Assembly (NCBI GenBank): GCA_022703055.1 | Contig: JAKLEP010000001.1 | Span: 346,850 to 410,849 of the forward strand | Reading direction: 5' to 3' | Origin: Candidatus Omnitrophota bacterium | GTDB lineage: Bacteria > Omnitrophota > Gorgyraeia > VGKH01 | Length of the DNA stretch: 64,000 nt | Shown: piece by piece, positions 1 to 64,000 of the stretch | How positions within the stretch are numbered: position 1 is the stretch's first letter | How the letters are laid out: each line of letters starts with the position of its first letter | Notes under the pieces: generated by a model | Databases searched by the model: none | Seen by the model: the letters and a program-made list of their open reading frames with translations, nothing else | Told to the model about the DNA's origin: nothing | Made by a program: the position numbers and the translations under genes

Positions 1-76
1 GATGGCGGAATGGCATACGCGCATGGCTTAGGACCATGTGCCGCAAGGCTTGGAGGTTCAACTCCTCTTCCGCCCA
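1..76 (+). tRNA. tRNA-Leu (anticodon UAG), 5' end cut by window edge
   Basis: D-arm GCGGAATGGCATACGC. Anticodon stem-loop CATGG-CTTAGGA-CCATG. Long variable arm. T-arm GGAGG-TTCAACT-CCTCT. 3' acceptor TCCGCCC plus discriminator A. Only the last 2 nt (GA) of the 5' acceptor strand lie inside the window. Confidence 0.85.
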
Positions 77-111
77 TAAAAGGATTCATTTAGGATTTAT
101 TTGGATTATAT

Positions 112-187
112 GCGGGAGTAACTCAGTTGGTAGAGTGCAACGTTGCCAACGTTGATGTCGCGGGTTCGACCCCCGTCTCCCGCTCCA
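112..187 (+). tRNA. tRNA-Gly (anticodon GCC) with encoded CCA
   Basis: Acceptor GCGGGAG/CTCCCGC. D-arm ACTCAGTTGGTAGAGT. Anticodon stem-loop CAACG-TTGCCAA-CGTTG. T-arm GCGGG-TTCGACC-CCCGT. Ends in T-CCA. Confidence 0.9.
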
Positions 188-239
188 TCTATCCAGATTA
201 AAAAAAGTTTTAGTTGCAAGGATTATTAAGGAGGAAAAA

Positions 240-710
240 ATGAAGATAATGGATTTCTTGAGTAGACAGGCGATTTCAACCGACATCAAGGCTACAGATA
301 AAGAAGGGGTCATAAAAGAGCTAGTCGAGCTTTTGGTTGCTGCGGAAGAGATAGACAAGCGCGATAGAAATAAGTTGCTTGAGACTCTTATGGCCCGCGA
401 GGCTTTAGGTTCTACCGCAATCGGCCAGGGAGTCGGCATACCTCATGGAAAGAGCGACTGCGTGAAGAAATTAGTCGCCGCCTTCGGGATTTCCCAAAAA
501 GGCGTCAATTTTGATTCCCTTGACGGAGAGCCGGTTTATCTATTCTTTCTTTTGGTTGCTCCGCAGGATTCCGCAGGCCCTCACCTTAAAGCACTGGCAA
601 GAATTTCAAGGTTATTAAAAGACAAATATTTCAGAGACAGCTTAAGGCAGGCAAAAGACGATAAGGCAGTTATAAAGATTATTGTCCAGGAAGACGAAAG
701 AAAAGTATAA
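240..710 (+). CDS. ptsN: PTS EIIA(Ntr)-type regulatory protein
   Basis: 156 aa. EIIA type-2 signature with a phosphorylatable His in GIGQGVGIPHGKS. SD AAGGAGG lies upstream. Sits next to ptsH and ptsI. Confidence 0.8.
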   Translation: MKIMDFLSRQAISTDIKATDKEGVIKELVELLVAAEEIDKRDRNKLLETLMAREALGSTAIGQGVGIPHGKSDCVKKLVAAFGISQKGVNFDSLDGEPVYLFFLLVAPQDSAGPHLKALARISRLLKDKYFRDSLRQAKDDKAVIKIIVQEDERKV

Positions 711-715
711 ACGAT

Positions 716-1966
716 ATGAAATTAAATTTTTTAAAGTGGTTTTATCCCGGGATGGGGATTAAAAGATGGATCGGCCTCGCCATCTTAGGCATCATTATGG
801 TTAGCTTTGGTTCGGCTAATTTGTTGGCTGAGGTTTTCTTCTTTGGAAAAATTGTCGATACCATCACCATATTTCTTGGAATTATTTTAATTGTAATAAG
901 CGGTTATAAAATATTAGTTTCCTTTATAAGCGTATTTTTGCCTAAAAATAGAAGCGACCTAGCCACGATTTTCTTCGCCAGGCGTCAGCTTGAGCGCGGG
1001 CCGAAGATTGTCGCCGTTGGAGGCGGGCATGGCTTGTCTATGCTCTTGCATGGAATCAAAGAATATACCAATAATATTACTGCTATTGTTACTGTCGCTG
1101 ATAGCGGAGGAAGCTCCGGGAGATTAAGAGAACAGTTTGATGTTTTGCCTCCGGGGGATATAAGAAACTGTTTGGTGGCTTTGGCAGATTCAGAGCCTTT
1201 GATGCAGAAACTTTTTCAATTCAGATTTGAAGAAGGTGGAGATTTAAAAGGCCATAATTTTGGCAATCTTTTTATTACCGCCTTAACTAAGGTAACAGGG
1301 GATTTTGAAGCTGCAATAAAGGCATCAAGCAAAGTATTGGCGATTAGAGGAGAAGTAATTCCTTCGACGCTGCAGAATGTTTCGCTAGTTGCAGAATATA
1401 AAGACGGTTCGATTATTCAAGGGGAGCATAGGATTCCAGAGAAGAATTTACCCATAAGGAGGGTTTCTCTCGTTCCGGGAGATTCTCCTGCTACCGAAGA
1501 AGCAGTAAAAGCAATTAAAGAAGCCGAAGTTATTCTTTTAGGGCCAGGAAGTTTGTATACCAGCATTATTCCTAATTTGTTAACTAAGGGTATAACTGAC
1601 GCTATTAGTGATTCAAAGGTTCTAAAGATATATGTTTGTAATGTCATGACTCAGCCCGGCGAAACAGATGGCTATAAAGCATCCGATCATGTTGAGGCCT
1701 TGGTTCATCATTCTTCAAAGGATATCATTAATCATTGCATTGTCAATATTAATACCGAAGCCCCAAAAGAATTGCTTGAGAGATATAAAAGAGAACAGTC
1801 GTTTCCGGTTATCGCCGACAGCCATAGGATAAAAGAGATGGGTTATTCAGTTGTCGAGGAGGAATTGATTAGCGCTTCCGATTTTTTGAGGCATGACTCC
1901 GCGAAACTTTCTAAGCTTATTATTAATTTGATTCTTGGCAAACGTCCGAGAAAAACAGCAAGTTAG
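716..1966 (+). CDS. YvcK/CofD-like (UPF0052, gluconeogenesis factor family) protein with an N-terminal membrane anchor
   Basis: 416 aa. Motif GGGHGLSMLL...TAIVTVADSGGSSGRLR is typical of the YvcK family. An extra ~90 aa N-terminus carries two hydrophobic helices. Confidence 0.75.
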   Translation: MKLNFLKWFYPGMGIKRWIGLAILGIIMVSFGSANLLAEVFFFGKIVDTITIFLGIILIVISGYKILVSFISVFLPKNRSDLATIFFARRQLERGPKIVAVGGGHGLSMLLHGIKEYTNNITAIVTVADSGGSSGRLREQFDVLPPGDIRNCLVALADSEPLMQKLFQFRFEEGGDLKGHNFGNLFITALTKVTGDFEAAIKASSKVLAIRGEVIPSTLQNVSLVAEYKDGSIIQGEHRIPEKNLPIRRVSLVPGDSPATEEAVKAIKEAEVILLGPGSLYTSIIPNLLTKGITDAISDSKVLKIYVCNVMTQPGETDGYKASDHVEALVHHSSKDIINHCIVNINTEAPKELLERYKREQSFPVIADSHRIKEMGYSVVEEELISASDFLRHDSAKLSKLIINLILGKRPRKTAS

Positions 1967-1969
1967 TTT

Positions 1970-2242
1970 TTGATGAATATGGTTTCAGCAAAAAAGGTCG
2001 TCACGATAAAGAACAAACAGGGCTTGCATGCAAGGCCTGCAGCTTTATTTGTGCAGATAGCCAGCAAATATGATTCTGAAATCACAGTTAAAAAAGGAAA
2101 AGAAACCGTAAATGGTAAATCGATTATGGGGATATTAATGCTCGCGGCAAATAGAGGCAGTAAAGTGACTATTGAGGCAGTCGGAGACGATGCCGAAAAG
2201 GCTATTTTGGAATTGGAGGCTTTGTTAGGTAGAGATGAGTGA
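1970..2242 (+). CDS. ptsH: Phosphocarrier protein HPr/NPr
   Basis: 90 aa. Active-site His in QGLHARPA. Ser46-like site in NGKSIMG. Confidence 0.85.
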   Translation: MMNMVSAKKVVTIKNKQGLHARPAALFVQIASKYDSEITVKKGKETVNGKSIMGILMLAANRGSKVTIEAVGDDAEKAILELEALLGRDE

Positions 2243-4004
2243 AATAGTTTTAAAAGGTATACCTGCAGCGTCCGGCGTAGCCATAGGCCCGGCTTTTCTA
2301 TTCGGCAAAGAGGAATTTCGTATCTCCCCTAGGAAGATTTCCGAAGCCAGCGTCGCTTTGGAGATAGCGCGTTTCGAAGAAGCTTTGATTAAGACGAGGC
2401 ATGAAATCCTGGAGATTCAGAAACGCATAGCCGAAGAGATGGGCACGGAGCATGCCGAGATTTTTGACGCGCATCTTTTGGTCCTTGAAGATAGGACGCT
2501 CATTGAGGATGTTATTGCTAGAATAAAGAGAGAGAAGTTTTGCGTCGAGTATATATTCTCGGAAGTGCTCAAGAAGTATATCTCGGTATTTTCAAAGATA
2601 GAAGACGAATATCTTCGCGAAAGAGTCAGCGATATTAATGATGTAGGCAAAAGGATATTAAGGAATTTATTGGGAGAGAAGAAAAGCATAGTCGTTGATG
2701 TCGATGCCGAAAACCTTATTTTGGTCTCCTATGATCTTGCTCCTTCGGATACGGCATCTATGTATAAGAAAAATATCGTCGCATTCGTAACCGATATCGG
2801 ATCGCGCACTTCGCACACTGCGATTATGGCTAAATCGCTGGAAATTCCAGCCGTTGTAGGCCTTGAGGTTGCTACTGAAAAGATAAGTAACGGCGATATT
2901 TTAATCGTAGACGGGAAAACTGGCACCGTAATAGTAAATCCCGATAAAGAAACGCTGGAGAGGTATGAAACCGCCAAGGTTAAGCTCACTGTCCAGAAAG
3001 AGAAGTTTTTTAGTTTAAGAGAATTACCTGCTAAGACCAAGGACGACAGAGAGGTCTTGATAGCTGCAAACATAGAATTACCGGAAGAGATCCCTTCGGT
3101 TATTGACCATGGTGCAAGAGGCATTGGCCTTTATCGAACCGAATATTTTTATATGAACAGGACTGATCTTCCCTCGGAAGAGGAACATTATCAGGCTTAC
3201 CGCCATGTCGCCCAAGAGGTATCGCCGCATCCCGTAATAATCAGGACTTTGGATTTGGGAGGAGATAAGTTTTTGTCGCAGCTACATGTTCCTAGGGATA
3301 TGCATCCTTTCTTAGGATGGAGGGCTATCCGTTTCTGTCTTGCCAGGCCAGATATATTTAAGATTCAGCTGAGGGCGATACTGCGTGCTTCGGTTCACGG
3401 AAAACTCAAGCTTATGTATCCTATGATTTCCGGAGTAGAAGAATTGCGGCAGGCAAATAATCTTCTGGAGGAATGCAGAAACGAACTAAAAAAAGATAAT
3501 ATAAAATTTGACCGAGACTTAGAAGTCGGGGCGATGATTGAGGTGCCTTCCGCGGCAATTACCGCTGATATCATAGCCAAAGAGGCCGATTTCTTCAGTA
3601 TCGGAACCAACGATTTAATTCAGTATTCTTTAGCTGTAGATAGAACCAATGAAAAGATAGCTTATCTGTATGAGCCGGCCCATCCCGCGGTTTTGAAGCT
3701 AGTTAAGACTATTATTGATGCTGGCCATAAATCCAAGATTTGGGTTGGGATGTGCGGTGAAATGTCGGGCGATCCGGAACTTGCACTTGTGCTGTTGGGT
3801 TTGGGGTTGGATGAATTCAGCATGCCGCCATCGTCGGTGCCGCTTATAAAGCAATTGATCCGTTCGGTTGCTTATAAAGAGGCTAAAAAAATAGCAGAAC
3901 ATGCACTTTCTCTATCTACAGGAAAGGAAGTCGAAGAATACAGCAGTCAGCAGCTTAAAAAAATAGCACCTGAACTTTTAGGAGAGAATGATAATAACAA
4001 ATGA
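2235..4004 (+). CDS. ptsI: Phosphoenolpyruvate-protein phosphotransferase (PTS enzyme I)
   Basis: 589 aa. Phospho-His motif GSRTSHTAIMAKS. PEP-utilising C-terminal domain (IGTNDLIQY, CGEMSGDP). Start overlaps the ptsH stop. Confidence 0.9.
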   Translation: MSEIVLKGIPAASGVAIGPAFLFGKEEFRISPRKISEASVALEIARFEEALIKTRHEILEIQKRIAEEMGTEHAEIFDAHLLVLEDRTLIEDVIARIKREKFCVEYIFSEVLKKYISVFSKIEDEYLRERVSDINDVGKRILRNLLGEKKSIVVDVDAENLILVSYDLAPSDTASMYKKNIVAFVTDIGSRTSHTAIMAKSLEIPAVVGLEVATEKISNGDILIVDGKTGTVIVNPDKETLERYETAKVKLTVQKEKFFSLRELPAKTKDDREVLIAANIELPEEIPSVIDHGARGIGLYRTEYFYMNRTDLPSEEEHYQAYRHVAQEVSPHPVIIRTLDLGGDKFLSQLHVPRDMHPFLGWRAIRFCLARPDIFKIQLRAILRASVHGKLKLMYPMISGVEELRQANNLLEECRNELKKDNIKFDRDLEVGAMIEVPSAAITADIIAKEADFFSIGTNDLIQYSLAVDRTNEKIAYLYEPAHPAVLKLVKTIIDAGHKSKIWVGMCGEMSGDPELALVLLGLGLDEFSMPPSSVPLIKQLIRSVAYKEAKKIAEHALSLSTGKEVEEYSSQQLKKIAPELLGENDNNK

Positions 4005-4783
4005 AAGATCTTAAGAAAAATATAGGTTTACCGGTTAAGTTAGATGATAATTATCAATTAATTTTTGAGAATGGGTTGTCTAAGGTTTTGCCGGCAATAA
4101 GGACAATTGACGAGATGAGGGAAGTCCTCGTAGACAAAACCATAAGTTCGCCCAAAGAACTTTATTATATGTACCGGGATGTAGCTTTCGATAAAGACAG
4201 GCCGATGGAGAAGAAATACGAATTAAGATATGACATAACGGTTATAAGGCCTGATAAGCTGGGTGATGAGTTTATGAAGACCGCCGGTCACTATCATCCA
4301 GGAGATTATCCCGAGCTTTACGAAGTTGTCTACGGGACAGCGTGGTGTTTATTGCAAAAGCCTTCAAAAAAAGATTATAAAGTGATAGAGGATGTAATCT
4401 TAGTGAAAGCCCAGACTGGAGATAAGATCGTCTGCCTCCCCGGCTACGGCCATATTCTGATTAATCCTTCTAAAAACGAGCCATTGGTGACGTCAAACTG
4501 GGTAGGAACGAGGTTCAGTTCCGATTATTCTCTTTATAAAGAAGCAGAAGGCGCAGCATATTTCTACTCTGAGAAAAACGGCAAACTCAAAATAGAAAAG
4601 AATAATTTTTTTACTCAGGTGCCAAAAGATATAAAACAAATGGTTCCGAGCGCTAAAATTGAGAAATTCGGCCTGGAGAGAAATAAGCCTATTTACCCGA
4701 TTATAAACAACCCTGACAAATTAAGGTTTTTGAATTATCCCGTCGAGTTTGATTTTAGCGACGCATTCGTAACAAAAGCTTAA
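4001..4783 (+). CDS. Cupin-type (archaeal-type) glucose-6-phosphate isomerase
   Basis: 260 aa. The block DKLGDEFMKTAGHYHPGDYPELYEVVYG...LPGYGHILIN parallels the Pyrococcus cupin PGI metal site (T-x-GH-x-H...E...H), as recalled from memory. Confidence 0.65.
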   Translation: MKDLKKNIGLPVKLDDNYQLIFENGLSKVLPAIRTIDEMREVLVDKTISSPKELYYMYRDVAFDKDRPMEKKYELRYDITVIRPDKLGDEFMKTAGHYHPGDYPELYEVVYGTAWCLLQKPSKKDYKVIEDVILVKAQTGDKIVCLPGYGHILINPSKNEPLVTSNWVGTRFSSDYSLYKEAEGAAYFYSEKNGKLKIEKNNFFTQVPKDIKQMVPSAKIEKFGLERNKPIYPIINNPDKLRFLNYPVEFDFSDAFVTKA

Positions 4784-4787
4784 AATC

Positions 4788-5554
4788 ATGAAAGCGATAA
4801 TTTTAGCTGCTGGTTATGCCACTAGACTCTATCCTCTGACCGAAAATTTCCCCAAGCCGCTGATCGAAGTCAAAAAGAAGCCGATACTCACTTACATTGT
4901 TGAAAAGATAGAGCCTATAGCTGATTTAGACGAGGCTGTGATTGTGACCAACAGTAAATTCTATGATAATGTTTCCAAATGGGCCAAAGATTCTCAGAAG
5001 GACTTTAAAAACATAAAATTAAAGGTTTTTAACGACGGGACAAATTCTCCAGCCGATAGATTAGGCGCCATCGGTGACATAGAATTTGCCATAAAGAAAG
5101 ATGCTTTGGAAAAAGCAGATATTCTGGTAGTCGGCGGAGATAATTTGTTTGATTCCGATTTGCACGATTTTATCAGTTTTGCGAAAAGCAATTCACCCAG
5201 TGCGACGATAGGAGTTTTTGATATAAAAGATAAGAAACACGCCAACAAATACGGCGTTGTAGCCTTAGATAGAGATAAAAAGATTGCTTCGTTTGAGGAA
5301 AAACCCAAAATTGCCAAGTCTAGCTTGGTTGCAATGTGCCTTTATTATTTTCCTCGCGAGACTGTGGGTCTGATAAGCGAATATATAAAGAGTACGGAAA
5401 AAAGCGATACTACGGGCGGTTACATCAGCTGGCTTTGCGCAAAAAAAGCGGTTTACGGTTTTATATTTCAAGGCAAATGGGAAGACATAGGGAATATTCA
5501 TTCTTTATGTAAATTAGACCAACACTATTGTCAATTTATAAAGGAGGATAATGC

Positions 5555-5558
<4 letters not shown>
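4788..5558 (+). CDS. Sugar-1-phosphate nucleotidylyltransferase family protein
   Basis: 256 aa. N-terminal signature [25 protein letters not shown]. Substrate cannot be determined from sequence. Confidence 0.7.
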
Positions 5559-7977
<2,419 letters not shown>

Positions 7978-7978
7978 T

Positions 7979-8944
7979 ATGGCGATTAAAAGGATCGGTT
8001 TATTGACTGCCGGCGGAGATGCGCCGGGAATGAACGCCGCGATTCGCAGCGTCGTGCGCTACGCGATCAGCCATAAACTGGAAGTTATGGGGGTATTGCG
8101 CGGTTGGTGGGGCTTGATTAATGAAGAAATAAAGCCTTTGGACCATCGTTCAGTATCCAATATTATAAATTTAGGCGGGACTATATTGAAGACGGCCCGC
8201 TGCCCGGAATTCCATACTAAAGAAGGTCAGGAGAGGGCAAAAAAGACTATTGAGAAATATTCTATTGATGGCTTGATTGTTGTCGGAGGAAACGGGACTT
8301 TTGAGGCCTCGCATAAATTCAGCGAAAAATATAAAATTCCCTGTGTTGGTATTGCTGCTTCCATTGATAATGATGTTAATGGCATTGAAGAAACTATCGG
8401 CGCAGACACAGCGATTAATACGGCGCTATTCGCAATTGATAATATCCGCGATACCGCGACTTCTATGGAGAGAATTTTTGTCATTGAGGTAATGGGCAGG
8501 GAATCCGGTTATATCGCTTTACAGGTGGCTTTGGCTGGCGGCTGTGAAGAAGTGATTATCCCTGAACGCAAATATGATTTAGAAAGAATCTGCCATGAAA
8601 TCGTCGAGGGCAACTTAAGAGGCAAGATAAGCTGGATAATCGTAATCGCCGAGGGCGCGGGAAAATCCGAAGATATCGCCAAGAAGATTACCGAGATTAC
8701 CACTCTTGAAACCAGGGCGGTCATCTTGGGGCATATCCAAAGAGGAGGCAGGCCTACGGCTTTTAGCCGTAACCTAGCGTTACGTTTTGGCCAGGCGGCA
8801 GTGGATTGTCTCCTAAAAGGAGAGACAGGTAAGGCTATAGGTTTGACAAATGGAAAAATTGTTGCCGTCGATTTTGCCACTGCCATTAAGAAAAAAGAAC
8901 TGCAAGTAGAAAATCTGTATAATTTAGTTAGAATATTAACTTAA
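7979..8944 (+). CDS. pfkA: ATP-dependent 6-phosphofructokinase
   Basis: 321 aa. Motifs GVLTAGGDAPGMNAAIR, VVGGNGT, IDNDV, MGRESGYIAL, GHIQRGG. Confidence 0.9.
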   Translation: MAIKRIGLLTAGGDAPGMNAAIRSVVRYAISHKLEVMGVLRGWWGLINEEIKPLDHRSVSNIINLGGTILKTARCPEFHTKEGQERAKKTIEKYSIDGLIVVGGNGTFEASHKFSEKYKIPCVGIAASIDNDVNGIEETIGADTAINTALFAIDNIRDTATSMERIFVIEVMGRESGYIALQVALAGGCEEVIIPERKYDLERICHEIVEGNLRGKISWIIVIAEGAGKSEDIAKKITEITTLETRAVILGHIQRGGRPTAFSRNLALRFGQAAVDCLLKGETGKAIGLTNGKIVAVDFATAIKKKELQVENLYNLVRILT

Positions 8945-8972
8945 TTTGTAGAAAGGAGCAAGAAGCATTATC

Positions 8973-10298
8973 ATGGGACGTCGCAAGCTTGATATGGACA
9001 AAATGGTTTTGGATTTAATCTTAGCCAGCGATTTGGCAGCCAAACATAAAATCGCCAAAAAGATTTTCACTATAGCTTATAAAAACGGGATTTATCCCTC
9101 GTCGATACACGATTTTTATATGGCGCGAGGCCGCAAGGAATTCTCCGGCTTTACCGTACCGGCAATAAATTTGAGGGCTTTAACCTTCGATTTGGCCAAA
9201 GCCATATTTAGAGTCGCTAAAAACAATAATACTGGGAGTTTTATTTTTGAAATTGCCAAATCCGAGATGGGTTATACCGATCAGCCGCCGATAGAATATA
9301 CTGGTGTCATTTTGGCAGCGGCAATCAAGGAAGAATATAAGGGGCCGGTATTTATCCAGGGCGACCATTTTCAGGCAAATGCCAAGAAATATAAAGAGAA
9401 TCCACAGAAGGAAATTGATAGCCTTAAAGAGCTCATTACTGAAGCAATAGAGAGCGGTTTTTATAATATCGATATCGATAGTTCAACCTTGGTTGATTTG
9501 TCCAGAAAAACTACAATGCAGCAGCAAGAAGATAATTTCAAGGTCGCCGCGGAATTAACTGCATTTATTAGAAAATTACAGCCGCGCGGCGTGAATGTTT
9601 CCGTAGGAGGAGAGATAGGTGAAGTCGGCCACGCAAATAGCAATCCCGAAGAACTTCACGCTTACATGAAAGGCTATAGAAAATCCTTAAGGAAGAATTA
9701 TCAGGGACTAAGTAAAATCAGCGTTCAGACCGGAACTAGCCACGGCGGAGTGGTTTTGCCTGACGGTTCAATCGCCCAGGTAAAATTGGATTTTGAAACT
9801 TTAAGGACGCTTTCGGAAATCGCCAGAAATGAATATGGTATGGCAGGGGCTGTCCAGCATGGCGCATCAACTTTGCCGGCCGAGGCTTTCCATAAATTCC
9901 CTGAGGTTGAAACCGCGGAAGTACATTTGGCTACAGAATTCCAGAACATGCTTTATGAAAGCAAGCATTTCCCCAAGGAATTAAAGGATAAGATGTATGC
10001 CTGGATAAATGCGAATCTGCAATCGGAAAAGAAATCCGACCAGACAGAAGAGCAGTTCATCTATAGCGCAAGAAAGAAAGCTCTAGGGCCGTTTAAGAAA
10101 GATATCATGGGCTTAGCGGCTGATGTGCGCACTGCGATTGCCAAAGAAGTTGAGGCAAAATTTGATTTTCTATTTAAGCAGCTCAAGAATGTCAACAATA
10201 GAGAGTTAATCGATAAATTTATCACCTTAAAGCGCGTTGTGATCCATCATAAAGAGGAAGTAGAAGAGAAAGAGCGGGATACAGAAGGAGCAGATTAA
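8973..10298 (+). CDS. Class II (metal-dependent) fructose/ketose-bisphosphate aldolase family protein
   Basis: 441 aa. Motifs FTVPAINL, FIQGDHFQ, QTGTSHGG, AVQHGAST. Glycolytic neighbourhood (pfkA upstream). Confidence 0.65.
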   Translation: MGRRKLDMDKMVLDLILASDLAAKHKIAKKIFTIAYKNGIYPSSIHDFYMARGRKEFSGFTVPAINLRALTFDLAKAIFRVAKNNNTGSFIFEIAKSEMGYTDQPPIEYTGVILAAAIKEEYKGPVFIQGDHFQANAKKYKENPQKEIDSLKELITEAIESGFYNIDIDSSTLVDLSRKTTMQQQEDNFKVAAELTAFIRKLQPRGVNVSVGGEIGEVGHANSNPEELHAYMKGYRKSLRKNYQGLSKISVQTGTSHGGVVLPDGSIAQVKLDFETLRTLSEIARNEYGMAGAVQHGASTLPAEAFHKFPEVETAEVHLATEFQNMLYESKHFPKELKDKMYAWINANLQSEKKSDQTEEQFIYSARKKALGPFKKDIMGLAADVRTAIAKEVEAKFDFLFKQLKNVNNRELIDKFITLKRVVIHHKEEVEEKERDTEGAD

Positions 10299-10301
10299 AA
10301 A

Positions 10302-11960
10302 ATGAAGATGCGGTCAGATACGATAAAAAAAGGTAAAGAGAGATTTCCGCACAGGGCTTTGCTTTATGCTACTGGTGTCAAAAAGAAAGATTTAAACAAG
10401 CCTTTTATCGGTGTGGCTTCGGCTTTTACGGATTTAGTACCAGGACACATCAATATGCGCGAGCTGGAAGTTTTTATTAAGGATGGAATCCGTAAAGCGG
10501 GCGGCGTGCCATTTATCTTCGGCGTGCCGGCGATATGCGACGGAATCGCTATGGGCCACTCTGGCATGAAATATTCTTTAGCTTCCCGCGAATTAATCGC
10601 CGATGAAGTCGAATCGGTTGCCCAGGCGCATTGTCTAGATGGATTAGTGCTTCTTACCAATTGCGACAAGATAACTCCGGGTATGATTATGGGCGCGGCC
10701 AGAATCAATATCCCCACGATTGTGGTCACAGCCGGACCGATGCATTCCGGTATATATAAAGGGAAGAAACTTTCTTTAGTCAGGGATACCTTTGAACTTG
10801 TCGGTCAACTTAAAGCAGGTAAAATTTCTTTTAAGGAGGCCTGCAATATCGAACAGTGTGCCTGCCCGGGCGCAGGTTCCTGTCAAGGCCTGTATACAGC
10901 CAATACCATGGCGTGTCTTACTGAAACAATGGGATTGTCGCTTCCAGGATGCGCGACGGCCTTAGCCTTATCAAAAAAGAAGAAAGAAATTGCTTTTGAG
11001 AGCGGCAAGAAAATAGTGGAATTGGTAAAGAAAGATATCAAATTCAGTAAATTCTTGACTCAGGCTTCTTTGGAAAACGCTGTGCGCATGGATATGGCTT
11101 TGGGCGGTTCAAGCAATACGGTTTTACACCTTATGGCTATCGCTAATGAGGCGGGAGTAGATTTATCTTTAAAGACGTTTGATAAGCTTAGCAGGGTAAC
11201 TCCCGATATTATGTCTATTGAGCCGAGCGGCGATTATTATATGGAAGATCTTGATCGTGCCGGAGGGATTCCCGCGGTTTCGAAAAGATTAAAATCAAAA
11301 TTGCATAATACTCCGACGGTAAGCGGCAAAACATTATATCAGATAGCCGATGGCGCCAAGATTAAAGATGAAGATGTAATTCGTCCGTTCAATAAGGCTT
11401 ATCGTCCAGAAGGCGGAATTGCTATTCTCTTCGGGAATCTTGCTCCCGAAGGCGCGGTGGTAAAACAGGCCGCGGTTTCAGCTAAGATGATGCGTTTTAC
11501 CGGCAGGGCAATTGTATTTAATTCCGAAGAAGAGGCGATGAGCCAGATAATGAAAGGCGCGATTAAAAAAGGCCAAGTGGTGGTTGTGCGATATGAAGGG
11601 CCATCTGGCGGTCCGGGCATGCGTGAGATGTTATCGCCTACCTCAGCAATCACTGGGATGGGCCTGGCCAATGATGTAGCGCTTATTACCGACGGAAGAT
11701 TCTCCGGAGGCACGCGTGGTCCATGTATCGGCCATGTCGCGCCAGAAGCTGCGACAGGCGGCCCGATTGCAATTGTTAAAAATGGTGATATAATCGAGAT
11801 TGATATCCATAAGAGAAAATTAAATGTTAGATTATCGAGCGGTCAGATAAAGTCGCGTCTTAAATTGTGGCGAGCGCCGCAGGCGAAAGTAAAATCAGGA
11901 TATCTGGTCAGATATGCCAGAATGGTTCAATCCGCCAGTCAGGGAGCGATATTGAAATGA
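10302..11960 (+). CDS. ilvD: Dihydroxy-acid dehydratase
   Basis: 552 aa. Motifs [23 protein letters not shown]. Confidence 0.95.
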
Positions 11961-13630
11961 AAATGACAGGTTCGCAAATTTTAATTGAGAGCCTGAAGCG
12001 AGAAGGCGTAGAGTTTATCTTCGGCTATCCCGGAGGCCAGGTTCTGCCTATTTTTGATAAGATTTACGATGCTCACTTTCTAAAGTTTATCCTAACACGG
12101 CACGAACAAGGTGCAGCTCATGCTGCCGATGGTTATGCGCGGGCAACCGGTAAAGTCGGAGTCTGTATGGCAACTTCTGGTCCAGGAGCTACGAATTTGA
12201 CGACAGGCATTGCCAACGCCTATATGGATTCGATTCCTATAGTGGCGATAACCGGCCAGGTAAAGACGTTTTTAATCGGTAATGACGCTTTTCAGGAAGC
12301 AGATGTGACAGGAATCACTCGTCCCATAACCAAACATAATTTCTTGGTTAAGGATATTAACGATTTGGCGCGCATTATTCGCGAAGCATTTTATATTGCT
12401 TCTACCGGTCGTCCTGGTCCTGTGTTGATCGATATCCCGTCTGATATCCAGATGCAAGAGGGGGAATTCATCTGGCCGGATAAGGTGGAGTTGCGCAGCT
12501 ATAAACCGACATATTTTGGCCATCCTGGTCAGATTAAGAAGGCCGCAAAACTTATTTCGCAGGCAAAAAAGCCGCTTCTTTATATCGGAGGCGGAGTCAT
12601 CACCAGCGGCGCGCATTTGGTTTTAAGGGAATTGGCAGAAAAGATTCAGGCTCCTGTAACCTGGACATTGATGGGTATTGGAGGATTTCCTGCTAATCAT
12701 AAACTTTCGCTAGGTATGCTTGGTATGCACGGCACTGGCTATGCGAATCATGCGATAATGAATGCCGATGTAATCATCGCCGTGGGCGCGCGCTTCGATG
12801 ACCGCGTTACTGGTAGGATAGATGCTTTTGCGCCGGGCGCAAAAGTTATTCATATCGATATCGACCCGGCTTCTATAAGTAAAAACATCAGAGTAGATAT
12901 CCCGATAGTGGGAGATGCGAAAAATATTCTTGGCGAATTATTGGAGCAGATTAAGAAAGCTCCTGATATAACAGAGTGGCATAAAGAGGTCGACGGTTTA
13001 AAGAAGAAATATCCTTTAAAATATAAGGATGACGGAAAAATCAAGCCTCAATACGTGGTCGAGCAGATTTATGAGGCAACCAAGGGCGATGCAGTTATTA
13101 CTACTGAAGTCGGCCAGAACCAGATGTGGGCTGCGCAGTGGTATAGATATGATCACCCGCGTACGTTTATTTCAAGCGGCGGACTCGGGACCATGGGCTT
13201 TGGTTTTCCTGCGGCAATGGGGGCCAAAGTCGGCCGTCCGGAAAAACAAGTTATTGATATTGCCGGTGATGGTTCAATCCAGATGAATATCCAAGAACTC
13301 GGTACTTGCGTTGCCAATAAGATAAATGTTAAAGTAGTGATTCTTAATAACGGATATTTAGGCATGGTGCGCCAATGGCAGGAGCTATTTTATAAGAAGC
13401 GTTATTCCCAGGTCAATATCACTTCGCCCGATTTCGTGAAGCTCGCGGATAGTTATGGTGCCTTAGGCATCAAAGTCACAAAAAAGGAAGATGTGCGTCC
13501 GGCGATTGAAAAGGCGCTATCAATAGATAACACAGTTTTTGTTGATGTGCAAGTCGAGCCGGAGGAAAATGTGTATCCGATGGTTCCGGCGGGTGAAGCG
13601 ATAAACAAATTGATAGAAGGTTTGGCATGA
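11957..13630 (+). CDS. ilvB: Acetolactate synthase large subunit
   Basis: ThDP enzyme motifs FGYPGG and [16 protein letters not shown]...GDGS. Start placed at ATG 11957 (ATGA overlap with the ilvD stop). The track start at 11867 lies inside ilvD. Confidence 0.9.
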
Positions 13631-14100
13631 GACATACGATATCGGTGTTGGTTGAGAATAAATTCGGAGTCCTGGCGCGTATCGCAGGTTTATTTAGCGC
13701 GCGCGGCTACAATATTGCGTCGTTGGCGGTCAGTGAGACGATGGATCCAGCTATCTCCTACATGACGATCGTGGTTGAGGTAAAAGATGAAAAGATATTG
13801 GAGCAGATAAAAAAACAGCTGAATAAACTTATTGACGTTGTCACCATTACCGATTTTACCAAGAAGGAACATATCGATAGAGAGCTTGTTTTGGTGAAAG
13901 TCGATTATTCTTCTAAAGACAAAGCAAGGTTAGAAAATATACTAAGTAAACATGTGGCTAAGTTGATCCAGCATAAATCCGATGTGGCGATTATCGAGGC
14001 AGTCGGAGAACAGGCCCAGATTAAACAGCTATTAGATGACTTAAATAAATTCGGAATAAAGGAATTGGTCAGAACCGGCAGAATTGCCATAACGAAATAG
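13627..14100 (+). CDS. ilvH: Acetolactate synthase small (regulatory) subunit
   Basis: 157 aa. ACT-domain N-terminus [28 protein letters not shown]. Confidence 0.9.
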
Positions 14101-14113
14101 AAAGGGAGATGAA

Positions 14114-15106
14114 ATGGCGAAGATTTATTACGACAAAGATGCGGATTTGGATTTATTAAAAGATAAGACAGTGGCTATTATCGGCTACGGGATTCAGGGC
14201 CGAGGCCAGAGCCTATGTTTAAAGGACAGCGGCGTAAAGGTAGTCGTTTCCGAGATCGAAGGCACGCCGAATTTTGAACAGGCAAAGAAAGATGGCTTTA
14301 ATCCGGTTTCCGCAAAAGAGGCAGCCGAACAGGCAGACATTATCCAGATTTTGACCCAGGATCATGTCCAGGCGCAGGTTTATAAGGAATCAATTAAACC
14401 TTACCTAAAGAAAGGCAAGGCGCTTTGTTTTTCCCACGGATTCAATATCCGTTTTAAGCAGATAAAACCGCCGGCCAAAGTTGATGTATTTATGATTGCG
14501 CCTAAAGGCCCCGGAGCATTGGTAAGAAGAATGTATGAAGAGGGAAAAGGTGTTCCGTCGCTGGTAGCGATATTTCAGGATGCATCAGGCAACGCACTAA
14601 AATTAGCCTTAGCTTACGCCAAGGGAATCGGTGCCACACGCGCTGGCGTCATCGAGACGACTTTTGACGAAGAAACCGAGACCGATCTTTTCGGCGAGCA
14701 GGCAGTGCTTTGCGGCGGAGTAACTGAGTTGATTAAAGCGGGATTTGATACTTTAATCGAAGCCGGATATCAGCCCGAGATTGCCTATTTTGAAGTTTTG
14801 CATGAATTAAAACTCATTACCGATTTAATTCAAGAGACCGGGATTTCCGGAATGCGCAGGCGCGTTTCTAACACCGCTTGCTATGGCGATTTAACCCGCG
14901 GGCCAAAAATCATTACACAAAAAACCCGCAAAGTCATGCAGAAAATACTTAAAGACATTAAATCGGGAAAGTTTGCCCGCGAATGGATCAAAGAAAACGA
15001 AGCTGGAAGGCCGAATTTCAATAGCTTGCTTAAACAAGGCGACGAACATAAGATAGAACAGGTGGGAAAGCAGCTTCGCGAAATGATGCCATGGATGAAA
15101 AAGTAG
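14114..15106 (+). CDS. ilvC: Ketol-acid reductoisomerase
   Basis: 330 aa. NADP site [19 protein letters not shown]. Conserved C-terminal knotted domain. Confidence 0.95.
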
Positions 15107-15312
15107 CATTCGAGGCAGTTTATACTACTTTTAATCAAGGCAGATTAGCGTTAATAAAGTCTTTATTTGATAGTGAAGGTATTTTTTATTATGTGGCTAA
15201 CGAGGATGCAGCAAGCGCAGCCTTTGGTGCGGTAAACGGTACGATGACTTTTATGGTTGCTAAGGATCAGGTCGATTTAGCCAAAGATTTATTAAAGGAA
15301 TTAAGTGAATAA
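15091..15312 (+). CDS. Small DUF2007-like (putative signal-transducing) protein
   Basis: 73 aa. Size and the pattern (alternating hydrophobics, EGI..Y..NED) resemble the DUF2007 family. Overlaps the ilvC end by 16 nt. Confidence 0.4.
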
Positions 15313-15314
15313 CA

Positions 15315-16847
15315 ATGGATAAAATAATTATTTTTGATACGACACTGCGCGACGGAGAACAGGCACCAGGGGCGAGTCTTAACGCCAAAGAGAAGCTTGA
15401 AATTGCTCGTCAACTGGTTAGGCTGGGCGCGGATGTTATCGAGGCGGGATTTCCTATTTCTTCACCAGGAGATTTTGCTTCGGTAAAAGAAATCGCCACC
15501 AAAATAAAAGGCGCGGCTATCTGTGGCTTGGCTCGGGCAATCAAAAAAGATATTGATGCTGCCTATAATGCAATAAAACCTGCAAAGTCAGGTAGAATCC
15601 ATGTATTTCTGGCTACTTCAAAGATTCACATGCAGTATAAACTCAAAAAAGCCGAGGGTGAAATTCTGCGTCTGACCGAGGAAATGGTCAAATACGCCAG
15701 AAAGAGAATGGGCGATATCCAATTTTCTCCCGAGGATGCTTCGCGCACCGAGAAAGATTTTCTCTACAAGGTTATTGAGACTGCCATTAATTCCGGCGCT
15801 ACCACCATCAACATTCCCGACACTGTCGGATATGCAGAGCCGGAAGAATTTGGTGTTTTGATTAATGATATTATGAATAATGTCCCGAATGTCAATAAGG
15901 CCGTTATTGCCGTACATTGCCATAACGATTTGGGTCTAGCGGTTGCCAATTCACTGGCAGCGGTGAGAAACGGCGCGCGCCAGGTTGAATGTACGATCAA
16001 CGGAATTGGCGAACGTGCCGGCAATGCCTCGATGGAAGAAATCGTCATGGCCATAAAAACGCGGCGGGATTTGTTTAGCAATGTAAGCACCGCCATCAAT
16101 ACCAAAGAGATTTATAAAGCCAGCCGCATGGTCAGCAAGCTCACCGGTTTTGTGGTGGCGCCCAATAAAGCCATCGTCGGAGGGAACGCCTTCAGGCATG
16201 AATCAGGAATCCATCAGGATGGTGTTTTGAAAAAAAGGACCACCTATGAGATAATCGATCCTAATGACGTCGGTTTTACCGGCGAAGGACTGGTTTTGGG
16301 CAAACATTCCGGCCGTCACGCTTTTAAACAAAGACTGGAAACGCTGGGTATAAAACTTAATGACATTGAACTTGATAAAGCATTTAGCCGGTTTAAAGTC
16401 CTAGCTGATAAAAAGAAAACTGTCTACGACGAGGATTTGATTTCGATTGTCGAGGATGAATTTAGAAAAGTCTCGGAAATATGGCAATTGGATTCTCTTC
16501 AGATTTCCAGCGGTACCAATATAACTCCCAAGGCTTGCGTGAAATTGAAATCCAAGGGTAAATTTTTTGTTTCGTCTTCTTCCGGAGACGGCCCGGTTGA
16601 TGCCTGCTACAAAGCCATTGATAAGATTACCAAGGTTAAGGGAGAGCTTTTGGATTATTCTATCCAGGCAGTTACCCGCGGTAAAGACGCATTGGGCGAG
16701 GTCAGTATCAAAATCCGCGCCAAAAACCAAGAAGTAGCTGGACGCGGAGCAAGCACCGATATTCTCGAGGCTTCAGCCAAGGCATATCTTAACGCCATAA
16801 ACAGAGTCCTATCTAAAAGTTCAAAATCTACAGGTTTAACTCTCTAA
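15315..16847 (+). CDS. leuA: 2-isopropylmalate synthase (long form with a LeuA regulatory domain)
   Basis: 510 aa. Motifs IFDTTLRDGEQAPG, HCHNDLGLAVAN, GERAGNA. Confidence 0.9.
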   Translation: MDKIIIFDTTLRDGEQAPGASLNAKEKLEIARQLVRLGADVIEAGFPISSPGDFASVKEIATKIKGAAICGLARAIKKDIDAAYNAIKPAKSGRIHVFLATSKIHMQYKLKKAEGEILRLTEEMVKYARKRMGDIQFSPEDASRTEKDFLYKVIETAINSGATTINIPDTVGYAEPEEFGVLINDIMNNVPNVNKAVIAVHCHNDLGLAVANSLAAVRNGARQVECTINGIGERAGNASMEEIVMAIKTRRDLFSNVSTAINTKEIYKASRMVSKLTGFVVAPNKAIVGGNAFRHESGIHQDGVLKKRTTYEIIDPNDVGFTGEGLVLGKHSGRHAFKQRLETLGIKLNDIELDKAFSRFKVLADKKKTVYDEDLISIVEDEFRKVSEIWQLDSLQISSGTNITPKACVKLKSKGKFFVSSSSGDGPVDACYKAIDKITKVKGELLDYSIQAVTRGKDALGEVSIKIRAKNQEVAGRGASTDILEASAKAYLNAINRVLSKSSKSTGLTL

Positions 16848-17680
16848 TGAAAAAGATTTACGGGATAGTTGGATATCCGGTTAAGCACAGCCTTTCGCCG
16901 GCGATGCATAATGCTGCATTTAAGGCTTTAGGCATTGATGCAGAATACAAACTCTTCGAGGTAAAACCTGAGGAATTAAAATCTTTCTTAAAAGATCTAG
17001 GGAAGAATAGTATTCAGGGTTTAAATGTCACTATCCCTCATAAAGAGAACGTATTTGAATTTGTCTCTCTTGATTCGGATAATTCCTACTTAAAACAAAT
17101 CGGCGCTATAAATACCATTGTTAATAAAAATGGAAAATGGTTTGGGTATAACACCGATATACCGGGTTTTGCCAAGCATTTGAAAGAGAACTTTGATCCG
17201 GCGAATAAAAAAGTCGCAATTGTGGGAGCTGGCGGAGCAGCAAGGGCGGTAAGCTTCGCCTTGGTGAAATCCGCAGCTAAGGAGATATCCATTTTCGACA
17301 TTGATAAAAGTAAATCAGAAAATATCAGTAAGATGATAAAAAGTTTAGAGGCTGATTTTCCTATTTATGTCGCCAAAAGTATTGAGGATTTGAAAATCAA
17401 TAATAAAGATCTGCTTATCAATGCTACTCCCCTTGGATTGAAACCTGCGGATAATCTTCCGGTAGAAGAAAAGATGCTACGCAGAGATTTATTTGTTTAC
17501 GATTTGATTTATAACCCAGCCGAGACGCAATTATTGAAACTTGCCAGAAAAGTTGGCGCTAAGACTTCCAATGGCCTTGGCATGCTTTTGTATCAGGGGA
17601 TGCAGTCATTTGAAATCTGGACGGGGAGCTTTGCGCCAAAAGAGGTAATGCAAAAAGCCCTATTGGAAGCATTGCAATAA
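16847..17680 (+). CDS. aroE: Shikimate dehydrogenase
   Basis: 277 aa. Motifs GYPVKHSLSPAMHN, NVTIPHK, VGAGGAARAV. Confidence 0.9.
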   Translation: MKKIYGIVGYPVKHSLSPAMHNAAFKALGIDAEYKLFEVKPEELKSFLKDLGKNSIQGLNVTIPHKENVFEFVSLDSDNSYLKQIGAINTIVNKNGKWFGYNTDIPGFAKHLKENFDPANKKVAIVGAGGAARAVSFALVKSAAKEISIFDIDKSKSENISKMIKSLEADFPIYVAKSIEDLKINNKDLLINATPLGLKPADNLPVEEKMLRRDLFVYDLIYNPAETQLLKLARKVGAKTSNGLGMLLYQGMQSFEIWTGSFAPKEVMQKALLEALQ

Positions 17681-17682
17681 CC

Positions 17683-18414
17683 ATGGAAAAAAGAGAAAGA
17701 TTAGAAGAAGAATTTGAATTAGAGGATGAATCAGAGGCTTTTGCCGAATACGATTTTATAACTTCGTTTATTGCGGTGAATTATTCTCTTATGGCCGATG
17801 AATTAGCCAAGCTGGGTAATTTCGAAGAGGGTGTTGCTGTTGATTTAGCCAGCGGCTTGGGAGATTTGGCCATTGAGGTTGCTAAAAGATATCCCAAGTT
17901 AAGAATTACTGGAGTTGATATTTCCGGCAAGGCAGTTCAGAAGGCAGGCGAGAGAGCGAAAAAAGAAGAATTGGATAATTTAGATTTTGAAGTCGGCGAT
18001 GTGCATAAACTTTCCCAAAAAGATAATTCCGTAGATTTGGTAGTCAGCCACGGCGGGATTCATCATTGGAAGGATGTATCGCGCGCCTTCTCAGAGCTTT
18101 ATCGTGTAATGAAGCCCGGAGCCTTAGCATATTTATCGGATTTAAGAAGGGATGCGCCGGATGAAATCATCAAAGAGATCGAGCAAAATTTACCGCCAGT
18201 CCAGGCAAAAGGATTCATCAATTCTATTCGCGCCGCCTACCTTCCCGATGAATTAAGGAAGATTTTAGAGACTGTTGGTATCAAAAATCCTTCCATAACC
18301 GACCAGACATTCTCCCGGGAAACCATCATGAAAAATAAAGAGCTCCTTCGTAAAAGCGCAATGAGGAGCGCAAATTTTTCTAAATTATCACAAATTGTAA
18401 TCATCAGAAAATAG
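17683..18414 (+). CDS. Class I SAM-dependent methyltransferase
   Basis: 243 aa. Motif I VDLASGLGDLAIE and post-I GVDIS. Substrate unknown. Confidence 0.7.
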   Translation: MEKRERLEEEFELEDESEAFAEYDFITSFIAVNYSLMADELAKLGNFEEGVAVDLASGLGDLAIEVAKRYPKLRITGVDISGKAVQKAGERAKKEELDNLDFEVGDVHKLSQKDNSVDLVVSHGGIHHWKDVSRAFSELYRVMKPGALAYLSDLRRDAPDEIIKEIEQNLPPVQAKGFINSIRAAYLPDELRKILETVGIKNPSITDQTFSRETIMKNKELLRKSAMRSANFSKLSQIVIIRK

Positions 18415-18457
18415 CCTACCGAGGATTAATTCTAGCCTTTAGCACAATAAGATAAGA

Positions 18458-18976
18458 TTATTTGCAGGAATCTAGTTTATCGAGGACAAAGCGGGTGGGT
18501 CTTCGGATAAATTCAGCGCGGAATTTTAGATTTTCGATATTATAAAAATCCACAATAAGCCTGAAATTAGCGCTGGAAAGATGCGGCAGGATTCCTTCGG
18601 GCGTGCGGACAGTTCCTTCCTGGCCTTGATGGATGGCGGAAAAATTCAATTTGATTCTTTCGTTGGGCCTCAAGATTTCTACCGGTTCAAATTTCAAGGT
18701 AAAACGCATCATAAAGCCAAAATCCAAGATGTCCACATCGGTATCTTGGATGCTGATTTCTTTAGCCATCATAGTGCTTTCGTTTTTTATGAATAGACCC
18801 AAGTCTTTTAAGTCTAAATCAAGCATTAATTCTGGCACTAGGCGTTTATGGATTTCTTGGATAAGGGATTTCTTTAGCCTGCGAATCTGTAGCAATGCGA
18901 TTACAAGAATTGCCAGCGTAATAAAAATCAGCCAATCTTTAAATGAGATTCTTGATAATAGATCTAATATATTCAT
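18458..18976 (-). CDS. Hypothetical membrane-anchored protein
   Basis: 172 aa. Single N-terminal TM (WLIFITLAILVIALLQI). No recognisable domain. Confidence 0.5.
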   Translation of the reverse strand: MNILDLLSRISFKDWLIFITLAILVIALLQIRRLKKSLIQEIHKRLVPELMLDLDLKDLGLFIKNESTMMAKEISIQDTDVDILDFGFMMRFTLKFEPVEILRPNERIKLNFSAIHQGQEGTVRTPEGILPHLSSANFRLIVDFYNIENLKFRAEFIRRPTRFVLDKLDSCK

Positions 18977-19056
18977 AACTGGGTTCTATTATAGCATAAT
19001 TCTTGGATAACGTTATAATTTTTTAGTATAGGATACGGTGAGTAAATTGGAAGGTG

Positions 19057-19905
19057 TTAGCGCTCTAGTTCGCAATCTTTGGCATATTTAATGATTATGA
19101 CTCTATCAACCGGGTCCAGCTGGACAAACACAGCTCCGATTTCATAGCGTTTCTTGTTTTCAATTTCCTGTACGCGTACAACTTTCACCACCGAGGCTAT
19201 CGGCCTTGCTGATACACTTTTGGGAAGATCTATTTCAAAAGTAAGGTAGGAGTTTAGTGGCAGCTCATTAGCTGAATAAAAACACACGCCACCGGCGCTA
19301 ATATCCTTGGTTTCTTTCTTTACGTAAGTGTCTTGATGGGCAAAATGGACATCAAGGTTTGCCTTGAATCGGAAGAACCGTCTTCTTTCTAAACCCTTAT
19401 AAATTTTTACATCGATTATGTTCGGTTCGATGTCATTGCTTAGTTCTTCGGATATGCGTATTCCATAATATGTCTCAAGAGCATTTTTAATATCTGATAT
19501 TGTGGCGATAAAAACCTGGACTTCGCATCCAGTGGCTAATTTCACCGCCTGGAGAGCTTCGTAGTTTAAGGGATTGACCATGGCGATAGTGATAAGCGAG
19601 CCGATTTTATCTATCGGTATAAGGCAAAATTTCTCAGAGATAGATGCAGGAACCAAATTGATTATTTTTTTATCTATTGTGAAGCTGGAGATATCGATAT
19701 AAGGAAAGCCGTATTGTCTGCAGATACAGAGGACTATATCTTTTTCCGAAACATAGCCGTGTTTGACCAGATAGTCGCCGATAAAACCGCCGTATTGTTT
19801 CTGGTAGCCAAGAGCCTCTTTTAATAATTCTCTATTTATGAGTCCTTGTTCCAGAAGCAGCTCGCCGATTTTCTTCCTGGTAGATAACTTTGAATCTGTA
19901 ACCAT
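19057..19905 (-). CDS. MshEN/T2SSE_N domain + PilZ domain protein (predicted dual c-di-GMP receptor, no ATPase domain)
   Basis: Two tandem 24-residue MshEN-type motifs (KIGELLLEQGLINRELLKEALGYQ and FIGDYLVKHGYVSEKDIVLCICRQ) separated by the 5-residue spacer KQYGG. C-terminal PilZ motifs RRFFR and DISAGG. Start moved to ATG 19905 (SD AGAGG). The track's GTG at 19947 sits inside the leader hairpin. Confidence 0.8.
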   Translation of the reverse strand: MVTDSKLSTRKKIGELLLEQGLINRELLKEALGYQKQYGGFIGDYLVKHGYVSEKDIVLCICRQYGFPYIDISSFTIDKKIINLVPASISEKFCLIPIDKIGSLITIAMVNPLNYEALQAVKLATGCEVQVFIATISDIKNALETYYGIRISEELSNDIEPNIIDVKIYKGLERRRFFRFKANLDVHFAHQDTYVKKETKDISAGGVCFYSANELPLNSYLTFEIDLPKSVSARPIASVVKVVRVQEIENKKRYEIGAVFVQLDPVDRVIIIKYAKDCELER

Positions 19906-19937
19906 TTTGCTACCTCTATGAATTATATAATATAAAT

Positions 19938-19967
19938 GCCGAGCCACCTTTATTTCGGTAGCTCGGC
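19938..19967 (-). terminator. Candidate riboswitch expression-platform terminator hairpin
   Basis: Minus-strand GCCGAGCTACC-GAAATAAA-GGTGGCTCGGC forms an 11 bp stem including one G-U. It is followed by the A/U-rich ATTTATATTATATAATT, between the aptamer and the SD. Confidence 0.5.
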
Positions 19968-20000
19968 TGTCAAATTGGCTTTATGAGTTCTGCCCTTACG

Positions 20001-20103
20001 TTATCGGTGCGCCCGGCGATCGATTTCGGCCTTGCTCTTTTAAAGCCTTTAGACCCGTGGCTTTGCGTCTTCGTCTTTCGGCGAATTTGCCTTTTCGGAT
20101 AAG
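20001..20103 (-). promoter_or_regulatory. c-di-GMP-I (GEMM-I) riboswitch aptamer
   Basis: Minus-strand TTATCCG-AAAA-GGCAAA-TTCGCC-GAAA-GACGAA-GACGCAAAGCC-ACGGGTCTAAAGGC...GCCGGGCGCACCGATAA. It has the conserved GGCAAA, a GNRA-capped helix, GACGCAAAGCC, a CUAAA receptor-like bulge, and a closing P1 (TTATCCG/CCGATAA). Confidence 0.8.
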
Positions 20104-20212
20104 GGTTTATTCTTATTCCATTTAAAGTATATATCAAAAAGAGGATTTTTAAAGGTCTTGTACGCAGACTTCGGGAAGCGTTTTCTTGTGAAAATCTGCG
20201 ATATTTTATCCC

Positions 20213-20242
20213 TTGCCAAAATAGGCATAATAGAGGTAAAAT
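20213..20242 (+). promoter_or_regulatory. Possible sigma70-type promoter for the 20276 gene
   Basis: TTGCCA, 18 nt spacer, TAAAAT, about 35 nt upstream of ATG. Confidence 0.3.
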
Positions 20243-20275
20243 AATTAAGCTTAAAATAGAAAAGGAGGAGCGCTC

Positions 20276-21235
20276 ATGAAAAAAATATTAATTATAGTAG
20301 GATTGATCATTGTTTTTATTGTCGGTTTTTCTATTGTTAGAGACCAGCTTATCAAAACTACCATATCAATTGTTGGTTCGAGCGTCCTAGGCGCAAGAAT
20401 AGAGGTGGGCGGTTTTTCTTTAGGATTAATGACGCAATCCGCCAAAATTAGTAATTTTAGAATTTATAATCCCGCGGGTTTTCCTCAGGGGATACTTTTA
20501 GACATGCCTAAAATCAGCGTGGACCTTGATATTCTTTCTATGCTGAAGGGAAAATTGCACATACAAAGCGCGGTTGTTGATTTGAAGGAAGTAGATATCG
20601 TAACCAATAAAGATGGGGTGTTAAACGTTGATTCCCTTAAGGTTGCTCAGCAGGACAAAAAGACAGATAAAACTAAAGCGCAGAAACCGGCTAAAGCCAT
20701 GCCTATGCAAATTGATACCATGACCTTAAGTATCGGCAGTGTGGTCGTCAAGGATTATAGCAAAGAGGGAGAGCCAAGTATTCAGGTATATGATGTCGGG
20801 ATAAAAGACAAAACCTATAAAAATATAACCAGCGCCCAGCAATTCATTGTTTTAGTTTTGACTGAAGCAATGAAGCCGACGGCAATAAGAAGCGCGGGAA
20901 TTTACGGAGCCGCAACTATACTAGGCGTGGCATTTTTGCCGGCAGGTGTAGCAGGGGTCTTAACCGCCAAAGACTATTCCCAATTCGACTTTAATGTTAA
21001 TGCGGATAAAGCTTACAATGTCAGTTTAGATGTTTTAAAACAGATGGGCGTGGTTAAAAGCGAAGACAAGGCAGCCAGAGTCATTAAAGGTAAGATAGAC
21101 AAGAACGACATCACTATTAAAATCGAACAGAAGGAAAAGGTATCACAGGTAACTGTCTCAGCGAGAAAGTTTATGCTTCCCCAGGCTCAAATAGCGGCCG
21201 GGGTAATGTATAAGATTTCTGAGAGATTAAAATAG
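20276..21235 (+). CDS. Hypothetical envelope protein (AsmA-like N-terminal region)
   Basis: 319 aa. N-terminal TM. Beta-rich N-terminal region resembles AsmA/DUF748-type proteins. Strong SD AAAGGAGGAG. Confidence 0.4.
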   Translation: MKKILIIVGLIIVFIVGFSIVRDQLIKTTISIVGSSVLGARIEVGGFSLGLMTQSAKISNFRIYNPAGFPQGILLDMPKISVDLDILSMLKGKLHIQSAVVDLKEVDIVTNKDGVLNVDSLKVAQQDKKTDKTKAQKPAKAMPMQIDTMTLSIGSVVVKDYSKEGEPSIQVYDVGIKDKTYKNITSAQQFIVLVLTEAMKPTAIRSAGIYGAATILGVAFLPAGVAGVLTAKDYSQFDFNVNADKAYNVSLDVLKQMGVVKSEDKAARVIKGKIDKNDITIKIEQKEKVSQVTVSARKFMLPQAQIAAGVMYKISERLK

Positions 21236-21240
21236 CCGAT

Positions 21241-21915
21241 ATGAAAAGAACTATATCCGTCGCCATACTTATTGTCTGTGTTATCGCCGCGGTCTCTGTT
21301 TTTCAATTTACCGTTCGTTATATCAAAGAAAACAAAATACTAAAAGAGGTGATATCGCGCCTGGAGGCTGATTCGCGTATCGCCGAAGCGCTAGTCACTA
21401 ACGTATATTTTGATGAAACTTCCAAGAAGACACATACCACCATCAAATTCCTGGAATACGACTCTAAAGGCAGTCCGCTTACGCCAATGTATTTTACTTT
21501 CCCTGGTAATATCATCCAATTCGAATCGCTAGTTATCCGTTTTGACGATATTTATATAAGAAACAAAGATGCAATGAAGGGCAAGAGCGCCTATCTTTTT
21601 TGGAAAGTCTTTATGCTCGACGGGAAAAACACGATGGAGTATGATATTACCAAATTGAATGAAATCCCCGCTGGCTATAAAATTCAAGGCAAAGACGAGC
21701 CTTTCGAAAAGAGTCTCTGGGCCAAATTCTGGTCATATGCGTTAAATCCCAAGGAGGCCAAGAAGATTGGCATAAAGAACGCCCAGATAGAAGCTCCCGG
21801 GACCATGTTTATCCCCGGAACGCTTTATACCATTAAGATAGAGCATGACGGCGGGATACGCATTGATGCCGCGCCCTTGCCTGAAATTATTAAGGGAGAA
21901 AAAATCCCGGAGTGA
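21241..21915 (+). CDS. Hypothetical membrane-anchored protein
   Basis: 224 aa. N-terminal TM/signal anchor. No recognised motifs. Confidence 0.5.
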   Translation: MKRTISVAILIVCVIAAVSVFQFTVRYIKENKILKEVISRLEADSRIAEALVTNVYFDETSKKTHTTIKFLEYDSKGSPLTPMYFTFPGNIIQFESLVIRFDDIYIRNKDAMKGKSAYLFWKVFMLDGKNTMEYDITKLNEIPAGYKIQGKDEPFEKSLWAKFWSYALNPKEAKKIGIKNAQIEAPGTMFIPGTLYTIKIEHDGGIRIDAAPLPEIIKGEKIPE

Positions 21916-21939
21916 TATTCAAAGAAAGGACTCCCAGGT

Positions 21940-22296
21940 ATGAATTTTAATAAGAACCAGATAATAGTTGTTTGCATAGCCTTGGCTTTAACTTACATCT
22001 TTTTTCTTATGTCTAAAGATGTCATGCGAAATTATGATAAGGAAAAGATTGATCTATTAAGAAAAGAGTATATAGACCAGAGATTGGAAGACTATAAATA
22101 TCAGATTATGCCAAAATACAAGGACTATGAGTTTAAGGCCGAGGCAGAGATGAAGTATCCTTATGGGGAGGATTTTCCAGCGACGAGCCTCCTATTCTTT
22201 AAATTTAAAGGCGAATACTACAAATTCAAATTCTTGATTAGTTTTTTCTGTTTGGCAACTGCAGGTCTAATTATTTATAATTTAAGGGAGAAATAA
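21940..22296 (+). CDS. Hypothetical membrane protein
   Basis: 118 aa. TM helices at both the N and C termini. Confidence 0.45.
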   Translation: MNFNKNQIIVVCIALALTYIFFLMSKDVMRNYDKEKIDLLRKEYIDQRLEDYKYQIMPKYKDYEFKAEAEMKYPYGEDFPATSLLFFKFKGEYYKFKFLISFFCLATAGLIIYNLREK

Positions 22297-22313
22297 AGTT
22301 GTAAGAAGGAGAG

Positions 22314-22493
22314 ATGCATATGGCACAGACAAAAATATGCCCTATTTGCAAGAAAAGAGTTGAAGAAGGCATGATAGACACCTGCGAGTCGGCTTATAAA
22401 TATGTTATTGATAGCATAAAGAGAGACCATCCTAATTGGGTCGAAAAAGATGGCGCATGCCCCAAATGCGTTGAGTATTACAAGAAAATGTGA
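22314..22493 (+). CDS. Small zinc-ribbon protein (59 aa, absent from the ORF track)
   Basis: ATG 22314 preceded by SD AAGGAGAG. Translation MHMAQTKICPICKKRVEEG...DGACPKCVEYYKKM carries CxxC...CxxC. Fills an otherwise empty gap between genes. Confidence 0.55.
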   Translation: MHMAQTKICPICKKRVEEGMIDTCESAYKYVIDSIKRDHPNWVEKDGACPKCVEYYKKM

Positions 22494-22509
22494 TCTAAAA
22501 GGAGCCACG

Positions 22510-23022
22510 ATGAAAAAATATATTTTTTTAGTTTTCTCTATAACGATTATTTTAGCCGCTTCTTTTGTGTTGGCTCAGGAGGGGGGAGAGAAAATGAAGC
22601 TTTCAAGCCCGGAGTTTAAAAATAATGAGTTTATCCCCGCGAAATTCAGCTGCCTTGGAGCGGATATCAATCCTGTTTTGATTATAGATTCTGTTCCCAA
22701 AGGGACAAAAAGTTTGGCTTTGATTGTCGATGACCCTGACGCGCCCATGGGGACATGGGTGCACTGGGTATTATTTAATATTCCGCCTATCCCCAAGATA
22801 GAAGAAAATAACATCCCCGGCGAGCAATCGATGAATAGTTTTGGCAGGGAAGATTATGGCGGACCGTGTCCTCCGTCGGGAGTGCACCGTTATTTCTTCA
22901 AACTATACGCGCTGGATACTGAATTTGAGCCAGGTCAAATCAAAAATAAGGCGTCATTAGAAGAAGCCATGAAATCGCATATTTTAGATAGCGCGGAATT
23001 AATCGGATTATTTAAAAAATAA
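22510..23022 (+). CDS. PEBP/YbhB-YbcL family (Raf kinase inhibitor-like) protein, secreted
   Basis: Signal peptide. Motifs VDDPDAP..GTWVHW and GPCPPSGVHRY. Start moved to ATG 22510 (SD AAGGAG). Confidence 0.8.
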   Translation: MKKYIFLVFSITIILAASFVLAQEGGEKMKLSSPEFKNNEFIPAKFSCLGADINPVLIIDSVPKGTKSLALIVDDPDAPMGTWVHWVLFNIPPIPKIEENNIPGEQSMNSFGREDYGGPCPPSGVHRYFFKLYALDTEFEPGQIKNKASLEEAMKSHILDSAELIGLFKK

Positions 23023-23027
23023 AGATT

Positions 23028-24104
23028 ATGCAGCAAAGTAAAGTTTTTTTTGTTTCCGTTTCCGATGCCGATAGCATAAGCCAGAGAAACGATAAGCTCT
23101 CCCGCCTGCTCGCCGCCGCCAAGCTATTTTCAAAAATCAAAAAGGATAAGTTAGTTGCGATAAAACTTCATTTTGGCGAAGAAGAAAATGCCGGTTTTGT
23201 TAATCCAGTGTTTGTTAAAACCATAGTAAACGATATTAAGAAGCAGAGCTCGAGAGTTTTTCTTACCGATACCAACGCCCTCTACAAAGGAAGCCGTACC
23301 AATACCATCGACCATTTAGGTCTTGCCTACAGGCATGGTTTTGTCCCGGATAAAGTCGGCGTCCCAGTAGTCATCGCCGACGGAGTTAAAAGCGATGAGG
23401 ACCAGCAGGTAAAAATAAACGGCGATTTGATCAAATCCGCATATATTGCCACTGCTATATCTAAGGCCGATGCGATCGTTGCGCTTTCTCATTTCAAAGG
23501 CCACATAATGACCGGATTTGGAGGAGCGATTAAGAATTTAGGAATGGGTTGCGCTTCGCGCAGAGGAAAATTGGTTCAGCATGGCGGTATAGCACCGGTA
23601 GTGATGGCAGAAAGATGCATTGCATGCTCAGCTTGCATTGAGAATTGCCCGGTTGAAGCCATTAAATACGTTGATAAAAAAGCCAAAATAAGCCCTAAGA
23701 TTTGTATCGGTTGCGCCAGTTGCATCGCGATTTGTCCAGTCGCTGCTATAGAAGTAGAATGGGCCAGGGGTGCAGATACAATTCAACATAAAATAACCGA
23801 GTATGCCTTGGCAACAATTAAAGGCAAAGAAGATAGTCAAATTTATTTTAATTTTGCCATAAAGATTACTAAAGAATGCGATTGCCTTGCTAAAGACGAT
23901 CCCAAAATCTGTCCAGATATCGGAATTTTTGCCTCTTTTGATCCCGTGGCAATTGACCAGGCTTGCGTAGATAAAATCATTGCAGTAAGCGGAAGGGATA
24001 TTTTTATGGAACAGCATCCTGGTAGGGATTGGAATAAGCAACTCCAGCATGCAGAGAAAATCGGCCTGGGCAATAGGATATATGAATTGGAAGAGGTAAG
24101 ATAA
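23028..24104 (+). CDS. DUF362 domain protein with an inserted 2x[4Fe-4S] ferredoxin domain
   Basis: 358 aa. Two CxxCxxCxxxCP motifs (CIACSACIENCP, CIGCASCIAICP) embedded in a DUF362-like scaffold. Confidence 0.65.
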   Translation: MQQSKVFFVSVSDADSISQRNDKLSRLLAAAKLFSKIKKDKLVAIKLHFGEEENAGFVNPVFVKTIVNDIKKQSSRVFLTDTNALYKGSRTNTIDHLGLAYRHGFVPDKVGVPVVIADGVKSDEDQQVKINGDLIKSAYIATAISKADAIVALSHFKGHIMTGFGGAIKNLGMGCASRRGKLVQHGGIAPVVMAERCIACSACIENCPVEAIKYVDKKAKISPKICIGCASCIAICPVAAIEVEWARGADTIQHKITEYALATIKGKEDSQIYFNFAIKITKECDCLAKDDPKICPDIGIFASFDPVAIDQACVDKIIAVSGRDIFMEQHPGRDWNKQLQHAEKIGLGNRIYELEEVR

Positions 24105-24134
24105 TAATACCTCGCCTCAAAAACTACTTTTTAC

Positions 24135-24163
24135 TTGAGAAACCTGCCGAATCGTGATAAAAT
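24135..24163 (+). promoter_or_regulatory. Sigma70-type promoter upstream of pilD
   Basis: TTGAGA, 17 nt spacer, TAAAAT. Confidence 0.45.
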
Positions 24164-24188
24164 CTAGAAATCTAAGAAAGGCAAAGAG

Positions 24189-25058
24189 ATGCAAATTCTG
24201 ATAAGTATATTTGTTTTTATTGTTGGAGCTTTTATCGGCAGCTTCTTGAATGTGTGTATTTACCGTATGCCTCGGGAGATGTCCATCAAAAAGCCTGCGA
24301 GGTCGTTCTGCCCGAATTGCAAAAAAACCATTCCCTGGTACGATAATATCCCGCTTGTGAGTTTCATACTTTTAAAGAGACACTGCCGTTTCTGTGGGGC
24401 AAAAATTTCCTGGAGATACCCACTAGTAGAGTTGATTACTGCGTTTTCATTTTTGATTTTATTAAAATATTTGGGTTTTGGCTGGCCGTTGTTTGTTTAC
24501 GCTATATTCATATCATTTTTGATTGTCGCGATTTTTACGGATTTGGATTTCAGGATTATTCCCGACGAGATAAGTGTTGGTGGGTTATTCACAGGGATAC
24601 TGCTTAGCGCGATTTTCCCTTTTATGCACGGGACGGCCGTTTATAAAATATCGGTTTTGCGCTCATTCTTAGGAATCCTTGTTGCCGGGGGAGTGCTTTA
24701 TTTATTTGCGGTTGTGGGTGATTTTTTGTTTTTTAAAGTCGGTGATTTTATCAGCCAGAAATTATTCAAGAAAGAAATATACCTGAAGCAAGAATTTGAG
24801 GAAGGCGAAGAACCGTCCACCATGGGCGGAGGAGATATCAAGCTTCTTGCGATGATCGGGGCTTTTATGGGATGGCAGCAGGCAATCCTGTCTTTATTCC
24901 TGGCATGTATTCTGGGCGGACTTATCGGTATAATCGTAAAGATAAAAACCAAGGGCAGCCTTATTCCTTTTGGTCCTTTTATTGCAATGGGAGCGATCAT
25001 AAGCTTCTTTTTCAGTAAACAGTTAATCGTCGGATTTTATTCGCTTTTTTATCTATAA
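24189..25058 (+). CDS. pilD: Prepilin peptidase (A24 family, type IV leader peptidase/N-methyltransferase)
   Basis: 289 aa. Zinc motif CPNC...CRFCG, DNIPLVSF, catalytic-Asp contexts (FTDLDFRIIPD, GGGDIKL). Polytopic. Confidence 0.85.
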   Translation: MQILISIFVFIVGAFIGSFLNVCIYRMPREMSIKKPARSFCPNCKKTIPWYDNIPLVSFILLKRHCRFCGAKISWRYPLVELITAFSFLILLKYLGFGWPLFVYAIFISFLIVAIFTDLDFRIIPDEISVGGLFTGILLSAIFPFMHGTAVYKISVLRSFLGILVAGGVLYLFAVVGDFLFFKVGDFISQKLFKKEIYLKQEFEEGEEPSTMGGGDIKLLAMIGAFMGWQQAILSLFLACILGGLIGIIVKIKTKGSLIPFGPFIAMGAIISFFFSKQLIVGFYSLFYL

Positions 25059-25073
25059 ATAGGAGGAAATAAA

Positions 25074-26111
25074 ATGTTACGTTTATTATCTGCGGGAGAG
25101 TCGCACGGTGCGGCGCTCTTAGCTATCTTAGAAGGCATGCCTGCTGGCTTAAAAGTAGATAAAGGATTTATCGACCAGGAACTAAAGCGTAGGCAATCCG
25201 GATACGGCCGCGGACCAAGGATGAAAATAGAGCAGGATAGAGTAGATATTCTTTCCGGTATAGCCAGAGGGAAAACCATCGGTAGCCCAATTGCTTTAAA
25301 GATTGATAATCGCGATTCTAGCATCGATAAATTACCGAAAGTTTTGGCTCCTCGTCCGGGGCACGCTGATTTAGCCGGCGCATTAAAATATGATTTTAAT
25401 GATATACGTTTCGTATTGGAGAGGGCATCGGCCAGGGAAACTGCCATAAGAGTAGCGGCGGGAGCTCTGTGCAAGACTTTCTTGAAAGAATTCAGGATCG
25501 TCGTCTCAAGCAGGCTTTTGATGGTGGGCGGCGAGTCTACCGAGTCAAGAATGAAGCAAAAAATAGACGAGGCCAGGCAAAAACAGGATACGCTTGGCGG
25601 ATCATTCGAAGTCGTGGCTCAAGGCGTTCCTGTCGGGCTTGGTAGCTATGTCCAGTCAGATAAAAGGCTTGACGCAAGATTAGCAGCTGTGGTTATGTCT
25701 ATCCCGGGGATAAAGGCGGTAGAAATTGGTCTTGGTGCTGAGTCAGCCAATAGAATGGGTTCAGAGGTCCACGACGAGATATTCTACTCGAAGTCCAAAG
25801 GTTTCTATCGCAAGACCAATAATGCCGGTGGCATTGAAGGCGGAATTAGCAACGGCGAGCCGATAGTCGTGCGCGCCTATATGAAGCCGATTTCTAGCCT
25901 CGCCCAGCCGCTTGATTCCGTGAATATTATTACCAGGAAACCGACAAAGGCGGCTATCCAGAGAGCAGATATCTGTGCGGTTTTGGCGGCAGGAGTGATT
26001 GCTGAAGGGGCGGTGGCTTTTGTGCTATCCGATGCTTTCTTAGAGAAATTCGGTTCTGATAGTCTTTCTCAGATAAAACGCAGCTTTCAAGGATATATAA
26101 ACAGCCTTTAA
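25074..26111 (+). CDS. aroC: Chorismate synthase
   Basis: 345 aa. Motifs LLSAGESHG, SGYGRGPRM, ERASARETA. Confidence 0.9.
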   Translation: MLRLLSAGESHGAALLAILEGMPAGLKVDKGFIDQELKRRQSGYGRGPRMKIEQDRVDILSGIARGKTIGSPIALKIDNRDSSIDKLPKVLAPRPGHADLAGALKYDFNDIRFVLERASARETAIRVAAGALCKTFLKEFRIVVSSRLLMVGGESTESRMKQKIDEARQKQDTLGGSFEVVAQGVPVGLGSYVQSDKRLDARLAAVVMSIPGIKAVEIGLGAESANRMGSEVHDEIFYSKSKGFYRKTNNAGGIEGGISNGEPIVVRAYMKPISSLAQPLDSVNIITRKPTKAAIQRADICAVLAAGVIAEGAVAFVLSDAFLEKFGSDSLSQIKRSFQGYINSL

Positions 26112-26129
26112 ATTAGGCAGAATAGAGTG

Positions 26130-26171
26130 GACGGCCCGGCCAGGAAATCTGGCCGGGCCGTCTATTTCTTT
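26130..26171 (+). terminator. Rho-independent terminator after aroC
   Basis: Perfect 14 bp stem GACGGCCCGGCCAG/CTGGCCGGGCCGTC with loop GAAAT, followed by TATTTCTTT. Confidence 0.85.
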
Positions 26172-26174
26172 GGG

Positions 26175-26203
26175 TTGACATTACCAGCTTATTATGGTAG
26201 AAT
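26175..26203 (+). promoter_or_regulatory. Near-consensus sigma70 promoter for the aroK-dprA-topA-xerC run
   Basis: TTGACA, 17 nt spacer, TAGAAT, directly after the terminator. Confidence 0.6.
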
Positions 26204-26240
26204 TCACTTTGCGTAAAAACCCCTTGATTTGATTAAAGTT

Positions 26241-26753
26241 ATGCAAATGAAGAAGAATATAGCTCTGGTTGGTTTTATGGGCTCGGGAAAGAGCGCGGTT
26301 GGTAAGGCTTTGTCCCGTAAGCTAGGCATGATTTTTATTGATTTAGACGAGGCCATAGTTGAAAGAGAGCATAGGTCCATAAATGATATTTTTGTCAAAG
26401 AAGGCGAGCCATATTTTCGTAAAATTGAAAAAGGGGTCATCAAAGAGATGTCCCAGCGCGAAGGCCTGGTTATCGCCTGCGGCGGAGGGGTAGTTTTGGA
26501 CAAAGACAATATGGCTAATCTGAAGCGTAACGGTGTGGTTGTATACCTTGAGGCTTCGCCGGAAGTTATCTTTGAGCGTACAAAAAATTATACCCATCGG
26601 CCGCTTCTTAATGTAGATGATCCCAAGAAACAAATTGAGGATATTCTAAGGGCAAGAATTCCGTTTTATAGCCAAGCCGATTATGCTATAGACACTTCAA
26701 AATCAACCATAGACGAAGTAGTCGATAAAATCCTGGAGATTCTACGCACATGA
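26241..26753 (+). CDS. aroK: Shikimate kinase
   Basis: P-loop GFMGSGKSAVG. Start is ambiguous (TTG 26229, ATG 26241 or ATG 26247). Confidence 0.85.
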   Translation: MQMKKNIALVGFMGSGKSAVGKALSRKLGMIFIDLDEAIVEREHRSINDIFVKEGEPYFRKIEKGVIKEMSQREGLVIACGGGVVLDKDNMANLKRNGVVVYLEASPEVIFERTKNYTHRPLLNVDDPKKQIEDILRARIPFYSQADYAIDTSKSTIDEVVDKILEILRT

Positions 26754-27856
26754 CCGAAAAAGAAGCGCTTATCGCCATAAATACAGTTTCCGGTATAGGA
26801 AGTATTAAGTTGAAAAGATTGCTTGACCATTTTGGCAGCGCCGAAAAGATATTCTCAAGCTCGAAAAAGGAATTAGCAGCCCTTTCTGGCATCTCAGAGA
26901 AAATAGCGCAAGATATTTTGAAGGCTTCAGACGCAAAAGCCTTAAAAGAAGAAGAGGATTTAATCAAAAAACATAATGTTAAGATTATTAGTATCCTCGA
27001 TAACGATTATCCGGTAAATTTAAAGAATATCCCTGATCCGCCACCGGTTTTGTACGTAAAAGGCGATATCATCCCTCAAGATGATTTCGCGATTGCCATC
27101 GTAGGTTCGCGTAGAGCATCTTTTTACGGATTATCCACAGCCGAAGACTTCGCCCAAAAATTGGCAAGCGTAGGAATAACTATTATTTCCGGCCTGGCCA
27201 GAGGCATAGATTCTAGCGCTCACCGAGGAGCTTTGAAGGCTAAGGCCAGAACGATTGCGGTCTTAGGAAGCGGTCTGGCTAGCATTTATCCCCCGGAAAA
27301 CAAAATGCTTTCTGATGAGATTTCTAGAAGCGGGGCAGTGGTTTCCGAATTCCCTATGAAGATTAAGCCGTTGGCTTATAATTTTCCCCGTCGCAATAGA
27401 ATCATAAGCGGATTGTCATTAGGCGTAGTGGTAGTTGAGGCCTCGCGAAACAGTGGAGCGCTCATTACCGCCGACAACGCCCTGGAACAAGGAAGGGAAG
27501 TTTTTGCCGTGCCGGGAAAAGTTGATTCCGCGACTTCCTTCGGTACAAATTTACTTATCAAACAGGGGGCCAAGCTTGCATCCAGCATTGAGGATATTAT
27601 CGAGGAATTAAAGCTTTGTTTTAAGAACCGGATTAAAGAAATCGAAAATAAAACAAGACTGACAGAAGATTATAGCCTTTCAGATATTGAATCAAAACTT
27701 TTTGGTGCGATTTCCGACGTTCCGAAACATATCGATGAGATAGCTCAGGAATCAGGATTAAATATTGATTCTACCTTATCGATGTTGATACACATGGAGC
27801 TAAGGCATATTATCAGGCAATTACCAGGAAAATTATTTGTGAGGAAAAATGGCTAA
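26750..27856 (+). CDS. dprA: DNA-processing protein DprA (Smf)
   Basis: 368 aa. Motifs AIVGSRRAS.YG, SGLARGIDS.AH, RNRIISGLS. Confidence 0.85.
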   Translation: MTEKEALIAINTVSGIGSIKLKRLLDHFGSAEKIFSSSKKELAALSGISEKIAQDILKASDAKALKEEEDLIKKHNVKIISILDNDYPVNLKNIPDPPPVLYVKGDIIPQDDFAIAIVGSRRASFYGLSTAEDFAQKLASVGITIISGLARGIDSSAHRGALKAKARTIAVLGSGLASIYPPENKMLSDEISRSGAVVSEFPMKIKPLAYNFPRRNRIISGLSLGVVVVEASRNSGALITADNALEQGREVFAVPGKVDSATSFGTNLLIKQGAKLASSIEDIIEELKLCFKNRIKEIENKTRLTEDYSLSDIESKLFGAISDVPKHIDEIAQESGLNIDSTLSMLIHMELRHIIRQLPGKLFVRKNG

Positions 27857-29855
27857 AAAATTAGTTATTGTTGAATCTCCGGCAAAAGCAAAGACCATAA
27901 ATAAGATTTTAGGCGATGATTTTGTAGTTGAATCATCGATGGGTCATATCGTGGATTTGCCCGCCAAGAAGATGGGGGTGGACCTTAAGGCGAATTTCAA
28001 ACCCACCTTTGTGGTTATCCCGGGAAAGAAAAAAGTCTTAAGCGCCTTAAAGAAACTCGCTAAAGATAAAGAAAAGATTTATATCGCTACTGATCCTGAT
28101 CGCGAAGGCGAGGCTATCGGATGGCATATAAAAAATAATTTAGGCAAAAAGCATTTCTTGCGGGTAGTGTTTCATGAAATAACCCAAGAGGCCGTTGCCG
28201 ATGCCTTCAAGCATCCCGCCACTATTGATATTCATAAAGTTAATGCACAAACCACGCGCAGAGTATTAGATAGAATCGTTGGTTATTTATTGAGCCCACT
28301 TTTGTGGAAAAAAGTCGGCTCAGGCTTAAGCGCTGGAAGGGTGCAGTCGGTAGCTCTTCGTTTAATCGTAGATAGAGAGCAGGAAATAAAGAATTTTATC
28401 CCGCAGGAATACTGGACCATCGAAGCGGAATTAAAAAAGAAAACTGAAAGCCACGAAAAAACATTCATCGCGCAATTAGACAAGAAAGACAATAAGAAAC
28501 TTGAGATTAATAATGAGGCGAGTGCGCAGTCAATCCTCGAAGAACTTAAAAAAGAACAGTTTATTGTATCGGATATAACCAAAACCAATAAGAAAAGAAA
28601 TCCTTACGCGCCTTTCATAACCAGTACGCTCCAGCAGGATGCTTTCAATAAGCTAGGCTTTACTGCCAACCGGACCATGATTTCCGCCCAGCAATTATAC
28701 GAAGGTATTGATCTGGGCAAGGAGGGTCCTGTCGGTTTAATTACTTACATGCGTACCGACTCGGTGATGGTGGCTAAGTCAGCGATTACGCAGGTCCGTA
28801 GTTATATTGCCAAGAATTTCGGCGATAAATACCTTCCCGAAAAACCAAATTTCTATAAACCCAAGAAATCTGCCCAGGAGGCGCATGAGGCAATCCGTCC
28901 AACGAGCCTTAAACACGATCCTGAAGAAGTAAAACAGTTTTTAACCGAAGATCAGTATAAGCTTTACAGTCTTATCTGGAGGAGATTTGTCGCCAGCCAG
29001 ATGAAGCCGGCGGAATTCCTGGTTACTTCCGTCCAGATTACCGCGGGAAAATATACTTTTAGGGCCAGTGGCTCTAAATTAGTATTTGATGGCTTCCTTA
29101 AGGCCTATCGCGTCGAAGATGATGAAGAAAATGAGAAGTATTTTCCCAGCCTTAGCGTAAAAGAAATCTTGGATTTAATCACGATCAATCCTTCTCAACA
29201 TTTCACTAAGCCGCCGCCAAGATATTCAGACGCAAGTTTAGTTAAAGCATTGGAAGAAGACGGAATTGGCAGGCCCAGCACCTATGCCCCGATTATCCAG
29301 ACGCTGGTCTACAGAAATTATGCCCACCGCGAAAGCGGATATTTTATTCCAAGCGATTTGGGAGTTATTATTGTCGAACTCCTGGTAAAGCATTTCCCGA
29401 AAATTATGGATGTAGGATTCACCGCAAAGATCGAGGAGCACTTAGACCAGGTTGAGGAAGGAAAACTAAGAAGGCTTAGCGTTATCAATGATTTTTACAA
29501 GCCTTTCAAGAAATCTTTGGATTTTGCCCAGGAGACGGTCAAGAAGACCCAGATTTTTGTCGATGAGAAATGCCCTCAATGCGGAAAGCAACTCATGGTT
29601 AAATGGGGCAGGCATGGAAGATTTATCAGCTGTTCCGGTTTTCCAGAATGCCGATTCTCCAAGGCATTTACCACCGGCGTAAAATGCCCGGAACCAGGTT
29701 GCGGCGGAGAATTGGTCGAGAGGCGCTCAAAGAGAGGAAAAAGATTTTACGGTTGCAGCAATTATCCCAAGTGCAGGCATACCGCTTCAAGAATCAAGCA
29801 GCCGACCGCTCAACCGCAAAAAGAACAGATAGAAGAAGGGGAGATCGAGCCTTAA
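27849..29855 (+). CDS. topA: DNA topoisomerase I
   Basis: 668 aa. TOPRIM N-terminus LVIVESPAKAKTI. Also DPDREGEAI, YMRTDS and C-terminal Cys4 zinc ribbons. Confidence 0.95.
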   Translation: MAKKLVIVESPAKAKTINKILGDDFVVESSMGHIVDLPAKKMGVDLKANFKPTFVVIPGKKKVLSALKKLAKDKEKIYIATDPDREGEAIGWHIKNNLGKKHFLRVVFHEITQEAVADAFKHPATIDIHKVNAQTTRRVLDRIVGYLLSPLLWKKVGSGLSAGRVQSVALRLIVDREQEIKNFIPQEYWTIEAELKKKTESHEKTFIAQLDKKDNKKLEINNEASAQSILEELKKEQFIVSDITKTNKKRNPYAPFITSTLQQDAFNKLGFTANRTMISAQQLYEGIDLGKEGPVGLITYMRTDSVMVAKSAITQVRSYIAKNFGDKYLPEKPNFYKPKKSAQEAHEAIRPTSLKHDPEEVKQFLTEDQYKLYSLIWRRFVASQMKPAEFLVTSVQITAGKYTFRASGSKLVFDGFLKAYRVEDDEENEKYFPSLSVKEILDLITINPSQHFTKPPPRYSDASLVKALEEDGIGRPSTYAPIIQTLVYRNYAHRESGYFIPSDLGVIIVELLVKHFPKIMDVGFTAKIEEHLDQVEEGKLRRLSVINDFYKPFKKSLDFAQETVKKTQIFVDEKCPQCGKQLMVKWGRHGRFISCSGFPECRFSKAFTTGVKCPEPGCGGELVERRSKRGKRFYGCSNYPKCRHTASRIKQPTAQPQKEQIEEGEIEP

Positions 29856-30715
29856 TGCAGCGGCATATCGATAAATTTGTGGCGTATCTAGAAATCGAGA
29901 AAAATGCCTCGGCGCATACGATATTAAACTACAAACTTGACCTTACCGAATTCGCCAACTTCTTAAAAGATACTACCGTAGACAAAATCGATTATCTATC
30001 CTTAAGGAAATACCTGGCGTTCTTAAAAGAGAAAAATCTAAAATCCCGCACCCTGGCAAGAAAAGTTTCATGCCTGAGGACATTTTTTAAATTCTTATCC
30101 CGCGAAGGCTATATCAAATCTAATCCGGCTACATTATTATTGACGCCGAAATTAGACAAACGCCTTCCCCAGTTTCTTACCGAGGATGAAATGCTAAAAC
30201 TCCTAGAGGCGCCGCCCAAAGACGGGGAATCGGGATTAAGAGACAGGGCAATTATGGAGACTTTTTACAGCACGGGCATGAGAATAAGCGAGCTTGTGGG
30301 CTTAAACATGGATGACATTGATTTTATCTCCGGCGTTGTAAAAGTAAGAGGCAAGGGAAAGAAAGAAAGGCTCCTGCCCATAGGAGAAAAGGCGCTTAGC
30401 GCATTGCGCCAATACATAGATAATAGAAAAGAAAAGACCAAAGAGGTATTCTTAAACAAGAATGGCACAAGGATTACCGATCGCGGCGTAAGGGACATAC
30501 TGGAGAAATATATAAAGCTTACCAGCCTAAAAGAAAATATTTCCCCGCATACCCTTAGGCATACTTTCGCCACGCATCTGTTGAACCACGGGGCGGATTT
30601 AAGATCGGTCCAGGAACTCTTGGGCCATGTCAACCTTTCCACCACCCAGATTTATACGCATTTGTCTACGGAAAGATTGAAGAATATCTACGACAAAACT
30701 CATCCGCGAGCTTAA
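29855..30715 (+). CDS. xerC: Tyrosine recombinase XerC/XerD family
   Basis: Start at ATG 29855 (TAATG overlap with the topA stop). The track's 29603 extension lies inside topA. Motifs ARTLARK, HTLRHTFATHLL, LGH...TQIYTH. Confidence 0.85.
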   Translation: MQRHIDKFVAYLEIEKNASAHTILNYKLDLTEFANFLKDTTVDKIDYLSLRKYLAFLKEKNLKSRTLARKVSCLRTFFKFLSREGYIKSNPATLLLTPKLDKRLPQFLTEDEMLKLLEAPPKDGESGLRDRAIMETFYSTGMRISELVGLNMDDIDFISGVVKVRGKGKKERLLPIGEKALSALRQYIDNRKEKTKEVFLNKNGTRITDRGVRDILEKYIKLTSLKENISPHTLRHTFATHLLNHGADLRSVQELLGHVNLSTTQIYTHLSTERLKNIYDKTHPRA

Positions 30716-30726
30716 ATTAAAATAAA

Positions 30727-32019
30727 ATGTTTATAATCTACGACATAATTTTTGTTTTATTGCACCTATTTTATTTGCCTTTTTTTATCTTCCGGCGCAA
30801 ATTCCATAAGGGATTTTTATCCCGATTGGGATTTTTGCCCGAGGATTTAATCACGAAGTTAGGCGGGAATAAACACATCTGGATTCATGCGGTAAGCGTA
30901 GGAGAAGTCCTGGTCGCTTCAAAATTAATCGAAAGTATCAAGCAACAATGGCCACAGGAGAGAATTGTTATTTCAACTGTCACCCCCACGGGAAACCGCA
31001 TCGCCCAGTCTTTGGCCAGCGACAAGATTACCGTCATGTATTTTCCTCTGGATTTTAGTTTTATCGTCAAGAAAATCATTCATAAGATTAAGCCAATGAT
31101 TTTCATAACCGCCGAAACCGAAATCTGGCCCAATATCATAAGCTATCTTTATGCCAAACACGTCCCAATCGTTATAGTCAACGGCAGGATCTCCAAGCGT
31201 TCCTTCTGGGGGTATAAAAAAATCAGGTTCCTTTTAAGAAGCACTCTTAGGAGGATCGCTCTTTTCTGCATGCAGACGCCGGAAGATGCCGAAAGGATTA
31301 TCTATCTTGGCGCGCCAAAGGAAAGAGTAAAGTTTGTGGGTAACCTGAAATTCGATGAGAAATTGCCGGAGTATAGCTGTGATTCTGAATGTTTGGGCCT
31401 TAGAGAAAATGACATGCTTTTTATCGCCGGTAGCACCCATCACAACGAAGAGGAAATGGTATTTAAAATTTATCGGGATCTGGTTAAGAATTATCCTCGC
31501 CTGAAATTGATGATAGCTCCCCGCCATCCCGAAAGGGCAGACTCTATTGCCAGTGTAATCAGTGCAAATAATTTCAAGGTTATAAAGTTCTCCGGTATTA
31601 AGAACCATAAGATTAATCTGGCAGCCTACGCGAATTACGTTTTTCTTGTAGATACAATCGGAGATTTAAAAAGCCTATATAATTTAGCTACAGTAGTTTT
31701 TGTGGGCGGCAGCCTCGTTGATAAAGGCGGCCACAACATAATTGAGCCGGCATATTTTTCTAAGCCGATAATTTTTGGCCAGCATATGTCTAATTTTCAG
31801 GATATGGCCGATCTGTTTTTAAGAAAGAATGCCGCTATCAGGGTTAAAACCGATAAAGAATTGGCAAATGCGGTCAAGATATTGTTAGATAGCGCAATAA
31901 AAAGGCAAAAGCTCGGGGAAAATGCCAGAATAATCGTCGACGAAAACAAGGGAGCGACGCAAAGGACCGTCGAGCAGATAAAAAAAGTATTAGCTTCCTA
32001 TGAGAGAATACCTGTATAG
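30727..32019 (+). CDS. waaA: 3-deoxy-D-manno-octulosonic acid (Kdo) transferase
   Basis: 430 aa. N-terminal anchor. Motifs WIHAVSVGEV and VGGSLVDKGGHN. Confidence 0.9.
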   Translation: MFIIYDIIFVLLHLFYLPFFIFRRKFHKGFLSRLGFLPEDLITKLGGNKHIWIHAVSVGEVLVASKLIESIKQQWPQERIVISTVTPTGNRIAQSLASDKITVMYFPLDFSFIVKKIIHKIKPMIFITAETEIWPNIISYLYAKHVPIVIVNGRISKRSFWGYKKIRFLLRSTLRRIALFCMQTPEDAERIIYLGAPKERVKFVGNLKFDEKLPEYSCDSECLGLRENDMLFIAGSTHHNEEEMVFKIYRDLVKNYPRLKLMIAPRHPERADSIASVISANNFKVIKFSGIKNHKINLAAYANYVFLVDTIGDLKSLYNLATVVFVGGSLVDKGGHNIIEPAYFSKPIIFGQHMSNFQDMADLFLRKNAAIRVKTDKELANAVKILLDSAIKRQKLGENARIIVDENKGATQRTVEQIKKVLASYERIPV

Positions 32020-33061
32020 TTTAGCTACGGATAAGAAAAAAGGGATTCTAGCCGCGATCTTAAAGACCCTTTTGTTTCTTTTGTCTTTGTTGTATGGCCT
32101 GATAATCAGAATTATTTTGTTCTGTTATAAATCCAAGATTCTTAAAACCACCCGTTTGGATACCAAGGTCGTCAGTATCGGAAATATTACACTGGGCGGC
32201 ACAGGAAAGACTCCGCTAGTTGAATTGGTGGCAGAATTTCTTTCGGGCGCGGGATACAAAGTAGCAATCCTGACCCGCGGATACAAAAAAGAGGCCACAG
32301 CCGATAAAAAATCGGACGAAGCGACGATGCTGGCCGCTAAATTGCCAAAGGTGCATATTTTGGTGGGGCGTAATCGCATAGAAAACGCCAAACAAGCTAT
32401 AAAAGACTATAATACGGATTTGATTTTGCTCGATGACGGCTTCCAGCATTGGAGATTGCACCGGGATTTGGATATAGTCGCAATTGACGCCATCAATCCT
32501 TTCGGAAACAGAAATATGATACCAAGGGGAATTTTAAGAGAGCCGCTTTCGTCACTAAAAAGAGCCGAGATGTTTGTTATTACCAAGTCAGATTTTGGCA
32601 AAGACAATGTCGGGGCAATAGAATCATTCATAAGCTTTATAAAACCCAAGGCAGTAGTGGCCCAGACAATTCACAACCCGGTATTCTTATACCGGATAGA
32701 TAATAACCAAGTTTTAAATTCGTCTTTGATGCGCGATAAAAACATCTGCCTCCTGGCAAGTATCGGAGACCCCGCGAGTTTTGAGGCGATGATCGTAAAG
32801 ATGGGGTTGACTCCTGAGTTAAAATTTTATTTTACCGACCATTATCAGTATAAGGAGCGCGATTTGGCAAGGGTAGTCGCAACCTGCAAAGCGCGGGAGA
32901 TCAATACCATCATCACCACGGAAAAAGACATCCCAAGATTGAAGTCATTGAAACTTGATTTCTTGAATGGGCTTACTATCCTTGCACTGCGCATAGGAAT
33001 TAAATTCACGAAAAATGAAGAAGCATTTTTTGAAAGATTATTGTCTGTTTGCCACCGCTAA
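32000..33061 (+). CDS. lpxK: Tetraacyldisaccharide 4'-kinase
   Basis: 353 aa. P-loop VVSIGNITLGGTGKTP. Also ILTRGY and DDGFQH. Confidence 0.9.
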   Translation: MREYLYSLATDKKKGILAAILKTLLFLLSLLYGLIIRIILFCYKSKILKTTRLDTKVVSIGNITLGGTGKTPLVELVAEFLSGAGYKVAILTRGYKKEATADKKSDEATMLAAKLPKVHILVGRNRIENAKQAIKDYNTDLILLDDGFQHWRLHRDLDIVAIDAINPFGNRNMIPRGILREPLSSLKRAEMFVITKSDFGKDNVGAIESFISFIKPKAVVAQTIHNPVFLYRIDNNQVLNSSLMRDKNICLLASIGDPASFEAMIVKMGLTPELKFYFTDHYQYKERDLARVVATCKAREINTIITTEKDIPRLKSLKLDFLNGLTILALRIGIKFTKNEEAFFERLLSVCHR

Positions 33062-34970
33062 GGTCTTGGGCTGGATTTTTATGGCTCTGCCGATGAGTGT
33101 GTCTCTGTCTCTTGCCAAGGCTATCGGGACCGTCGGATACTACCTGGACTTTAAGCATAAAAGAGTAGTCTATGCCAATATCAAGACCGCATTCGGAAAC
33201 TCAAAAACTTTGCAGGAAATAAACGTCATAACCAAAAAGACTTTTCAGAATTTCTGCCAGCATATCGTCGAAGTGCTATGCCTGCCTAAGATTACACACG
33301 GTTATATCGAAAAATATGTTCGATTTGAAGATAAAAGTATAATCATGGATGCCATCAAGGAAAACAAGGGCCTGCTTGCCTGCAGTATGCATTTTGGCAG
33401 TTGGGAATTATCGTTTATTTTGTGCGACAGGCTTGGCCCGCCGTTTAAAATCATCGCCAGGGAACATGAAAAATATTCCAAGACCGACAAGTTGCTCAAC
33501 TCCTATCGTCAGATGCGTCCGGAAAGTGTTTTGTATCGCGGCGAAAGCCCCAAAGAAATGATCAAGGTATTGCAGAACAAAGAAATATTAGGCCTGGTTC
33601 TGGATCAGGGCGGCAAGAGCGGACAATTGACCGAATTTTTCGGGCAAAGCGCCTCCATGCCCACAGGCGCTTTACGATTAGCTTTAAAATTTGATGTCCC
33701 GATAGTAATGGTATTTATAATCAGGGAGCGCGGGCCATATCATAAGATTATTTTGAGGCGGTTAGAATTGATTAAGACTCAAGATGCCGAGAGGGATATT
33801 GAGCTAAATCTTAATAAGATTATGCGTATGGGCGAAGACATAATTCGGCAGCACCCCGAACAGTATATGTGGTTTTACAAAGTATGGAAATACTCCGATC
33901 AAAAGAAAATTGTTATTTTAAACGATGGAAAAATCGGCCAGCTAAGGCAAAGCCAGGCAGCGGCAGGCATTTTATCGGCAGAGCTAGCAAAAAACAATTT
34001 TAAAGCTTCCATAGAAATAATGGATGTCAGATTCAGGAATAATTTTTCCAAAGCCATGATATCTTTGTGTTCTGTCCCGGCGGCGAAACGCCATTGCATG
34101 GGTTGCCTGTGGTGCCTGGAGAAGTTTCTGGAAAAATCATCCTACGAGAATTTAGCCAGGATGAAAGCCGATTTTATCATCTCCAGCGGCTCAAGCCTGG
34201 CTAATGTGAATTATATTTTATCCAATGATAGCCTGGCAAAGAGTGTGTCGATTTTACGGCCGAATCTGCTGGGCACAAATAGATTTGACCTGGTGGTCAT
34301 GCCCAGGCACGATAATCCGCCGCAAAGAGACAATGTAGTTATAACAGACGGCTCATTAAATTTAATCAATAAAGATTATTTAAAAAAGCAGTCTGAAAAG
34401 ATTGCTTTGCGCTATCCTAATCTTAGCCAAGATAAAGCCAGGACAATAGGCGTCCTCTTGGGAGGAGATACAAAAAATTATAAGATATCTATTGAGGCGG
34501 TTAAAATCCTGATTTCAGAATTAAAAGATATTTCGCAAATATTAGACTTACAGATTTTATTGACCACATCAAGAAGGACTCCGAATAGCGTAGAGAACCT
34601 TATCATAGAGAGCCTGGGAAGTTTGCCAAAATGCAAGTTGCTGATAATCGCCAATGAAAACAATATTCCCGAGGCGGTGGGCGGAATATTGGGATTGTCC
34701 GATATAGTTATAGTAAGCGATGATAGCATTTCCATGGTTTCCGAGGCGGCTAGTTCCGGAAAATATGTAATTGTTGTTCAAACCGCCAAAGAATCCAGCT
34801 CAAGGAAGCACAGAAGATTTTTACAATCATTAAGCAGCCAAGAATATATTTTCCTGGTAAAACCGGATAAAATATCAGATACTATTAAACAAATCTTTAA
34901 CAATCAACCTAAAGTTAAAAAGCTGGCTGATAATGAAGCTTTGGCCAGTGCAATCGGAAAGATATTATGA
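33015..34970 (+). CDS. Fusion of a LpxL/HtrB-type lipid A late acyltransferase and an ELM1/GtrOC1-like putative glycosyltransferase domain
   Basis: 651 aa. The N-terminal ~295 aa has the acyltransferase HX4-type context (CSMHFGSWE). The C-terminal ~350 aa begins KIVILNDGKIGQLRQSQAAAGIL, typical of bacterial ELM1-like proteins. Confidence 0.6.
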   Translation: MKKHFLKDYCLFATAKVLGWIFMALPMSVSLSLAKAIGTVGYYLDFKHKRVVYANIKTAFGNSKTLQEINVITKKTFQNFCQHIVEVLCLPKITHGYIEKYVRFEDKSIIMDAIKENKGLLACSMHFGSWELSFILCDRLGPPFKIIAREHEKYSKTDKLLNSYRQMRPESVLYRGESPKEMIKVLQNKEILGLVLDQGGKSGQLTEFFGQSASMPTGALRLALKFDVPIVMVFIIRERGPYHKIILRRLELIKTQDAERDIELNLNKIMRMGEDIIRQHPEQYMWFYKVWKYSDQKKIVILNDGKIGQLRQSQAAAGILSAELAKNNFKASIEIMDVRFRNNFSKAMISLCSVPAAKRHCMGCLWCLEKFLEKSSYENLARMKADFIISSGSSLANVNYILSNDSLAKSVSILRPNLLGTNRFDLVVMPRHDNPPQRDNVVITDGSLNLINKDYLKKQSEKIALRYPNLSQDKARTIGVLLGGDTKNYKISIEAVKILISELKDISQILDLQILLTTSRRTPNSVENLIIESLGSLPKCKLLIIANENNIPEAVGGILGLSDIVIVSDDSISMVSEAASSGKYVIVVQTAKESSSRKHRRFLQSLSSQEYIFLVKPDKISDTIKQIFNNQPKVKKLADNEALASAIGKIL

Positions 34971-35257
34971 ACCCCGCCCTTCCTAAAGAATGGTATTATG
35001 TGTATCTACTTGCTAGCGGTAAGACATCTTGGATTTATATAGGCTGTACCAATGATTTAAAAAATAGATTGAAAGAGCATAGCGAAGGGAAGGTTTTTAC
35101 AACTAGAAAGATGCTACCTGTAGAATTAATATATTTCGAGGGATATAGGTCTAAGGACCATGCATATAAAAGAGAGAAAAATCTTAAAGCTTATGGCAGC
35201 GGTTTAGCAAAACTGAAATCCCGGCTCGGAATAGAAACGAAAGGAAGGGCGGGGTGA
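34967..35257 (+). CDS. Small GIY-YIG nuclease family protein (YhbQ/COG2827-like), copy 1
   Basis: 96 aa. Motif YYVYLL...WIYIGCTNDLKNRLKEH...R. ATG overlaps the upstream stop (ATGA). Its stop overlaps the downstream GTG start. Confidence 0.8.
   Translation: MNPALPKEWYYVYLLASGKTSWIYIGCTNDLKNRLKEHSEGKVFTTRKMLPVELIYFEGYRSKDHAYKREKNLKAYGSGLAKLKSRLGIETKGRAG
34972..35254 (+). mobile_element. Inverted-repeat-bounded GIY-YIG unit (CCCCGCCCTTCCT ... AGGAAGGGCGGGG)
   Basis: A 13 bp perfect inverted repeat brackets essentially the whole GIY-YIG ORF. The same CCCCGCCCT/AGGGCGGGG arms occur as ORF-less hairpins at 41489, 42067 and 51299. Confidence 0.5.
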
Positions 35258-37341
35258 ACATACTTCAGATTCTTCCAGAGCTAAATGTCGGCGGCGTTGA
35301 GACCGGAACGGTCGATTTCGCCAGGTACCTGGTGAAAAACGGCCACAAGGCAATTGTAGTCTCAAACGGCGGAGACCTGGTCGGAGATTTAGAGCAGGCA
35401 GGGGTTTTGCATTATAAATTGCCGGTGCACGAGAAATCCATATTTACCATTATCAAGATGATCAAAGAGCTGACTTTGATCATCAAGAAAGAAAATATCG
35501 ATATCGTCCACGCCCGCTCCCGCGTTCCCGGCTGGATCGGATTCTTCGCCGCAAGAAATACCGGGACGATTTTCCTCACCACCTGCCATGGCCATTATTC
35601 CAAACATTTCCTTTCAAAAGTCATGGGTTTCGGAAAACTGGTGATTGTGCCCTCAAACGTTATCGGCAGGCATATGATAGAAGATTTCGGCGTCCATCAT
35701 CAGCGCATAAGATTGATTCCCCGAAGCGTAGACCTGGAAAAATTTACTTTTTCGCCTTACGATACCAGGCCTAAGACTGGTTTTATCGTCGGGATGATCG
35801 GCAGGATTACTCCTTTAAAAGGCCATGCCCATTTCCTGAAGGCGATTTCCAAGCTCATCAGAACACTTCCCTACTTAAAAGTTTGGATTGTCGGCGACTC
35901 CCCGCAAAGTAAAAAGATTTACCGCGAAGAGGTCGAGACTCTTGCCCGACGCTTGGGAATTTCCCACTGCGTGCAATTCTTGGGCAACAGAAAAGATATC
36001 CCCCAGATTATTTCCAAATTGAATATCGTAGTCCTTTCCACGGTGACCGAAGAGGCATTCGGACGGGTGATCATCGAATCCCAGGCCTGCGGCACGCCGG
36101 TTATCGCAACAAGAGTGGGAGGAGTCGTTGACGTAGTCGAGGACGGCGAGACCGGAATCCTGGTCCCTCCCAAGGATCCCGACGCCATGGCATCGGCCAT
36201 CTTGAAGCTACTTAAGGATAAAACTCTGGCGGAAAAACTATCGCTTGCCGGACGAAAAAACGTGGAGGAGAAATTCACTATCGAGATGATGTCTACCGAA
36301 ACGCTAAAAGTCTACCAGGAGGCTGCAAGCACCAGAAATATCCTGGTTATTAAAATCGGCGCTTTAGGCGATGTGATTCTTTCTATTCCCTCCATAAGGG
36401 CGATAAGAAAGAAATACCCCGAAGCCAAGATTTATTGCCTGGTGGGTAAAGAGTCCCGCCCGATTTTACAGCGCTGCCCGTATCTAAACGGCATCATCAT
36501 TTATGATTATAAAGAAAAAGACAAAGGCATATTCGGCCCGATTAATATTATAAAGGAATTGAGAAAATATTATTTTGATATGGTCATTGATTTGCAGAAT
36601 AACCGCAAGAGTCATCTGATTAGTTTCTCGACCATGTCCTCAAGCCGCTACGGATACAACAATCGCAAGTTCAGTTTCTTGTTGAACCACAAGGTTGAGC
36701 CGACAAAGGAAGATACCCCGCCGATAGAGCACCAGTTTAGGACGCTTGGGCTTTTGGGCATCGCCAAAGAAGATACATCCCTGGAATTATGGCCTTCCGA
36801 AGAGGACGAGGAATACATACGGATTCTTTTAGAATCAGAATGGGTATCAGGCAAAGAAAAAATCATAGGGATAAATTTAGGCGCCAGCAAAAGATGGCTC
36901 ACCAAATGCTGGCCGCTAGAGAATTTTGCCCGCCTTTCGGATAGGTTGTCCAAGGAAAATATCAGGGTGATTATCACTGGCGCGCAAGATGATTTGGGCG
37001 CTGCCTCAAAAATCCAGAAGATGGCGACTTCAAAACTTTTGAATTTCGCCGGCAAGACTTCGATTATGCAGCTGGCGGCATTGATCAGAAAATGCAGTGT
37101 TTTTATTAGCGCCGATTCAGCTCCTCTGCACGTCGCTGCGGCAATGAATACTCCCATCGTGGCTTTGTTCGGCCCGACGTCGCCCCAGAGGCATATGCCT
37201 CCGGCGAAAAAAGCAGTTGTGGTAAAGGCAAATGTAATCTGCAGCCCCTGTTATAAGCCTAAATGCCAGAAAATGGATTGCATGAATCAGATTAGCGTGG
37301 ATGAAGTTTATATGGCGGTAAAAAAACTGATTAAAACATGA
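35254..37341 (+). CDS. Fusion glycosyltransferase, GT4 (N-terminal) + GT9 heptosyltransferase-like (C-terminal)
   Basis: 695 aa. GT4 motif EAFGRVIIESQACGTPVIATRVGG..EDGETG. GT9 motifs VIKIGALGDVILSIPSIRAIRKKYP and DSAPLHVAAAMNTP. Confidence 0.75.
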   Translation: MNILQILPELNVGGVETGTVDFARYLVKNGHKAIVVSNGGDLVGDLEQAGVLHYKLPVHEKSIFTIIKMIKELTLIIKKENIDIVHARSRVPGWIGFFAARNTGTIFLTTCHGHYSKHFLSKVMGFGKLVIVPSNVIGRHMIEDFGVHHQRIRLIPRSVDLEKFTFSPYDTRPKTGFIVGMIGRITPLKGHAHFLKAISKLIRTLPYLKVWIVGDSPQSKKIYREEVETLARRLGISHCVQFLGNRKDIPQIISKLNIVVLSTVTEEAFGRVIIESQACGTPVIATRVGGVVDVVEDGETGILVPPKDPDAMASAILKLLKDKTLAEKLSLAGRKNVEEKFTIEMMSTETLKVYQEAASTRNILVIKIGALGDVILSIPSIRAIRKKYPEAKIYCLVGKESRPILQRCPYLNGIIIYDYKEKDKGIFGPINIIKELRKYYFDMVIDLQNNRKSHLISFSTMSSSRYGYNNRKFSFLLNHKVEPTKEDTPPIEHQFRTLGLLGIAKEDTSLELWPSEEDEEYIRILLESEWVSGKEKIIGINLGASKRWLTKCWPLENFARLSDRLSKENIRVIITGAQDDLGAASKIQKMATSKLLNFAGKTSIMQLAALIRKCSVFISADSAPLHVAAAMNTPIVALFGPTSPQRHMPPAKKAVVVKANVICSPCYKPKCQKMDCMNQISVDEVYMAVKKLIKT

Positions 37342-38435
37342 ATGTACTCCTGTTAACAACCCATCTTAATCCCGGCGGGATTGCAAGCTACGTAGTGTCC
37401 CTGGCCAAGGGATTGAAAAATGATAACCACCGCGTCGTCGTGGCATCCAGCGGCGGCTCATTGGTGGATGTGTTAAGAAGCTACGATATTCCGCACGTGG
37501 AGATCAACATCACCACCAAGTCGGAGATCAGCCCCAAGATTTTTATCTCGTTAAAAAAACTTTTCAAGACGATTAATGATAATGACATTCAGATCATCCA
37601 CGCCCAGACAAGGGTCACGCAGGTGCTGGCTTTCTGGCTCGATAAGATAGGCGGCATTCCTTTTGTTTCCACCTGCCACGGATTTTTCAAGCCGCGTTTA
37701 AGCCGGATAAAATTCCCCTGCTGGGGAAGGAAGGTAATCGCCATAAGCGAAGCGGTGAAAAGCCATCTTATCCAGGATTTGAAGGTAAGGTTCGATACGA
37801 TCGAGCTAATCTATAACGGCCTGGAGGCAAGAAAGGCTTTTGAATATAGCGCAGACGAGTTGGCAGAAACCAGAAAATGGATTGGCCTAAGGTCCCGTGG
37901 CCCGGTCATCGGCAATATCGCCAGGCTATCCAGTGTTAAGGGCCAGAGTTATCTCATTGAGGCGATGAACGAGGTAGTAAAAATATTTCCCGATGCCCAG
38001 CTTTTAGTTGTCGGCGACGGAAAAATCAAGGACGATCTGGTCGCCAGGGTAAACGAGCTCGGCTTAAACAATAACATATTTTTTATTCCTTCGGTTAGAG
38101 AGACATCCTCGATATTATCGCTTATGGATATTTTTGTAATGTGTTCTGTTGCCGAGGGTTTGGGCCTTTCGATAATGGAAGCCCAGGCAGTGGGCTTGCC
38201 GGTTATCGCAACAGAAGTCGGCGGGATTCCGGAATTGGTCAAAGATGGCCAGACCGGGATTCTTGTCCCGCCACAGGATTCATTTAAGCTGGCCCATGCC
38301 ATCATCTCATTACTGGAAAATAGAGAGAAGGCCAGGCAATTAGGTGCCAACGCCCAGAAAAATATCCGGGAAAATTTCACTCTTGAGAAAATGATTAGCG
38401 AAACCGAGCGAGTCTACGAATCGGTCTTAAAATAA
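37338..38435 (+). CDS. Glycosyltransferase family 4
   Basis: 365 aa. Motif EGLGLSIMEAQAVGLPVIATEVGGIPELVKDGQTG. Confidence 0.8.
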   Translation: MNVLLLTTHLNPGGIASYVVSLAKGLKNDNHRVVVASSGGSLVDVLRSYDIPHVEINITTKSEISPKIFISLKKLFKTINDNDIQIIHAQTRVTQVLAFWLDKIGGIPFVSTCHGFFKPRLSRIKFPCWGRKVIAISEAVKSHLIQDLKVRFDTIELIYNGLEARKAFEYSADELAETRKWIGLRSRGPVIGNIARLSSVKGQSYLIEAMNEVVKIFPDAQLLVVGDGKIKDDLVARVNELGLNNNIFFIPSVRETSSILSLMDIFVMCSVAEGLGLSIMEAQAVGLPVIATEVGGIPELVKDGQTGILVPPQDSFKLAHAIISLLENREKARQLGANAQKNIRENFTLEKMISETERVYESVLK

Positions 38436-38436
38436 A

Positions 38437-39450
38437 ATGCAGAAAAGAATCTTGATCGCAAATGTCAATTGGCTGGGGGACGTTTTAATGTCTTCCGCCT
38501 CAATCCGGGCGATAAAAAAAGCCTATCCTGATAGCTATCTTGCCTGCATGGTGCCTAAGCGCTGCGTGGAAGTACTATCCGGCAATCCCAATCTGGATGA
38601 GATCATTGTTTTTGACGAGAAAGACACGCATAAATGGATATTTGCCCAGATAAAATTCATCCGCGAATTAAAAAACAAGAAATTTGATATCGTATTTTTG
38701 TTTCATCGCTCGATGACCCGCGCACTAATCGTAAAGCTGGCCGGAATCCCCGAGAGGGTCGGCTACTACACCCAAAAAAGATCCTGGCTCTTGACCAAGG
38801 CAATCGCCCAACCTGACCGCCAGATACATCGTCTGGACTATTATTTCAATATCGTCAGCTCTTATGGCATAAAATCCGATGGAAGATACTATGAATTCTT
38901 TGTCAGCGATGGCGACCGCGAATTTATCGACAAAAAGCTAAAAACACTGGGAGTCTCCCAGGAAGATTTTGTAGTGGTGATTAATCCCGGTGGGAACTGG
39001 GCTCCTAAGCGCTGGCCCAAAGAAAATTTCGCCGCGCTTTCCGATAGATTAATTAACGAGCTCGGCGCCAAAATAATAATCTCAGGCGCCGACAAAGACA
39101 TTGCTTTGGCCAATGAGATTTCTTCGCTCATGAAGCAAAAACCGATTATCTTAGCCGGGGCTACAAGCCTGAAACAGCTCGGGGCTTTGATGGAGGCATC
39201 CGATTTGGTCATCTCGGCAGATTCAGGGCCGATGCATATTGCCGCTGCCATGGGCACCGATTTAATCGCATTGTTCGGTCCGACAAAAGCGACTCTCACC
39301 GGGCCATTAGGAAAGGGAAAAATAGCAACAATCCAGCGAGAAGTGGGATGTGAAATTCCCTGCTATGTGAAAAACTGCCAGCACAATCGTTGCATGGAGG
39401 AAATTAGCGTAGACTATGTTTTCACGGAAGCCAAAAAATTCAGAGATTAA
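38437..39450 (+). CDS. Glycosyltransferase family 9 (LPS heptosyltransferase-like)
   Basis: 337 aa. Motifs NVNWLGDVLMSSASIRAIKKAYP and ADSGPMHIAAAMGT. Confidence 0.8.
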   Translation: MQKRILIANVNWLGDVLMSSASIRAIKKAYPDSYLACMVPKRCVEVLSGNPNLDEIIVFDEKDTHKWIFAQIKFIRELKNKKFDIVFLFHRSMTRALIVKLAGIPERVGYYTQKRSWLLTKAIAQPDRQIHRLDYYFNIVSSYGIKSDGRYYEFFVSDGDREFIDKKLKTLGVSQEDFVVVINPGGNWAPKRWPKENFAALSDRLINELGAKIIISGADKDIALANEISSLMKQKPIILAGATSLKQLGALMEASDLVISADSGPMHIAAAMGTDLIALFGPTKATLTGPLGKGKIATIQREVGCEIPCYVKNCQHNRCMEEISVDYVFTEAKKFRD

Positions 39451-41470
39451 GAATATTTTAGTCGTCAGCCTCACCAATATCGGCGACGTCATTCTGACTC
39501 TGCCCGTAATCGACACTTTAAAAGAGAATTTTCCCCAAGCCCGCATCCATGTCGTCGTCGGGCCGAAGGCCCTGGATTTACTCAACAATGATTTCCGCCT
39601 GAATCTGGTTGTCTACGACAAAAGAATCTCGCTAAAAGCCAAGCTGGGCTTCTTGATTTATCTAAAGAAGCAGAAGTTTGATCTCGTCGTTAACCTGCGT
39701 AACGCCGGTTTTGTCCGCCTCTTGAAAGCACCGTATAAAACGCCTGCGCTTTTAAAAATCCCCAAGACAATCGAGCACATGAAATACCGCCATCTCTACA
39801 AATTGAAGTCGACAATGCCATCGATCGAGAAATTCTGCTCGCTTGCCGAGATTTGCACCAATCAAAACGACAGAACCAAAGTGGACGGATTATTAGAAGA
39901 GAATAATATTCCCGCCTCGGGGTTTGTCGTGGTTTCACCCGGAGCTGCCAGCCACTGGAAAAGGTACCGCGCCAGCGGCTTCGCCGAGGTCGGCGATTAT
40001 TTAATGGAGAAATTCCGGTTGAAGATTATCATGGTTGGCGACAAAAACGATGCCGGTATCGTCGAGGATATTATCAACCTTATGAAGCATAAGCCGGTTA
40101 ATCTTGCCGGCCAGACCAATTTGCGCGAGCTTGCCTATCTATTAAAGAAGGCAAAATTAGTGATTTCCAATGACAGCGGGGTGATGCATTTGGCCAGCTA
40201 CCTCGATGTCCCCACCTTAGCGATTTTTGGCCCCACCGACCCCAAAAAATACGGCCCCTGGAATAATAAGAGCCTGGTTATAAGAGAGGAGCTGGATTGT
40301 TCGCCCTGCGAGCAGTCAAGCTGCCGCTATGAACACGAGTGCATGAATCTTTTGCATGAAGACAGGATAATAAAGCTCGCCGAGAAACTTCTTTCGGCAA
40401 ACCTCGCCCAGGAAAACCTGGCAATGTTCGCGCCTTTCTTGGGATACCGGAGGATTTTGATTGTGCGTACCGATAGAATCGGCGACGTGTTATTGTCCAC
40501 GCCGGTGATAAAAGCAGTCAAAGACTTTTATCCCAATTCATTTGTGGCGGTAATGGTCTCGCCATACGCCAAAGAAATCATCGAGGGAAACCCTTACGCC
40601 GATGAAGTCATCATTTATGATAAGGATAAAAAACACAAAAGCGTCTTGGCATCGATGGGATTTGCCCGCCGGCTAAAGCAGAGGAAATTCGATTTGGCGA
40701 TAATTTTACATCCCACCAACCGCGTGAATCTAGTCACCTATTTTGCGCGCATCCCCGAGCGGGTTGGCTACAACAAAAAAATGGGGCATCTTTTAACTAA
40801 AAAGATAGAAGACACCAAACATTTAGGCGAGAAGCACGAGATGGAATATTCCCTGGATGTTATCCGCGCACTCGGCATCGAGCCCAAGGATAAAACGCTT
40901 TATATGCCTATAAAATTAGAATCGGAAATATGGCTTGAAGATATTCTGGCCAAAAACCGCATACTGAATCAAGAGAGGCTGGTGGCCATTCATCCGGCGG
41001 CGAGCTGCCCGTCCAAGATCTGGCCGGCCGAATCCTTTGCCAAACTCGCCGATATCTTGATGGAAAAATACGGATATAAAATAATTATTGTCGCCGGCCC
41101 TAAAGATAAAAAATTAGCGCAAAAAGTCCAAGATAAAATGTCTTATCCGGTATTAAATCTGGCCGGCGACACAACAGTCAGCCGCCTGGCCAGTATCCTA
41201 AAAAGATGCAAACTCTTTATCTCAAATGATTCCGGCCCGGTACATATTGCAACTGCAGTGGGAACACCGGTAATTTCTATTTTTGGACGCAACCAGGCGG
41301 GATTAAGCCCGCTTCGCTGGGGGCCGCTCGGCCTCAAGGATAAATTCCTGCATAAGGATGTCGGATGTATTGAGTGTTTAGCGCATAATTGTAAAAAAGA
41401 ATTCACCTGTTTGAAGGCGATTCAGGTAGAAGACGTTTTAAAAACAGTGGATGAAGTTTTGAAAGAATGA
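39416..41470 (+). CDS. Tandem GT9-GT9 fusion (two heptosyltransferase-like modules)
   Basis: 684 aa. Module 1 has VVSLTNIGDVILTLPVID and NDSGVMHLASYLDVP. Module 2 has IVRTDRIGDVLLSTPVIKAV and NDSGPVHIATAVGTP. Confidence 0.75.
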   Translation: MFSRKPKNSEIKNILVVSLTNIGDVILTLPVIDTLKENFPQARIHVVVGPKALDLLNNDFRLNLVVYDKRISLKAKLGFLIYLKKQKFDLVVNLRNAGFVRLLKAPYKTPALLKIPKTIEHMKYRHLYKLKSTMPSIEKFCSLAEICTNQNDRTKVDGLLEENNIPASGFVVVSPGAASHWKRYRASGFAEVGDYLMEKFRLKIIMVGDKNDAGIVEDIINLMKHKPVNLAGQTNLRELAYLLKKAKLVISNDSGVMHLASYLDVPTLAIFGPTDPKKYGPWNNKSLVIREELDCSPCEQSSCRYEHECMNLLHEDRIIKLAEKLLSANLAQENLAMFAPFLGYRRILIVRTDRIGDVLLSTPVIKAVKDFYPNSFVAVMVSPYAKEIIEGNPYADEVIIYDKDKKHKSVLASMGFARRLKQRKFDLAIILHPTNRVNLVTYFARIPERVGYNKKMGHLLTKKIEDTKHLGEKHEMEYSLDVIRALGIEPKDKTLYMPIKLESEIWLEDILAKNRILNQERLVAIHPAASCPSKIWPAESFAKLADILMEKYGYKIIIVAGPKDKKLAQKVQDKMSYPVLNLAGDTTVSRLASILKRCKLFISNDSGPVHIATAVGTPVISIFGRNQAGLSPLRWGPLGLKDKFLHKDVGCIECLAHNCKKEFTCLKAIQVEDVLKTVDEVLKE

Positions 41471-41488
41471 TGTAATCTTTGCGGTTTA

Positions 41489-41620
41489 CCCCGCCCTTTC
41501 TTTCGACAAAAACTCTGTTCTAGAAAGGGCGGGGTTTAATTCGCAGACGCCCCGATAAATCGGGGCTACGGCTTACGTCGTTGACACTCCGTAAGTCGTC
41601 TGCTCATTAAAGGAGGCAAC
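41489..41620 (+). repeat. Composite structured intergenic element, copy A (empty GC-rich hairpin + three-stem module + SD)
   Basis: 13 bp stem CCCCGCCCTTTCT/AGAAAGGGCGGGG with a 20 nt loop, then TTTAATTC. P1 is GCAGACG/CGTCTGC, P2 is CCCCGA-TAAA-TCGGGG, P3 is GGCTTACG/CGTAAGTC. Ends TCATTAAAGGAGG-N5-ATG. Confidence 0.7.
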
Positions 41621-42064
41621 ATGAAAAAGATTCTATCAGTGATATTGGCGCTGAGTTTAGTATTGGTATCCTCGGTATTTGCCAATGAAGAGAAGTGCCA
41701 TGTAGCGCAAAAGACGGATGAGGCGCAAGTAGTAAATACGCAAGAATCCAGCCGTAATCTGCAAGCAGGGAATCCGTCTAACCCGGATGAGGTTAGCCAG
41801 GGATTGATTCGCAAATACGAAGGTGCAAATTCACAAAAGCCAACAAAACCCCGCCAAGCCATTAATAAGTCGGTAAATAGTGCAAAGGTTAAGCCTGGAC
41901 GGCAGATACCTGATTCCGGGGACCAGACCACCGACAGCGAAAAAAACGCGGTAAGGATTAATGATTTGACAAATAAAAAGCAGACGGCTGAAGGTTTGCT
42001 TTTAAACGAAATGAACAAAACTCACGAAACCCAAAGCTCGGTAGTAAATAACATAAAACCGTAG
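41621..42064 (+). CDS. Hypothetical secreted, low-complexity (Q/N/S/K-rich) protein
   Basis: 147 aa. Clear signal peptide MKKILSVILALSLVLVSSVFA. SD AAAGGAGG is supplied by element copy A. Confidence 0.55.
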   Translation: MKKILSVILALSLVLVSSVFANEEKCHVAQKTDEAQVVNTQESSRNLQAGNPSNPDEVSQGLIRKYEGANSQKPTKPRQAINKSVNSAKVKPGRQIPDSGDQTTDSEKNAVRINDLTNKKQTAEGLLLNEMNKTHETQSSVVNNIKP

Positions 42065-42066
42065 AA

Positions 42067-42170
42067 CCCAGCCCTTTCTTTCGACAAAAATTCTGTTCTA
42101 GAAAGGGCGGGGTTAATTCGCGCAAACAATTTACGTCAGCTACGCTTCCGTAAATTGTGCGCTCATTAAT
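42067..42170 (+). repeat. Composite structured intergenic element, copy B (degenerate, no SD)
   Basis: Hairpin CCCAGCCCTTTCT/AGAAAGGGCGGGG with a loop nearly identical to copy A. Then TTAATTC, a long hairpin GCGCA(AA)CAATTTACG/CGTAAATTGTGCGC, and TCATTAAT. Confidence 0.65.
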
Positions 42171-42220
42171 CGGGAACCGGTCCTGAGGAAGGAAAATTTC
42201 TAAAATATCGGGGGATAATA

Positions 42221-42835
42221 ATGTATTACACAAAAATAACAATATTTGAAAATAATAGAAGGATACAACAGCTGTATGCATTTATCGATCTTATTGGAAG
42301 GTACTTTCAAAATACAAGACATGATGGCTTTAGCTTTGAGCTTATTGAGAATGAAGAAGCGCTGACAATAAGAATGGAAATTGATCGAATACTTACTCGA
42401 ATATATAGAATTGTAATAGCCTCTGGTGTTAATCCGGTAATACAATATACGCCTCCTCCTGCAATTGGTGGATATATACGAGATATAGATGTAATTCATA
42501 ATATTTTTAATTTAAGCAGGTTTGAAATTAGACCAACAATTTTATTAGATTATATCTACAGGGCAATTGGCATATACGAGGATAATAGCAAAAGTGCGTT
42601 GATTAGAACTTTTAATCCGTTTTTCTGGTTAGGATTATTATTAGATTATATTGTTAGTTTACCTTTTAGATTTATGGGCATAATAGGATTTAATCAGAAC
42701 AAAGTTGAGTCTTCATTTATTGGTAAGATTGTTAAAGGTATATTATATTTGATTACAGTATTTGCTTCATTTTTGACGATTCTACACTTACTTGGTTTAC
42801 TAGACAATTTTAAGAATTATTTCAGTAGTAAATAA
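42221..42835 (+). CDS. Hypothetical protein with a cytoplasmic N-terminal domain and two C-terminal TM helices
   Basis: 204 aa. TM candidates FFWLGLLLDYIVSLPFRFMGIIGF and ILYLITVFASFLTILHLLGLL. Very AT-rich coding sequence. No recognised family. Confidence 0.6.
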   Translation: MYYTKITIFENNRRIQQLYAFIDLIGRYFQNTRHDGFSFELIENEEALTIRMEIDRILTRIYRIVIASGVNPVIQYTPPPAIGGYIRDIDVIHNIFNLSRFEIRPTILLDYIYRAIGIYEDNSKSALIRTFNPFFWLGLLLDYIVSLPFRFMGIIGFNQNKVESSFIGKIVKGILYLITVFASFLTILHLLGLLDNFKNYFSSK

Positions 42836-42941
42836 ATTTTTAGGTAAGGAAAATTCCAGAGTCTAATAATTTAATAAAGATTCCCGAATAAAATGGGGAA
42901 CGCCCTCGATAACTCATAAAGAAGGAAAGGAGCCAATCTTG

Positions 42942-44441
42942 ATGATACAAAAAGTCGATGATTATTTGGATGCATTCGACCTTGGAGCATCAACTGCTGA
43001 GAAAGATACGCTTTTGGAGATCGCAAAAATTGAGACTCAGGAATTTTATGATTTATATCTGCATGATAGGATAGATATAGTTCGAGGCACGAAAGGATCA
43101 GGAAAGACAGCTTTATATAGGTTGTTTTTTTTCTTGAGAAATTTATTAATCGATAAAAATAAACTATATTGCATATTCGGAATTGAGGCAACTGGTGATC
43201 CCCTTTTTAAGCTCTTCCAAGATGAATTTAAGTTATATTCAGAGGTTGAATTTGCAAACTTTTGGGGCATTTATTTTATAGTTTTAATATACAAGTTAAT
43301 TTTTAATGCCGATAAGTTACGAAATCAGATCGGCAATGAAGATATAAATAAAATCGATGAGACATTATCAAGAATGGGATTAAAAATTCATAAAGATGGC
43401 TTTATCTTTAAAGACATACAGTGTTCAATTTTAGATTTGATGAGAAAAACAAAAATGAAATTAGGTGTTGAAACTAAAATAGACCAGATATCAGGTTTGC
43501 CAATTTCATTTACGCCCGCAATTGAATTAGAGCCCGGTACGATAGATGAAGTTCATAATAAACCGATTTATCTTATTGATTTTAAGAATATGATCATATC
43601 GATTCTCGAAAAACATAACATAAAAATTTGGATAATGTTAGATCGGCTTGATGAAGTTTTCCCCCATCGTAGCGAAGTAGAAAAAAATGGTTTAAAAGGA
43701 CTGCTGCGAGCATCGTATAATTTTTCTTCTCATTCGTTCCTAAGAATAAAAATATTTTTGAGAGACGATATATTCGAATATTTAGCCGCAGATGGTTTTA
43801 CTGCTTTAACACATATAACCGATAGATGCTCAGCTTCAATGTCTTGGTCAAAAGATGATATTTTATATTTAATTGTCAAAAGAATAGCCGCTATTCCTTA
43901 TTTGCGCTATGAATATGGAATAGATTCTGATAAAATTGATAAAGATAAGTCATATCGTAGCGAGGTGTTTTATAAAATTTTCCCTCCTTGCGTCGGAAAA
44001 ATCGCCACCTTTGATTGGTTATTTGATTCTTGTTCTGATGGAAATGATATAGTCACTCCGAGAGATATAATAGATTTTTTCAGATGCGCAAAGGCTTTTC
44101 AATTTAAGAAATTTAAACAAACTGGGCAACAACAAGAATATCTTATTGAAGAAGATATTCTTAAAAAATCGCTTGAAGCACTTTCTAAGCAGAAAAAAAA
44201 CATGTTTCTGTTTGCAGAATTTCCTCATCTTAAACAACATATATTAAAATTTGAAGGAGGATGTAGTGAGCACAACGCTGATTCATTAGAAAAACTTTTG
44301 GGAAGCGATTGGATTAAAATAGTAGATGAGCTCAAGTCAATCGGGTTTTTGAAACATGTTCCAAAAAGTGGTGCGTATAAGATTCCTATAATCTGGAGGC
44401 AGGGGTTAAGTATTAAAAGAAGAAAAGCTTTTGAAAAATAA
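42942..44441 (+). CDS. Uncharacterised P-loop NTPase (~499 aa)
   Basis: Walker A GTKGSGKT (nt 43086-43109). Walker B-like IWIMLDRLDE (nt 43626-43655). SD AAGGAAAGGAG. ATG 42942 is preferred over TTG 42939. Family not recognised. Confidence 0.7.
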   Translation: MIQKVDDYLDAFDLGASTAEKDTLLEIAKIETQEFYDLYLHDRIDIVRGTKGSGKTALYRLFFFLRNLLIDKNKLYCIFGIEATGDPLFKLFQDEFKLYSEVEFANFWGIYFIVLIYKLIFNADKLRNQIGNEDINKIDETLSRMGLKIHKDGFIFKDIQCSILDLMRKTKMKLGVETKIDQISGLPISFTPAIELEPGTIDEVHNKPIYLIDFKNMIISILEKHNIKIWIMLDRLDEVFPHRSEVEKNGLKGLLRASYNFSSHSFLRIKIFLRDDIFEYLAADGFTALTHITDRCSASMSWSKDDILYLIVKRIAAIPYLRYEYGIDSDKIDKDKSYRSEVFYKIFPPCVGKIATFDWLFDSCSDGNDIVTPRDIIDFFRCAKAFQFKKFKQTGQQQEYLIEEDILKKSLEALSKQKKNMFLFAEFPHLKQHILKFEGGCSEHNADSLEKLLGSDWIKIVDELKSIGFLKHVPKSGAYKIPIIWRQGLSIKRRKAFEK

Positions 44442-44530
44442 AGAGCAAGAAATCAAAAAACGTAAGGACTAAAGAATATTTGTTTTAACTCGTAGCTAAA
44501 ACTACATTAACCATAAATATACACGAATTA

Positions 44531-44559
44531 TTGACGAAACTTGGTAGTTATGATAGAAT
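44531..44559 (+). promoter_or_regulatory. Sigma70-type promoter restarting the LPS genes after the island
   Basis: TTGACG, 17 nt spacer, TAGAAT. The -10 hexamer ends 12 nt upstream of ATG 44572. Confidence 0.5.
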
Positions 44560-44571
44560 TTATCGTTCACT

Positions 44572-45510
44572 ATGACTAAAATAAATCTCAGTAAAATTAG
44601 GACTTATTCACTCGGCCGGAGGCAAAGCAAGGTCAATGTGGAGGATTTTGCCTGTATCTACAGGAGAGGCAACAGCTTCCGCAAATTTTACCAGAGCCTG
44701 CCCAATGTTTTGAAGGCGGCCGACTTGCGTAAAGTTGTTGCGGCCGTGGTTGAGTCCAAGAAAAAGAAAAAACCGGTCATTTTGATGATGGGCGCGCACG
44801 TGATTAAGTGCGGCCTAAGCCCGATAATCATTGATTTGATAGAAAGAAAAGTCATCACTGCCATTGCCTTAAACGGCGCCTGCATCATCCATGACTTTGA
44901 GCTGGCATTTATGGGCAAGACTTCCGAGGACGTGGACAAGGCCATCCTCGACGGGTCATTCGGCATGGCTGATGAGACATCAAGATTTGTCAATGAGGCG
45001 ATAAAGCAGGCTGCCCACGCCAATATCGGCATCGGCAAAGCCGTGGGAAAAGCCATTGAGAAGGATAAAAGATTAAAGTTCAAGGACCTAAGCGTAGTTT
45101 ACGCTGCCTATAAACATAATGTGCCGGTAAGCGTGCACATTGCCATCGGAACCGATATCGTGCACCAGCATATGTCATGCTCGGGCGCGGCGATCGGCCA
45201 GGCATCATTAAAAGATTTCCATAATTTTATCGCCGAGGTGGCCAAGTTAGGCGACGGAGGAGTGCTTTTGAATTTCGGCTCAGCGGTAGTATTGCCGGAA
45301 GTATTCTTAAAGGCTCTTACCGTGGCCAGAAACTTAGGCTATAAGGTGAAGAATTTCACCACGGCAAACTTTGATATGATTTACCATTACCGGCCGCAGC
45401 AGAATATCGTGCACCGGCCCACTCAAGGCACGGGCAAAGGATATTATATTATCGGACACCATGAGATTATGATGCCGCTTTTGGCTGCAGCAATAATTGA
45501 CGAATTATAA
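44572..45510 (+). CDS. Conserved hypothetical protein, possibly deoxyhypusine-synthase-like fold
   Basis: 312 aa. Block order (MMGAHVIKCGLSPIIIDLIERKVITAIALNGACIIHD; KHNVPVSVHIAIGTDIVH; LLNFGSAVVLPEV) loosely parallels deoxyhypusine synthase family proteins, as recalled from memory. Confidence 0.35.
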   Translation: MTKINLSKIRTYSLGRRQSKVNVEDFACIYRRGNSFRKFYQSLPNVLKAADLRKVVAAVVESKKKKKPVILMMGAHVIKCGLSPIIIDLIERKVITAIALNGACIIHDFELAFMGKTSEDVDKAILDGSFGMADETSRFVNEAIKQAAHANIGIGKAVGKAIEKDKRLKFKDLSVVYAAYKHNVPVSVHIAIGTDIVHQHMSCSGAAIGQASLKDFHNFIAEVAKLGDGGVLLNFGSAVVLPEVFLKALTVARNLGYKVKNFTTANFDMIYHYRPQQNIVHRPTQGTGKGYYIIGHHEIMMPLLAAAIIDEL

Positions 45511-46535
45511 TGAAAGACAGCTTAATAAAATTAGTCCACAATTTCAAGAGAGCAAAGATTCTCGTCATCGGCGACTTGATCCTGGATGAATTCATCTGGG
45601 GAAAGGCCAGCCGTCTTTCACCGGAGGCTCCAGTGCCGGTAGTTAAAGCCGAGGAAAGAGAATATATTCCCGGTGGAGCCTGCAACGTATCAAGTAATAT
45701 CACTAGCCTCGGCGCAAAATCAACACTTTTAGGAGTGGTGGGAAAAGATCGCCGGGCAGAATATTTGTTTGCGGAATTAAAGAAAAGAAAGATTGATAGT
45801 AAGGCGATAGTGGTGGACACCAAACGCCGGACAATCCTCAAAACCAGAGTCATCGCCCAGAGGCAGCAGGTGGTGAGGGTGGATTGGGAGCAGACCGACG
45901 AGATAAAGCAGGAGACGCTGCGCAAAATCGAGAATTTTATCAAGAATAATTTGAATAAGTTTGATGCTATTATCATTGAGGATTACGGAAAGGGCGTTAT
46001 CACGGAAAATTTGTTGCAGTATATAAAAGATGTGGCGGCGGGAAAGAAGATTATCACCGTCGATCCCAAGGAAGAGCATTTCAGCATGTATCGGGATTTG
46101 GGGATTACCGCCATCACTCCTAACAGAAGCGAAGCGGAAAACGCAATTAGGGATATCAAGATTCGCGACGCCAAGAATAGATTGCATATCTACAGCGATA
46201 AACTTAAGAGCGCAGGCGATATTGATAAAGCAGGCAAGGAATTATTGAAGTATCTCAATTCCAAAGCGGTTTTGATTACATTGGGCGAAAGCGGCATGCA
46301 GCTATTCACCAAAGAAAAGGCAAAATCAATAAATATTCCCACGGTGGCCAGAGAAGTTTTTGATGTATCCGGCGCGGGAGACACAGTCATCGCGGTATTT
46401 ACCCTGGCGTTGGCATCGGGAGCAAAATTATTGGAAGCGGCGCATTTGGCCAACTTTGCTGCAGGAATTGTCGTTGGGAAAATCGGAACTGCAACAGTCA
46501 GTCCTAAAGAATTAATCGAAAGAATTAAAGAGTAA
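45510..46535 (+). CDS. hldA: D-glycero-beta-D-manno-heptose-7-phosphate kinase (RfaE domain I type, PfkB family)
   Basis: 341 aa. Motifs ILVIGDLILDEFIWGKASRLSPEAPVPVV and DVSGAGDTV. No fused adenylyltransferase domain. Confidence 0.8.
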   Translation: MKDSLIKLVHNFKRAKILVIGDLILDEFIWGKASRLSPEAPVPVVKAEEREYIPGGACNVSSNITSLGAKSTLLGVVGKDRRAEYLFAELKKRKIDSKAIVVDTKRRTILKTRVIAQRQQVVRVDWEQTDEIKQETLRKIENFIKNNLNKFDAIIIEDYGKGVITENLLQYIKDVAAGKKIITVDPKEEHFSMYRDLGITAITPNRSEAENAIRDIKIRDAKNRLHIYSDKLKSAGDIDKAGKELLKYLNSKAVLITLGESGMQLFTKEKAKSINIPTVAREVFDVSGAGDTVIAVFTLALASGAKLLEAAHLANFAAGIVVGKIGTATVSPKELIERIKE

Positions 46536-46537
46536 TT

Positions 46538-47275
46538 ATGAATATTGTCGGAATCATACCCGCAAGATACGCCTCAACCCGTTTGGAGGCAAAAGTTTTA
46601 GCCGATATTTTAGGCAAGCCGATGATCCAGCATGTCTGGGAACGCGCCAAGCAGTCCAAGATGCTGGATGATCTGATTATCGCCTGCGATGATGAAAGAG
46701 TCAAAGAGGTGGCGGAAGGTTTCGGCGCCAAAGCGATTTTGACTTCTAAAGACCACGAATCAGGATCTGACAGGTTGACGGAAATCGTCCATTCTTTGGA
46801 CGTCAAAGCTATAATCAATATCCAGGGTGATGAGCCGTTGATCCATTCCACGATGATAGATAATCTGGCGCATGCGATTCTGGACGACGAGTCAGTCGTC
46901 ATGGCGACGATCATCAAGAAAATTGAAAATAAAGAAGAGATTGATAATCCCAATGTGGTCAAAGTGATAATTGATCGCAATGATTTCGCGATTTATTTCT
47001 CGCGCTCAAGGATTCCCTATCTTCGTGATAAAAGCGTGGAGCATGTTTATTACAAACACATGGGAATTTACGCTTATACCAAAGATTTCCTGTTTACTTT
47101 TAAGAACCTGCCTGAATCAAAATTAGAGAAGGCGGAGAAATTGGAGCAATTAAGGGCTCTTGAGGCAGGCTATAAGATTAAAACCGTCGAGACTAATATT
47201 GACACAATAGCAGTGGATACGGCGGAAGATTTGGAATTGGTCAAAGAAAGACTATCTGAAGAGAAAACAGATTAA
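46538..47275 (+). CDS. kdsB: 3-deoxy-manno-octulosonate cytidylyltransferase (CMP-Kdo synthetase)
   Basis: 245 aa. Motifs GIIPARYASTRL..K and NIQGDEPL. Confidence 0.9.
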   Translation: MNIVGIIPARYASTRLEAKVLADILGKPMIQHVWERAKQSKMLDDLIIACDDERVKEVAEGFGAKAILTSKDHESGSDRLTEIVHSLDVKAIINIQGDEPLIHSTMIDNLAHAILDDESVVMATIIKKIENKEEIDNPNVVKVIIDRNDFAIYFSRSRIPYLRDKSVEHVYYKHMGIYAYTKDFLFTFKNLPESKLEKAEKLEQLRALEAGYKIKTVETNIDTIAVDTAEDLELVKERLSEEKTD

Positions 47276-47288
47276 CAATATACAAAGT

Positions 47289-47360
47289 CTAAACCCTATA
47301 CCCCATACCCTACACCCTAGAGGATTTAGGGTATAGCGTTTAGGGTGTAGCGTTTAGAGT
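47289..47360. repeat. Long imperfect palindrome with internal ~14 nt periodicity (kdsB-kdsA spacer)
   Basis: The left arm AAACCCTATACCCCATACCCTACACCCTAG matches the right arm TAGGGTATAGCGTTTAGGGTGTAGCGTTT at 23 of 29 positions as reverse complement. The right arm is a tandem TTTAGGGTRTAGCG x2. Confidence 0.6.
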
Positions 47361-47386
47361 TTGATATTTTGGAGATTTGATAAGAA

Positions 47387-48220
47387 ATGAAACAAATTAA
47401 AGTTAGAAATATCAAAATTGGTTCCAGCGCGCCATTCGTGCTTATTGCCGGGCCTTGCGTGATCGAGGACCCTAAGGATTGTTTTGATACGGCAGTTGAG
47501 ATCCAGAAGATGACAAAGAGCCTGGGCATCCCGTTTATTTTTAAATCCAGTTTTGATAAGGCTAATCGCTCGTCGATAAAATCTTATCGCGGGCCGGGTT
47601 TAGTCAAGGGATTAAAGGTCCTTAAGAAAATCAAAGACGAGTTAAGGGTGCCGATTTTAAGCGATATTCATTCGCCACAGCAGGCCAAAGAGGCAGCCAA
47701 GGTATTAGACGTAATCCAGATCCCGGCGTTTTTGTGCCGTCAGACAGATTTAGTTGTGGCTGCCGCCAAAACCGGCAAAGTCATCAACATAAAAAAAGGA
47801 CAGTTCCTGGCGCCGTGGGACGTGGCACAGATCATAAAAAAGATTGAAAGCGCAGGCAACAACAATATTTTCATCACCGAAAGAGGGACAAGTTTTGGTT
47901 ATAATAATCTAGTCAGCGATTTCCGTTCACTGGTGATTTTGCGAAGATTCGGTTATCCGATTATTTACGATGCCACACACAGCGTCCAGCTTCCCGGCGG
48001 AAAAGGCACGGCTTCCGGCGGAGAAAAACATTTTGTTTCTTATTTATCCAGGGCGGCGGTGGCGGTTGGTTGCGATGGTTTGTTTGTCGAAGTGCATAAA
48101 AATCCCAAGAAGGCTCTTAGTGATGGGCCAAACATGATCACGCCTAAAGAATTAAAAACAATTTTAGTCCAGGCAATCGGAATCGACAGGTTCCTTCGAT
48201 CTTTTAGGATTAAAAAATAA
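47387..48220 (+). CDS. kdsA: 2-dehydro-3-deoxyphosphooctonate aldolase (Kdo8P synthase)
   Basis: 277 aa. Motifs FVLIAGPCVIE, FKSSFDKANRSS, DATHSVQ.PG. Confidence 0.9.
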   Translation: MKQIKVRNIKIGSSAPFVLIAGPCVIEDPKDCFDTAVEIQKMTKSLGIPFIFKSSFDKANRSSIKSYRGPGLVKGLKVLKKIKDELRVPILSDIHSPQQAKEAAKVLDVIQIPAFLCRQTDLVVAAAKTGKVINIKKGQFLAPWDVAQIIKKIESAGNNNIFITERGTSFGYNNLVSDFRSLVILRRFGYPIIYDATHSVQLPGGKGTASGGEKHFVSYLSRAAVAVGCDGLFVEVHKNPKKALSDGPNMITPKELKTILVQAIGIDRFLRSFRIKK

Positions 48221-48243
48221 CTCTAAAATAAATTGGTGGTCAA

Positions 48244-49203
48244 ATGATAAAAACACGCGCGAAAGAAGTTTTGAGGATTGAGTCTGAAGCAGTGCGTTCG
48301 CTGATCAACCGGATCGACGATACTTTCGAGAAGGCAGTGGATTTGATGTATGCCTGTAAGGGAAGAGTCGTGGTTACCGGAATGGGCAAGGGCGGTTTAA
48401 TCGGACAGAAGATATCCGCGACTTTGTCCTCGGTAGGGACTCCCAGCCTCTGGATGCATTCGGTCGAGGCTATCCACGGAGATTTGGGCAGGGTATCCAA
48501 AGAAGATATCGTGATTGTGATTTCCAAGAGTGGTGAGACTGAAGAGATTCGCAGTTTGCTACCGTTATTAAAGAAAATCGGCACCAAGATTATTGCTTTG
48601 ACCGGAAATACCAAATCCACTTTAGCCAAATACAGTAATGTGGTTTTGGATACAAGCGTTAAGAAAGAGGCATGTTCTTTGAACTTAGCGCCGACAGCAA
48701 GCACGACAGCGATGCTGGCCATGGGCGATGCCTTGGCGGTTTGTTTGTTGGATAAAAAAGGATTTAAGAAAGAGGATTTTGCTTTTTATCATCCCGGAGG
48801 AATGCTGGGCAAACAACTTCTTCTTACCGTGGAAGATATCATGCGCATGAAAAAATCCAATCCGGTGGTAAACCAGGAGAAAAAGATTAAGGATGTGTTG
48901 CTTGCCATAACCAAAGCCAGGGCTGGTTCGGCATCGATTGTAGATAAAAAAGGCAAACTGGTGGGAATATTCACCGACGGTGATTTAAGGCGCCATCTGG
49001 AAGTTGACGCCAATTTATCGGAAAAGAAGGTCAAGGACGTAATGACTAAAAGGCCCACGACTGTCACCAAAGAGACTTTGGCTGCCGAGGCTTTAAGGAT
49101 ATTGCAGGAAAGAAAGATTGATGAGGTCCCGGTAGTGGATAAAAAAGGAAAACCCATCGGTTTGTTAGATGTGCAGGATTTATTGAAAGCAGGTTTGGTG
49201 TAA
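48244..49203 (+). CDS. kdsD: Arabinose-5-phosphate isomerase (SIS + tandem CBS)
   Basis: 319 aa. SIS motifs VTGMGKGG and SKSGETEE. Two C-terminal CBS repeats. Confidence 0.9.
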   Translation: MIKTRAKEVLRIESEAVRSLINRIDDTFEKAVDLMYACKGRVVVTGMGKGGLIGQKISATLSSVGTPSLWMHSVEAIHGDLGRVSKEDIVIVISKSGETEEIRSLLPLLKKIGTKIIALTGNTKSTLAKYSNVVLDTSVKKEACSLNLAPTASTTAMLAMGDALAVCLLDKKGFKKEDFAFYHPGGMLGKQLLLTVEDIMRMKKSNPVVNQEKKIKDVLLAITKARAGSASIVDKKGKLVGIFTDGDLRRHLEVDANLSEKKVKDVMTKRPTTVTKETLAAEALRILQERKIDEVPVVDKKGKPIGLLDVQDLLKAGLV

Positions 49204-49204
49204 A

Positions 49205-49723
49205 TTGATTCAAGATAAGGCCAGAAAGGTTAAGCTTTTGATTTTGGATGTTGACGGTGTCCTGACCGACGGAAAAATCGTCATGGATGAAAAAGGAAAG
49301 CAGCTTAAATTCTTCGATGTCCAGGATGGTTTAGGCGTAGTTTTGCTAAAGAGAGCCGGGATTAACACCATAATTTTATCCGCCAGGTATTCCCGAGTGG
49401 TAAGCCATCGCGCCAAAGACATCAAGATTTTTAAGGCTTATCAGAATTGCGATGACAAGCTTTTAACTTACCATAAGATACTCAAGCAAATGAAACTAAA
49501 GAACGAAAGTGTCTGTTTTATCGGCGATGAATTAATCGATATTCCCGTCTTAAAGAGAGCTGGTTTATCCGTAGCGGTTGCCAACGCCGCGCCAGAAGCC
49601 AAGAGAGCCGCGGATTACATCACCAAGAAAAAAGGCGGCGACGGCGCAGTGCGCGAGATAATCGAGCTCATCTTGAAATCTCAAGGCAAGTGGGACAAAG
49701 TCATTAGCAAATATTTCAGATAA
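49205..49723 (+). CDS. kdsC: Kdo-8-phosphate phosphatase (HAD family)
   Basis: 172 aa. TTG start. HAD motif LLILDVDGVLTDG. Also GDELIDIPV. Confidence 0.85.
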   Translation: MIQDKARKVKLLILDVDGVLTDGKIVMDEKGKQLKFFDVQDGLGVVLLKRAGINTIILSARYSRVVSHRAKDIKIFKAYQNCDDKLLTYHKILKQMKLKNESVCFIGDELIDIPVLKRAGLSVAVANAAPEAKRAADYITKKKGGDGAVREIIELILKSQGKWDKVISKYFR

Positions 49724-50541
49724 TGCGCATAATAATATCAGTTTTTATTTTATTTTTCTTTTGCGCGGCAGCTCATTGTCAGGAGGCAGATCAGCAGTTC
49801 TCGGAGTTTAATCTCTCCGGCCATTCCAAGACCGGTGAAAAAACCTGGGAAGTAAAAGGCGAGACTGCCGATGTTCTGGAAGATTCGGTAAAACTTAAAA
49901 ACATCGACGCTGATCTCTACGGCAAAGAAAAGGTCAACCTTAAGGCGCAAACGGGAGATCTCAATAAAACAAGCGGGGACATGCATCTTGAGAAGGATGT
50001 CGTGGCTACCACCGAAACCGGCTCGAAACTGACCACTGATTCCTTGGACTGGAACCGCACTTCCAATCTGGTGACGACCAAAGATCCGGTGAAAATCGAG
50101 CAGAAAAATATTACTGCCACCGGAACCGGGGCTAAAGCCCACACCGACTTGAAAAAGGCCCAGCTCAATGAAGAAGTCCAGGTCGAGATCCAGACCGAAG
50201 ACGCAAACAAGAATTTAAAGAAGACTGTGATTACCTGCGACGGGCCGCTGGATATCGATTATCAGAATTCCATGGCGGTTTTTAACGACAACGTGCGCGT
50301 CAAAGACGAAAACGGCGAGATGACATCCAAAACCATGGAAGTTTTCTTTGACAGCCAGACCAAATCCATAGTCAAGATCATTGCCAAAGGCAATGTCAAG
50401 ATTGTGCGTGACGGAAACGAAAGCTTCAGCCAGGGCGCGATTTATACCGCCAAAGACAAGAAGATTACTTTGATCGGCCGGCCCAGGCTTATTCTTTATT
50501 CAGAAAAAGGAGCATTTGATAATGCGGCTTTTGGAAACTAA
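49723..50541 (+). CDS. LptC-like + LptA/OstA_N-like fused periplasmic LPS transport protein
   Basis: 272 aa. N-terminal anchor/signal. Two consecutive beta-jellyroll-type repeats. The second carries the LptA-like pattern AVFNDNVRV...AKGNVKIVRDG...AIYTAKDKKITLIG. Located between kdsC and lptB. Confidence 0.6.
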   Translation: MRIIISVFILFFFCAAAHCQEADQQFSEFNLSGHSKTGEKTWEVKGETADVLEDSVKLKNIDADLYGKEKVNLKAQTGDLNKTSGDMHLEKDVVATTETGSKLTTDSLDWNRTSNLVTTKDPVKIEQKNITATGTGAKAHTDLKKAQLNEEVQVEIQTEDANKNLKKTVITCDGPLDIDYQNSMAVFNDNVRVKDENGEMTSKTMEVFFDSQTKSIVKIIAKGNVKIVRDGNESFSQGAIYTAKDKKITLIGRPRLILYSEKGAFDNAAFGN

Positions 50542-51244
50542 CGGTTTAGCCAAGGCATACGACGGCAGGAAAGTCGTCGACGGTGTAAGCTTCTCTATCA
50601 AGAGGGGCGAGATCGTCGGGCTTCTTGGCCCGAACGGTGCCGGCAAGACCACCATATTTTATATGATCGTGGGGATTATCCCGGCAGAAGCAGGGAAAAT
50701 ATTTTTTGACCAGACAGATATTACCCGTTTAGCCATCCATGACCGCTGCCGCCTAGGAATGGGGTATCTGCCGCAGGATGCATCGATTTTCCGTAAATTA
50801 TCGGTCGAGGATAATATCCTGGCGATATTAGAGACTTTGAATATCAGCCGCACCGAAAGAAACAGAAGATTAAGGAAACTATTGAACGAATTAAACATTG
50901 CGCATTTAGCGAAAAACAAAGCCTATACTCTTTCGGGTGGTGAAAGAAGAAGATTGGAGATAACCCGTGCACTGGTGACCAATCCATCGTTTATACTTTT
51001 GGATGAGCCGTTTTCCGGGATTGATCCGATAATCGTCGCTGATGCGCAGGAGATCATAAAAGAACTAAAAGCCAAGGGATTGGGAATTTTACTTACCGAT
51101 CATAATGTCCGGGAGACGCTTTCTATAACCGATAGGGCATACTTAATCGCGGAGGGAAAGATTCTGATTTCTGGCTCAGCCGAGCAGCTTATCAACGAGC
51201 CCAAGGCGCGCCAGATTTATCTCGGAGAAAAGTTTAAAATGTAA
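50522..51244 (+). CDS. lptB: LPS export ABC transporter ATPase
   Basis: Walker A GPNGAGKTT, signature LSGGERRRLE, Walker B ILLDEP. ATG 50522 is preferred over TTG 50516. Confidence 0.9.
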   Translation: MRLLETNGLAKAYDGRKVVDGVSFSIKRGEIVGLLGPNGAGKTTIFYMIVGIIPAEAGKIFFDQTDITRLAIHDRCRLGMGYLPQDASIFRKLSVEDNILAILETLNISRTERNRRLRKLLNELNIAHLAKNKAYTLSGGERRRLEITRALVTNPSFILLDEPFSGIDPIIVADAQEIIKELKAKGLGILLTDHNVRETLSITDRAYLIAEGKILISGSAEQLINEPKARQIYLGEKFKM

Positions 51245-51248
51245 GTGA

Positions 51249-51470
51249 GGACACGGCTTATGGAGCGATAGCGAACATAAGTCGTGAGTCCGAACTTACC
51301 CCGCCCTCTAAGCGGAGCAAAGGGGGTGGAGACAATAAGTAAACCATACCCGGTTTTTCTATGCGTCATAGTGATACTTAAAGCATAGAGGGCGGGGTTC
51401 AATTCACAGACGGCTTCGCCTACGACTTACGTCGTTGGCACTCCGTAAGTCGTCTGTTCATTGAAGGAAA
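51249..51470 (+). repeat. Composite structured intergenic element, copy C (extra upstream hairpin, 77 nt loop)
   Basis: Upstream hairpin GGACACGGCTTATG...CATAAGTCGTGAGTCC. Arms CCCCGCCCTCT (51299-51309) and AGAGGGCGGGG (51387-51397), then TTCAATTC. P1 is ACAGACG/CGTCTGT, P3 is GACTTACG/CGTAAGTC. Ends TCATTGAAGGA. Confidence 0.65.
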
Positions 51471-51478
51471 ATGTTAAA

Positions 51479-52378
51479 ATGAACGCAACAGTCAAAAAGA
51501 TTGATGCCTGCAAGAGAGAAATGGTAATTAGCATACCCAAGGAAGTTGTCCAGAGTAAATTTGATGAAGTCTATAAGCTGATTCAGAAAAAAGCCCAGAT
51601 TAAAGGTTTTCGCGTCGGCACTGCGCCGATGCATCTGGTGCAATCGGAGCATAGCCAATTGGCCAGGGAAGAGGTCTTGAAGGATTTGATCCCCAATTCC
51701 TACAAAGAGGCATTGGAGAAGGAGAATTTGCTGCCGGTGGATCTGCCTGAAGTAACTGATGTATCATTCAAGGATGGCGGATTGACTTTTAAGGCTTCAT
51801 TTGAAGTCGTGCCGGAAGTCAAGATTAAGAAATACAAGGGATTAGAGGTAAAAAGGAAGAAAACCGCTGTCACCGACGAGGATATAAAGAAAAGCTTTGA
51901 ATTCCTGCGCAAATCCCAGGGCCTTGATGACAAAACCCAGATTGACGATACCTTTGCCAAGGGCTTAGGATATCCGAATTTGAAAGAATTAGAGGATACC
52001 ATAAAAAAGCAGATGGAATTTTCCAAGCAGCAGGAAGCCAGGAATGATATTGAAAACCAGATTGCCGAGCAATTGCTTAAGAATTCGGAATTGGATATCC
52101 CCCAGAGTTCGTTAACCAAGCAATTAGAGTATCTCCTGGAAGATACCAAGCAGCGCATGGCCCACCAAGGCGTTAAAAAAGAGGAAATCGATTCCAAAGA
52201 ACAGACGATCAAAGAGAAATTAAAGCCGCTGGCGGAAAATGACGTGAAATTATATTTCATCCTGGATAAAATCGCCGAGCTTGAGAATATAAAGGTTGAT
52301 AAGCCGGAGCACAAAACGGCCAAAGTCATGGAATTTTTATTAAAAGAAGCGAAATGGTCAAATGAGGACACAACTTAA
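51479..52378 (+). CDS. tig: Trigger factor lacking the PPIase (FKBP) domain
   Basis: ~299 aa from ATG 51479. Ribosome-binding signature GFRVGTAP in the N-domain. The N-domain runs directly into the C-terminal arm region. Located upstream of clpP. Confidence 0.75.
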   Translation: MNATVKKIDACKREMVISIPKEVVQSKFDEVYKLIQKKAQIKGFRVGTAPMHLVQSEHSQLAREEVLKDLIPNSYKEALEKENLLPVDLPEVTDVSFKDGGLTFKASFEVVPEVKIKKYKGLEVKRKKTAVTDEDIKKSFEFLRKSQGLDDKTQIDDTFAKGLGYPNLKELEDTIKKQMEFSKQQEARNDIENQIAEQLLKNSELDIPQSSLTKQLEYLLEDTKQRMAHQGVKKEEIDSKEQTIKEKLKPLAENDVKLYFILDKIAELENIKVDKPEHKTAKVMEFLLKEAKWSNEDTT

Positions 52379-52413
52379 GGAATGGAGTGACTTAAGTTGT
52401 CTGTCCGAATTTG

Positions 52414-52798
52414 ACCCTTGACATTTTATTTATGAAAGTTAATTCAATTTACTATTTTTATATATTAAAATGCAATGATGGTAGTAAATATTACGGTCAT
52501 ACCAATAATTTAGAAAAACGTTTTAAGGCTCATTCAGGTGGTCAGGTTTATTCTACTAGAGATAGACGTCCGCTTAAATTAGCTTACTGGGAAGAATTAG
52601 AAACTCGTTCAGAAGCTTTTAGAAGAGAAATGCAATTTAAGAATGGGAGAACTAGGAAAGAAACTATAGAAAAATTAATAGATTCTTTTCCTCAGGTAAA
52701 ATGTCAAGGGTTTAATTCGCAGGCGCCCCGATAAATCGGGGCTACGACTTACGTCGCTAAAGCTTCCGTAAGTCGACTGCTCATTAAAGGAGGTAGTA
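52414..52798 (+). mobile_element. Composite element copy D carrying GIY-YIG ORF 2 inside its hairpin
   Basis: 15 bp perfect inverted repeat ACCCTTGACATTTTA (52414-52428) / TAAAATGTCAAGGGT (52697-52711) brackets the ORF. Then TTAATTC, P1 GCAGGCG/CGACTGC, P2 CCCCGATAAATCGGGG (identical to copy A), P3 GACTTACG/CGTAAGTC, and TCATTAAAGGAGG before the clpP ATG. Confidence 0.55.
52432..52734 (+). CDS. Small GIY-YIG nuclease family protein (YhbQ/COG2827-like), copy 2
   Basis: ~100 aa. Motif YYFYILKCNDGSKYYGHTNNLEKRFKAH...R...E. Start uncertain (ATG 52432 or TTG 52411, no clear SD). The C-terminus reads through the right repeat arm into P2. Confidence 0.7.
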   Translation: MKVNSIYYFYILKCNDGSKYYGHTNNLEKRFKAHSGGQVYSTRDRRPLKLAYWEELETRSEAFRREMQFKNGRTRKETIEKLIDSFPQVKCQGFNSQAPR

Positions 52799-53404
52799 AT
52801 GGATGAGAGAATGCAGACCTTAGTGCCAATCGTTGTAGAGCAGACCGGTAGAGCCGAGAGGGCATACGATATTTATTCGCGCCTGCTTAAAGACAGGATC
52901 ATTTTTGTCGGGACTCCCGTCGATGATATGGTGGCAAATTTAATCATCGCCCAGATGCTTTTCTTGCAGATGGAGGATGTAAATAAAGACATAAATCTTT
53001 ATATCAATACTCCGGGTGGCCTGGTTACTGCGGGGCTTGCAATTTATGACACGATGCAGTTTGTCAAACCTGATGTCTGTACATACTGCATAGGACAGGC
53101 TAGCAGCATGGGCGCACTTCTTCTTACCGCAGGCACAAAAGGCAAGCGCTATGCGCTTCCCCATTCCAGGATTATGATCCACCAGCCGTGGGGCGGGGTT
53201 CAGGGTCAGGCAGCAGACATATCTATCCAGGCCAAAGAAATTTTGCGCTTAAGAGACAAGATTAATGAGATTCTCGCCCAGCATACGGGCAAGCCGCTTG
53301 ATAAAATCCAAAAAGACACAGACAGAGACTACTTTATGTCTCCGGAAGAAGCCAAAGAATACGGATTAATCGACGAGGTAATAGCCTCAACCAAGAAAAA
53401 ATAA
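52799..53404 (+). CDS. clpP: ATP-dependent Clp protease proteolytic subunit
   Basis: 201 aa. Catalytic contexts GQASSMGA and MIHQP. Follows tig. Confidence 0.95.
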
Positions 53405-53414
53405 GGAGAGAGAA

Positions 53415-54563
53415 ATGGAACAGCGTTTATTGACACCGGGGCCGACACCGCTACCGCCACAGGTACGCGAGGCATTAGCAAGACCAATAATTCATCATAG
53501 GACATCGCAATTCCAGCAAGTCATAAAGGAATCAGAGCAAGGTTTAAAAGAGATTTTTCAAACTAAAAACGACGTATTTATCCTTGCCTCTTCAGGAACA
53601 GGGGCGATGGAGGCAGCAGTCGCCAATTTACTTTCTCCCGGCGATAAAGCCATAACTATCCAGGGAGGAAAATTCGGCGAGAGATGGACCGAGCTTTGCA
53701 AAGCCTATAAAGCTGTGCCTATAGTCGTCGATGTGACTTGGGGAAAAGCGATAGACCCTAAACTTATCGCTGAGAAACTGGCTGCCGATAAAGATATCAA
53801 GGCAGTCTTTGCGACTTTGACCGAGACCTCCACCGGCGTTGATACCGATATAAAGGCGCTGGGCGAAGTGGTAAGGAATACGAGCGCATGTTTAGTAGTA
53901 GATGCCATAAGCGGTTTAGGCGCAGTAGATATTCAGACTGATAACTGGGGTGTAGATGTAGTCGTATCCGGCTCGCAGAAAGGATTAATGCTTCCTCCTG
54001 GATTAGGATTGATTAGCGTTAGCCCCAAAGCGATGAAATTAGTCGCGGAGTCAAAATCGCCGAGATATTACTTTGATTTGAAAGCCGCAAAAAAAGCTTT
54101 GGATAAAACTGATACGCCTTGGACCCCGGCTATAGGCTTAATGATCGCTCTTAATGAGAGCATTAATCTTATGAAAAAAGAGGGGCTGCAGAATATATTT
54201 AAACGCTGTAAGCTTGAGGGCGAAGCAATCCGGCAGGCAGCCAAGGCTTTGGGATTCACGGTTTTTGCCGACCCGAATTGTATGTCCAACGCCGTAACCG
54301 CAATCAACGTCCCGGCAGGACTCGACGGAGAACTGATGGTTAAGACCATGAAGGATAAATACGGCGTAACAATCGCCGGAGGCCAGGCGGAATTAAAAGG
54401 AAAGGTATTCCGCGCCGCCCACATGGGTTATATAAATAAGGAAGATATCATCTTTGCCCTTTCCACTATGGAAACGGTTTTAGATGAGATGGGATATTTT
54501 ACCCAGCATCCGGATATCAAAAAGGGAGCTGGAGTTTCTGCTGCAAAAAAGGTCTTAGGTTAA
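53415..54563 (+). CDS. Class V aminotransferase (serine-pyruvate / phosphoserine aminotransferase type)
   Basis: 382 aa. PLP-Lys context SGSQKGLM. Adjacent to serA, which suggests a role in the phosphorylated serine pathway. Confidence 0.7.
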   Translation: MEQRLLTPGPTPLPPQVREALARPIIHHRTSQFQQVIKESEQGLKEIFQTKNDVFILASSGTGAMEAAVANLLSPGDKAITIQGGKFGERWTELCKAYKAVPIVVDVTWGKAIDPKLIAEKLAADKDIKAVFATLTETSTGVDTDIKALGEVVRNTSACLVVDAISGLGAVDIQTDNWGVDVVVSGSQKGLMLPPGLGLISVSPKAMKLVAESKSPRYYFDLKAAKKALDKTDTPWTPAIGLMIALNESINLMKKEGLQNIFKRCKLEGEAIRQAAKALGFTVFADPNCMSNAVTAINVPAGLDGELMVKTMKDKYGVTIAGGQAELKGKVFRAAHMGYINKEDIIFALSTMETVLDEMGYFTQHPDIKKGAGVSAAKKVLG

Positions 54564-54593
54564 TCAATAACAATTTTCAAGACGGAGGATTTA

Positions 54594-56174
54594 ATGAAGG
54601 TTCTGATAAGCGATAAACTATCGGATGAAGGAGTGCAGATTCTTAAAAAAGAGAAGGAGCTTGAGGTCGATATCAAGACCGAACTTAAGCCCGAAGAGCT
54701 AAAACAGATCATCAAAGATTACGATGCTCTAGTGGTCAGAAGCGGAACCAAGGCAACCAAAGAGATAATTAATGCCGCCGCCAAATTAAAGGTTATCGGC
54801 CGCGCAGGCGTAGGTTTGGATAACGTTGACTTGGAAGCTGCTACAGCCCGTGGCATTATCGTCATGAATACTCCGGGCGGAAATACCATTTCCACCGCCG
54901 AGCATACCATGAGCATGATTTTAGCTTTATCCAGGAGCATACCGCAGGCATGTGCATCATTAAAAGCTGGGGAATGGAAACGCTCCAAGTTTATGGGAAC
55001 CGAGCTCTATAATAAAGTTCTTGGCGTCGTCGGATTGGGAAGAATCGGTACTGAAGTTGCCAAAAGATCTTTATCATTTGGAATGAAGGTAATCGCTTAT
55101 GATCCTTTTATTTCCCTGGAAGTGGCAAAGCAGATGGGCGTGGAAGTCATGGAATTAAAGGATGTTTTATCCAAGGCAGATTACATCACCATTCATACGC
55201 CTTTATCAGATGAAACCAAGCATTTGATTTCCGATAAAGAATTTGCGCTGATGAAGCCCACGGCAAAGATTATTAATTGCGCCAGAGGCGGAATCATCGA
55301 CGAGGGTGCTTTGGCTAAAGCGCTTGAGACAAAAAAGATTGCCGGAGCTGCGGTGGATGTCTTTGAGAATGAACCTCCAACCGGTTCTCCGCTTTTAAAG
55401 TTAGAGAATATTGTTATAACTCCGCATTTAGGCGCATCAACCGAAGAGGCGCAAGTAAATGTCGCCATCGAAATTGCCGAAGCGGTAAGAGACGCGCTTT
55501 TAGGCAGAGGCGTGAGGAATGCCGCGAATTATCCGTCGGTGGACCCCCAGACTTTTAAGGTTCTGGAACCCTACATCAACCTTTGCGAAAAACTCGGGCA
55601 ATTGTCCAGCCAATTGGCTGAAGGAAGAATCAGCCAGGTAGATATTAATTATAGCGGCCCGATTACCCAAAAGAAGACTGATCCTCTGACCATGGCATTG
55701 GTTAAAGGATTCTTAGAGCCGGTAGTCCAGGAGACGGTAAATTTTGTTAATGCCCTCAGCCTGGCTAAGGAAAGAGGCATTAAAATTCAGGAATCCAAGT
55801 CTGCCACCGAGGAGGAATTCGTTAATTTGATTTCCGTCGACGTAGTAACCGACAAAACAAAATTGACGGTAGCAGGAACTTTATCCAGCAACAACAAGCC
55901 TAGGATTGTAAAATTAGAGGAGTATTACGTAGAGGTAATCCCTCAAGGACATATGATAATTATCCATAATCTTGATAAGCCAGGCATAATCGGAACCATC
56001 GGAACATTATTGGCAAGCAAGAAAATAAACATCGCCGCGATGACTTTCGGCAGGAAAGAGGCGGGCGGCAAGTCGATATCCGTTATCAATGTCGATAGTC
56101 CAGTGCCGCAGGATATATTAGAAAAGATTCAAAAGTCTGAAAATATCATTTCTGCTAAGGTAATAAAATTATAA
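54594..56174 (+). CDS. serA: D-3-phosphoglycerate dehydrogenase (long form with ASB and ACT domains)
   Basis: 526 aa. NAD site GVVGLGRIGTEVA. Also CARGG and a C-terminal ACT domain. Confidence 0.9.
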   Translation: MKVLISDKLSDEGVQILKKEKELEVDIKTELKPEELKQIIKDYDALVVRSGTKATKEIINAAAKLKVIGRAGVGLDNVDLEAATARGIIVMNTPGGNTISTAEHTMSMILALSRSIPQACASLKAGEWKRSKFMGTELYNKVLGVVGLGRIGTEVAKRSLSFGMKVIAYDPFISLEVAKQMGVEVMELKDVLSKADYITIHTPLSDETKHLISDKEFALMKPTAKIINCARGGIIDEGALAKALETKKIAGAAVDVFENEPPTGSPLLKLENIVITPHLGASTEEAQVNVAIEIAEAVRDALLGRGVRNAANYPSVDPQTFKVLEPYINLCEKLGQLSSQLAEGRISQVDINYSGPITQKKTDPLTMALVKGFLEPVVQETVNFVNALSLAKERGIKIQESKSATEEEFVNLISVDVVTDKTKLTVAGTLSSNNKPRIVKLEEYYVEVIPQGHMIIIHNLDKPGIIGTIGTLLASKKINIAAMTFGRKEAGGKSISVINVDSPVPQDILEKIQKSENIISAKVIKL

Positions 56175-56202
56175 TCGGTAATTTAAAACCGGAGGGAGAG
56201 AA

Positions 56203-56421
56203 ATGAAAAGAATATTATTGCTTTCGGTTTTGTTGTTGGTGTTTTTGGCAATATCGGTTTCTTTTTATTTCAATAATATTTCCGCTCAAGAAAATCAGCC
56301 TACGCCTGAAGACAATGCGGCAATGGTGGCTAAACTAGATAAGATTTTGGAAAATCAGACCACTATCTTAAGCCATCTGGATATTATGAAGCAGGAAATA
56401 AGGGCCAGGTGCACGAGATAA
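56203..56421 (+). CDS. Small hypothetical membrane/secreted protein
   Basis: 72 aa. N-terminal hydrophobic helix. SD GGAGGGAG. Confidence 0.45.
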   Translation: MKRILLLSVLLLVFLAISVSFYFNNISAQENQPTPEDNAAMVAKLDKILENQTTILSHLDIMKQEIRARCTR

Positions 56422-57575
56422 TGAAAAAAATCATATTGTTTGCATTTTTAGTTGTATTAATCGCGGCAAATGTCTTTGCCGCTCCTCAGATTGCTGCCAA
56501 AGAAAAAGTTTTCGAACTTCCCGTTATGGCAGAAGGGAAAATCTACGGTTATTCATTTGTCGTGCAGAACTCAGGGGACCAGGAGCTGGCGGTTGAGCCT
56601 CTAAAGGTAAGCTGCGGCTGTGTCAAGATTATCGAGCCTAAGGGGCCGGTTACGCTTGCGCCGAAAGAAAAGTTGACCATATTATTCCAATTTGATACGA
56701 CTGGATACACTGCCCCGACGATAAAATACATTTTTATCAATACTAACGACCCCAAGCAGCCGGTATTGGCCGTCAAGCTGCTGGCAGATATCCGTCCCGA
56801 GAAAGATGTGCTTCTCTCGAGGTTTAAATCATTTAGCTGGCTGACAATCGTGACAGCCGGGTTAATTGACGGCATAAACCCTTGCGCCTTTACCGTGCTT
56901 ATATTCTTCATTTCATTTTTGGCATTCGCCGGATACAACCGTAAACAAACCGTAATTTTAGGATTATTTTTTATTATAACCGTGTTTTTTACTTATCTTG
57001 GGTTGGGGCTTGGGCTTTTCGAATTTTTGAAGAGGATGGCAATATTCAATCTGGTGTCCCAGGTCATTTATATGGCGGTAGCTTTTCTGGCATTGATATT
57101 GGGAGCAATCAGTTTGTATGACTGGTGGATTTTTAATAAGACCAAAGATGCGGATAAGGTAAAATTAAAGCTTCCGGGAATAATCAAGAGAAAAATTCAG
57201 GAAACCATAAGGGAAAAGACCGACGATAGGAGAGTTGCCGTTCAAAATAGGGCTATTTTGCGCCTTGTCTTAACGGCGATAAGCTGCGGATTTATAGTTT
57301 CGATTCTGGAATCTGTATGCACCGGACAATTGTATCTACCAACGATAGTTTATATCATGAAGATGCCTGAATTAAAAATTAGGGCACTTGCCTATTTGAT
57401 CCTATATAATCTTATGTTTATCGTGCCTTTGGTTATAATATTCTTGTTCGCTTTATGGGGAGTAACTTCGGATATGTTTGCGAAGCTGGCTCAGAAGCAT
57501 CTTGCGAAAATCAAGTTGCTGACAGCCTTGCTTTTCTTTTTATTGGGTTTATTACTTTTATTTATCGTCAGATAG
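56421..57575 (+). CDS. DUF1573 domain + CcdA/DsbD-like thiol-disulfide transporter membrane domain fusion
   Basis: Signal peptide. DUF1573 hallmark VSCGCV. Polytopic C-terminal half with GINPCAF and a second Cys in SVCTGQ. Start moved to ATG 56421. Confidence 0.65.
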   Translation: MKKIILFAFLVVLIAANVFAAPQIAAKEKVFELPVMAEGKIYGYSFVVQNSGDQELAVEPLKVSCGCVKIIEPKGPVTLAPKEKLTILFQFDTTGYTAPTIKYIFINTNDPKQPVLAVKLLADIRPEKDVLLSRFKSFSWLTIVTAGLIDGINPCAFTVLIFFISFLAFAGYNRKQTVILGLFFIITVFFTYLGLGLGLFEFLKRMAIFNLVSQVIYMAVAFLALILGAISLYDWWIFNKTKDADKVKLKLPGIIKRKIQETIREKTDDRRVAVQNRAILRLVLTAISCGFIVSILESVCTGQLYLPTIVYIMKMPELKIRALAYLILYNLMFIVPLVIIFLFALWGVTSDMFAKLAQKHLAKIKLLTALLFFLLGLLLLFIVR

Positions 57576-57584
57576 AGGTGGAAT

Positions 57585-59360
57585 ATGAAGAATAGATTCT
57601 TATCCTTAATATTAGTGGGTTCTTTGGTGGTTTTGCTTTTCTGCAATTTGGCGTTCGCTGAGAAGATAGCTATTGTTTATACGGGCAATACCTCATCAAG
57701 CCTTTATCCCTGTCATTGCCCGGCTGCCCCAAATGGCGGAATCGCACGTCGAGCTACGAAGATAAAAGAGCTGCGTAAAGACTATCAGAATCTTTTATTG
57801 CTTGATAGCGGAAATTTCTTCGCTTCCGGACAGCAGGATATCGATTCAACGACTCCGGAATTGGATAAGAAGCGCACAGAGATTAATTTCAGCGGCATGG
57901 AAAAAATGGGATATGATGCTGTCAATATCGGATCTGATGAGTTTGACTTCGGCAAGGATTTCCTGCAGGATAAGATTAATAGAAAAAAGATAGCATTTTT
58001 GTCATGCAGCCTTGATTTGCCGGGAGTTATGCCTTACGTGATTAAGAAAGTAGGCAATACCAGAGTTGGCATTATCGGCGTTTCTCCTTTGGAGATTAAA
58101 ATCGGAGGCTTTGAATCAAAGCAAGAATTCCAGGATGTATCAAAGAAAATCCAGGAGAATATTGATGCCTTGAAGAAGAAAAAAGTTGATATAGTGATAT
58201 TGCTAAGCCAGCTGGGATTGAATTTTGACAAGCAATTATCGGAAGAGGTCAAAGGAATAGACATCATTGTTAATAATCTGTCAGGCGCAGAAGTACCAGA
58301 GCAATTAAATTCGGTTAAATACCTTACTCCTTTTCAGTGGGGAAGAACTCTGGGATTGTTAGAATTAGACCTCGAGCAAGGTAAGATAAAAGATGCGGCA
58401 AGAAAGGATATTCCTATGAGTAAGGACATCTTCGATGATGGAGAAGTGAAATCTTCATTGCCGGTCTGCTTCCGGGATTATGATTGCTACAAGCCAGAAG
58501 TGGTTTTTAAATGTCAGTCTGCTGGAGAAAAGAATGCGGCCTGTGTGTATGAGCCAATCGCCAAAGTCAATGTTACGGTAATAAGCCCTAAGATGTGCAA
58601 GACCTGCAATGTCAGTGATACTCTTAAGCTGACTGCAGACCGGATACCGATTGGCGAGGTCTCTTATCTGGACAGCGAATCCACGGAAGCAAAAGAGATT
58701 ATCGCAAAGCTAGACTTTAGCATGTTGCCGGTATATATATTGTCAAAAGAGATAACTAAACATCCCAATTATCAATATTTTTCAAATGGCCATACCGTGA
58801 TAGAAAAGAACGGATATTATTTTCTCAATCCGGTTATCGTCGGGGTATCGTATTTTCTTAACAGGTCTTTTCAGGCTGGTAGGCTGGATTTGTTTATAAG
58901 CCTGAGGGACAAAATGGCCAAAAAGGCGCTGGAGAAAACCAGGGATTTGCTTGCCAAGTTAGGGAAAAAGATAGATTTTCACATCCATTTCTTGGCTGTA
59001 GAGGATAAGAAGCTAGGTAATTTTAGTGCTCCTTTCGGGGATGCGGAAATAGCCGAAGACAAACAGGCATTATGCATCATTTCCAAATATCCTAACAAGA
59101 TGTGGGAATACATGTTTTGCCATATCGATAATTTAGGGAAAGACAGTCTTTCTCTTTGCTCAAAAAAACTAGGTTTAGATCAGAAAAAAATAAAGCAATG
59201 TGTTGACTCGCAGGCATCGACAGAGCTCTTGAGCAAGAATATAAGCTTAGTCGAGGAACTAAAGATTTCTTACGGTCCTTTATTCCTTTTAAATAACCAG
59301 GAGATATTCGGGATTAAAGAAGACACAACAGTGGACGAATTAGAAAAGCTAATTAAATAA
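57585..59360 (+). CDS. Secreted protein with a degenerate 5'-nucleotidase/metallophosphatase-like N-domain and Cys-rich, thioredoxin-like C-terminal regions
   Basis: 591 aa. UshA-like block order, but metal ligands are replaced (YTGNTSS, DSGNFF, GSDEFD, SQLG). PCHCP and CKTC motifs are present. Confidence 0.4.
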   Translation: MKNRFLSLILVGSLVVLLFCNLAFAEKIAIVYTGNTSSSLYPCHCPAAPNGGIARRATKIKELRKDYQNLLLLDSGNFFASGQQDIDSTTPELDKKRTEINFSGMEKMGYDAVNIGSDEFDFGKDFLQDKINRKKIAFLSCSLDLPGVMPYVIKKVGNTRVGIIGVSPLEIKIGGFESKQEFQDVSKKIQENIDALKKKKVDIVILLSQLGLNFDKQLSEEVKGIDIIVNNLSGAEVPEQLNSVKYLTPFQWGRTLGLLELDLEQGKIKDAARKDIPMSKDIFDDGEVKSSLPVCFRDYDCYKPEVVFKCQSAGEKNAACVYEPIAKVNVTVISPKMCKTCNVSDTLKLTADRIPIGEVSYLDSESTEAKEIIAKLDFSMLPVYILSKEITKHPNYQYFSNGHTVIEKNGYYFLNPVIVGVSYFLNRSFQAGRLDLFISLRDKMAKKALEKTRDLLAKLGKKIDFHIHFLAVEDKKLGNFSAPFGDAEIAEDKQALCIISKYPNKMWEYMFCHIDNLGKDSLSLCSKKLGLDQKKIKQCVDSQASTELLSKNISLVEELKISYGPLFLLNNQEIFGIKEDTTVDELEKLIK

Positions 59361-59372
59361 TAAGGAGAGTTT

Positions 59373-60608
59373 ATGAAGCCGAAAATTTATATCATCGACG
59401 TCACCAACCGGGATGGCGTGCAGACTTCAAGGATCTGCCTTTCGAAGCTGCAGAAGACGATGCTGAATTTGTATCTGGATAAAATGGGGGTTTTTCAGAG
59501 CGAATTTGGATTCCCGGTGACAAAACACGAAACAAATTATCTTAACGCCAACCTGGAATTGGCGGAAAAGAAAGTTTTTTCTTATTTAAAGCTTGGCGGG
59601 TGGCTGCGGGCTACGGTTGAAGACGTGCAGACCGCTTTTAAATTAGTCCCCGGCTTAAAGAATGTCAATCTGTCAATTTCAACTTCCGACCAGATGATTA
59701 TGCATAAATTCAAGGGCAAGCTTGACCACAAAAGCATATTACAGGAGATGGCCGAGTCGGTTAAAAAAGCGAAAAAAGAAGGTGCCGAGCTCGTGGGGGT
59801 TAACGCCGAAGATGCTTCCCGTACGAGAATGGAATACCTTATTGAATTTTCTTCTGCCGCCAAAGAGGCAGGCGCAGACAGGATACGCTACTGCGATACC
59901 CTGGGTTTTGATTCTCCGTTTACAATCTACGACAGGATAAAACAGCTTGCTCAGGAAGTAAAGATGCCAATTGAAATCCACTGCCATAATGATTTGGGAA
60001 TGGTGGTGGCTAATTCCATCGCCGGGGCGAAAGCCGCCAATGATTCAGGGTGCGATGCTTATATCAATACCTGCGTCAATGGCATGGGGGAGAGAGCGGG
60101 GAATGCTGATTTGGTTAGCGTAATTCTAGCCGTAAAGTATGCCAGCGGATTAAAAGATGAGTATACCCTGGATGAAAAGGTCGATTTAAAAGTCGCCTGG
60201 AAATTATGCAAATATGCATCTTATGCGTTTGGCGTGCCTATTCCCATCAATCAGCCGGGAATTGGGGCAAATGCATTTGCGCATGAATCCGGAATCCATG
60301 CCGACGGAGCGCTCAAAGACAGAAGGAATTATGAGCTTTATGATTTAGAGGAATTAGGCCGCGGCGAGCCCGAGATAATTGAAACCGGAAGAAAGATTAC
60401 TGCCGGAGAATACAGCGGAATCAAAGGCTTTAGAAACGTTTACGAGAAGCTGGAAGTTGTCTTTAAGGATGATAAAGAGGCGGCGGAGGTTCTGGAGTTG
60501 GTAAGATACGCTAACGTTCATAATCAGAAGCCACTTGTTGAGGAGGAATTGCAGTTTATCGCCCAGCATCCGAAGATCGCCAGAAAAATATTCACCATGT
60601 CACCATAG
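59373..60608 (+). CDS. HMGL-like synthase of the LeuA/CimA/NifV family (citramalate or homocitrate synthase-like, short form)
   Basis: 411 aa. Motifs DVTNRDGVQ, HCHNDLGMVVAN, GERAGNA. Lacks the LeuA C-terminal regulatory domain. Confidence 0.7.
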   Translation: MKPKIYIIDVTNRDGVQTSRICLSKLQKTMLNLYLDKMGVFQSEFGFPVTKHETNYLNANLELAEKKVFSYLKLGGWLRATVEDVQTAFKLVPGLKNVNLSISTSDQMIMHKFKGKLDHKSILQEMAESVKKAKKEGAELVGVNAEDASRTRMEYLIEFSSAAKEAGADRIRYCDTLGFDSPFTIYDRIKQLAQEVKMPIEIHCHNDLGMVVANSIAGAKAANDSGCDAYINTCVNGMGERAGNADLVSVILAVKYASGLKDEYTLDEKVDLKVAWKLCKYASYAFGVPIPINQPGIGANAFAHESGIHADGALKDRRNYELYDLEELGRGEPEIIETGRKITAGEYSGIKGFRNVYEKLEVVFKDDKEAAEVLELVRYANVHNQKPLVEEELQFIAQHPKIARKIFTMSP

Positions 60609-61898
<1,290 letters not shown>

Positions 61899-61971
61899 TA
61901 AGTCCTTGACTTTGAGAACCGATTGTGTTATTGTTAAGTCTATCCAAAAAAGCCAAAAAAGGAGGTTAGCT

Positions 61972-62640
61972 ATGAGTAGGCCCATAGCAAGAATTTTCCA
62001 GCTATTTGTAATTATAATAATTAGCTTGGGATTAGTAGGCTGCACCATCATATTTCAAAAGGGAAGACGCTCGGATGTCGAGAGAATAAGTGACCTGGAA
62101 GACCAATTAAGCCAGTTAAGGAACACTAAATCGCTCCTGGAAGACAAGCTCAAACAAGAAATTGCCGACAAACAGGTGCGTTTGGAATTGACTGATAAAG
62201 GATTGGTCATTACCTTCGTAGCTGAAGTACTTTTTGATTCCGGCAAAGCCAAGATTAAACCAGAGGCATACTCTTCATTGGATAAGGTAGCAGGTATTAT
62301 CCAACAGGAAGTTCCGAACATGGAAATAGGCGTAGAAGGGCACACGGATAATCAACCTATAAAGTATTCTGGATGGAAGTCAAACTGGGAATTATCCAGC
62401 GCCAGAGCAATGAGCGTTTTACATTATTTAGTTGACCAAAAAGGGCTAGCTCCTGAAAAAGTATCTGCCATTGGTTGCGGAGAATTCAGGCCAGTAGCCT
62501 CGAATGATACTGTTGAAGGAAGAAAAACAAATAGAAGAGTCGAGATTATAATTCTTCCGAAATTTATCAAATCTAAGGGCGCTGCAAAGGCTTCGACTCA
62601 GAGCGCCGCCTTAGAAGAGCCGGAAGAAAATTTAAAATAA
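61972..62640 (+). CDS. OmpA/MotB-family peptidoglycan-binding lipoprotein with a coiled-coil linker
   Basis: Start at ATG 61972 (SD AAGGAGG). Lipobox LVGC. C-terminal motif GHTDN...SNWELSSARA...NRRVEI. Confidence 0.8.
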   Translation: MSRPIARIFQLFVIIIISLGLVGCTIIFQKGRRSDVERISDLEDQLSQLRNTKSLLEDKLKQEIADKQVRLELTDKGLVITFVAEVLFDSGKAKIKPEAYSSLDKVAGIIQQEVPNMEIGVEGHTDNQPIKYSGWKSNWELSSARAMSVLHYLVDQKGLAPEKVSAIGCGEFRPVASNDTVEGRKTNRRVEIIILPKFIKSKGAAKASTQSAALEEPEENLK

Positions 62641-62675
62641 TTTATTTAATCAGATAAGAGAGGAAATATAGTAAT

Positions 62676-63032
62676 ATGTTAGACGAACAGCTTAAGGATA
62701 GGATTTTGATTGCCTTGTCTATTTTGACCGTGATGTGCCTGGTTTTAGCAATCAGCGCAAGCCTCGCTTCTTCTAAAAGCAAAAGAGCTCTTCAGAAAGA
62801 GATGATATTGCGTATGGAGAACGAAGAAAAGCTATCCACTTTGACACCAAAGATGGATTCCGTCGAAGCTCAGCTTAAGAATGCCCAGGCCAATATTGAT
62901 GGCTTGAATAAGCAATTAGAGGACCAAAACCTGATAAATAAAGAGTTGGGAAGAGAACTGAAGGAAATGACTGAATTAAAGAAGGTTTTGGAGAAGAATC
63001 TTAAAGAAACTCTCGCTAGATGTAGGCAGTAA
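62676..63032 (+). CDS. Hypothetical membrane-anchored coiled-coil protein
   Basis: 118 aa. One N-terminal TM, then heptad-rich sequence. Confidence 0.5.
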   Translation: MLDEQLKDRILIALSILTVMCLVLAISASLASSKSKRALQKEMILRMENEEKLSTLTPKMDSVEAQLKNAQANIDGLNKQLEDQNLINKELGRELKEMTELKKVLEKNLKETLARCRQ

Positions 63033-63096
63033 CTTTAATATTTTATGAATTTTTCATTTCATTAATTTTTCGATTATACTTAACTTGTTTTTTCAT

Positions 63097-63123
63097 AAAT
63101 GGGGGATAGATATCCCCCATTTT
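63097..63123 (+). terminator. Rho-independent terminator
   Basis: AAATGGGGGATA-GA-TATCCCCCATTT hairpin followed by TTCG. Confidence 0.55.
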
Positions 63124-63157
63124 CGTAAGAGTAAGTAATTTTAGTGGAAAATAATTT

Positions 63158-63868
63158 ATGGATAATCTTCCGCAGCATATAGCAATAATCATGGATGGAA
63201 ACGGCCGGTGGGCCAAACAGAGAGGCCTGCCCCGGGCAGCCGGACATAAAGCCGGGATAGATAATTTTAAGAAAATAGTTAAGGATGCAAACGGGATCGG
63301 CATAAAGTATTTGACTTTGTTTGCTTTCTCGACGGAAAACTGGAAGAGGCCGAAGACAGAAGTCGGAATGTTAATGCGGGCACTGGAAAAATTCCTCGAT
63401 AGGGAATTAGCCGAGTTAAACAAAAATAATATCAGGCTAAGGATAGTCGGCAGGGATGACCCAATCCCGAAAAATATTATCGATAAATTAAAAAAAGCTG
63501 AAGGCCAGACAAAAAACAATACCGGCCTTACTCTAAATTTAGCCTTGAACTACGGCTCAAGGACCGAGATAGTCGACGCGGCCAAAAAGCTGGCTAAATC
63601 AATATTGAATAAAACCATAAATATCGAAGATGTTGATGAGAGAGTTTTTTCCGAATTTTTATACACAGCCGATACGCCCGACCCGGATCTTTTGATTCGT
63701 ACCTCCGGAGAAATGCGTATAAGCAATTTTCTTTTGTGGCAGCTTTCTTACGCCGAGCTTTATTTTACAAATAAATTCTGGCCCGATTTTCACAAGGAAG
63801 ATCTGCTGGAAGCTATCAGAGAGTTTCAATCAAGGCAGAGACGTTTCGGTGATGTTAATCCGGTATAG
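63158..63868 (+). CDS. uppS: Undecaprenyl pyrophosphate synthase (cis-isoprenyl transferase)
   Basis: 236 aa. Motifs HIAIIMDGNGRWA, FAFSTENW.RP, IRTSGE.R.SNFLLWQ. Confidence 0.95.
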   Translation: MDNLPQHIAIIMDGNGRWAKQRGLPRAAGHKAGIDNFKKIVKDANGIGIKYLTLFAFSTENWKRPKTEVGMLMRALEKFLDRELAELNKNNIRLRIVGRDDPIPKNIIDKLKKAEGQTKNNTGLTLNLALNYGSRTEIVDAAKKLAKSILNKTINIEDVDERVFSEFLYTADTPDPDLLIRTSGEMRISNFLLWQLSYAELYFTNKFWPDFHKEDLLEAIREFQSRQRRFGDVNPV

Positions 63869-63871
63869 CAT

Positions 63872-64000
63872 ATGCTTAGTAAAAGAGTCATAACTTCATT
63901 TTTTTTAGTAGCGATTACGGTGCTAGCCATAATCTATAAATGGTTCTGCCCTGTATTTGCAATTTTCTTGATTATCGGCGGGCTTTACGAGTTCTTTAAA
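63872..64000 (+). CDS. cdsA: Phosphatidate cytidylyltransferase, N-terminal fragment (runs off the window)
   Basis: 43 codons of hydrophobic N-terminus (MLSKRVITSFFLVAITVLAII...). Called mainly from the conserved uppS-cdsA synteny. Confidence 0.55.
   Translation, partial: MLSKRVITSFFLVAITVLAIIYKWFCPVFAIFLIIGGLYEFFK

Follow-up and report, generated by a model that had tools for sequence, protein, structure and literature searches.

An MshEN-PilZ gene preceded by a c-di-GMP-I-class riboswitch in Candidatus Omnitrophota, a candidate c-di-GMP-responsive unit

The window, by which we mean the whole 64-kb stretch of Candidatus Omnitrophota DNA that was analyzed, contains a minus-strand gene for a 282-aa protein with an N-terminal MshEN domain and a C-terminal PilZ domain, and the leader of this gene contains a c-di-GMP-I-class riboswitch aptamer that overlaps an intrinsic terminator. 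No other dedicated protein receptor domains for c-di-GMP are as widespread as PilZ and MshEN. With moderate confidence, we interpret the locus as a c-di-GMP-responsive unit in which the riboswitch induces an MshEN-PilZ adaptor; a pilus or secretion machine is its tentative target. The window protein is a member of a sizeable family that is so far undescribed.

RESULTS

The gene encodes MshEN and PilZ domains but no ATPase

The gene, its ribosome-binding site, and the domains and motifs of its product map as follows.

19913..19916, minus strand: ribosome-binding site GAGG, 7 nt 5' of the ATG, read from the sequence
19057..19905, minus strand: MshEN-PilZ coding sequence, 282 aa, with an ATG start (ORF, profile, and structure evidence)
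19714..19872, minus strand: MshEN_N, the 53-residue c-di-GMP motif, residues 12 to 64 (NF053729, 55 bits)
19456..19713, minus strand: MshEN_C, the T2SSE_N1-type alpha/beta subdomain, residues 65 to 150 (PF05157)
19084..19389, minus strand: PilZ domain, residues 173 to 274 (PF07238, AF2 model, and Foldseek)
19369-19386, minus strand: RRxxxR motif residues in the PilZ part (R174, R175, and R179)
19288-19305, minus strand: DxSxxG motif residues in the PilZ part (D201, S203, and G206)

A preliminary description made from the sequence had placed the ORF at 19057 to 19905 on the minus strand. The start given there is right because the alternative GTG at 19947 lies within the terminator stem, as seen by sequence inspection, and because homologues begin at the same ATG in an alignment of relatives. 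As also stated there, the gene is one of two on the minus strand; based on gene calls and the ORF list, it and the gene at 18458 to 18976 are alone on this strand in the 64 kb. The identical protein is recorded on seven contigs, among them a 500-kb JGI contig and the MAG GCA_028686955.1.

The architecture proposed in the preliminary description, i.e., MshEN and PilZ without an ATPase, is upheld by profile cut-offs, motif residues, predicted structure, and fold matches. All three profiles scored above their curated cut-offs: NF053729 ("c-di-GMP_motif, MshE-related"; NCBIfam) on residues 12 to 64 (55 bits versus a cut-off of 38), PF05157 (Pfam MshEN) on residues 65 to 150 (E=1.5e-16, 60.6 bits versus 23.1), and PF07238 (Pfam PilZ) on residues 173 to 274 (E=1.3e-12, 48.4 bits versus 22.5). 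In the same 282-aa protein, the profile search did not find the PF00437 T2SSE ATPase domain, other T2SSE/ATPase family matches were absent in Pfam and NCBIfam, and the chain stops at residue 282; the alignment to TIGR02538 (73.9 bits) is restricted to model positions 1 to 146 and covers the MshEN half. The AF2 model of the protein (pLDDT 78), which matches MshE (5HTL) and known PilZ receptors, has a pTM of 0.49, so the relative placement of the domains is unreliable, and the interdomain linker (residues 154 to 177) is disordered in it. Full-length relatives with 56 to 95% identity keep both domains, which argues that their pairing is not due to chance. We also considered a truncated PilB pseudogene and rejected it because the family is conserved with nearly invariant PilZ residues.

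The MshEN half carries two motifs, the second with an atypical first residue

The MshEN consensus is RLGxx(L/V/I)(L/V/I)xxG(L/V/I)(L/V/I)xxxxLxxxLxxQ, which occurs twice, with 24 residues in each motif and 5 residues between them. Motif I, KIGELLLEQGLINRELLKEALGYQ (residues 12 to 35), has K in place of R and I in place of L and otherwise fits, while motif II, FIGDYLVKHGYVSEKDIVLCICRQ (residues 41 to 64), fits at all positions except the first, F41. The two tandem motifs and the spacer of exactly five residues (KQYGG, residues 36 to 40) reported in the preliminary description are thus present, but F41 is outside the [RK] given there for the first position and also outside the relaxed set [RKPN] (Wang et al. 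2016, PMC5013675). The residues G14, G21, G43, G50, Q35, and Q64 are all present, and in an alignment, R9/G11/G18/Q32/G40/G47/Q61 of V. cholerae MshE correspond to K12/G14/G21/Q35/G43/G50/Q64 here, with an offset of 3. F41 aligns to L196 of PilF GSPII-B, for which c-di-GMP-bound crystal structures are known (8PDK).

In the AF2 model, helices at residues 13 to 19, 25 to 38, 42 to 48, and 54 to 65 make up a four-helix bundle that is followed by an alpha/beta subdomain. That the remainder of a T2SSE_N fold follows the motifs, as had been proposed, is supported by the PF05157 match and by the Foldseek match of the MshEN half to 5HTL (MshE with c-di-GMP; target-normalized TM of 0.84, rmsd of 2.3 A, 139 columns). 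The MshEN half also matches the PilB N-domain of the PilB-PilZ-FimX complex (Foldseek), aligns to the N terminus of Geobacter PilB (5ZFR; E=6.6e-29), and matches the C terminus of NfrB (58.5 bits). Since none of the four glycines and neither of the two glutamines has been lost, the MshEN half in the window's clade probably binds c-di-GMP, with less certainty than the PilZ half.

The PilZ half is canonical

The C-terminal PilZ domain had been described with RRFFR and DISAGG motifs; we locate RRFFR at residues 175 to 179, after R174, and DISAGG at residues 201 to 206. With RxxxR and DxSxxG both present, the domain is not of the Xanthomonas type (type II, nonbinding). In the AF2 model, the beta-barrel strands fall within residues 185 to 262 and residues 265 to 281 form a C-terminal helix, and Foldseek matches of this half include MotI/DgrA, Alg44, MrkH, and YcgR. 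Binding of c-di-GMP by this half is very probable.

The window protein is the short form of a larger family

Among the 150 best 50%-identity cluster representatives, approximately 74 have the same module, and all named carriers in this set are Candidatus Omnitrophota. A scan of GTDB genomes gave mostly PilB-type MshEN matches, and its sole apparent full-length match from outside the phylum, from Fretibacterium (L019), was set aside as a PilB with tandem MshEN rather than an MshEN-PilZ protein. In its usual form, the family has an N-terminal membrane helix, a long coiled coil, MshEN, and PilZ, and the window protein is a short form of it. The statement in the preliminary description that the ATPase has been replaced by a second sensor is, therefore, not the most fitting description, also because MshEN is already known to be fused to many non-ATPase domains (PMC5013675).

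Among 75 members, the PilZ residues are nearly invariant (R175 in 74, R179 in 75, D/N201 in 73, S203 in 67, and G206 in 73), and motif I is well conserved. In the majority of members, motif II has degenerated, with Arg at the first position in 2 of the 75, and the Gly equivalent to G40 kept in 13 and replaced by Thr in 36; the window's clade retains the glycines. The long forms reach 39 to 44 bits on NF053729.

The leader contains an aptamer that overlaps an intrinsic terminator

Upstream of the gene, the following elements were identified.

20109..20137, minus strand: promoter-like site TTGATA-17 nt-AAGAAT, ending 9 nt 5' of the aptamer, putative
19953..20100, minus strand: c-di-GMP-I-class riboswitch aptamer, 148 nt (Rfam RF03167)
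19938..19967, minus strand: intrinsic-terminator stem-loop, 11 bp with 8 GC, dG of -23.9 kcal/mol
about 19925-19937, minus strand: U-rich tail after the terminator, from the sequence

The match to RF03167 covers the full model with 63.2 bits (gathering cut-off of 59; E=4.7e-14 to 1.4e-12), and a second family of clan CL00126 is also above threshold on the window aptamer. In the aptamer, a GAAA tetraloop caps the P2 helix, and the P3 helix has a conserved insertion of 80 nt; across the leaders, this P3-tip insertion is 67 to 87 nt long. Aptamers are found at the same position upstream of relatives' genes in L005, L006, L072, L074, and L075, with protein identities of 33 to 81%, and the combination of aptamer and overlapping terminator is present in about five to six other loci with relatives. 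Six P2 base pairs have changed on both sides among six sequences, which is a small sample, and the basal helix of the P3 extension varies in sequence with pairing kept in all six leaders. The ligand-contact columns G, A, and C are present in the window and five leaders, i.e., the G before GCAAA, the A in ACGC-A-AAGC, and the C in UA-C-CG. We take these columns to be probably equivalent to Vc2 G20/A47/C92. The roles of contacts of this type have been described (PMC4744006, PMC5888326).

The 5' arm of the terminator consists of the 3' strand of aptamer P3, A and C, and the 3' strand of P1, giving an overlap between terminator and aptamer of 15 nt (19953-19967). The U-tract of the window terminator is weak (AUUUAUAUUAUAU), and equivalent hairpins with stronger U-tracts are present in L005, L006, L072, L074, and L075. 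The promoter-like site comes from a consensus scan that gave no more sites than chance would; by eye, similar -35/-10 pairs at an equal distance from the aptamer are present in L074 and L075.

The riboswitch, which is the strongest functional clue at the locus, had been overlooked in the preliminary description. Its assignment to the divergent AsmA-like gene was rejected because it is on the wrong strand and is kept at MshEN-PilZ genes that lack this neighbor, and a group I intron match across the gene start was dismissed as noise (15.5 bits, E=0.71). A pattern scan of metagenomes for the clade-specific aptamer core returned one short contig (L073), in which the downstream gene is incomplete.

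The downstream gene and the neighborhood

The second minus-strand gene lies downstream of the MshEN-PilZ gene.

18458..18976, minus strand: single-pass membrane protein of 172 aa carrying a beta-sandwich domain (AF2 model)

The two genes are separated by 80 nt and are probably cotranscribed. The AF2 model of the 172-aa protein (pLDDT 85) has a helix at residues 12 to 46 and 11 strands; no Pfam match and no significant PDB fold match were found for it, and it does not resemble the extensions at the N terminus of the long forms. The family is tiny, with six database matches. A copy with 44% identity is in the same position in L005, and the gene is absent downstream of the P0004 and P0005 orthologues.

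An AsmA/DUF748-like gene runs divergently from the MshEN-PilZ gene, whose neighbors in the window are housekeeping genes of amino acid and LPS synthesis. A prepilin peptidase gene is present in the window at 24189-25058, 4.3 kb away. A methyltransferase gene near the gene in several loci was dropped as a functional link because it is orthologous only as far as L005. The preliminary description had suggested looking for a partner ATPase without its own MshEN domain. No such ATPase was found; instead, one relative adjoins a gene for a PilB with a degenerate MshEN motif. Specifically, pilus genes adjoin the MshEN-PilZ gene in one (L071) of the distinct loci examined, and the long-form protein P0164 is encoded next to and divergently from an operon for PilZ, PilZ, PilB, pseudopilins, PilC, and pilin. 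On NF053729 (cut-off of 38), this PilB scores 18 bits, P0164 39 bits, and the window protein 55 bits.

DISCUSSION

A model for the locus

We propose that c-di-GMP binding to the leader aptamer would block the terminator and allow read-through into the gene. Such an ON switch is suggested because the 3' part of the aptamer overlaps the 5' arm of the terminator; because the two structures are mutually exclusive, induction by c-di-GMP is implied. c-di-GMP would, thus, probably also control the making of its own receptor. The predicted product is a soluble 282-aa protein in which a canonical PilZ domain comes after a complete PilB-type N-terminal MshEN without an ATPase; the RRxxxR arm of PilZ is predicted to sit in the flexible interdomain linker. 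When the ligand binds the linker/PilZ site, and possibly MshEN as well, the MshEN docking domain may be displayed to a partner in a different way. We consider it most likely that the protein works as a c-di-GMP-induced, c-di-GMP-binding adaptor. The weakest step is the target, for which a type IV pilus or a type II secretion-like machine is our best guess because the MshEN half is PilB-like and because of the locus of one relative. The prepilin peptidase gene in the window is a further pointer to pili.

Alternative explanations concern the ligand of the leader, the role of MshEN, and the target. The leader could be a GGC-type variant riboswitch for another signaling molecule, which would place expression of the receptor under a different signal. 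Weinberg and colleagues reportedly proposed in 2017 that GGC-type variants recognize other signaling molecules, and RF03167 (c-di-GMP-I-GGC) is the best Rfam model for the leaders of the window, L005, L006, and L074. However, its margin over the cut-off in these leaders is only 1 to 4 bits, a second clan family also passes gathering on the window, and the parent model RF01051 (gathering cut-off of 35) is best for the leaders of P0005 (L075; 73.5 bits) and P0165 (L072; 69.2 bits). Because the diagnostic column has the A of the parent consensus in the window and all related leaders, and not the G of the GGC consensus (ACGC-G-AAGC), we did not assign the aptamer to the GGC variants; that it responds to another ligand appears very unlikely. 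It is rather doubtful that PilZ, together with the riboswitch, does all of the sensing, with MshEN serving as a docking or oligomerization module only. Such a single protein sensor would fit the nearly invariant PilZ motifs beside the degenerate motif II, the loss of c-di-GMP binding by V. cholerae MshEN with the G40I substitution (PMC5013675), and PilF GSPII-A, which is near the window's MshEN in sequence and does not bind even with the consensus restored, illustrating that a near-consensus motif can fail (PMC12002112). Against this stand the well-kept motif I across the family, the complete set of four glycines and two glutamines in the window's clade, and the NF053729 scores, which are well over the cut-off for the window protein and above it for the long forms. 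Moreover, PilF GSPII-B binds with Leu at the F41 equivalent, and GSPII-C, in which by our reading of the alignment Glu takes the place of the motif II Gly, is a reported c-di-GMP binder (PMC12002112).

A target other than a pilus or secretion machine is a serious though lesser possibility. MshEN would then be a reused c-di-GMP module as in NfrB, a c-di-GMP-activated glycosyltransferase whose C terminus the MshEN half matches, and the protein would act on envelope or polysaccharide synthesis or on the 172-aa protein. Many non-ATPase contexts of MshEN are known (PMC5013675), the gene is without adjoining pilus genes at most loci, it is divergent from the AsmA/DUF748-like gene in an LPS-rich region, and part of the clade has kept the gene for the 172-aa membrane protein as its neighbor. 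The AsmA-like and 172-aa neighbors are not kept across the family, however, PilB proteins are the top sequence matches to the MshEN half, and one relative adjoins a pilus operon whose PilB motif is degenerate. A further-reaching scenario, which we regard as unlikely, is that in Omnitrophota a PilB sensing head became detached and fused to PilZ, giving a trans regulator that brings c-di-GMP control to pilus or secretion ATPases with decayed MshEN motifs and an independently evolved analogue of PilZ-FimX, of which the short form is riboswitch induced and part of a three-level readout. If true, RNA, a high-affinity MshEN, and a lower-affinity PilZ would each read the one signal, in a multithreshold feed-forward cascade.

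The MshEN-PilZ family offers a natural system for two sites of differing expected affinity in a single effector, and a riboswitch upstream of the gene would add a third level of sensing. The locus also gives an initial point of entry to c-di-GMP output in the uncultured phylum Omnitrophota, and L071 hints at c-di-GMP control of pili where the sensor of PilB itself is degenerate. Both the short soluble protein and the 148-nt aptamer lend themselves readily to binding assays.

Comparison with known systems

The MshEN domains of MshE/PilB-type ATPases (5HTL; 5ZFR/5TSG; T. thermophilus PilF) share with the window protein the same two-motif 53 residues with a 5-residue linker and the four-helix bundle with an alpha/beta subdomain. 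The window protein differs from these ATPases by lacking the ATPase, by having Phe and not Arg at the start of motif II, and by the PilZ domain that follows. MshEN fused to non-ATPase partners has been described for NfrB, REC, HD-GYP, CheA, CheX, cyclase, and kinase (Wang et al. 2016, PMC5013675). As in these proteins, MshEN in the window protein is a portable c-di-GMP module outside of secretion ATPases, but here it is joined to another c-di-GMP receptor domain. The main text of Wang et al. 2016 (PMC5013675) does not mention PilZ among the fusion partners of MshEN; in its supplement, "PilZ" occurs three times, at least two of them as column headers in Supplementary Table 5. The phrase "MshEN-PilZ" was not found in the literature searched.

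YcgR, MotI/DgrA, PlzD/VCA0042, and MrkH share with the window protein a C-terminal canonical PilZ domain with RRxxxR in the linker. In these receptors, ligand binding at the linker reorients the N-terminal domain. In contrast to YcgR-like receptors, the window protein's N-terminal domain is MshEN and not of the PilZN/YcgR_N type, and may itself bind a second molecule of the ligand.

In the PilB-PilZ-FimX system of Xanthomonas/Pseudomonas, a PilB with a degenerate MshEN depends on accessory c-di-GMP-binding proteins (PMC8389850). As here, MshEN-fold and PilZ-fold domains come together in this system (7LKM/7LKO), there in pilus control, and the setup of the L071 locus is comparable to it. The components of that system are separate proteins with a nonbinding type II PilZ, and FimX is the sensor, whereas the domains of the window protein are fused and its PilZ is canonical; no FimX-like protein was seen.

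Among riboswitches, C. difficile Cdi-2-4, upstream of pilA1, turns expression ON by preventing termination, as is proposed here, but it is of class II, whereas the window aptamer is of class I. Vc2, of class I, is in the same GEMM-I clan as the window aptamer, with presumably the same G20/A47/C92-type contacts. What distinguishes the window locus from both Cdi-2-4 and Vc2 is that the regulated gene encodes a predicted c-di-GMP receptor and that the aptamer carries a conserved P3-tip insertion of 67 to 87 nt.

The window protein combines MshEN and PilZ domains without an ATPase

Features of the MshEN-PilZ gene, its leader and its product
20100..19953, minus strand: c-di-GMP-I-class aptamer (RF03167, 63.2 bits versus a gathering threshold of 59)
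19967..19938, minus strand: terminator stem-loop (11 bp, 8 GC, −23.9 kcal/mol) with a U-rich tail after it
7 nt 5′ of the ATG, minus strand: ribosome-binding site GAGG, by sequence reading
19057..19905, minus strand: ORF encoding 282 aa
Residues 12-64: NCBIfam NF053729, 53-residue MshE-type c-di-GMP motif (55 bits versus a cut-off of 38)
Residues 65-150: Pfam MshEN (E = 1.5e-16)
Residues 173-274: Pfam PilZ (E = 1.3e-12)

Profile searches support the preliminary description of this gene as encoding an MshEN and a PilZ domain without an ATPase: no ATPase family profile matched the protein, and its alignment with the PilB model TIGR02538 was confined to model positions 1-146. A longer version starting from a GTG at 19947 was ruled out; this codon lies inside the stem-loop, and the homologues begin at the ATG. 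The two MshEN motifs described previously (residues 12-35 and 41-64) are both present and separated by the five-residue linker KQYGG, but motif II starts with F41 rather than with [RK], and F41 also falls outside the relaxed pattern [RKPN] of Wang et al. 2016 for the first position.

In an AlphaFold2 model built from ten sequences (pLDDT 78, pTM 0.49), a four-helix bundle is followed by an alpha/beta subdomain, then by a linker that is disordered (residues 154-177) and finally by a beta-barrel ending in a C-terminal helix. Using Foldseek, we found that the N-terminal half matches c-di-GMP-bound MshE (5HTL; TM 0.84, rmsd 2.3 Å) as well as PilF GSPII domains and the X. citri PilB N-domain, while the C-terminal half matches the PilZ receptors MotI/DgrA, Alg44, MrkH and YcgR. 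The closest sequences to the MshEN half are PilB N-termini (Geobacter 5ZFR, E = 6.6e-29). In the alignment with 5HTL, which has an offset of 3 throughout, R9, G11, G18, Q32, R38, G40, G47 and Q61 of V. cholerae MshE correspond to K12, G14, G21, Q35, F41, G43, G50 and Q64, respectively. The residue aligned with F41 in PilF GSPII-B is L196, and because GSPII-B has been crystallized with c-di-GMP (8PDK), a hydrophobic side chain here need not prevent binding. Based on these residues, we infer that the MshEN half could bind c-di-GMP; we keep this conditional because the G40I substitution abolishes c-di-GMP binding by V. cholerae MshEN (PMC5013675) and PilF GSPII-A does not bind, whether or not its consensus is restored (PMC12002112).

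MshEN-PilZ proteins form a family with short and long members

A word-indexed search recovered no more than nine full-length relatives, of which one carries the name Candidatus Omnitrophota, and an exhaustive HMMER search returned 137 cluster representatives at E ≤ 1e-30. Together, these sets include 74 proteins in which a single alignment stretch covers the entire module. Among 67 proteins scanned with Pfam, all have MshEN and 65 have PilZ, with no other Pfam domains besides coiled-coil noise. All organism-named members (P0006, P0013, P0016, P0024 and the one at L013) are from Omnitrophota. A Fretibacterium ORF (L019, 4567-6426) that resembled a full-length MshEN-PilZ protein in tblastn is really a PilB-like ATPase with two tandem MshEN domains.

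Twenty-three members are short forms (N-terminal extension ≤30 aa) and 49 are long forms (≥60 aa). The extension of the latter starts with a hydrophobic helix in 43 of 49 cases, and its remainder is coiled-coil-like (Glu, Lys, Gln and Leu, ~48%). The genes for P0004 (short, L006) and P0016 (long, L069) adjoin the same trio, i.e., DUF885, a ~460-aa gene and a methyltransferase, which suggests that a short form in one locus can be the positional orthologue of a long form in another. The ~460-aa gene is unannotated, and a patatin gene (cNMP-binding or plain) also flanks the MshEN-PilZ gene in both loci.

Over 75 aligned modules, the PilZ residues are strongly conserved (R175, 74/75; R179, 75/75; D/N201, 73/75; S203, 67/75; G206, 73/75), and those of MshEN motif I are well conserved (K/R12, 65/75; G14, 61/75; Q35, 61/75). 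Motif II begins with Arg in only 2 of 75 modules, and only 13 retain its G40-equivalent Gly, which is replaced by Thr in 36; the window protein's clade is among the minority that retain this Gly. Even long forms score above the cut-off of NF053729 (39-44 bits).

A c-di-GMP-I-class riboswitch precedes the gene

The 370 nt upstream of the gene contain an aptamer that covers the full RF03167 model (E = 4.7e-14 to 1.4e-12), and a second family of the same Rfam clan also scored above its own threshold. Five further loci, each with a known and related downstream gene, carry an aptamer at the equivalent position.

Aptamers upstream of related genes (locus; protein; identity to the window protein; best model)
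L074; P0002; 81%; RF03167, 62.5 bits
L006; P0004; 64%; RF03167, 59.8 bits
L075; P0005; 60%; RF01051, 73.5 bits
L005; P0006; 58%; RF03167, 59.9 bits
L072; P0165; about 33%; RF01051, 69.2 bits

At a threshold of E ≤ 0.5, no aptamer was detected before the long-form genes of L069 and L071, before the gene for the short P0013 (L070) or before the gene at L013. RF03167, the best model in four loci, describes the "GGC" variant. We interpret the aptamer as sensing c-di-GMP, like the parent class, because, at the sequence level, all these leaders have A at the G column of this model (ACGC-G-AAGC), matching the parent consensus, and have G and C at the equivalents of G20 and C92, respectively (Vc2 numbering), which contact the ligand in Vc2 (PMC4744006, PMC5888326). 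P2 covaries: across six sequences, six of its pairs changed on both sides.

At the P3 tip, the aptamers have a 67-87 nt insertion (19968-20050, minus strand, in the window; also L005, L006, L072, L074 and L075). Its highly conserved core, GAYCGCCGGGCGUACCGAUAACCUAAGGGCAGAA, is similar to the aptamer's own 3′ half, GAYAGCCGAGCUACCGAAA, and in the RNAalifold prediction this internal copy is the preferred pairing partner of the P3 5′ strand. The insertion may provide an alternative pairing or a decoy. Separately, a 1.1-kb contig (L073; 73-183, minus strand) carries another aptamer of the c-di-GMP-I type, related to these (RF01051, 68.9 bits). Its G20 equivalent is A (AAAG-A-GCAAA), like in c-AMP-GMP-type variants, and it has its own terminator; the downstream gene is incomplete at the contig end.

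The 5′ arm of the terminator is built from aptamer sequence, namely the 3′ strands of P3 and P1 and the two unpaired nucleotides of the ligand pocket, giving an overlap of 15 nt. This overlapping design is present in six of six leaders, and the window has a weaker U-tract than the five other loci (e.g., UUUUUAUUUUUU in L006). Because aptamer and terminator are mutually exclusive, ligand binding should favor read-through. We infer an ON switch, in which c-di-GMP bound to the aptamer would prevent terminator formation and allow read-through into the MshEN-PilZ gene. An ON response of this kind has been described for the C. difficile riboswitch Cdi-2-4, which is located upstream of pilA1 (PMC6366702).

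Genomic surroundings

The window matches a 500-kb JGI metagenome contig and the MAG GCA_028686955.1. The neighboring genes are housekeeping genes (ilv/leu, aro, LPS/Kdo/Lpt); a gene for a prepilin peptidase is found 4.3 kb from the MshEN-PilZ gene, and neither a diguanylate cyclase nor a pilus ATPase is encoded in the window. As described previously, only two genes are on the minus strand, both at 18458-19905; strand bias is otherwise extreme over 1-64000, and GC skew is positive throughout. After an 80-nt gap, the downstream gene encodes a 172-aa protein that is predicted to cross the membrane once and to carry a beta-sandwich domain (pLDDT 85), and for which no significant fold match was found. 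It has only six database relatives; an equivalent gene is present at the same position in L005 (44% identity) and absent behind the P0004 and P0005 orthologues. Elsewhere, we observed two tRNA genes (1-76, truncated by the window edge, and 112-184), a 96-aa GIY-YIG nuclease-domain gene (34967-35257) between lipid A/LPS glycosyltransferase genes, and, within the LPS cluster, a low-GC stretch (41500-44500; 0.32 versus ~0.43 elsewhere) with three ORFs (147, 204 and 499 aa) without Pfam matches on record.

Comparison with known systems

The initial observation and its main interpretation stand, and the finding is richer than first noted, in that a family and a riboswitch are also involved. In one respect it is also more ordinary, since MshEN domains lacking an ATPase are already known from fusions to REC, HD-GYP, CheA, CheX, cyclase, kinase and glycosyltransferase domains (PMC5013675). 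The main text of Wang et al. 2016 does not name PilZ among the domains fused to MshEN, and the supplement has "PilZ" three times, two of these passages being column headers of Table 5 (PMC5013675). The term "MshEN-PilZ" did not occur in the literature searched, and the fusion is undescribed in the reviews and censuses checked; databases automatically annotate both domains, and the NCBI name of members is "PilZ domain-containing protein." Thus, both domains and the riboswitch class are known, while the combination and the family appear to be undescribed. A riboswitch ahead of an MshEN-PilZ gene is an unusual regulatory arrangement.

A pilus ATPase lacking its own MshEN had been proposed as a possible partner. 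While the window has none, the long-form P0164 gene at a single locus, L071, is the divergent neighbor of an operon for two small PilZ proteins, a PilB/GspE ATPase, pseudopilins, PilC and a pilin. The two small PilZ genes open this operon (L071, 1-7814), one being canonical and one lacking RxxxR. Elsewhere, L069 has a REC-GGDEF gene 4 kb upstream and L072 has a stand-alone REC gene; other loci have no suggestive neighbors. The L071 PilB has a degenerate c-di-GMP motif (18 bits on NF053729 versus a cut-off of 38), with D-I-L, I, E and A in place of K-I-G, G43, G50 and Q64 of the window protein. This arrangement resembles the Xanthomonas system, in which PilB has a degenerate MshEN and depends on PilZ and FimX (PMC8389850).

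Follow-up and report, generated by a model that had tools for sequence, protein, structure and literature searches.

A class I c-di-GMP (c-di-GMP-I, GEMM-I) riboswitch lies in the 5′ leader of a gene for a small MshEN-PilZ protein of an uncultivated Omnitrophota bacterium, on the minus strand of the window (the whole stretch of DNA that was analysed, 64,000 nt long). The observation is real and far beyond chance, because a covariance model and a terminator scan both match, a Shine-Dalgarno sequence and an ATG are present, and the open reading frame encodes both an MshEN and a PilZ domain. New in comparison with known c-di-GMP-I riboswitches is a conserved duplicated 3′ half together with a rod helix. 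One 5′ half is accompanied by two near-identical 3′ halves, a proximal and a distal one, which in our structural model give two mutually exclusive aptamer-like folds: a short fold, S (5′ half plus proximal copy), and a long fold, L (5′ half plus rod plus distal copy). Both alternative folds are conserved in orthologous leaders, and the distal copy overlaps the 5′ arm of a predicted intrinsic terminator. The reading we prefer, and would put a little above an even chance, is that of an ON switch in which c-di-GMP locks L and hides the terminator arm. From the same evidence we infer a transient role for S, as a competitor or as a form that assembles early, and not the role of regulatory sensor. 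The elements of the leader and the genes behind it are as follows.

20126..20153, minus strand: promoter-like site TTTAAA-16 nt-TATACT (consensus scan)
20096..20105, minus strand: 5′ strand of helix P1, CCCUUAUCCG (5/10 columns invariant, mean majority 0.94)
20047..20095, minus strand: shared 5′ half of the aptamer (cmscan alignments), with the junction AAAAG, the P1a hairpin (20090-20065; GAAA loop 20079-20076), the 5′ strand of P2 (20062-20052) and the receptor strand UCUAAAG (20053-20047)
20028..20047, minus strand: 5′ strand of the predicted rod, with segments E1 (GGCUUUA, 20047-20041), E2 (GAG, 20037-20035) and E3 (GCC, 20030-20028)
19993..20030, minus strand: proximal, nested pseudo-3′ half GCCGAAAUCGAUCGCCGGGCGCACCGAUAACGUAAGGG; the aptamer proposed in the earlier note is its fold S
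19977..19994, minus strand: 3′ strand of the predicted rod, with segments E3 (GGC, 19994-19992), E2 (CUC, 19987-19985) and E1 (UAAAGCC, 19983-19977)
19947..19979, minus strand: distal, canonical 3′ half GCCAAUUUGACAGCCGAGCUACCGAAAUAAAGG, the one picked by cmscan in the window and in seven orthologs
19925..19967, minus strand: predicted intrinsic terminator (terminator scan), with the stem GCCGAGCUACC / GGUGGCUCGGC (19967-19957 with 19948-19938), the loop GAAAUAAA and a U-rich tail (19937-19925)
19916-19913 and 19905-19903, minus strand: Shine-Dalgarno sequence GAGG and start codon ATG (read from the sequence)
19057..19905, minus strand: gene for a 282-aa protein with MshEN and PilZ domains (Pfam, translation, ortholog alignment)
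18458..18976, minus strand: 172-aa open reading frame, 80 nt downstream of the MshEN-PilZ gene, with no Pfam match

Aptamer identity, ligand pocket and regulated gene

At gathering thresholds, cmscan with Rfam 15 returned three matches in the whole window: two tRNAs at its left end and the c-di-GMP-I aptamer, the latter assigned to RF03167 with 63.2 bits (E 1.4e-12; minus strand, 20100..19953). The gathering score is 59 for this family and 35 for RF01051. A second family of the same clan (CL00126) also reaches its own gathering score in the window and is masked by the clan filter, which reports the best-scoring family only. RF03167 is the top Rfam model for the window and six orthologs (59.8-63.8 bits), and the ortholog L142 matches RF01051 with 73.5 bits. 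The earlier note had read a class I c-di-GMP riboswitch in the reverse complement of 20001-20103, whose letters it quoted exactly, and had named the Rfam c-di-GMP-I covariance model as a check. That search gave a significant clan match on the predicted strand, and the score above gathering level, the covariation of P1a and the invariant pocket nucleotides all uphold the class. Strand and family thereby stand, while the 3′ end does not: the best alignment reaches 19953, overlapping the hairpin, instead of stopping at 20001.

In the Vc2 aptamer of Vibrio cholerae, roles have been described for the ligand-contacting G20, A47 and C92 and for the interhelical C44-G83 pair (PMC4744006, PMC5888326), and each of these positions has an invariant equivalent here. 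G20 corresponds to the first G of GGCAAA at 20091, where the earlier note had rightly seen a G and where all eight sequences carry one; A47 corresponds to the A after GACGC (20064), and C92 to the C of ACCG, at 19958 in the distal copy and at 20007 in the proximal one. The equivalent of the C44-G83 pair joins C 20067 to G 19967 (distal) or G 20017 (proximal). An A at position 20 goes with c-AMP-GMP riboswitches (PMC9481103), and assignment to this GEMM-Ib group was rejected on the G, not A, at 20091 in all eight sequences. Judged by its nucleotides, the pocket predicts c-di-GMP, not c-AMP-GMP, as the ligand.

The top-scoring family would suggest a different label. RF03167 and RF01051 differ in consensus at the A47 position (GACGCGAA versus GACGCAAA), RF03167 having a G there (GACGCGAAgCc). 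The c-di-GMP-I-GGC variant, after which RF03167 is named, is said to have been introduced by Weinberg et al. in PNAS in 2017, with 'GGC' denoting the three pocket nucleotides. Here the sequence is GACGCAAAGC or GGCGCAAAGC in the window and in every ortholog, with A at the A47 position, meaning that the likeness to this variant lies in the score and the difference in the pocket itself. The assignment was rejected despite the top score, and the 'GGC' label is nominal because the pocket is canonical (G20, A47, C92), with an A in every sequence. RF03167 probably outscores RF01051 because its short P2 absorbs a large insertion more cheaply. Model boundaries and a 'GGC variant' label can thus be artefacts of large insertions, which is a warning for annotation.

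Downstream, the gene encodes two c-di-GMP-binding domains, as had been claimed from the translation: MshEN (Pfam E 1.5e-16) and PilZ (E 1.3e-12). The MshEN c-di-GMP motif is defined by two 24-residue motifs and a 5-residue spacer (PMC5013675), here KIGELLLEQGLINRELLKEALGYQ (residues 12-35), KQYGG and FIGDYLVKHGYVSEKDIVLCICRQ (41-64). In place of R, motif 1 begins with K and motif 2 with F; across 10 orthologs, the key G, L and Q residues do not vary. The RxxxR and (D/N)xSxxG motifs of PilZ are both present as RRRFFR (174-179) and DISAGG (201-206), with R174, R175, R179, S203 and G206 invariant in the same number of orthologs. Close relatives of the protein are few and come, without exception, from metagenomes or Candidatus Omnitrophota bins. 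The 172-aa open reading frame may be co-transcribed with the gene; it also follows the gene in L138 and L139, and a pseudouridine synthase gene takes its place in L140 and L142.

As the earlier note had predicted, one second messenger would act here on a small receptor twice, through the RNA of its leader and through the protein itself. The result is probably a feed-forward loop. Should the switch be of the ON type, c-di-GMP would increase the amount of the receptor that senses it.

Two 3′ halves and the rod between them

In the RF03167 alignment, P2 and P1 are closed with GACAGCCGAGCUACCGAAA (19971-19953, minus strand), and the roughly 70 nt past GGGUC are treated as inserted into the tip of P2, the second arm. 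The segment ...GGGCGCACCGAUAA (20013-20001) is not where the model ends the aptamer. Nested in the P2 insertion lies a second, look-alike 3′ half, GAUCGCCGGGCGCACCGAUAA (~20021-20001), and it is with this segment, the lower-scoring of the two alternative 3′ halves, that P1 had been closed in the earlier note. In a search restricted to 19995-20125, the proximal copy and the 5′ half by themselves scored 55.4 bits (E 5e-13); the alignment has a single G inserted ahead of the pocket. Fold S of L142 alone reached 55.6 bits.

The arrangement recurs in orthologous leaders. Eight distinct full-length leaders (the window, L138, L139, L140/141, L142, L143/144, L001 and L145) and one truncated leader (L146) precede orthologous genes whose proteins share 56-95% identity, three of the eight being very close. 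Gathering-level clan matches were obtained in seven of the recovered leaders; L145 has no Rfam match because of a 48-nt insertion inside GACG^GCAAAGC. The order of elements is the same in all eight: promoter-like block, CCCUUAUCCG, 5′ half, a variable stretch, the proximal copy with its CCGAUAAC-UAAGGG end, another variable stretch, the distal copy, the terminator with its U tract, then Shine-Dalgarno sequence and ATG. Three orthologs carry two hairpins inserted between the 5′ strand of P1 and GGCAAA, and the P1 strand is still kept. P1a, called P2 in the crystal nomenclature, covaries, all 6 of its stem pairs being changed on both sides among the 8 sequences around an invariant GAAA loop, and the GACGCAAAGC..CUAAAGGC block is invariant in 21 of 25 columns.

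Beyond this set, four distant MshEN-PilZ paralogs (L058-L061; 33-45% identity) gave no riboswitch match at the gathering threshold. In L058, a tRNA lies directly upstream of the paralog gene. A regular-expression search of 146 loci found the GEMM-I 5′ half confined to the close orthologs and L062, and no independent duplicated half.

Conservation of the two copies is uneven with respect to their surroundings. In the eight-sequence alignment, 16 of 22 positions of the proximal core and 14 of 18 of the distal core are invariant, and the stretches flanking the proximal copy, i.e. the rod strands, have only 1/14 and 1/13 invariant columns. These stretches are nonetheless predicted by RNAfold of the insertion and RNAduplex to pair as an E1-E2-E3 rod in 8/8 leaders, E2 being missing from L140. 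E1 takes the form GGC../..GCC and E3 the form GCC/GGC, and E2 occurs as GAG/CUC, GAGU/ACUC, GAGUU/AACUC, CGAGUU/AACUCG, AGGGU/ACUCU and AAAAGUU/AACUUUU. In the resulting model, the rod prolongs P2 past the tetraloop receptor, with the proximal copy as its ~30-nt apical loop. It would be compatible with L only, because S uses the same GGC, GCC and GGG. We considered whether the S loop might form a pseudoknot with the 3′ tail, so that E2 could coexist with S; with a linker of 4 nt, this appears sterically unlikely.

One alternative is a plain ON riboswitch with a peripheral P2 insertion, in which the proximal copy is either left over from a partial duplication (a 'ghost' half) or a site of protein or tertiary contact and never pairs with the 5′ half in any way that matters. 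The distal end of P2 tolerates insertions, the models absorbing 54-70 nt there in the window and orthologs, and the isolated insertion is indeed predicted as a rod with the copy in its apical loop. What makes this explanation quite improbable to us is the conservation of that loop copy, whose 16/22 invariant core positions persist at 56-95% protein identity while the rod strands vary, and whose conserved positions are exactly those complementary to the 5′ half: the P2 strand, the G83 and C92 equivalents and the P1 strand.

If the proximal copy does pair with the 5′ half, the question becomes which of the two folds is the sensor. Several features favour S. The 5′ strand of P1 is complementary to the proximal CCGAUAAC-UAAGGG and less regularly to the distal CCGAAAUAAAGG, giving S a more regular P1 than L (UUAUC/GAUAA plus CCC/GGG). 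P2 formed with the proximal copy is 98.6% paired, and its lone variable pair reads C-G/U-G/U-A/C.A when formed with the proximal copy, as against U-A or C.A when formed with the distal one; in the window it is C-G in S versus C.A in L. For the segment from P2 to the distal copy, RNAalifold favours S. Over the whole structures, pairing reaches 94.7% for S with the terminator and 91.6% for L with the rod, both far above slid controls, and covariation counts in these 8 sequences do not discriminate S from L, because P2 is nearly invariant.

These features are the backbone of an alternative in which S senses the ligand and the riboswitch is an OFF switch. c-di-GMP would lock the 5′ half onto the proximal copy at about 105 nt, thereby blocking the rod, and the free distal copy would pair with GGUGGCUCGGC to terminate transcription; when ligand is lacking, the rod would form, and the distal copy with the 5′ half would make an aptamer-shaped antiterminator. 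In its favour, S is a complete aptamer-like fold by the bit scores given above for the window and L142, it has the stronger P1, the well-paired P2 with one covarying pair and the RNAalifold preference, it is transcribed first and so has the longer time window, and the equivalents of C92 and G83 are invariant in the proximal copy. We nevertheless regard this alternative as rather unlikely, in part because of the details of the two pockets.

The distal copy has the exact consensus junction, GcU-N-C-CG (here GCU-A-C-CG), whereas the proximal copy carries one extra nucleotide between P2 and the C92 equivalent (GCG-N-A-C-CG) in 8/8 leaders. The receptor strand UAU(U)GA is retained by the distal copy in most orthologs and is degenerate in the proximal copy in 6/8. 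The receptor pair is the canonical CUAAG / UAUGA in L142, CUAAAG / UAUUGA with the distal copy in most orthologs and CUAAAG / AAUUUGA in the window. On these sequence features, the consensus junction and usually recognisable receptor strand of the distal copy, set against the extra nucleotide and mostly degenerate receptor of the proximal copy, point to L as the sensing fold. For the OFF design they are awkward on both counts: a canonical pocket junction and receptor strand would be superfluous in a distal copy that served as a mere antiterminator strand, and the sensor would have an extra nucleotide beside its ligand-pairing C.

Alternatively, the one-nucleotide difference beside the C92 equivalent in 8/8 orthologs could mean that one 5′ half serves two sensors, S and L binding different ligands (e.g. 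a relative of c-di-GMP such as pGpG or a mixed dinucleotide) with opposite outputs, S freeing the terminator arm and L sequestering it. G20 and A47 are, however, common to both folds and c-di-GMP is the only ligand suggested by the gene context, and we consider this explanation very improbable.

Terminator competition and the probable direction of the switch

Transcription of the leader is predicted to start at ~20116-20120, upstream of the aptamer, judging by the position of the promoter-like site; a block CUUUAAAAA..N..(U)AUACUUUAAAU is conserved across orthologous leaders. At the other end, the Met equivalent to the proposed start begins all orthologous proteins in the alignment.

The terminator hairpin comprises 11 bp with 8 G-C pairs, followed by AUUUAUAUUA. 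Across the 8 orthologs, 97.7% of its stem cells are paired, with G-C/G-U and U-G/U-A changes. The U tract of the window (AUUUAUAUUAU) is weaker than in the orthologs, which have cleaner tracts of U5-7. A terminator-type expression platform after the aptamer, with an 11-bp hairpin and an A/U-rich tract, had been proposed in the earlier note, and the terminator scan recovered both; the hairpin is not simply downstream of the aptamer, as had been assumed, and instead competes with it, because 11 nt of GACAGCCGAGCUACCGAAA are the 5′ arm of the terminator. This arm, GCCGAGCUACC, comprises the 3′ strand of P2 and the C92 equivalent (model positions 66-76). The architecture as first described has no element that couples ligand binding to termination, and the competition between aptamer and terminator would supply one. 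Pairing of the proximal copy with the 3′ arm of the terminator is possible in the window (11 bp, one bulge) and was rejected on the arm changes of L143 (GGUAG), which fit the distal CUGCC and not the proximal UAACC.

Folding energies help to tell the ON from the OFF direction. Nearest-neighbour calculations, which ignore tertiary contacts and ligand, place the terminated states of the 184-nt leader, whether they contain S or the rod, at -52 to -54 kcal/mol, and the best structure forced to keep the distal P2 at -38.9 kcal/mol. P2 formed with the distal copy contributes only ~3 kcal/mol; unliganded L therefore cannot hold off the terminator, which argues against the OFF design. The antiterminator of that design would be very weak beside a terminated state ~15 kcal/mol more stable that has a free ACC toehold, so termination would be expected with or without ligand. 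Were S to bind c-di-GMP tightly, the distal copy would go to the terminator and the gene would be OFF. We rejected on logical grounds a band-pass model with binding by both folds, since S has the longer window and would always win.

Folding of successively longer prefixes gives an order of events. By minimum free energy (MFE), the prefix of 112 nt has an S-type P2, that of 136 nt shows the rod, prefixes of 150-160 nt fold exactly into the secondary structure of L, and those of 166 nt and more contain the terminator; a similar order is seen in 4-6/8 orthologs.

With the ON switch as the preferred reading, the following sequence can be envisaged. Since the proximal copy is transcribed about 50 nt earlier, S would form first, and the covarying rod would then form and drive the exchange from S to L. 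The proximal copy may compete for the 5′ half and keep it occupied until the rod has formed. Once c-di-GMP is bound in L, the terminator would lose access to its 5′ arm, to the ACC toehold on the loop side and to the GG that opens its 3′ arm: the ligand-bound fold would occupy the C92 equivalent, the adjacent P1 pairs and, through CCUU/AAGG, these same two G. With its arm hidden, the terminator could not form, RNA polymerase would read through and the receptor gene would be ON. In the ligand-free state, ACC beside the distal P2 would be a free toehold for the GGU of the terminator, meaning that the terminator, ~15 kcal/mol more stable, would quickly displace the weak P2 and transcription would stop.

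A bolder version of the same switch is ligand pre-loading with strand hand-off, which we think doubtful: the proximal copy would capture c-di-GMP early and the distal copy would then take over. S would assemble ~50 nt before the true aptamer and use this extra time for capture, and the rod would drive an almost isoenergetic three-strand exchange while the shared 5′ half kept hold of the ligand; by the time the partner of the terminator 5′ arm emerges, that arm would already be locked away. If true, pre-loading would overcome the very short time that ON-type terminator riboswitches have for their decision when the ligand binds slowly, and would constitute a new kind of expression platform in which one sensor half has two alternative partners.

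Comparison with known systems

In our literature searches we found no account of riboswitches in Omnitrophota and no description of a GEMM-I riboswitch with a duplicated half. A survey of tandem riboswitches lists hundreds of complete c-di-GMP-I doublets; it covers only complete tandem aptamers, with no shared half (PMC9481103). Surveys that score complete aptamers would miss the second 3′ half. The leader extends the c-di-GMP-I class to Omnitrophota, a phylum known almost only from metagenomes and is otherwise an ordinary member of its family. With type 1 c-di-GMP-I aptamers, which have a GNRA tetraloop and a receptor for it (RF01051; Vc2), it shares GGCAAA, the GAAA-capped P1a, GACGCAAAGC, a P2 whose candidate receptor reads CUAA(A)G / UAU(U)GA in most orthologs, the AG bulge with the interhelical G, the ..GCU-A-C-CG that closes the pocket, the canonical G20, A47 and C92, and the position in the 5′ leader of a c-di-GMP-related gene. 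Unlike in RF01051 and Vc2, the tip of P2 here carries a 55-70 nt insertion with a conserved second copy of the whole 3′ half, and two hairpins stand between the 5′ strand of P1 and G20 in three orthologs.

The regulated protein can be compared in the same way with other MshEN and PilZ receptors (PMC5013675), whose motifs—both 24-residue motifs with their spacer, RxxxR and DxSxxG—it retains. It differs from them in being a small stand-alone fusion without an ATPase or other output domain, and this fusion family is largely confined to Omnitrophota metagenome bins.

For singlet glycine riboswitches, Ruff et al. reportedly described a 'ghost aptamer' in 2016. The likeness lies in a conserved remnant of a duplicated aptamer part beside a functional aptamer, whereas the glycine ghost aptamer gives tertiary contacts with no strand competition and the extra half described here is, in our model, a direct pairing competitor.

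The conserved second 3′ half would offer a natural example of one aptamer half choosing between two partners, a two-partner architecture that would surprise specialists and is directly testable. It would also be a tractable model for strand exchange during transcription and for the way in which ON switches deal with ligands that bind slowly. The closest parallels to the proposed mechanism are ON-type riboswitches in which the 3′ strand of the aptamer is also the 5′ arm of the terminator, such as the pbuE adenine riboswitch and the Bc2 c-di-GMP riboswitch of Bacillus thuringiensis. As in these, a ligand-stabilised aptamer helix would compete directly with the terminator stem and termination would be the default. 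Unlike pbuE and Bc2, which have a single 3′ strand, the leader described here has an earlier, surrogate 3′ half and a rod, which would add a step of strand exchange before the decision between termination and readthrough is made.

Insertions in the orthologous leaders

In three leaders of orthologous MshEN-PilZ genes, two additional hairpins (45-90 nt) separate the conserved CCCUUAUC(C/G)G strand from GGCAAA:

Extra-hairpin insertions between the CCCUUAUC(C/G)G strand and GGCAAA
L142:64-122
L001:2690-2774
L145:18-95

With two hairpins inserted before GGCAAA, P1 would need to close a five-way junction, and in all three leaders the helix immediately 5′ of G20 is formed by a local hairpin, not by P1; G20 is here the first G of GGCAAA.

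The L145 leader also carries a structured insertion of ~48 nt within the pocket segment (GACG^...^GCAAAGC; L145:105-160), found in this one ortholog, and it gave no Rfam match despite an intact terminator and both 3′ halves. Because coverage of the contig is low (1.4x), this insertion may be an assembly error. In L001, from an Omnitrophota MAG, an additional hairpin of ~55 nt (CUCAGGAUUCGUCCUGAG and flanks; L001:2912-2975) lies in the terminator loop, after the distal copy of the 3′ half and before the terminator 3′ arm, where it would be expected to lengthen the decision window.

In the window leader itself, the CCCUU of the P1 5′ strand (20096-20105) finds another complement in the Shine-Dalgarno region, AGAGG (19913-19917), with which it pairs in the MFE structure of the full-length leader. 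Regulation of translation could conceivably form a second layer of control.

The gene, its neighbours and its family

The MshEN-PilZ gene (minus strand) is flanked in the window by the following features:

1-184, plus strand: two tRNA genes at the left edge, the first of them truncated by the window boundary
13627-18414, plus strand: biosynthetic gene run after the tRNAs (ketol-acid reductoisomerase, 2-isopropylmalate synthase-like, shikimate dehydrogenase, methyltransferase)
18458-18976, minus strand: 172-aa ORF, 80 nt 3′ of the MshEN-PilZ gene
20276-21235, plus strand: DUF748/AsmA-like protein, divergent neighbour of the MshEN-PilZ gene

The 172-aa ORF has a hydrophobic segment at its N terminus, lacks Pfam matches and shows conservation in just the two closest relatives; its end lies ~40 nt from that of the convergent methyltransferase gene. 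Beyond the DUF748/AsmA-like gene follow two ORFs without Pfam matches and then a PEBP-family protein, a block that is syntenic in two orthologous loci (L138 and L139).

In protein searches, fusions of MshEN with PilZ (270-570 aa) made up ~90 clusters, the named ones labelled mostly Candidatus Omnitrophota or Omnitrophica. Among them, the riboswitch is confined to the closest subfamily (at least 56% identity).

A leader with a single 3′ half

A locus on a high-GC metagenome contig, L062, harbours a compact c-di-GMP-I aptamer (L062:1470-1544; 70.5 bits) without insertion, with A at position 47 and a separate terminator. Downstream are genes for a pilT-like ATPase, a stand-alone 156-aa MshEN protein and a pilB-like ATPase. 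This leader represents the ordinary arrangement with a single 3′ half, in contrast to the window leader with its two.

Follow-up and report, generated by a model that had tools for sequence, protein, structure and literature searches.

The window, which is the whole 64-kb stretch of DNA analysed here, contains an ORF of 96 aa at 34967..35257 (all features given below are on the + strand), which matches Pfam GIY-YIG (PF01541, E 3.3e-13) and lies between two host genes assigned from their ORFs and Pfam matches. The upstream gene (33015..34970, 651 aa) is a lipid A acyltransferase + ELM1-like fusion (Lip_A_acyltrans+ELM1-like), and the downstream gene (35254..37341, 695 aa, start GTG) is a GT4+GT9 (heptosyltransferase-like) fusion; we refer to their junction as lpxL|GT. 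The initial annotation placed the ORF inside a 13 bp inverted repeat, and the arms are indeed perfect. The left arm, CCCCGCCCTTCCT (34972..34984), codes for residues 2-6 (NPALP), and the right arm, AGGAAGGGCGGGG (35242..35254), codes for KGRAG and holds a Shine-Dalgarno (SD)-like AGGAAGG, to which the left arm is complementary, 5 nt upstream of the new GTG. The two arms, 257 nt apart, are 100% complementary over 13 bp, the pair A34971/T35255 extends the stem to 14 bp, and this 14-bp stem closes the whole ORF in both the RNA and the DNA minimum-free-energy fold. The arms are flanked by a direct repeat TGAA, the left copy of which (34968..34971) provides the stop codon of the upstream gene with its TGA, whereas the TGA of the right copy (35255..35258) terminates the GIY-YIG ORF. 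From the inverted repeat and the flanking direct repeat, the element proper was delimited as the 283 bp at 34972..35254, consisting of left arm, GIY-YIG coding body and right arm.

The overlaps with both neighbours, which had also been pointed out initially, are borne out by the coordinates. The ATG of the ORF (34967-34969) shares bases with the upstream TGA (34968-34970) in the form ATGA, and the GTG of the glycosyltransferase (35254-35256), of which the first base is the final G of the right arm, overlaps the stop codon of the nuclease (35255-35257). The same locus was found, identical, in at least nine independent assemblies, which rules out an assembly artefact.

Occupied and empty junctions

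The comparison of orthologous junctions proposed in the initial annotation gave abundant empty sites. In 58 lpxL-fusion|GT loci, the two LPS genes abut and the GIY-YIG unit is absent, and in approximately 28 of them the predicted empty site is intact, with an ATGA overlap reading ...ATGAAC, ATGAAT or ATGAAA.... The unit is thus polymorphic, being present or absent at a conserved site flanked by conserved genes. Fixation at this junction, with arms unlinked to GIY-YIG genes, would have spoken against an inserted unit; the empty sites are numerous, and the arms are a family-wide property of the GIY-YIG clade to which the element belongs. According to the empty-site comparison, the original junction was ...ATATT-ATGA-AC..., in which the stop codon of the lpxL fusion overlaps the glycosyltransferase start; the empty site reads ...ATATT ATGAAC ATA..., the in-silico empty-junction sequence for the window is ...GGAAAGATATTATGAACATACTTCAG..., and the predicted circle or hairpin junction sequence is GGGCGGGG-TGAA-CCCCGCCC. 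This comparison shows that the unit is an insertion at the tetranucleotide TGAA overlapping the glycosyltransferase start codon. Each side of the element now carries TGAA. The nuclease ORF starts with the ATG that was formerly the glycosyltransferase start and runs to the TGA in the second copy of the repeat, and the last base of the right arm together with TG forms the new GTG of the host gene, the orthologues of which start mostly with ATG and in a few cases with TTG or GTG.

The junction is occupied in other species as well, by short ORF-less elements with the same ends (L101, a unit of 75 nt, and L102), by a short ORF-less element with a decayed left arm (L105) and by three tandem elements (L160). 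In a strain variant (L121), a 48-nt in-frame deletion takes out E58. When the window was compared with L160, nucleotide identity was 94.2% for the element and just 72-80% for the flanking genes.

The same layout, in the order NTGAR, arm, ORF, arm, TGAR and a host gene restarting at RTG, was found in approximately 20 independent relatives in MAGs of Omnitrophota, Planctomycetota and CPR. Every group-A insertion recovered has TGAR flanking its arms on the left and on the right, and the R agreed between the two copies in 16 of 16 elements, for which only a protein match and paired arms had served as search criteria, so that the match of R was no part of the selection. At one locus (L163), TG alone is common to both sides, a junction that microhomology or a 3' TGA carried by the element would explain no less well than a true target-site duplication. 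In all of the approximately 20 group-A insertions, the downstream ORF (80-696 aa) starts at an RTG overlapping the stop codon of the element; about 60% of them have an upstream ORF that terminates within the left ATGA, and in the others the element lies behind an SD at the first gene. Other insertion contexts include argD|argF and rpmF|plsX. ORF-less short derivatives, tandem arrays and decayed copies were also found among the relatives, and one locus (L015) carries two full identical copies in tandem, back to back. A fixed-length repeat with terminal inverted repeats, by which insertion sequences and MITEs are classically recognized, is present in the form of the 4-nt TGAR and 13-14 bp perfect arms. 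Copy numbers are low for a transposon, with one full copy of the element's subfamily in the window and mostly one per locus in other genomes.

In the best explanation, to which we give a probability of approximately 70%, the 283 bp are a selfish mobile element reduced to a minimum, with 13-bp terminal inverted repeats and one single-domain GIY-YIG gene of the Ssn/UPF0213/Slx1 branch, presumably moved by cutting at the foot of the stem and by host repair. It is unlikely, in our estimate, that the gene is instead a free-standing homing endonuclease gene, which would cut the empty lpxL|GT junction or its vicinity in naive genomes and be copied by recombinational repair after DNA uptake, the inverted repeat being a device of the mRNA and not a substrate. 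The repeat would then keep the host gene translated and limit nuclease expression, as do the hairpins that sequester the RBS in the seg and mob genes of T4. Homing would account for the occupation of one junction in several species by different arm subfamilies (the window, L101, L102, L105 and L160), for an element 94% identical between two species with much more divergent flanks, and for insertion sites in conserved housekeeping operons, and degenerate alleles such as L121 fit a cycle of gain, decay and loss. In T4, free-standing GIY-YIG and HNH genes (seg, mobE) have a start codon overlapping the neighbouring stop (UAAUGA in mobE) and also use hairpins (PMC2988022). T-even seg and mobE resemble the present element further in that the gene is placed between conserved genes, is present or absent among relatives and has its translation controlled by RNA hairpins, but the encoded proteins are larger, multi-domain and equipped with DNA-binding modules, and the genes are without terminal inverted repeats, ORF-less derivatives or a recreated start codon of the neighbour. 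A C-terminal DNA-binding domain as in Seg or I-TevI-like homing enzymes was found neither by Pfam nor in the AF2 model of the 96-aa protein, and we know of no GIY-YIG homing enzyme that does without such a domain. Furthermore, related elements occupy many unrelated loci with only ATGAR in common, tandem arrays and ORF-less derivatives with intact ends suggest that the ends themselves are recognized, and a TGAR direct repeat with matching R on both sides is not predicted by homing.

The nuclease and its nearest relatives

The second, weaker Pfam match of the protein (T5orf172, PF10544, E 1.5e-4) covers the same residues 10-74, leaving GIY-YIG as the sole distinct domain. NCBIfam gave no family at its cut-off (TIGR01453, group I intron endonuclease, scored 17.8 bits against a cut-off of 56), and no transposase of a known class (DDE, HUH, serine, tyrosine or Cas1) was found in the element, the sole ORF of which is the GIY-YIG one with no other Pfam or NCBIfam match. 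The family-invariant residues, including Y24, R34, H38 and E58, are compatible with an intact GIY-YIG active site. In the AF2 model, residues 10-86 form one compact, confident core, and the arm-encoded tails are disordered. Among solved structures, the best matches in both sequence and fold are UPF0213 (YhbQ/YazA) and Slx1 (1zg2, E 9e-7; TM-score of approximately 0.67 to Slx1), and a PDB sequence search returned these two only, no solved structure of an Ssn nuclease being available. Slx1 cuts branched and stem-loop DNA. In B. subtilis, the UPF0213 gene yazA is located between trmNF and rsmI, and we know of no bracketing repeats and no presence/absence behavior for UPF0213 genes.

The closest known system is that of the Ssn family (CDD cd10448), GIY-YIG ssDNA nucleases of about 94 aa, the genes of which have cognate hairpin repeats on their flanks (Chenal et al., Nat Commun 2025, PMC11893778). 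These enzymes cut ssDNA adjoining the cognate hairpin, and for Neisseria SsnA and its NTS a host role was proposed, in restricting incoming hairpin-bearing ssDNA or in shaping recombination; the same authors pointed to the IS/RAYT analogy and regard a selfish-element rationale as a hypothesis only (PMC11893778). The initial annotation knew of no description of the arrangement for this GIY-YIG family, which holds only in part, since a sister family with flanking hairpins is known (PMC11893778), although the architecture differs. Both systems have a single-domain protein of approximately 95 aa, a gene tied to a cognate inverted repeat that recurs elsewhere in the genome, a repeat sequence that co-varies with the nuclease lineage, and an IS-like or RAYT-like appearance, and both can be wedged in housekeeping operons; the canonical Ssn gene of Azospirillum, for example, lies between sufB and sufC, surrounded by four canonical NTS/SRM hairpins. 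Whereas Ssn genes have a complete, self-contained hairpin of 20-50 nt on each side, each flank of the window element is half of one hairpin, with the gene as its loop and with translated arms. Insertion at start codons, the TGAR repeat and empty sites are not reported for Ssn, and the window protein is without the Ssn C-terminal K-W-x-R-x-W-K...NPxW region. Literature searches for GIY-YIG elements that insert at start codons, duplicate their target site or end in inverted repeats gave nothing beyond the Ssn paper and the T4 review.

For sequence comparison, the Azospirillum homologue with canonical NTS hairpins, which was one of only four weak plasmid matches by tblastn, was used as a proxy standing in for N. 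meningitidis SsnA (CAX49033.1); no Neisseria entry was among the best 120 of a homologue search seeded with it. By hhalign, the window protein matched this proxy with 97.4% probability (E 9e-12, 33% identity over 70 columns), which is no better than its match to UPF0213 YazA (97.3%, E 2e-11), and it scored 180 bits on the HMM of its own family against 54 bits on the Ssn HMM. In profile comparisons, it thus behaves as a sister clade to Ssn.

RAYT/REP-BIME and IS200/IS605 are alike in logic, as had been suggested initially together with homing endonucleases, and the comparative data do show that a hairpin element carries a nuclease gene in its loop and preserves translational coupling. They have in common with the present element a nuclease gene between inverted copies of a palindromic repeat, ORF-less copies, tandem or nested clusters, and a specific tetranucleotide target at the foot of the hairpin. 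Their enzyme is, however, an HUH tyrosine transposase, and the window protein has the GIY-YIG fold and not that of an HUH Y1 transposase; being hydrolytic, it is without covalent strand-transfer chemistry. In IS200/IS605 elements, the hairpins at either end are subterminal, and terminal inverted repeats are absent. An integron attC-like cassette was also considered and rejected, there being no integrase and no GTTRRRY core, and the ORF being inside the hairpin.

A further alternative is a domesticated Ssn-like nuclease, in which case gene and hairpins would be left over from an early invasion, retained because they serve the host, and no longer mobile. We regard this as improbable. It has a precedent (PMC11893778), and it would agree with the low copy number, with the same-core hairpins elsewhere in the genome, with the conserved residues of the putative active site and with purifying selection on the protein, as seen from amino acid identity of 70-86% with saturated synonymous sites inside the ORF. 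The gene is nevertheless missing from the 58 orthologous loci and confined to the lineage of the window and a small number of others, tandem arrays as well as deletion alleles at the strain level occur, and the element is much younger than its flanks. The published SRM motif, HGTCWYN(0-2)YYVSBRHN(0-5)WNVSBRGN(0-2)RNCYNB, was also absent from both strands of the 64-kb window (0 sites against 0.18 expected), while the same expression detected four sites around the Azospirillum gene as positive control.

The arms and a possible route of movement

Synonymous codon usage is nearly fixed within the arms only. At invariant 4- or 6-fold degenerate residues, the same-codon fraction was 0.92 in the arms and 0.58 in the interior (Mann-Whitney p = 8e-5). 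Across lineages, double changes were observed in 11 of 14 arm pairs, which none of 500 shuffles matched, in a set collected with a filter of no more than two arm mismatches; where arms are imperfect, mismatches are few and G·T wobbles occur in both strand directions. The terminal peptides NPALP and KGRAG are near-invariant among the closest 30 homologues, and other lineages have very different ones, for example MNPVRP...GLTG from TCCCGTTAGACC/GGTCTAACGGGA, with complementarity still perfect. The arms vary by lineage yet remain complementary, and the encoded terminal peptides co-vary with them, from which we conclude that selection on the arms is at the level of nucleic acid and not of peptide. 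It is thus hardly conceivable that complementarity is incidental, arising from needed terminal peptides or from a GC-rich terminator-like hairpin split by the gene, even though GC-rich stems are common 3' of genes in the AT-rich source genome and the peptides are so constant among close homologues, because chance or peptide-driven pairing is contradicted by the covariation, the unlike peptides and the codons frozen in the arms only, the encoded tails are disordered in the structural model, and hairpins with this core do not score as intrinsic terminators.

An SD-like AGGAAG, AGGAGG or GGAGG was present at the corresponding position of the right arm in 16 of 23 distinct arm pairs (alignment A2), and the right arm of the GTTAGACC-arm subfamily is without it. 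Because the nuclease ORF starts at the host gene's own ATG, it inherits the host signal for translation initiation, here coupling to the upstream stop codon. On the mRNA, the paired arms would hide the new SD and start codon of the host gene, and a ribosome on the nuclease ORF would open the stem, or terminate and reinitiate, allowing the host gene to be translated. Expression of the host gene would then depend on translation of the nuclease, and insertion would be nearly neutral even in an essential operon.

On the DNA, by analogy with Ssn and Slx1, the arms may pair in ssDNA or in an extruded cruciform, and the nuclease may recognize the foot of the stem and cut beside the TGAR. Being hydrolytic, GIY-YIG enzymes are unable to rejoin DNA strands, and transposition of any kind has to rely on functions of the host, whose repair or ligation would carry the stem-loop, by copying or by moving it, to further TGAR sites or into the equivalent conserved junction of a related genome. 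An insertion would remain both expressed and harmless only at a start codon, a restriction that would account for the location of all copies observed there, and short hairpins that have these ends but no ORF would be derivatives of the non-autonomous kind. Several observations stand against a mobile element. Duplication of TGAR implies a stagger of 4 nt, whereas known GIY-YIG nucleases leave overhangs of 1-2 nt, and the TG-only junction of L163, the low copy number, the absence of TGAR at the ORF-less hairpins of the window and of an SD in the GTTAGACC arms are to be counted on the same side.

The element is possibly a new class of mobile element. In its full form, which we put forward tentatively, this class would comprise the smallest autonomous mobile DNA known (approximately 0.28 kb), moved by a hydrolytic GIY-YIG nuclease that recognizes the stem of translated terminal repeats, targeted to TGAR at start codons and enforcing its own expression through the host gene's new RBS and start codon held in the stem. 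If the nuclease mobilizes the hairpin, the GIY-YIG mechanism joins the short list of chemistries that move bacterial DNA, and Ssn-type ssDNA nucleases make clear evolutionary sense as selfish elements. The arm-nuclease pairs of the individual lineages would, in addition, provide new ssDNA nucleases specific for sequence or structure. The takeover of a start codon is a compact natural way into an essential operon without polarity, since host initiation is borrowed and SD and start codon are returned; it resembles, at the level of translation, the hiding of inteins and introns in genes, and could serve the design of synthetic operons. For annotation, units of 0.1-0.3 kb alter annotated starts (here ATG to GTG) and give spurious N-terminal extensions in MAGs.

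Related hairpins in the window

The exact 9-mer CCCCGCCCT occurs seven times in the window against 0.42 expected, a count reached in none of 100 shuffles, and all copies are in four inverted pairs, which are the GIY-YIG element and three ORF-less hairpins. The first of the latter (41488..41535) has 14-bp arms, ACCCCGCCCTTTCT, with a 10-nt core in common with the arms of the element; the second (42066..42113) is almost identical to it, with one arm mismatch, and the third (51298..51398) has 13-bp arms, ACCCCGCCCTCTA, and a loop of 75 nt. The initial annotation had reported ORF-less hairpins with the same arm core at 41489, 42067 and 51299, and the shared core was found as stated. All three are nonetheless intergenic and without TGAR flanks, the signature of insertion, and each is followed by a second conserved structured element, so that they are not simple copies of the insertion type of the GIY-YIG element. 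A terminator scan did not call the hairpins at 41488 and 42066 as intrinsic terminators, and an Rfam scan of the window at gathering threshold gave no family at the element or the hairpins, the matches elsewhere being tRNAs and a c-di-GMP riboswitch. Another GIY-YIG gene in the window, from a different subfamily and likewise bracketed by a hairpin, is located between tig and clpP (52406..52734; ORF 52432-52734, arms 52406-52428 and 52697-52719), and was present in all six of the contigs with identical ClpP (6/6).

Occupied, empty and decayed lpxL|GT junctions

The GIY-YIG nuclease ORF at 34967-35257 (+) encodes 96 aa, and GIY-YIG is the sole distinct Pfam domain of the protein (residues 10-74, E 3.3e-13); a weaker match, to T5orf172, covers the same stretch. 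The initial annotation read this ORF as a nuclease gene carried in a hairpin element. The finding is real and this reading holds. The left arm CCCCGCCCTTCCT (34972-34984) and the right arm AGGAAGGGCGGGG (35242-35254) are perfectly complementary over 13 bp, or 14 bp when A34971 and T35255 are included. The overlaps reported with both neighboring genes are also correct. The nuclease ATG shares bases with the TGA of the preceding 651-aa lipid A acyltransferase/ELM1-like fusion (ATGA), and the downstream 695-aa GT4+GT9 fusion starts at a GTG whose first base is the final G of the right arm and whose TG belongs to the nuclease TGA. The same locus is present in at least nine independent assemblies, including a 500-kb JGI contig and the Omnitrophota MAG GCA_028686955.1.

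Orthologous junctions were compared for the presence or absence of the unit. A metagenome scan using the glycosyltransferase as query returned 63 loci, and in 58 of them (GT identity 41-64%) the acyltransferase fusion directly adjoins the GT gene without a GIY-YIG gene, so the unit is not fixed. Approximately 28 of these 58 empty junctions read ...ATGAAC, ATGAAT or ATGAAA..., with an overlap between the upstream stop and the downstream ATG, as in the metagenomic loci L134 and L104 (ATATTATGAACATA). The occupied junction in the window reads ATATT-ATGA-[ACCCCGCC...GGGCGGGG-TGA]-ACATAC, with TGAA on either side of the element, and therefore 287 bp were added, corresponding to the 283-bp element and one extra copy of TGAA. 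The insertion changed the GT start from ATG to GTG and left the N-terminus (MNILQI...) unaltered. This comparison shows that the window unit is an insertion with a known empty site. At the same junction in another lineage, locus L132 carries an unrelated 283-nt insert (3718-4001) without GIY-YIG similarity, whose opposite strand may encode a small protein.

Short units with the same ends and no ORF occupy the lpxL|GT junction of other species (L101, L102 and L105). The 75-nt unit of L101 has identical arms and retains a mini-ORF of 26 codons that terminates at the coupling TGA, that of L102 has variant arms, and in L105 the left arm is decayed. In L160, from a relative with flanking genes 72-80% identical to those of the window, this junction is occupied by a tandem array of three units. 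Two are short hairpins and one is a full gene; single TGAA repeats connect them, and one mini-ORF reads through the units and stops at the nuclease gene's GTG. The full unit is 94.2% identical to the window element, far above the flanks, indicating recent lateral arrival or conversion and showing that the element is younger than its flanks. Two identical copies lie back to back in L015. In L121 (1089-1331), which belongs to the window species (flanks 99.9-100% identical), a 48-nt in-frame deletion has taken out F44-G59, among them the invariant E58; this looks like a degenerating allele.

A decayed copy, L165, contains a nested mini-palindrome. Such palindromes of 28-30 nt (ATCCAGCCC...GGGCTGGAT) lie in frame within GIY-YIG ORFs (L160 2572-2601, L165 about 1738-1765, L016 4865-4892) and yield 10-aa inserts of the 'IYPAPARRSWIY' type in the beta1-beta2 loop of the homologous proteins P0001 and P0114 and in L026-L028. 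They are present inside other elements too, and look like a separate insertion family.

Start codons, translation and selection on the arms

About 20 independent insertions with the same layout (group A) were recovered, flanked by NTGA-R on the left and TGA-R on the right. R was identical on both sides in 16/16 elements that had been found solely through protein match and arm pairing, and the base after TGAR is not conserved, which makes TGAR a 4-nt direct repeat. In all group A cases a long ORF (80-696 aa) begins at the RTG overlapping the element stop. The left ATGA ends a long upstream ORF in about 60%, and in the remainder the insertion is at an operon's leading gene, behind an SD-like sequence; further contexts include argD|argF and rpmF|plsX. 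Because the downstream ORF always starts there and an upstream ORF is not always present, the common denominator is the start codon of the downstream gene (ATG-A-R). No target conservation beyond ATGAR was seen among these insertions. The exclusive location may thus reflect survival and not targeting, since start codons are the only places where an insertion leaves every gene intact and has its ORF translated. The exception is L163, whose junction shares TG only; accordingly, the repeat could have arisen by target-site duplication or from microhomology, or the element could bring its own 3' TGA and in addition have a target requirement.

As the nuclease ORF sits on the original ATG of the host gene, it uses the host initiation context. 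The right arm places AGGAAGG 5 nt upstream of the new GTG; AGGAAG, AGGAGG or GGAGG occurs at this position in 16/23 arm types, and the left arm is the complement of this SD-like sequence. In minimum-free-energy folds of 34950-35275, RNA and DNA alike, the 14-bp stem closes the whole ORF (z = -2.9 for RNA). The stem would hide the new SD and start codon of the host gene until the nuclease ORF is translated or ribosomes reinitiate at its stop. Related tricks are found in free-standing homing genes of T4, where mobE overlaps nrdA as UAAUGA and RBSs are sequestered by hairpins (PMC2988022).

The 30 closest homologues, from Omnitrophota, a 'Sungbacteria' MAG and others, are 58-86% identical and retain the N-terminal MNPALPK and the C-terminal KGRAG*. 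An exhaustive search gave 298 cluster representatives at E <= 1e-10, only about ten of them close, and hence the NPALP/GRAG subfamily is small. Scanning a genome collection with the family alignment gave 80 loci; roughly 35 of them have an exact inverted repeat (11 nt or longer) enclosing the ORF, and the stop codon falls at the outer end of the right arm. The arms are lineage-specific (among others ACCCCGCCCTTCCT, TCCCGCCCCTC, ACCCAGCCCCTCCT, TCCCGTTAGACC and TCCCCCACCTATCAAGGAT, and ACCCCGTGAGATA in Verrucomicrobia), and the terminal peptides consequently vary (e.g. MNPVRP...GLTG) while complementarity is retained. For 23 distinct arm pairs, collected under a filter of at most 2 arm mismatches, which is a caveat here, changes on both sides were found at 11/14 positions and 91% of cells pair, a covariation reached by 0/500 shuffles. 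Fourteen close elements were aligned by codon; at invariant 4- or 6-fold degenerate residues they use the same codon in 92% of cases in the arms versus 58% in the ORF interior (p = 8e-5). The AlphaFold model has a confident GIY-YIG core at residues 10-86, and the arm-encoded ends (1-3 and 91-96) have pLDDT <50 and no secondary structure. Together, covariation, nearly fixed arm codons and unstructured tails show that the arms are maintained by selection on nucleic acid.

Two other settings were observed. In Verrucomicrobia (L044 2552-2842, L045 4977-5271 and L087), hairpin-bracketed GIY-YIG genes have arms ACCCCGT[GT]AGATA and flanks TTY/RAA, and both sides of the element carry copies of a stretch of host coding sequence (..VAFDL / VVAFEPEF..). 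In CPR/Patescibacteria (L049, L074, L078 and L084), nuclease relatives lie immediately upstream of a tRNA gene, apparently tRNA-Trp as judged by eye from the CCA anticodon, with a duplicated tRNA 5' half and a GC hairpin upstream of the nuclease gene.

Proposed mechanism and relation to Ssn nucleases

The element is shown to be an insertion at start-codon TGAR with ORF-less derivatives and tandem arrays. The reading that we rank first is that of a mobile hairpin element whose ends are the substrate of the nuclease. The arms would pair in ssDNA or as a cruciform, the nuclease would cut the stem foot beside TGAR, and host functions would finish copying or ligation; GIY-YIG chemistry is unable to rejoin DNA, and its usual stagger is 1-2 nt, from which a 4-nt duplication is not predicted. 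Candidate DNA routes are an ssDNA route like IS200/IS605 in logic, microhomology-mediated copying, and homing into the same junction. Classical homing ranks second as an explanation. The mobile hairpin element may represent a new class of transposable element.

Family-invariant residues (Y24, R34, H38, E58 and others) would be compatible with an intact GIY-YIG active site. The closest solved relatives are UPF0213 BH0048 (E 9e-7) and Slx1 (TM-score about 0.67), a structure-specific nuclease. The closest described system is Ssn, GIY-YIG enzymes of about 94 aa which cut ssDNA beside the cognate hairpin NTS/SRM and whose genes are flanked by these hairpins, an arrangement in which the authors noted a resemblance to IS/RAYT (PMC11893778). 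One canonical case was identified on the Azospirillum lipoferum 4B plasmid AZO_p3 (L153, 1380-1900), where an Ssn-type GIY-YIG gene wedged between sufB and sufC is accompanied by four NTS-like hairpins that match the published SRM motif (CGTCATCCCCGCGAAGGCGGGGATCCAG). It is a possible case of insertion into a housekeeping operon for the classical Ssn family too.

The window protein is homologous to the Azospirillum Ssn-type protein (hhalign 97.4%, 33% identity), with a similarity no higher than that to UPF0213 YazA. It scores 180 bits with the HMM of its own family versus 54 bits with that of Ssn, it lacks the C-terminal region present in Ssn, and the SRM motif has no match anywhere in the window (4 in the Azospirillum control), indicating a sister clade with its own architecture and not a demonstrated Ssn member. 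The element is best filed under the kind recently defined by Ssn, a small GIY-YIG nuclease plus cognate hairpin. The initial annotation had treated the arrangement as not known to be described for this GIY-YIG family, which holds only in part, as the kindred Ssn gene-plus-hairpin system is known (PMC11893778). Not described for Ssn are the gene within a single translated hairpin, the start-codon takeover regenerating the host start, the TGAR repeat, and mobility evidenced directly by empty sites.

Other hairpins and a second GIY-YIG gene in the window

The 9-mer arm core has 7 copies in the window versus 0.42 expected, all in four inverted pairs. ORF-less hairpins, also reported previously, share a 10-nt core and were located at 41488, 42066 and 51298; they are intergenic and lack TGAR flanks. 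Each is followed by a conserved structured element of 55-75 nt, H2 (TTAATTCGCAGACG..CCCCGATAAATCGGGG..CTTACGTCG..CCGTAAGTCGTCTGCTCATTAA), which ends at or in the SD of the next gene. H2 has four copies (41536-41611, 42114-42169, 51399-51465 and 52712-52787), every one directly 3' of a hairpin or GIY-YIG unit. Rfam gave no match for H2; an RNA leader, a processing site and a further repeat element are possible identities.

Ahead of the fourth H2, a second GIY-YIG gene (52432-52734, 100 aa, Pfam E 1.2e-14) takes the place of the short hairpin; it is located between the trigger factor gene tig (51461-52378) and clpP (52799-53404). Its product is 40% identical to the first, and its 23-nt inverted repeat (52406-52428 / 52697-52719, 91% complementary) has an arm sequence unlike that of the first element, with the ATG within the loop. 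This second repeat-bracketed gene strengthens the association of hairpins with GIY-YIG genes and shows that the genome contains at least two coexisting types of element. A low-GC island (42001-44000, GC 0.32 versus about 0.43 elsewhere) lies right after two hairpin and H2 units and contains ORFs without Pfam matches (42221-42835 and 42939-44441). Elsewhere in the window, a c-di-GMP-I-GGC riboswitch match was found at 19953-20100 (-), at 63 bits and above the gathering score.

Follow-up and report, generated by a model that had tools for sequence, protein, structure and literature searches.

Palindromic repeats at ribosome binding sites in Candidatus Omnitrophota: probable foldback mobile elements with a putative GIY-YIG mobilizing nuclease

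The window analysed here is a 64-kb stretch of DNA from Candidatus Omnitrophota. The interval at 41489–41620 of this window follows a heptosyltransferase gene, lies immediately upstream of an open reading frame (ORF) at 41621–42064, and was originally predicted to be the prototype of a repeated intergenic element made up of a GC-rich hairpin of 13 bp, a module with three stems and a Shine-Dalgarno (SD) sequence. Re-reading of the interval and an inverted-repeat search recovered every feature listed, each at its assigned position. The GC hairpin occupies 41488–41535, where arms ACCCCGCCCTTTCT (41488–41501) and AGAAAGGGCGGGGT (41522–41535) enclose a 20-nt loop; the arms are fully complementary, but measure 14 nt. 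Directly 3′ of this hairpin is TTTAATTC. The hairpin module follows on the plus strand at 41535–41611 and scores 82.6 bits (E = 3.1e-21) with a covariance model (CM R1) built from 89 related sequences. Its parts are, in order, an outer stem P0 (TTTAAT/ATTAAA), a TC/TC internal loop, P1 (GCAGAC/GTCTGC), a P2 insert (GCCCCGAT/ATCGGGGC), P3 (ACGGCTTACG/CGTAAGTCGT), a second TC/TC loop and P4. Thus the three predicted stems P1 to P3 are present, and two helices, P0 and P4, had been overlooked. The copy ends in TCATTAAAGGAGG, five bases 5′ of the AUG codon (ATG at 41621), and the SD sequence of the ORF, GGAGG, is at 41612–41616 on the plus strand. Judging from the filled and empty alleles described below, this GGAGG is probably target sequence and not part of the element.

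The three additional copies claimed for the window correspond to modules at 42112–42170, 51398–51465 and 52711–52788. Copy 2 begins immediately 3′ of a TAG stop codon (42062–42064) with a central palindrome (42065–42114) that is 96% identical to the GC hairpin of copy 1, and its module (42112–42170, plus strand; 59.0 bits, E = 2.8e-14) is a variant without P2, GCGCAAAC.../...TTGTGCGC. No left arm is present between the palindrome of copy 1 and the upstream stop codon at 41468–41470; copies 1 and 2 have no such arm because the upstream stop codons are located only 17 nt and 1 nt, respectively, before their palindromes. The other two copies are larger. Copy 3 consists of an inverted module as left arm (51241–51299, minus strand; 44.2 bits), a central palindrome at 51298–51398 with 16-nt arms that are 94% complementary and a 69-nt loop, and a right-arm module (51398–51465, plus strand; 86.1 bits) directly upstream of tig. 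The stop codon of lptB is inside P0 (GTAAGT) of the left arm, and the whole copy is flanked by a decayed repeat of about 18 nt.

Copy 4 likewise starts with an inverted module (52358–52414, minus strand; 49.3 bits), which contains the end of tig, namely its final codons and stop codon. Its central inverted repeat comprises CGAATTTGACCCTTGACATTTTA at 52406–52428 and TAAAATGTCAAGGGTTTAATTCG at 52697–52719, two 23-nt halves that pair with 91% complementarity and are 268 nt apart. The loop that they enclose holds a plus-strand gene for a GIY-YIG nuclease of the UPF0213 type (52432–52734, 100 amino acids). The right-arm module (52711–52788, plus strand; 75.7 bits) is followed by AAAGGAGG and the start codon of clpP. 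The original prediction missed this ORF and both inverted modules; a search that allowed mismatches, using the module's 3′ end as query, matched the minus strand at 52361–52381. In total, the covariance model identifies four plus-strand modules with scores of 59–86 bits (E = 3e-14 to 3e-22), far beyond chance, and two minus-strand modules; run with filters off over the entire 64-kb window, it reports no others.

The building block of these elements is a hairpin module of 57–85 nt, carrying a three-way junction where the optional P2 branch is inserted between P1 and P3. Between the outer stem P0 and P1 lies an internal TC/TC loop that is conserved, and P4 is a 2-bp helix within P3 that follows the second TC/TC loop. 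In the 89-sequence alignment, 94.9% of the cells in paired positions are paired and 12 base pairs show changes on both sides. A larger set of 127 modules, drawn from 66 genome loci of which many do not match the strict search pattern described below, gives 95.1% paired cells and double changes in 25 of 26 pairs. The covariation score for this set is 0.405, compared with 0.143 for shuffled alignments (a score equal to that of the real set was reached in 0 of 500) and at most 0.076 when the pairing partners were slid. P0 itself covaries clearly, with TTTAAT/ATTAAA, TTAAAT/ATTTAA, TTCAAT/ATTGAA and TTGAAT/ATTCAA among its variants. The compensatory changes originally proposed from four copies are genuine, and the structure of the module is real.

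This structure does not correspond to any family in Rfam, as had been suspected. At gathering thresholds, the only matches in the window are two tRNAs and a c-di-GMP riboswitch, all located elsewhere, and a scan of 41000–53200 at E ≤ 10 returned only a chance match to mir-4484 (23.5 bits, compared with a gathering score of 90). Hammerhead and twister ribozymes, group I introns, attC sites and T-box elements were also considered and dropped on the basis of missing core motifs, the lack of an integrase and the housekeeping nature of the neighbouring genes.

Iterated nhmmer searches of 1.26 Mb of fetched loci yielded 382 non-redundant modules. When an inverted module is followed by a direct one, the gap between them is less than 310 nt in 125 of 126 neighbouring pairs, and is mostly 16–150 nt. 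The canonical element is thus a composite palindrome of about 170–220 bp that runs from an inverted module through a variable central palindrome to a direct module. Copies 3 and 4 have this layout. Tandem and mosaic arrangements of modules are also present in the fetched loci. Inverted modules at both ends and a high copy number are traits of MITEs. The GC hairpin described for 41489–41620 is the central palindrome of this larger palindromic element, and the interval itself is better read as a truncated half element than as a prototype.

In its empty form the central palindrome has the sequence ACCCTTGACAT...ATGTCAAGGGT, and two loci (L027 and L108) carry an ORF-less central stem, ACCCTTGACATC-aaa-GATGTCAAGGGT. 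The suggestion that the GC hairpin serves as a terminator is rejected. A scan of 41000–53500 for intrinsic terminators flagged none of the central palindromes, their loops are long (20–270 nt), and a run of T residues is not a conserved feature of the tail TTTAATTC.

The distribution of the element was examined with a strict 46-bit pattern derived from the module, specifically from right arms, so that the loci are ascertained on right-arm sequence. Among 185,579 species genomes there are 63 matching loci, all in Candidatus Omnitrophota MAGs or SAGs, some of which are labelled Planctomycetales, with up to eight strict matches per MAG. Metagenomes contribute more than 119 loci. Further copies thus exist well outside the window, and the element is restricted to the phylum Omnitrophota. 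The copies are intergenic and located within co-directional operons, where they precede ribosomal protein genes, tig/clpP, infC and other core genes; the genes downstream of different copies are mutually unrelated. Literature searches on Omnitrophota repeats, GIY-YIG, UPF0213 and MITE/REP topics turned up no description of this element.

Comparisons between related loci indicate that the element is mobile, which was one of the possibilities raised originally. The cleanest pair of filled and empty alleles is provided by loci L112 and L061, whose flanks are approximately 96% identical. The empty allele (L061) reads TGCTAA-ATTAAAGGAGG-TAATAAAATG, and the filled allele (L112) carries a 192-nt composite with ATTAAAGGAGG on either side. 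A donor for this insertion was sought among the fetched loci, none of which exceeds 81% identity over more than 120 nt. The spacer between tig and clpP offers a second example. It is empty in L064, where the flanks are 80–87% identical to those of the window and the SD sequence of clpP lies within the end of tig; an ORF-less composite occupies this spacer in L034, and in the window it contains a left arm, the GIY-YIG gene and a right arm. Many other orthologous sites among the fetched loci differ in element content when their flanks are compared.

Perfect direct repeats flank the elements at L088 (AAGGAGAATATTATG, 15 bp), L183 (AGGAAGTCAAAATGAA, 16 bp), L166 (AAAGGAGG, 8–10 bp) and L099 (AAAAAGAGG, 9 bp). 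Across all composites, flanking matches of at least 9 of 11 positions occur in 7 of 112, whereas 1.6 would be expected from shuffled flank pairs. The duplications are specific to each locus and vary in length from 8 to 16 bp. Target-site duplication, seen here as filled versus empty alleles, is another MITE trait, although the variable length is unlike that of classical MITEs, and we know of no classical cut-and-paste mechanism that a variable duplication of 8–16 bp would fit. What is duplicated is the downstream gene's SD, in some cases extended by the spacer and ATG. The SD that follows the TCATT end of the module is therefore target DNA and is not supplied by the element, contrary to the original proposal; the empty allele has a single ATTAAAGGAGG, and the filled allele has two. 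Insertion takes place in the short spacer before genes, at the SD, and the downstream gene keeps one ribosome binding site.

Other pairs of loci differ in how their elements are arranged. Next to a flank that is 100% identical, only one of the loci L072 and L084 contains a full composite, and a single module is present in the other; the breakpoints fall at the short repeat CTCAA(A/T)T. This pair illustrates a route by which half elements such as copy 1 can form. Between L129 and L152, which share 98% identity, an array differs by one unit of 114 nt. Arrays of elements are reshuffled by recombination. Overall, insertions are polymorphic between close relatives, and paralogous copies are found within a single genome.

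The ORF at 52432–52734 matches the GIY-YIG domain (Pfam PF01541) with an E-value of 1.2e-14. The best PDB matches of its product are UPF0213 proteins of 96–107 amino acids, namely 1YWL (E = 3e-12) and 1ZG2 (E = 1e-10). UPF0213/YhbQ-type proteins are related to the nuclease domain of the structure-specific nuclease SLX1; to our knowledge, none of them has a demonstrated activity. Residues Y10, Y20, G22, R30 and E66 are invariant in 46 sequences. The proteins encoded by the elements are stand-alone, single-domain polypeptides of approximately 80–100 amino acids. In the window protein, the conserved C-terminal residues KCQGFNS are specified jointly by the 3′ repeat and the beginning of the right arm. 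Comparisons of the window protein with Pfam, PDB and NCBIfam revealed no appended DNA-binding domain, and the NCBIfam model for group I intron endonucleases gives 18.9 bits against a cut-off of 56. About 98 homologues share 54–83% identity with the window protein, and all of those that are named come from Omnitrophota. Related small GIY-YIG genes in other lineages are found within duplicated tRNA fragments, which hints that mobility is a trait of the family.

The position of the gene inside the element is fixed. At all eight loci examined, including copy 4 of the window, the order is left arm, inverted repeat, ORF, inverted repeat and right arm. In L045, from a VGKH01 MAG, a second, divergent GIY-YIG ORF of 79 amino acids occupies the same position within a different central repeat, GACCCAGCACTAATTTT/AAAATTAGTGCTGGGT. 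The six further contexts (yceD-rpmF, trmD-rplS, thrS-infC, rplJ-rplL, DEAD helicase-flavodoxin and gatB-peptidase S41) have a left arm, (G/A)ACCCTTGACATTTT, the ORF, AAAATGTCAAGG(G/A)T, a right arm and AAAGGAGG, and in each of these the ORF is co-directional with the operon. Two of these six are found in a single MAG, GCA_016935525.1, as GIY-bearing copies that are approximately 90% identical from TCAAATGA at the left terminus to AAAGGAGG and have unrelated flanks; their right arms are only approximately 70% identical. In the fetched loci, no cargo other than GIY-YIG was seen between arms. Elements that carry no ORF share the GIY-type central repeat, and the recently inserted ORF-less copy in L112 retains both this repeat and the 3′ end of the ORF, GAAGCAAAATGTCAAGGGT. 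The ORF-less copies thus look like internal-deletion derivatives, and half elements such as that at 41489–41620 look like the products of further deletion.

On balance, we consider it probable that these sequences are mobile foldback repeats, resembling MITEs and REPs and confined to Omnitrophota, that a GIY-YIG nuclease serves as their putative mobilizing enzyme, and that the interval at 41489–41620 is a half-copy. The full-length, autonomous-like copies are those that carry the nuclease gene in the loop of the central palindrome. The arms may act as DNA hairpins or as a cruciform, which the element-encoded, structure-specific nuclease would recognize, cutting the arms, the SD target or both. 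Host repair could then complete the insertion and produce a duplication of variable length. If the SD were chosen as a target in a strand-specific manner, the well-conserved arm would always come to face the start of a gene. Elements are expected to be co-transcribed with their neighbours because they are located inside operons, and any effect on the mRNA would be secondary.

A more specific version of this proposal, which we advance only tentatively, is that the elements form a new class of foldback transposon in bacteria, with the UPF0213 GIY-YIG protein as their transposase-like enzyme. This protein would recognize hairpin or cruciform arms and target SD sequences strand-specifically, and the duplication of the SD would allow the host gene to keep its ribosome binding site. 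The orphan SD, together with an ATG at the left terminus (AAATGA), would drive a leader ORF terminating immediately upstream of the nuclease start codon, an arrangement that might be termed ‘RBS capture’. The link between the nuclease and the mobility of the element is by association only, and we know of no GIY-YIG enzyme that is an established bacterial transposase. There is a substantial chance that the element represents an enzyme class new to bacterial transposition.

As the chief alternative role, the GIY-YIG gene could encode a homing endonuclease that parasitizes the repeats without moving them, the repeats being maintained by the host or mobilized in some other way. The nuclease would cut palindromes that carry no ORF, and the gene would be copied into them by recombination, with the arms serving as 60–80 bp of homology. 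An ORF-less version of the same central stem does exist in L027 and L108, and the tig-clpP composite, ORF-bearing in the window, is ORF-less in L034. The two copies in GCA_016935525.1, with their similar left arms and ORFs and their divergent right arms, look as if the right arm had been in place beforehand, and the small GIY-YIG genes located in duplicated tRNA fragments are homing-like. However, the L112 insertion is an ORF-less composite in a site without an earlier element; whole elements therefore move, and need some enzyme to do so. No other candidate enzyme is encoded between or beside the arms in the fetched loci, and the protein, of only approximately 100 amino acids, lacks the DNA-binding domain typical of sequence-specific GIY-YIG homing enzymes. 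We regard a purely homing function as unlikely.

A different explanation, which we judge to be somewhat less likely still, is that the module is a cis-acting structured RNA of the plus strand, serving as a processing site, a stabilizer of 3′ or 5′ mRNA ends or a translation element, and that its mobility is incidental. The strong covariation and the invariably intergenic location inside co-directional operons are what would be expected of such an RNA. The orientation of the modules also agrees with it. The TCATT end of single modules points toward a gene start in 43 cases and toward a stop in 6, statistics that are based on start and stop proximity because ORF-based gene calls were imperfect (for example, an antisense ORF at 41566–42018 outranked that at 41621–42064). 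Of 41 composites, 30 have a higher-scoring downstream arm, and modules end 1–3 nt before an SD or 1–5 nt before a start codon that has no SD. This polarity could reflect a sense-strand RNA function equally well, but strand-specific targeting of the SD would explain both the 43:6 ratio and the distance from module to SD.

Many copies are conserved at orthologous positions between species, and the right arm of copy 3 and its orthologue in L064 show 100% identity, next to flanks that are approximately 81% identical. Conservation of this kind points to constraint, or to gene conversion, in addition to selfish spread, and counts in favour of an RNA role. As a group, orthologous modules show no general excess of identity over their flanks (means of 77.8% and 77.3%), with higher values in close pairs.

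The identity of the folded strand was addressed by classing modules according to the direction of the flanking genes and counting G·U and A·C mismatches in the main stems. Although these counts are low, downstream (sense) arms have 13 G·U and 13 A·C, and upstream (antisense) arms, read in module orientation, have 14 G·U and 10 A·C. The original argument that a G-U pair is tolerated only if the plus-strand RNA is the folded species does not survive this comparison. The main stems are approximately 97% Watson-Crick, and wobbles amount to about 1–2% of pairs, which is fewer than a functional RNA would usually have and is characteristic of DNA palindromes. Given the small counts, the G·U test does no more than make the RNA reading less probable. 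An argument for RNA from UUCG tetraloops was set aside, as the P2 loops are GGCC-UUC-GGCC triloops and are uninformative in this regard.

Other observations also speak against an RNA function. In most elements the module is present in inverted form as well, which would yield a different RNA with GA/GA loops, and the occurrence of both orientations in one element points to recognition at the level of DNA. The presence of the element varies at orthologous sites before housekeeping genes, as between tig and clpP, the downstream genes are unrelated, Rfam offers no match and the central hairpin is not terminator-like. Finally, mobilization in trans by an HUH (Y1) transposase or RAYT whose gene lies at another genomic site, as for REP/BIME or IS200/IS605-type elements, would account for the imperfect palindromes with conserved mismatches, the inverted pairs, the mosaic arrays and the intergenic location, but it is very improbable given that no Y1 transposase gene lies between arms at any locus, that target duplications of 8–16 bp are present whereas IS200/IS605 elements and REPs make none, and that the module is 57–85 nt with a three-way junction compared with 20–40 nt for a REP.

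The reading that we favour, that of a mobile foldback repeat with a GIY-YIG mobilizing nuclease, has several implications. The genomes of Omnitrophota, a large uncultured phylum, are compact, and these repeats affect gene calling, operon structure and assembly in them; in the window alone, the arms have rewritten the ends of tig (copy 4) and lptB (copy 3). If UPF0213 GIY-YIG proteins mobilize the repeats, they would represent a class of transposition enzyme that is new to bacteria, and a large orphan family with solved structures would receive its first function. The elements would then also exemplify insertion at ribosome binding sites that does not kill the downstream gene. For biochemical work, the module, both of whose TC/TC loops are conserved, would provide a defined substrate.

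Among known systems, the closest parallels are the REP/BIME sequences of proteobacteria and their RAYT genes (‘REPtrons’). In both cases, multi-copy extragenic imperfect palindromes with conserved mismatches form inverted pairs and mosaic arrays, are restricted to a lineage and lie between co-directional genes, and a small nuclease or transposase gene can be situated between two inverted copies. In contrast to RAYTs, which are HUH Y1 transposases, the Omnitrophota enzyme is a GIY-YIG protein (UPF0213). The Omnitrophota module, with its internal loops and optional branch, is longer than REPs (57–85 nt as against 20–40 nt) and has no GTAG-type 5′ tetranucleotide, and unlike REPs its insertions give rise to SD duplications of 8–16 bp. 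MITEs and palindromic intergenic repeats such as the Correia/NEMIS elements of Neisseria, ERIC, BOX and RUP are similar in being non-coding sequences of about 100–200 bp with terminal inverted repeats and a target duplication. They are also located near genes, co-transcribed, polymorphic for presence or absence and derived from ORF-bearing copies by internal deletion. The ‘terminal inverted repeats’ of the Omnitrophota elements are, however, long covarying hairpins, the duplication is variable in length and has a ribosome binding site as its target, and the ORF-bearing partners (eight loci) encode a UPF0213 GIY-YIG nuclease and no known class of transposase.

Free-standing GIY-YIG homing endonucleases such as T4 Seg proteins and I-TevI share the catalytic core with conserved Tyr, Tyr, Arg and Glu residues, are selfish genes in conserved sequence whose ORF may be present or absent at the same site, and spread, as the Omnitrophota gene probably does, by break repair. 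The Omnitrophota protein differs from these in its size of approximately 100 amino acids and its lack of a DNA-binding domain. Its gene is chromosomal, in operons of a phylum of free-living or host-dependent bacteria, and resides within a palindromic repeat, which itself moves into previously unoccupied sites. By sequence family and size the protein belongs with the UPF0213/YhbQ-type proteins of known structure (PDB 1YWL and 1ZG2). Unlike those solved proteins, to which no function has been assigned, it is encoded at a fixed place in a mobile palindrome, which suggests that its substrate is hairpin or cruciform DNA.

The tig gene (51461-52378) encodes a trigger factor of 305 aa, for which a domain search recovered Trigger_N and Trigger_C only, the PPIase domain being absent. 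The left arm of copy 4 (52358-52414) supplies the final codons of this gene together with its stop codon, TAA (52376-52378), and the tig terminus differs from that of the window in the empty allele of a related locus (L064), which lacks the element. The C-terminal codons and stop codon of lptB (GGAGAAAAGTTTAAAATGTAA, 51225-51244) are similar to the ribosome binding site and start codon of tig (AAGGAAAATGTTAAAATG, 51463-51483). Because of this resemblance, the left-hand repeat of the copy 3 target duplication may have supplied the end of lptB; such a duplication is a flanking direct repeat that reproduces the Shine-Dalgarno (SD) sequence of the downstream gene.

In copy 4, the central palindrome carries a small GIY-YIG nuclease gene (52432-52734), which is preceded by a leader ORF (in the region 52365-52431) that begins at an ATG within the left terminus (AAATGA). 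Equivalent leader ORFs are present in the related loci L190, L191, L196 and L197. Among six GIY-YIG-bearing elements inspected by eye, five have a leader ORF whose stop coincides with the TGA of CCCTTGACA or lies close to it, only a few bases 5′ of the GIY-YIG start codon. We speculate that the leader ORF, together with the orphan upstream copy of the SD, could couple translation of the nuclease to a captured ribosome binding site.

Where modules point towards a gene start, approximately half are followed by a start codon only 1-5 nt past TCATT, the end of the module, with no SD between the two. Such cases occur across many loci (e.g. L041, L054, L120 and L010; GCTCATTTAAAATG is an example). 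The start codons that lack an SD are directly adjoined by a stable hairpin.

Copies 1 and 2 bracket an ORF of 147 aa with a signal-peptide-like N-terminus (41621-42064) and adjoin a second that encodes a hydrophobic protein of 204 aa (42221-42835); neither has a match in Pfam. The central palindromes of these two copies are 96% identical, and their module types differ.

Further features lie elsewhere in the window. A c-di-GMP-I-GGC riboswitch aptamer (RF03167) is located on the minus strand at 19953-20100 (63.2 bits; gathering score 59). A 49 nt repeat (36494-36542, 38603-38651 and 40608-40656; ~2 kb spacing, 67-73% identity) is found once within each of three consecutive glycosyltransferase/heptosyltransferase genes, and probably reflects paralogy of these genes.

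An Rfam scan identified two tRNA genes on the plus strand of the window (1-76 and 112-184), and tRNA genes are directly adjoined by modules in four other Omnitrophota loci (L014, L035, L082 and L028). In L028 (9610-10060, minus strand), the 3′ end of a tRNA-Leu gene is the insertion site of a different GIY-YIG gene (~36% identity), whose far side bears an 18 nt direct duplication of that tRNA 3′ end (CGACTCCCTCCTTGCCCA); a diverged module resides immediately upstream of the same tRNA gene. In six Bacteroidetes contigs (L201-L206; L203, 974-1881), 80-aa UPF0213 GIY-YIG genes reside in 402 nt tandem units, one or two per contig, that adjoin an integrase gene. The 5′ portion of the neighbouring tRNA-Ser gene is repeated in each of these units. 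This arrangement suggests that mobility accompanied by long target duplications extends to small GIY-YIG genes in phyla other than Omnitrophota.
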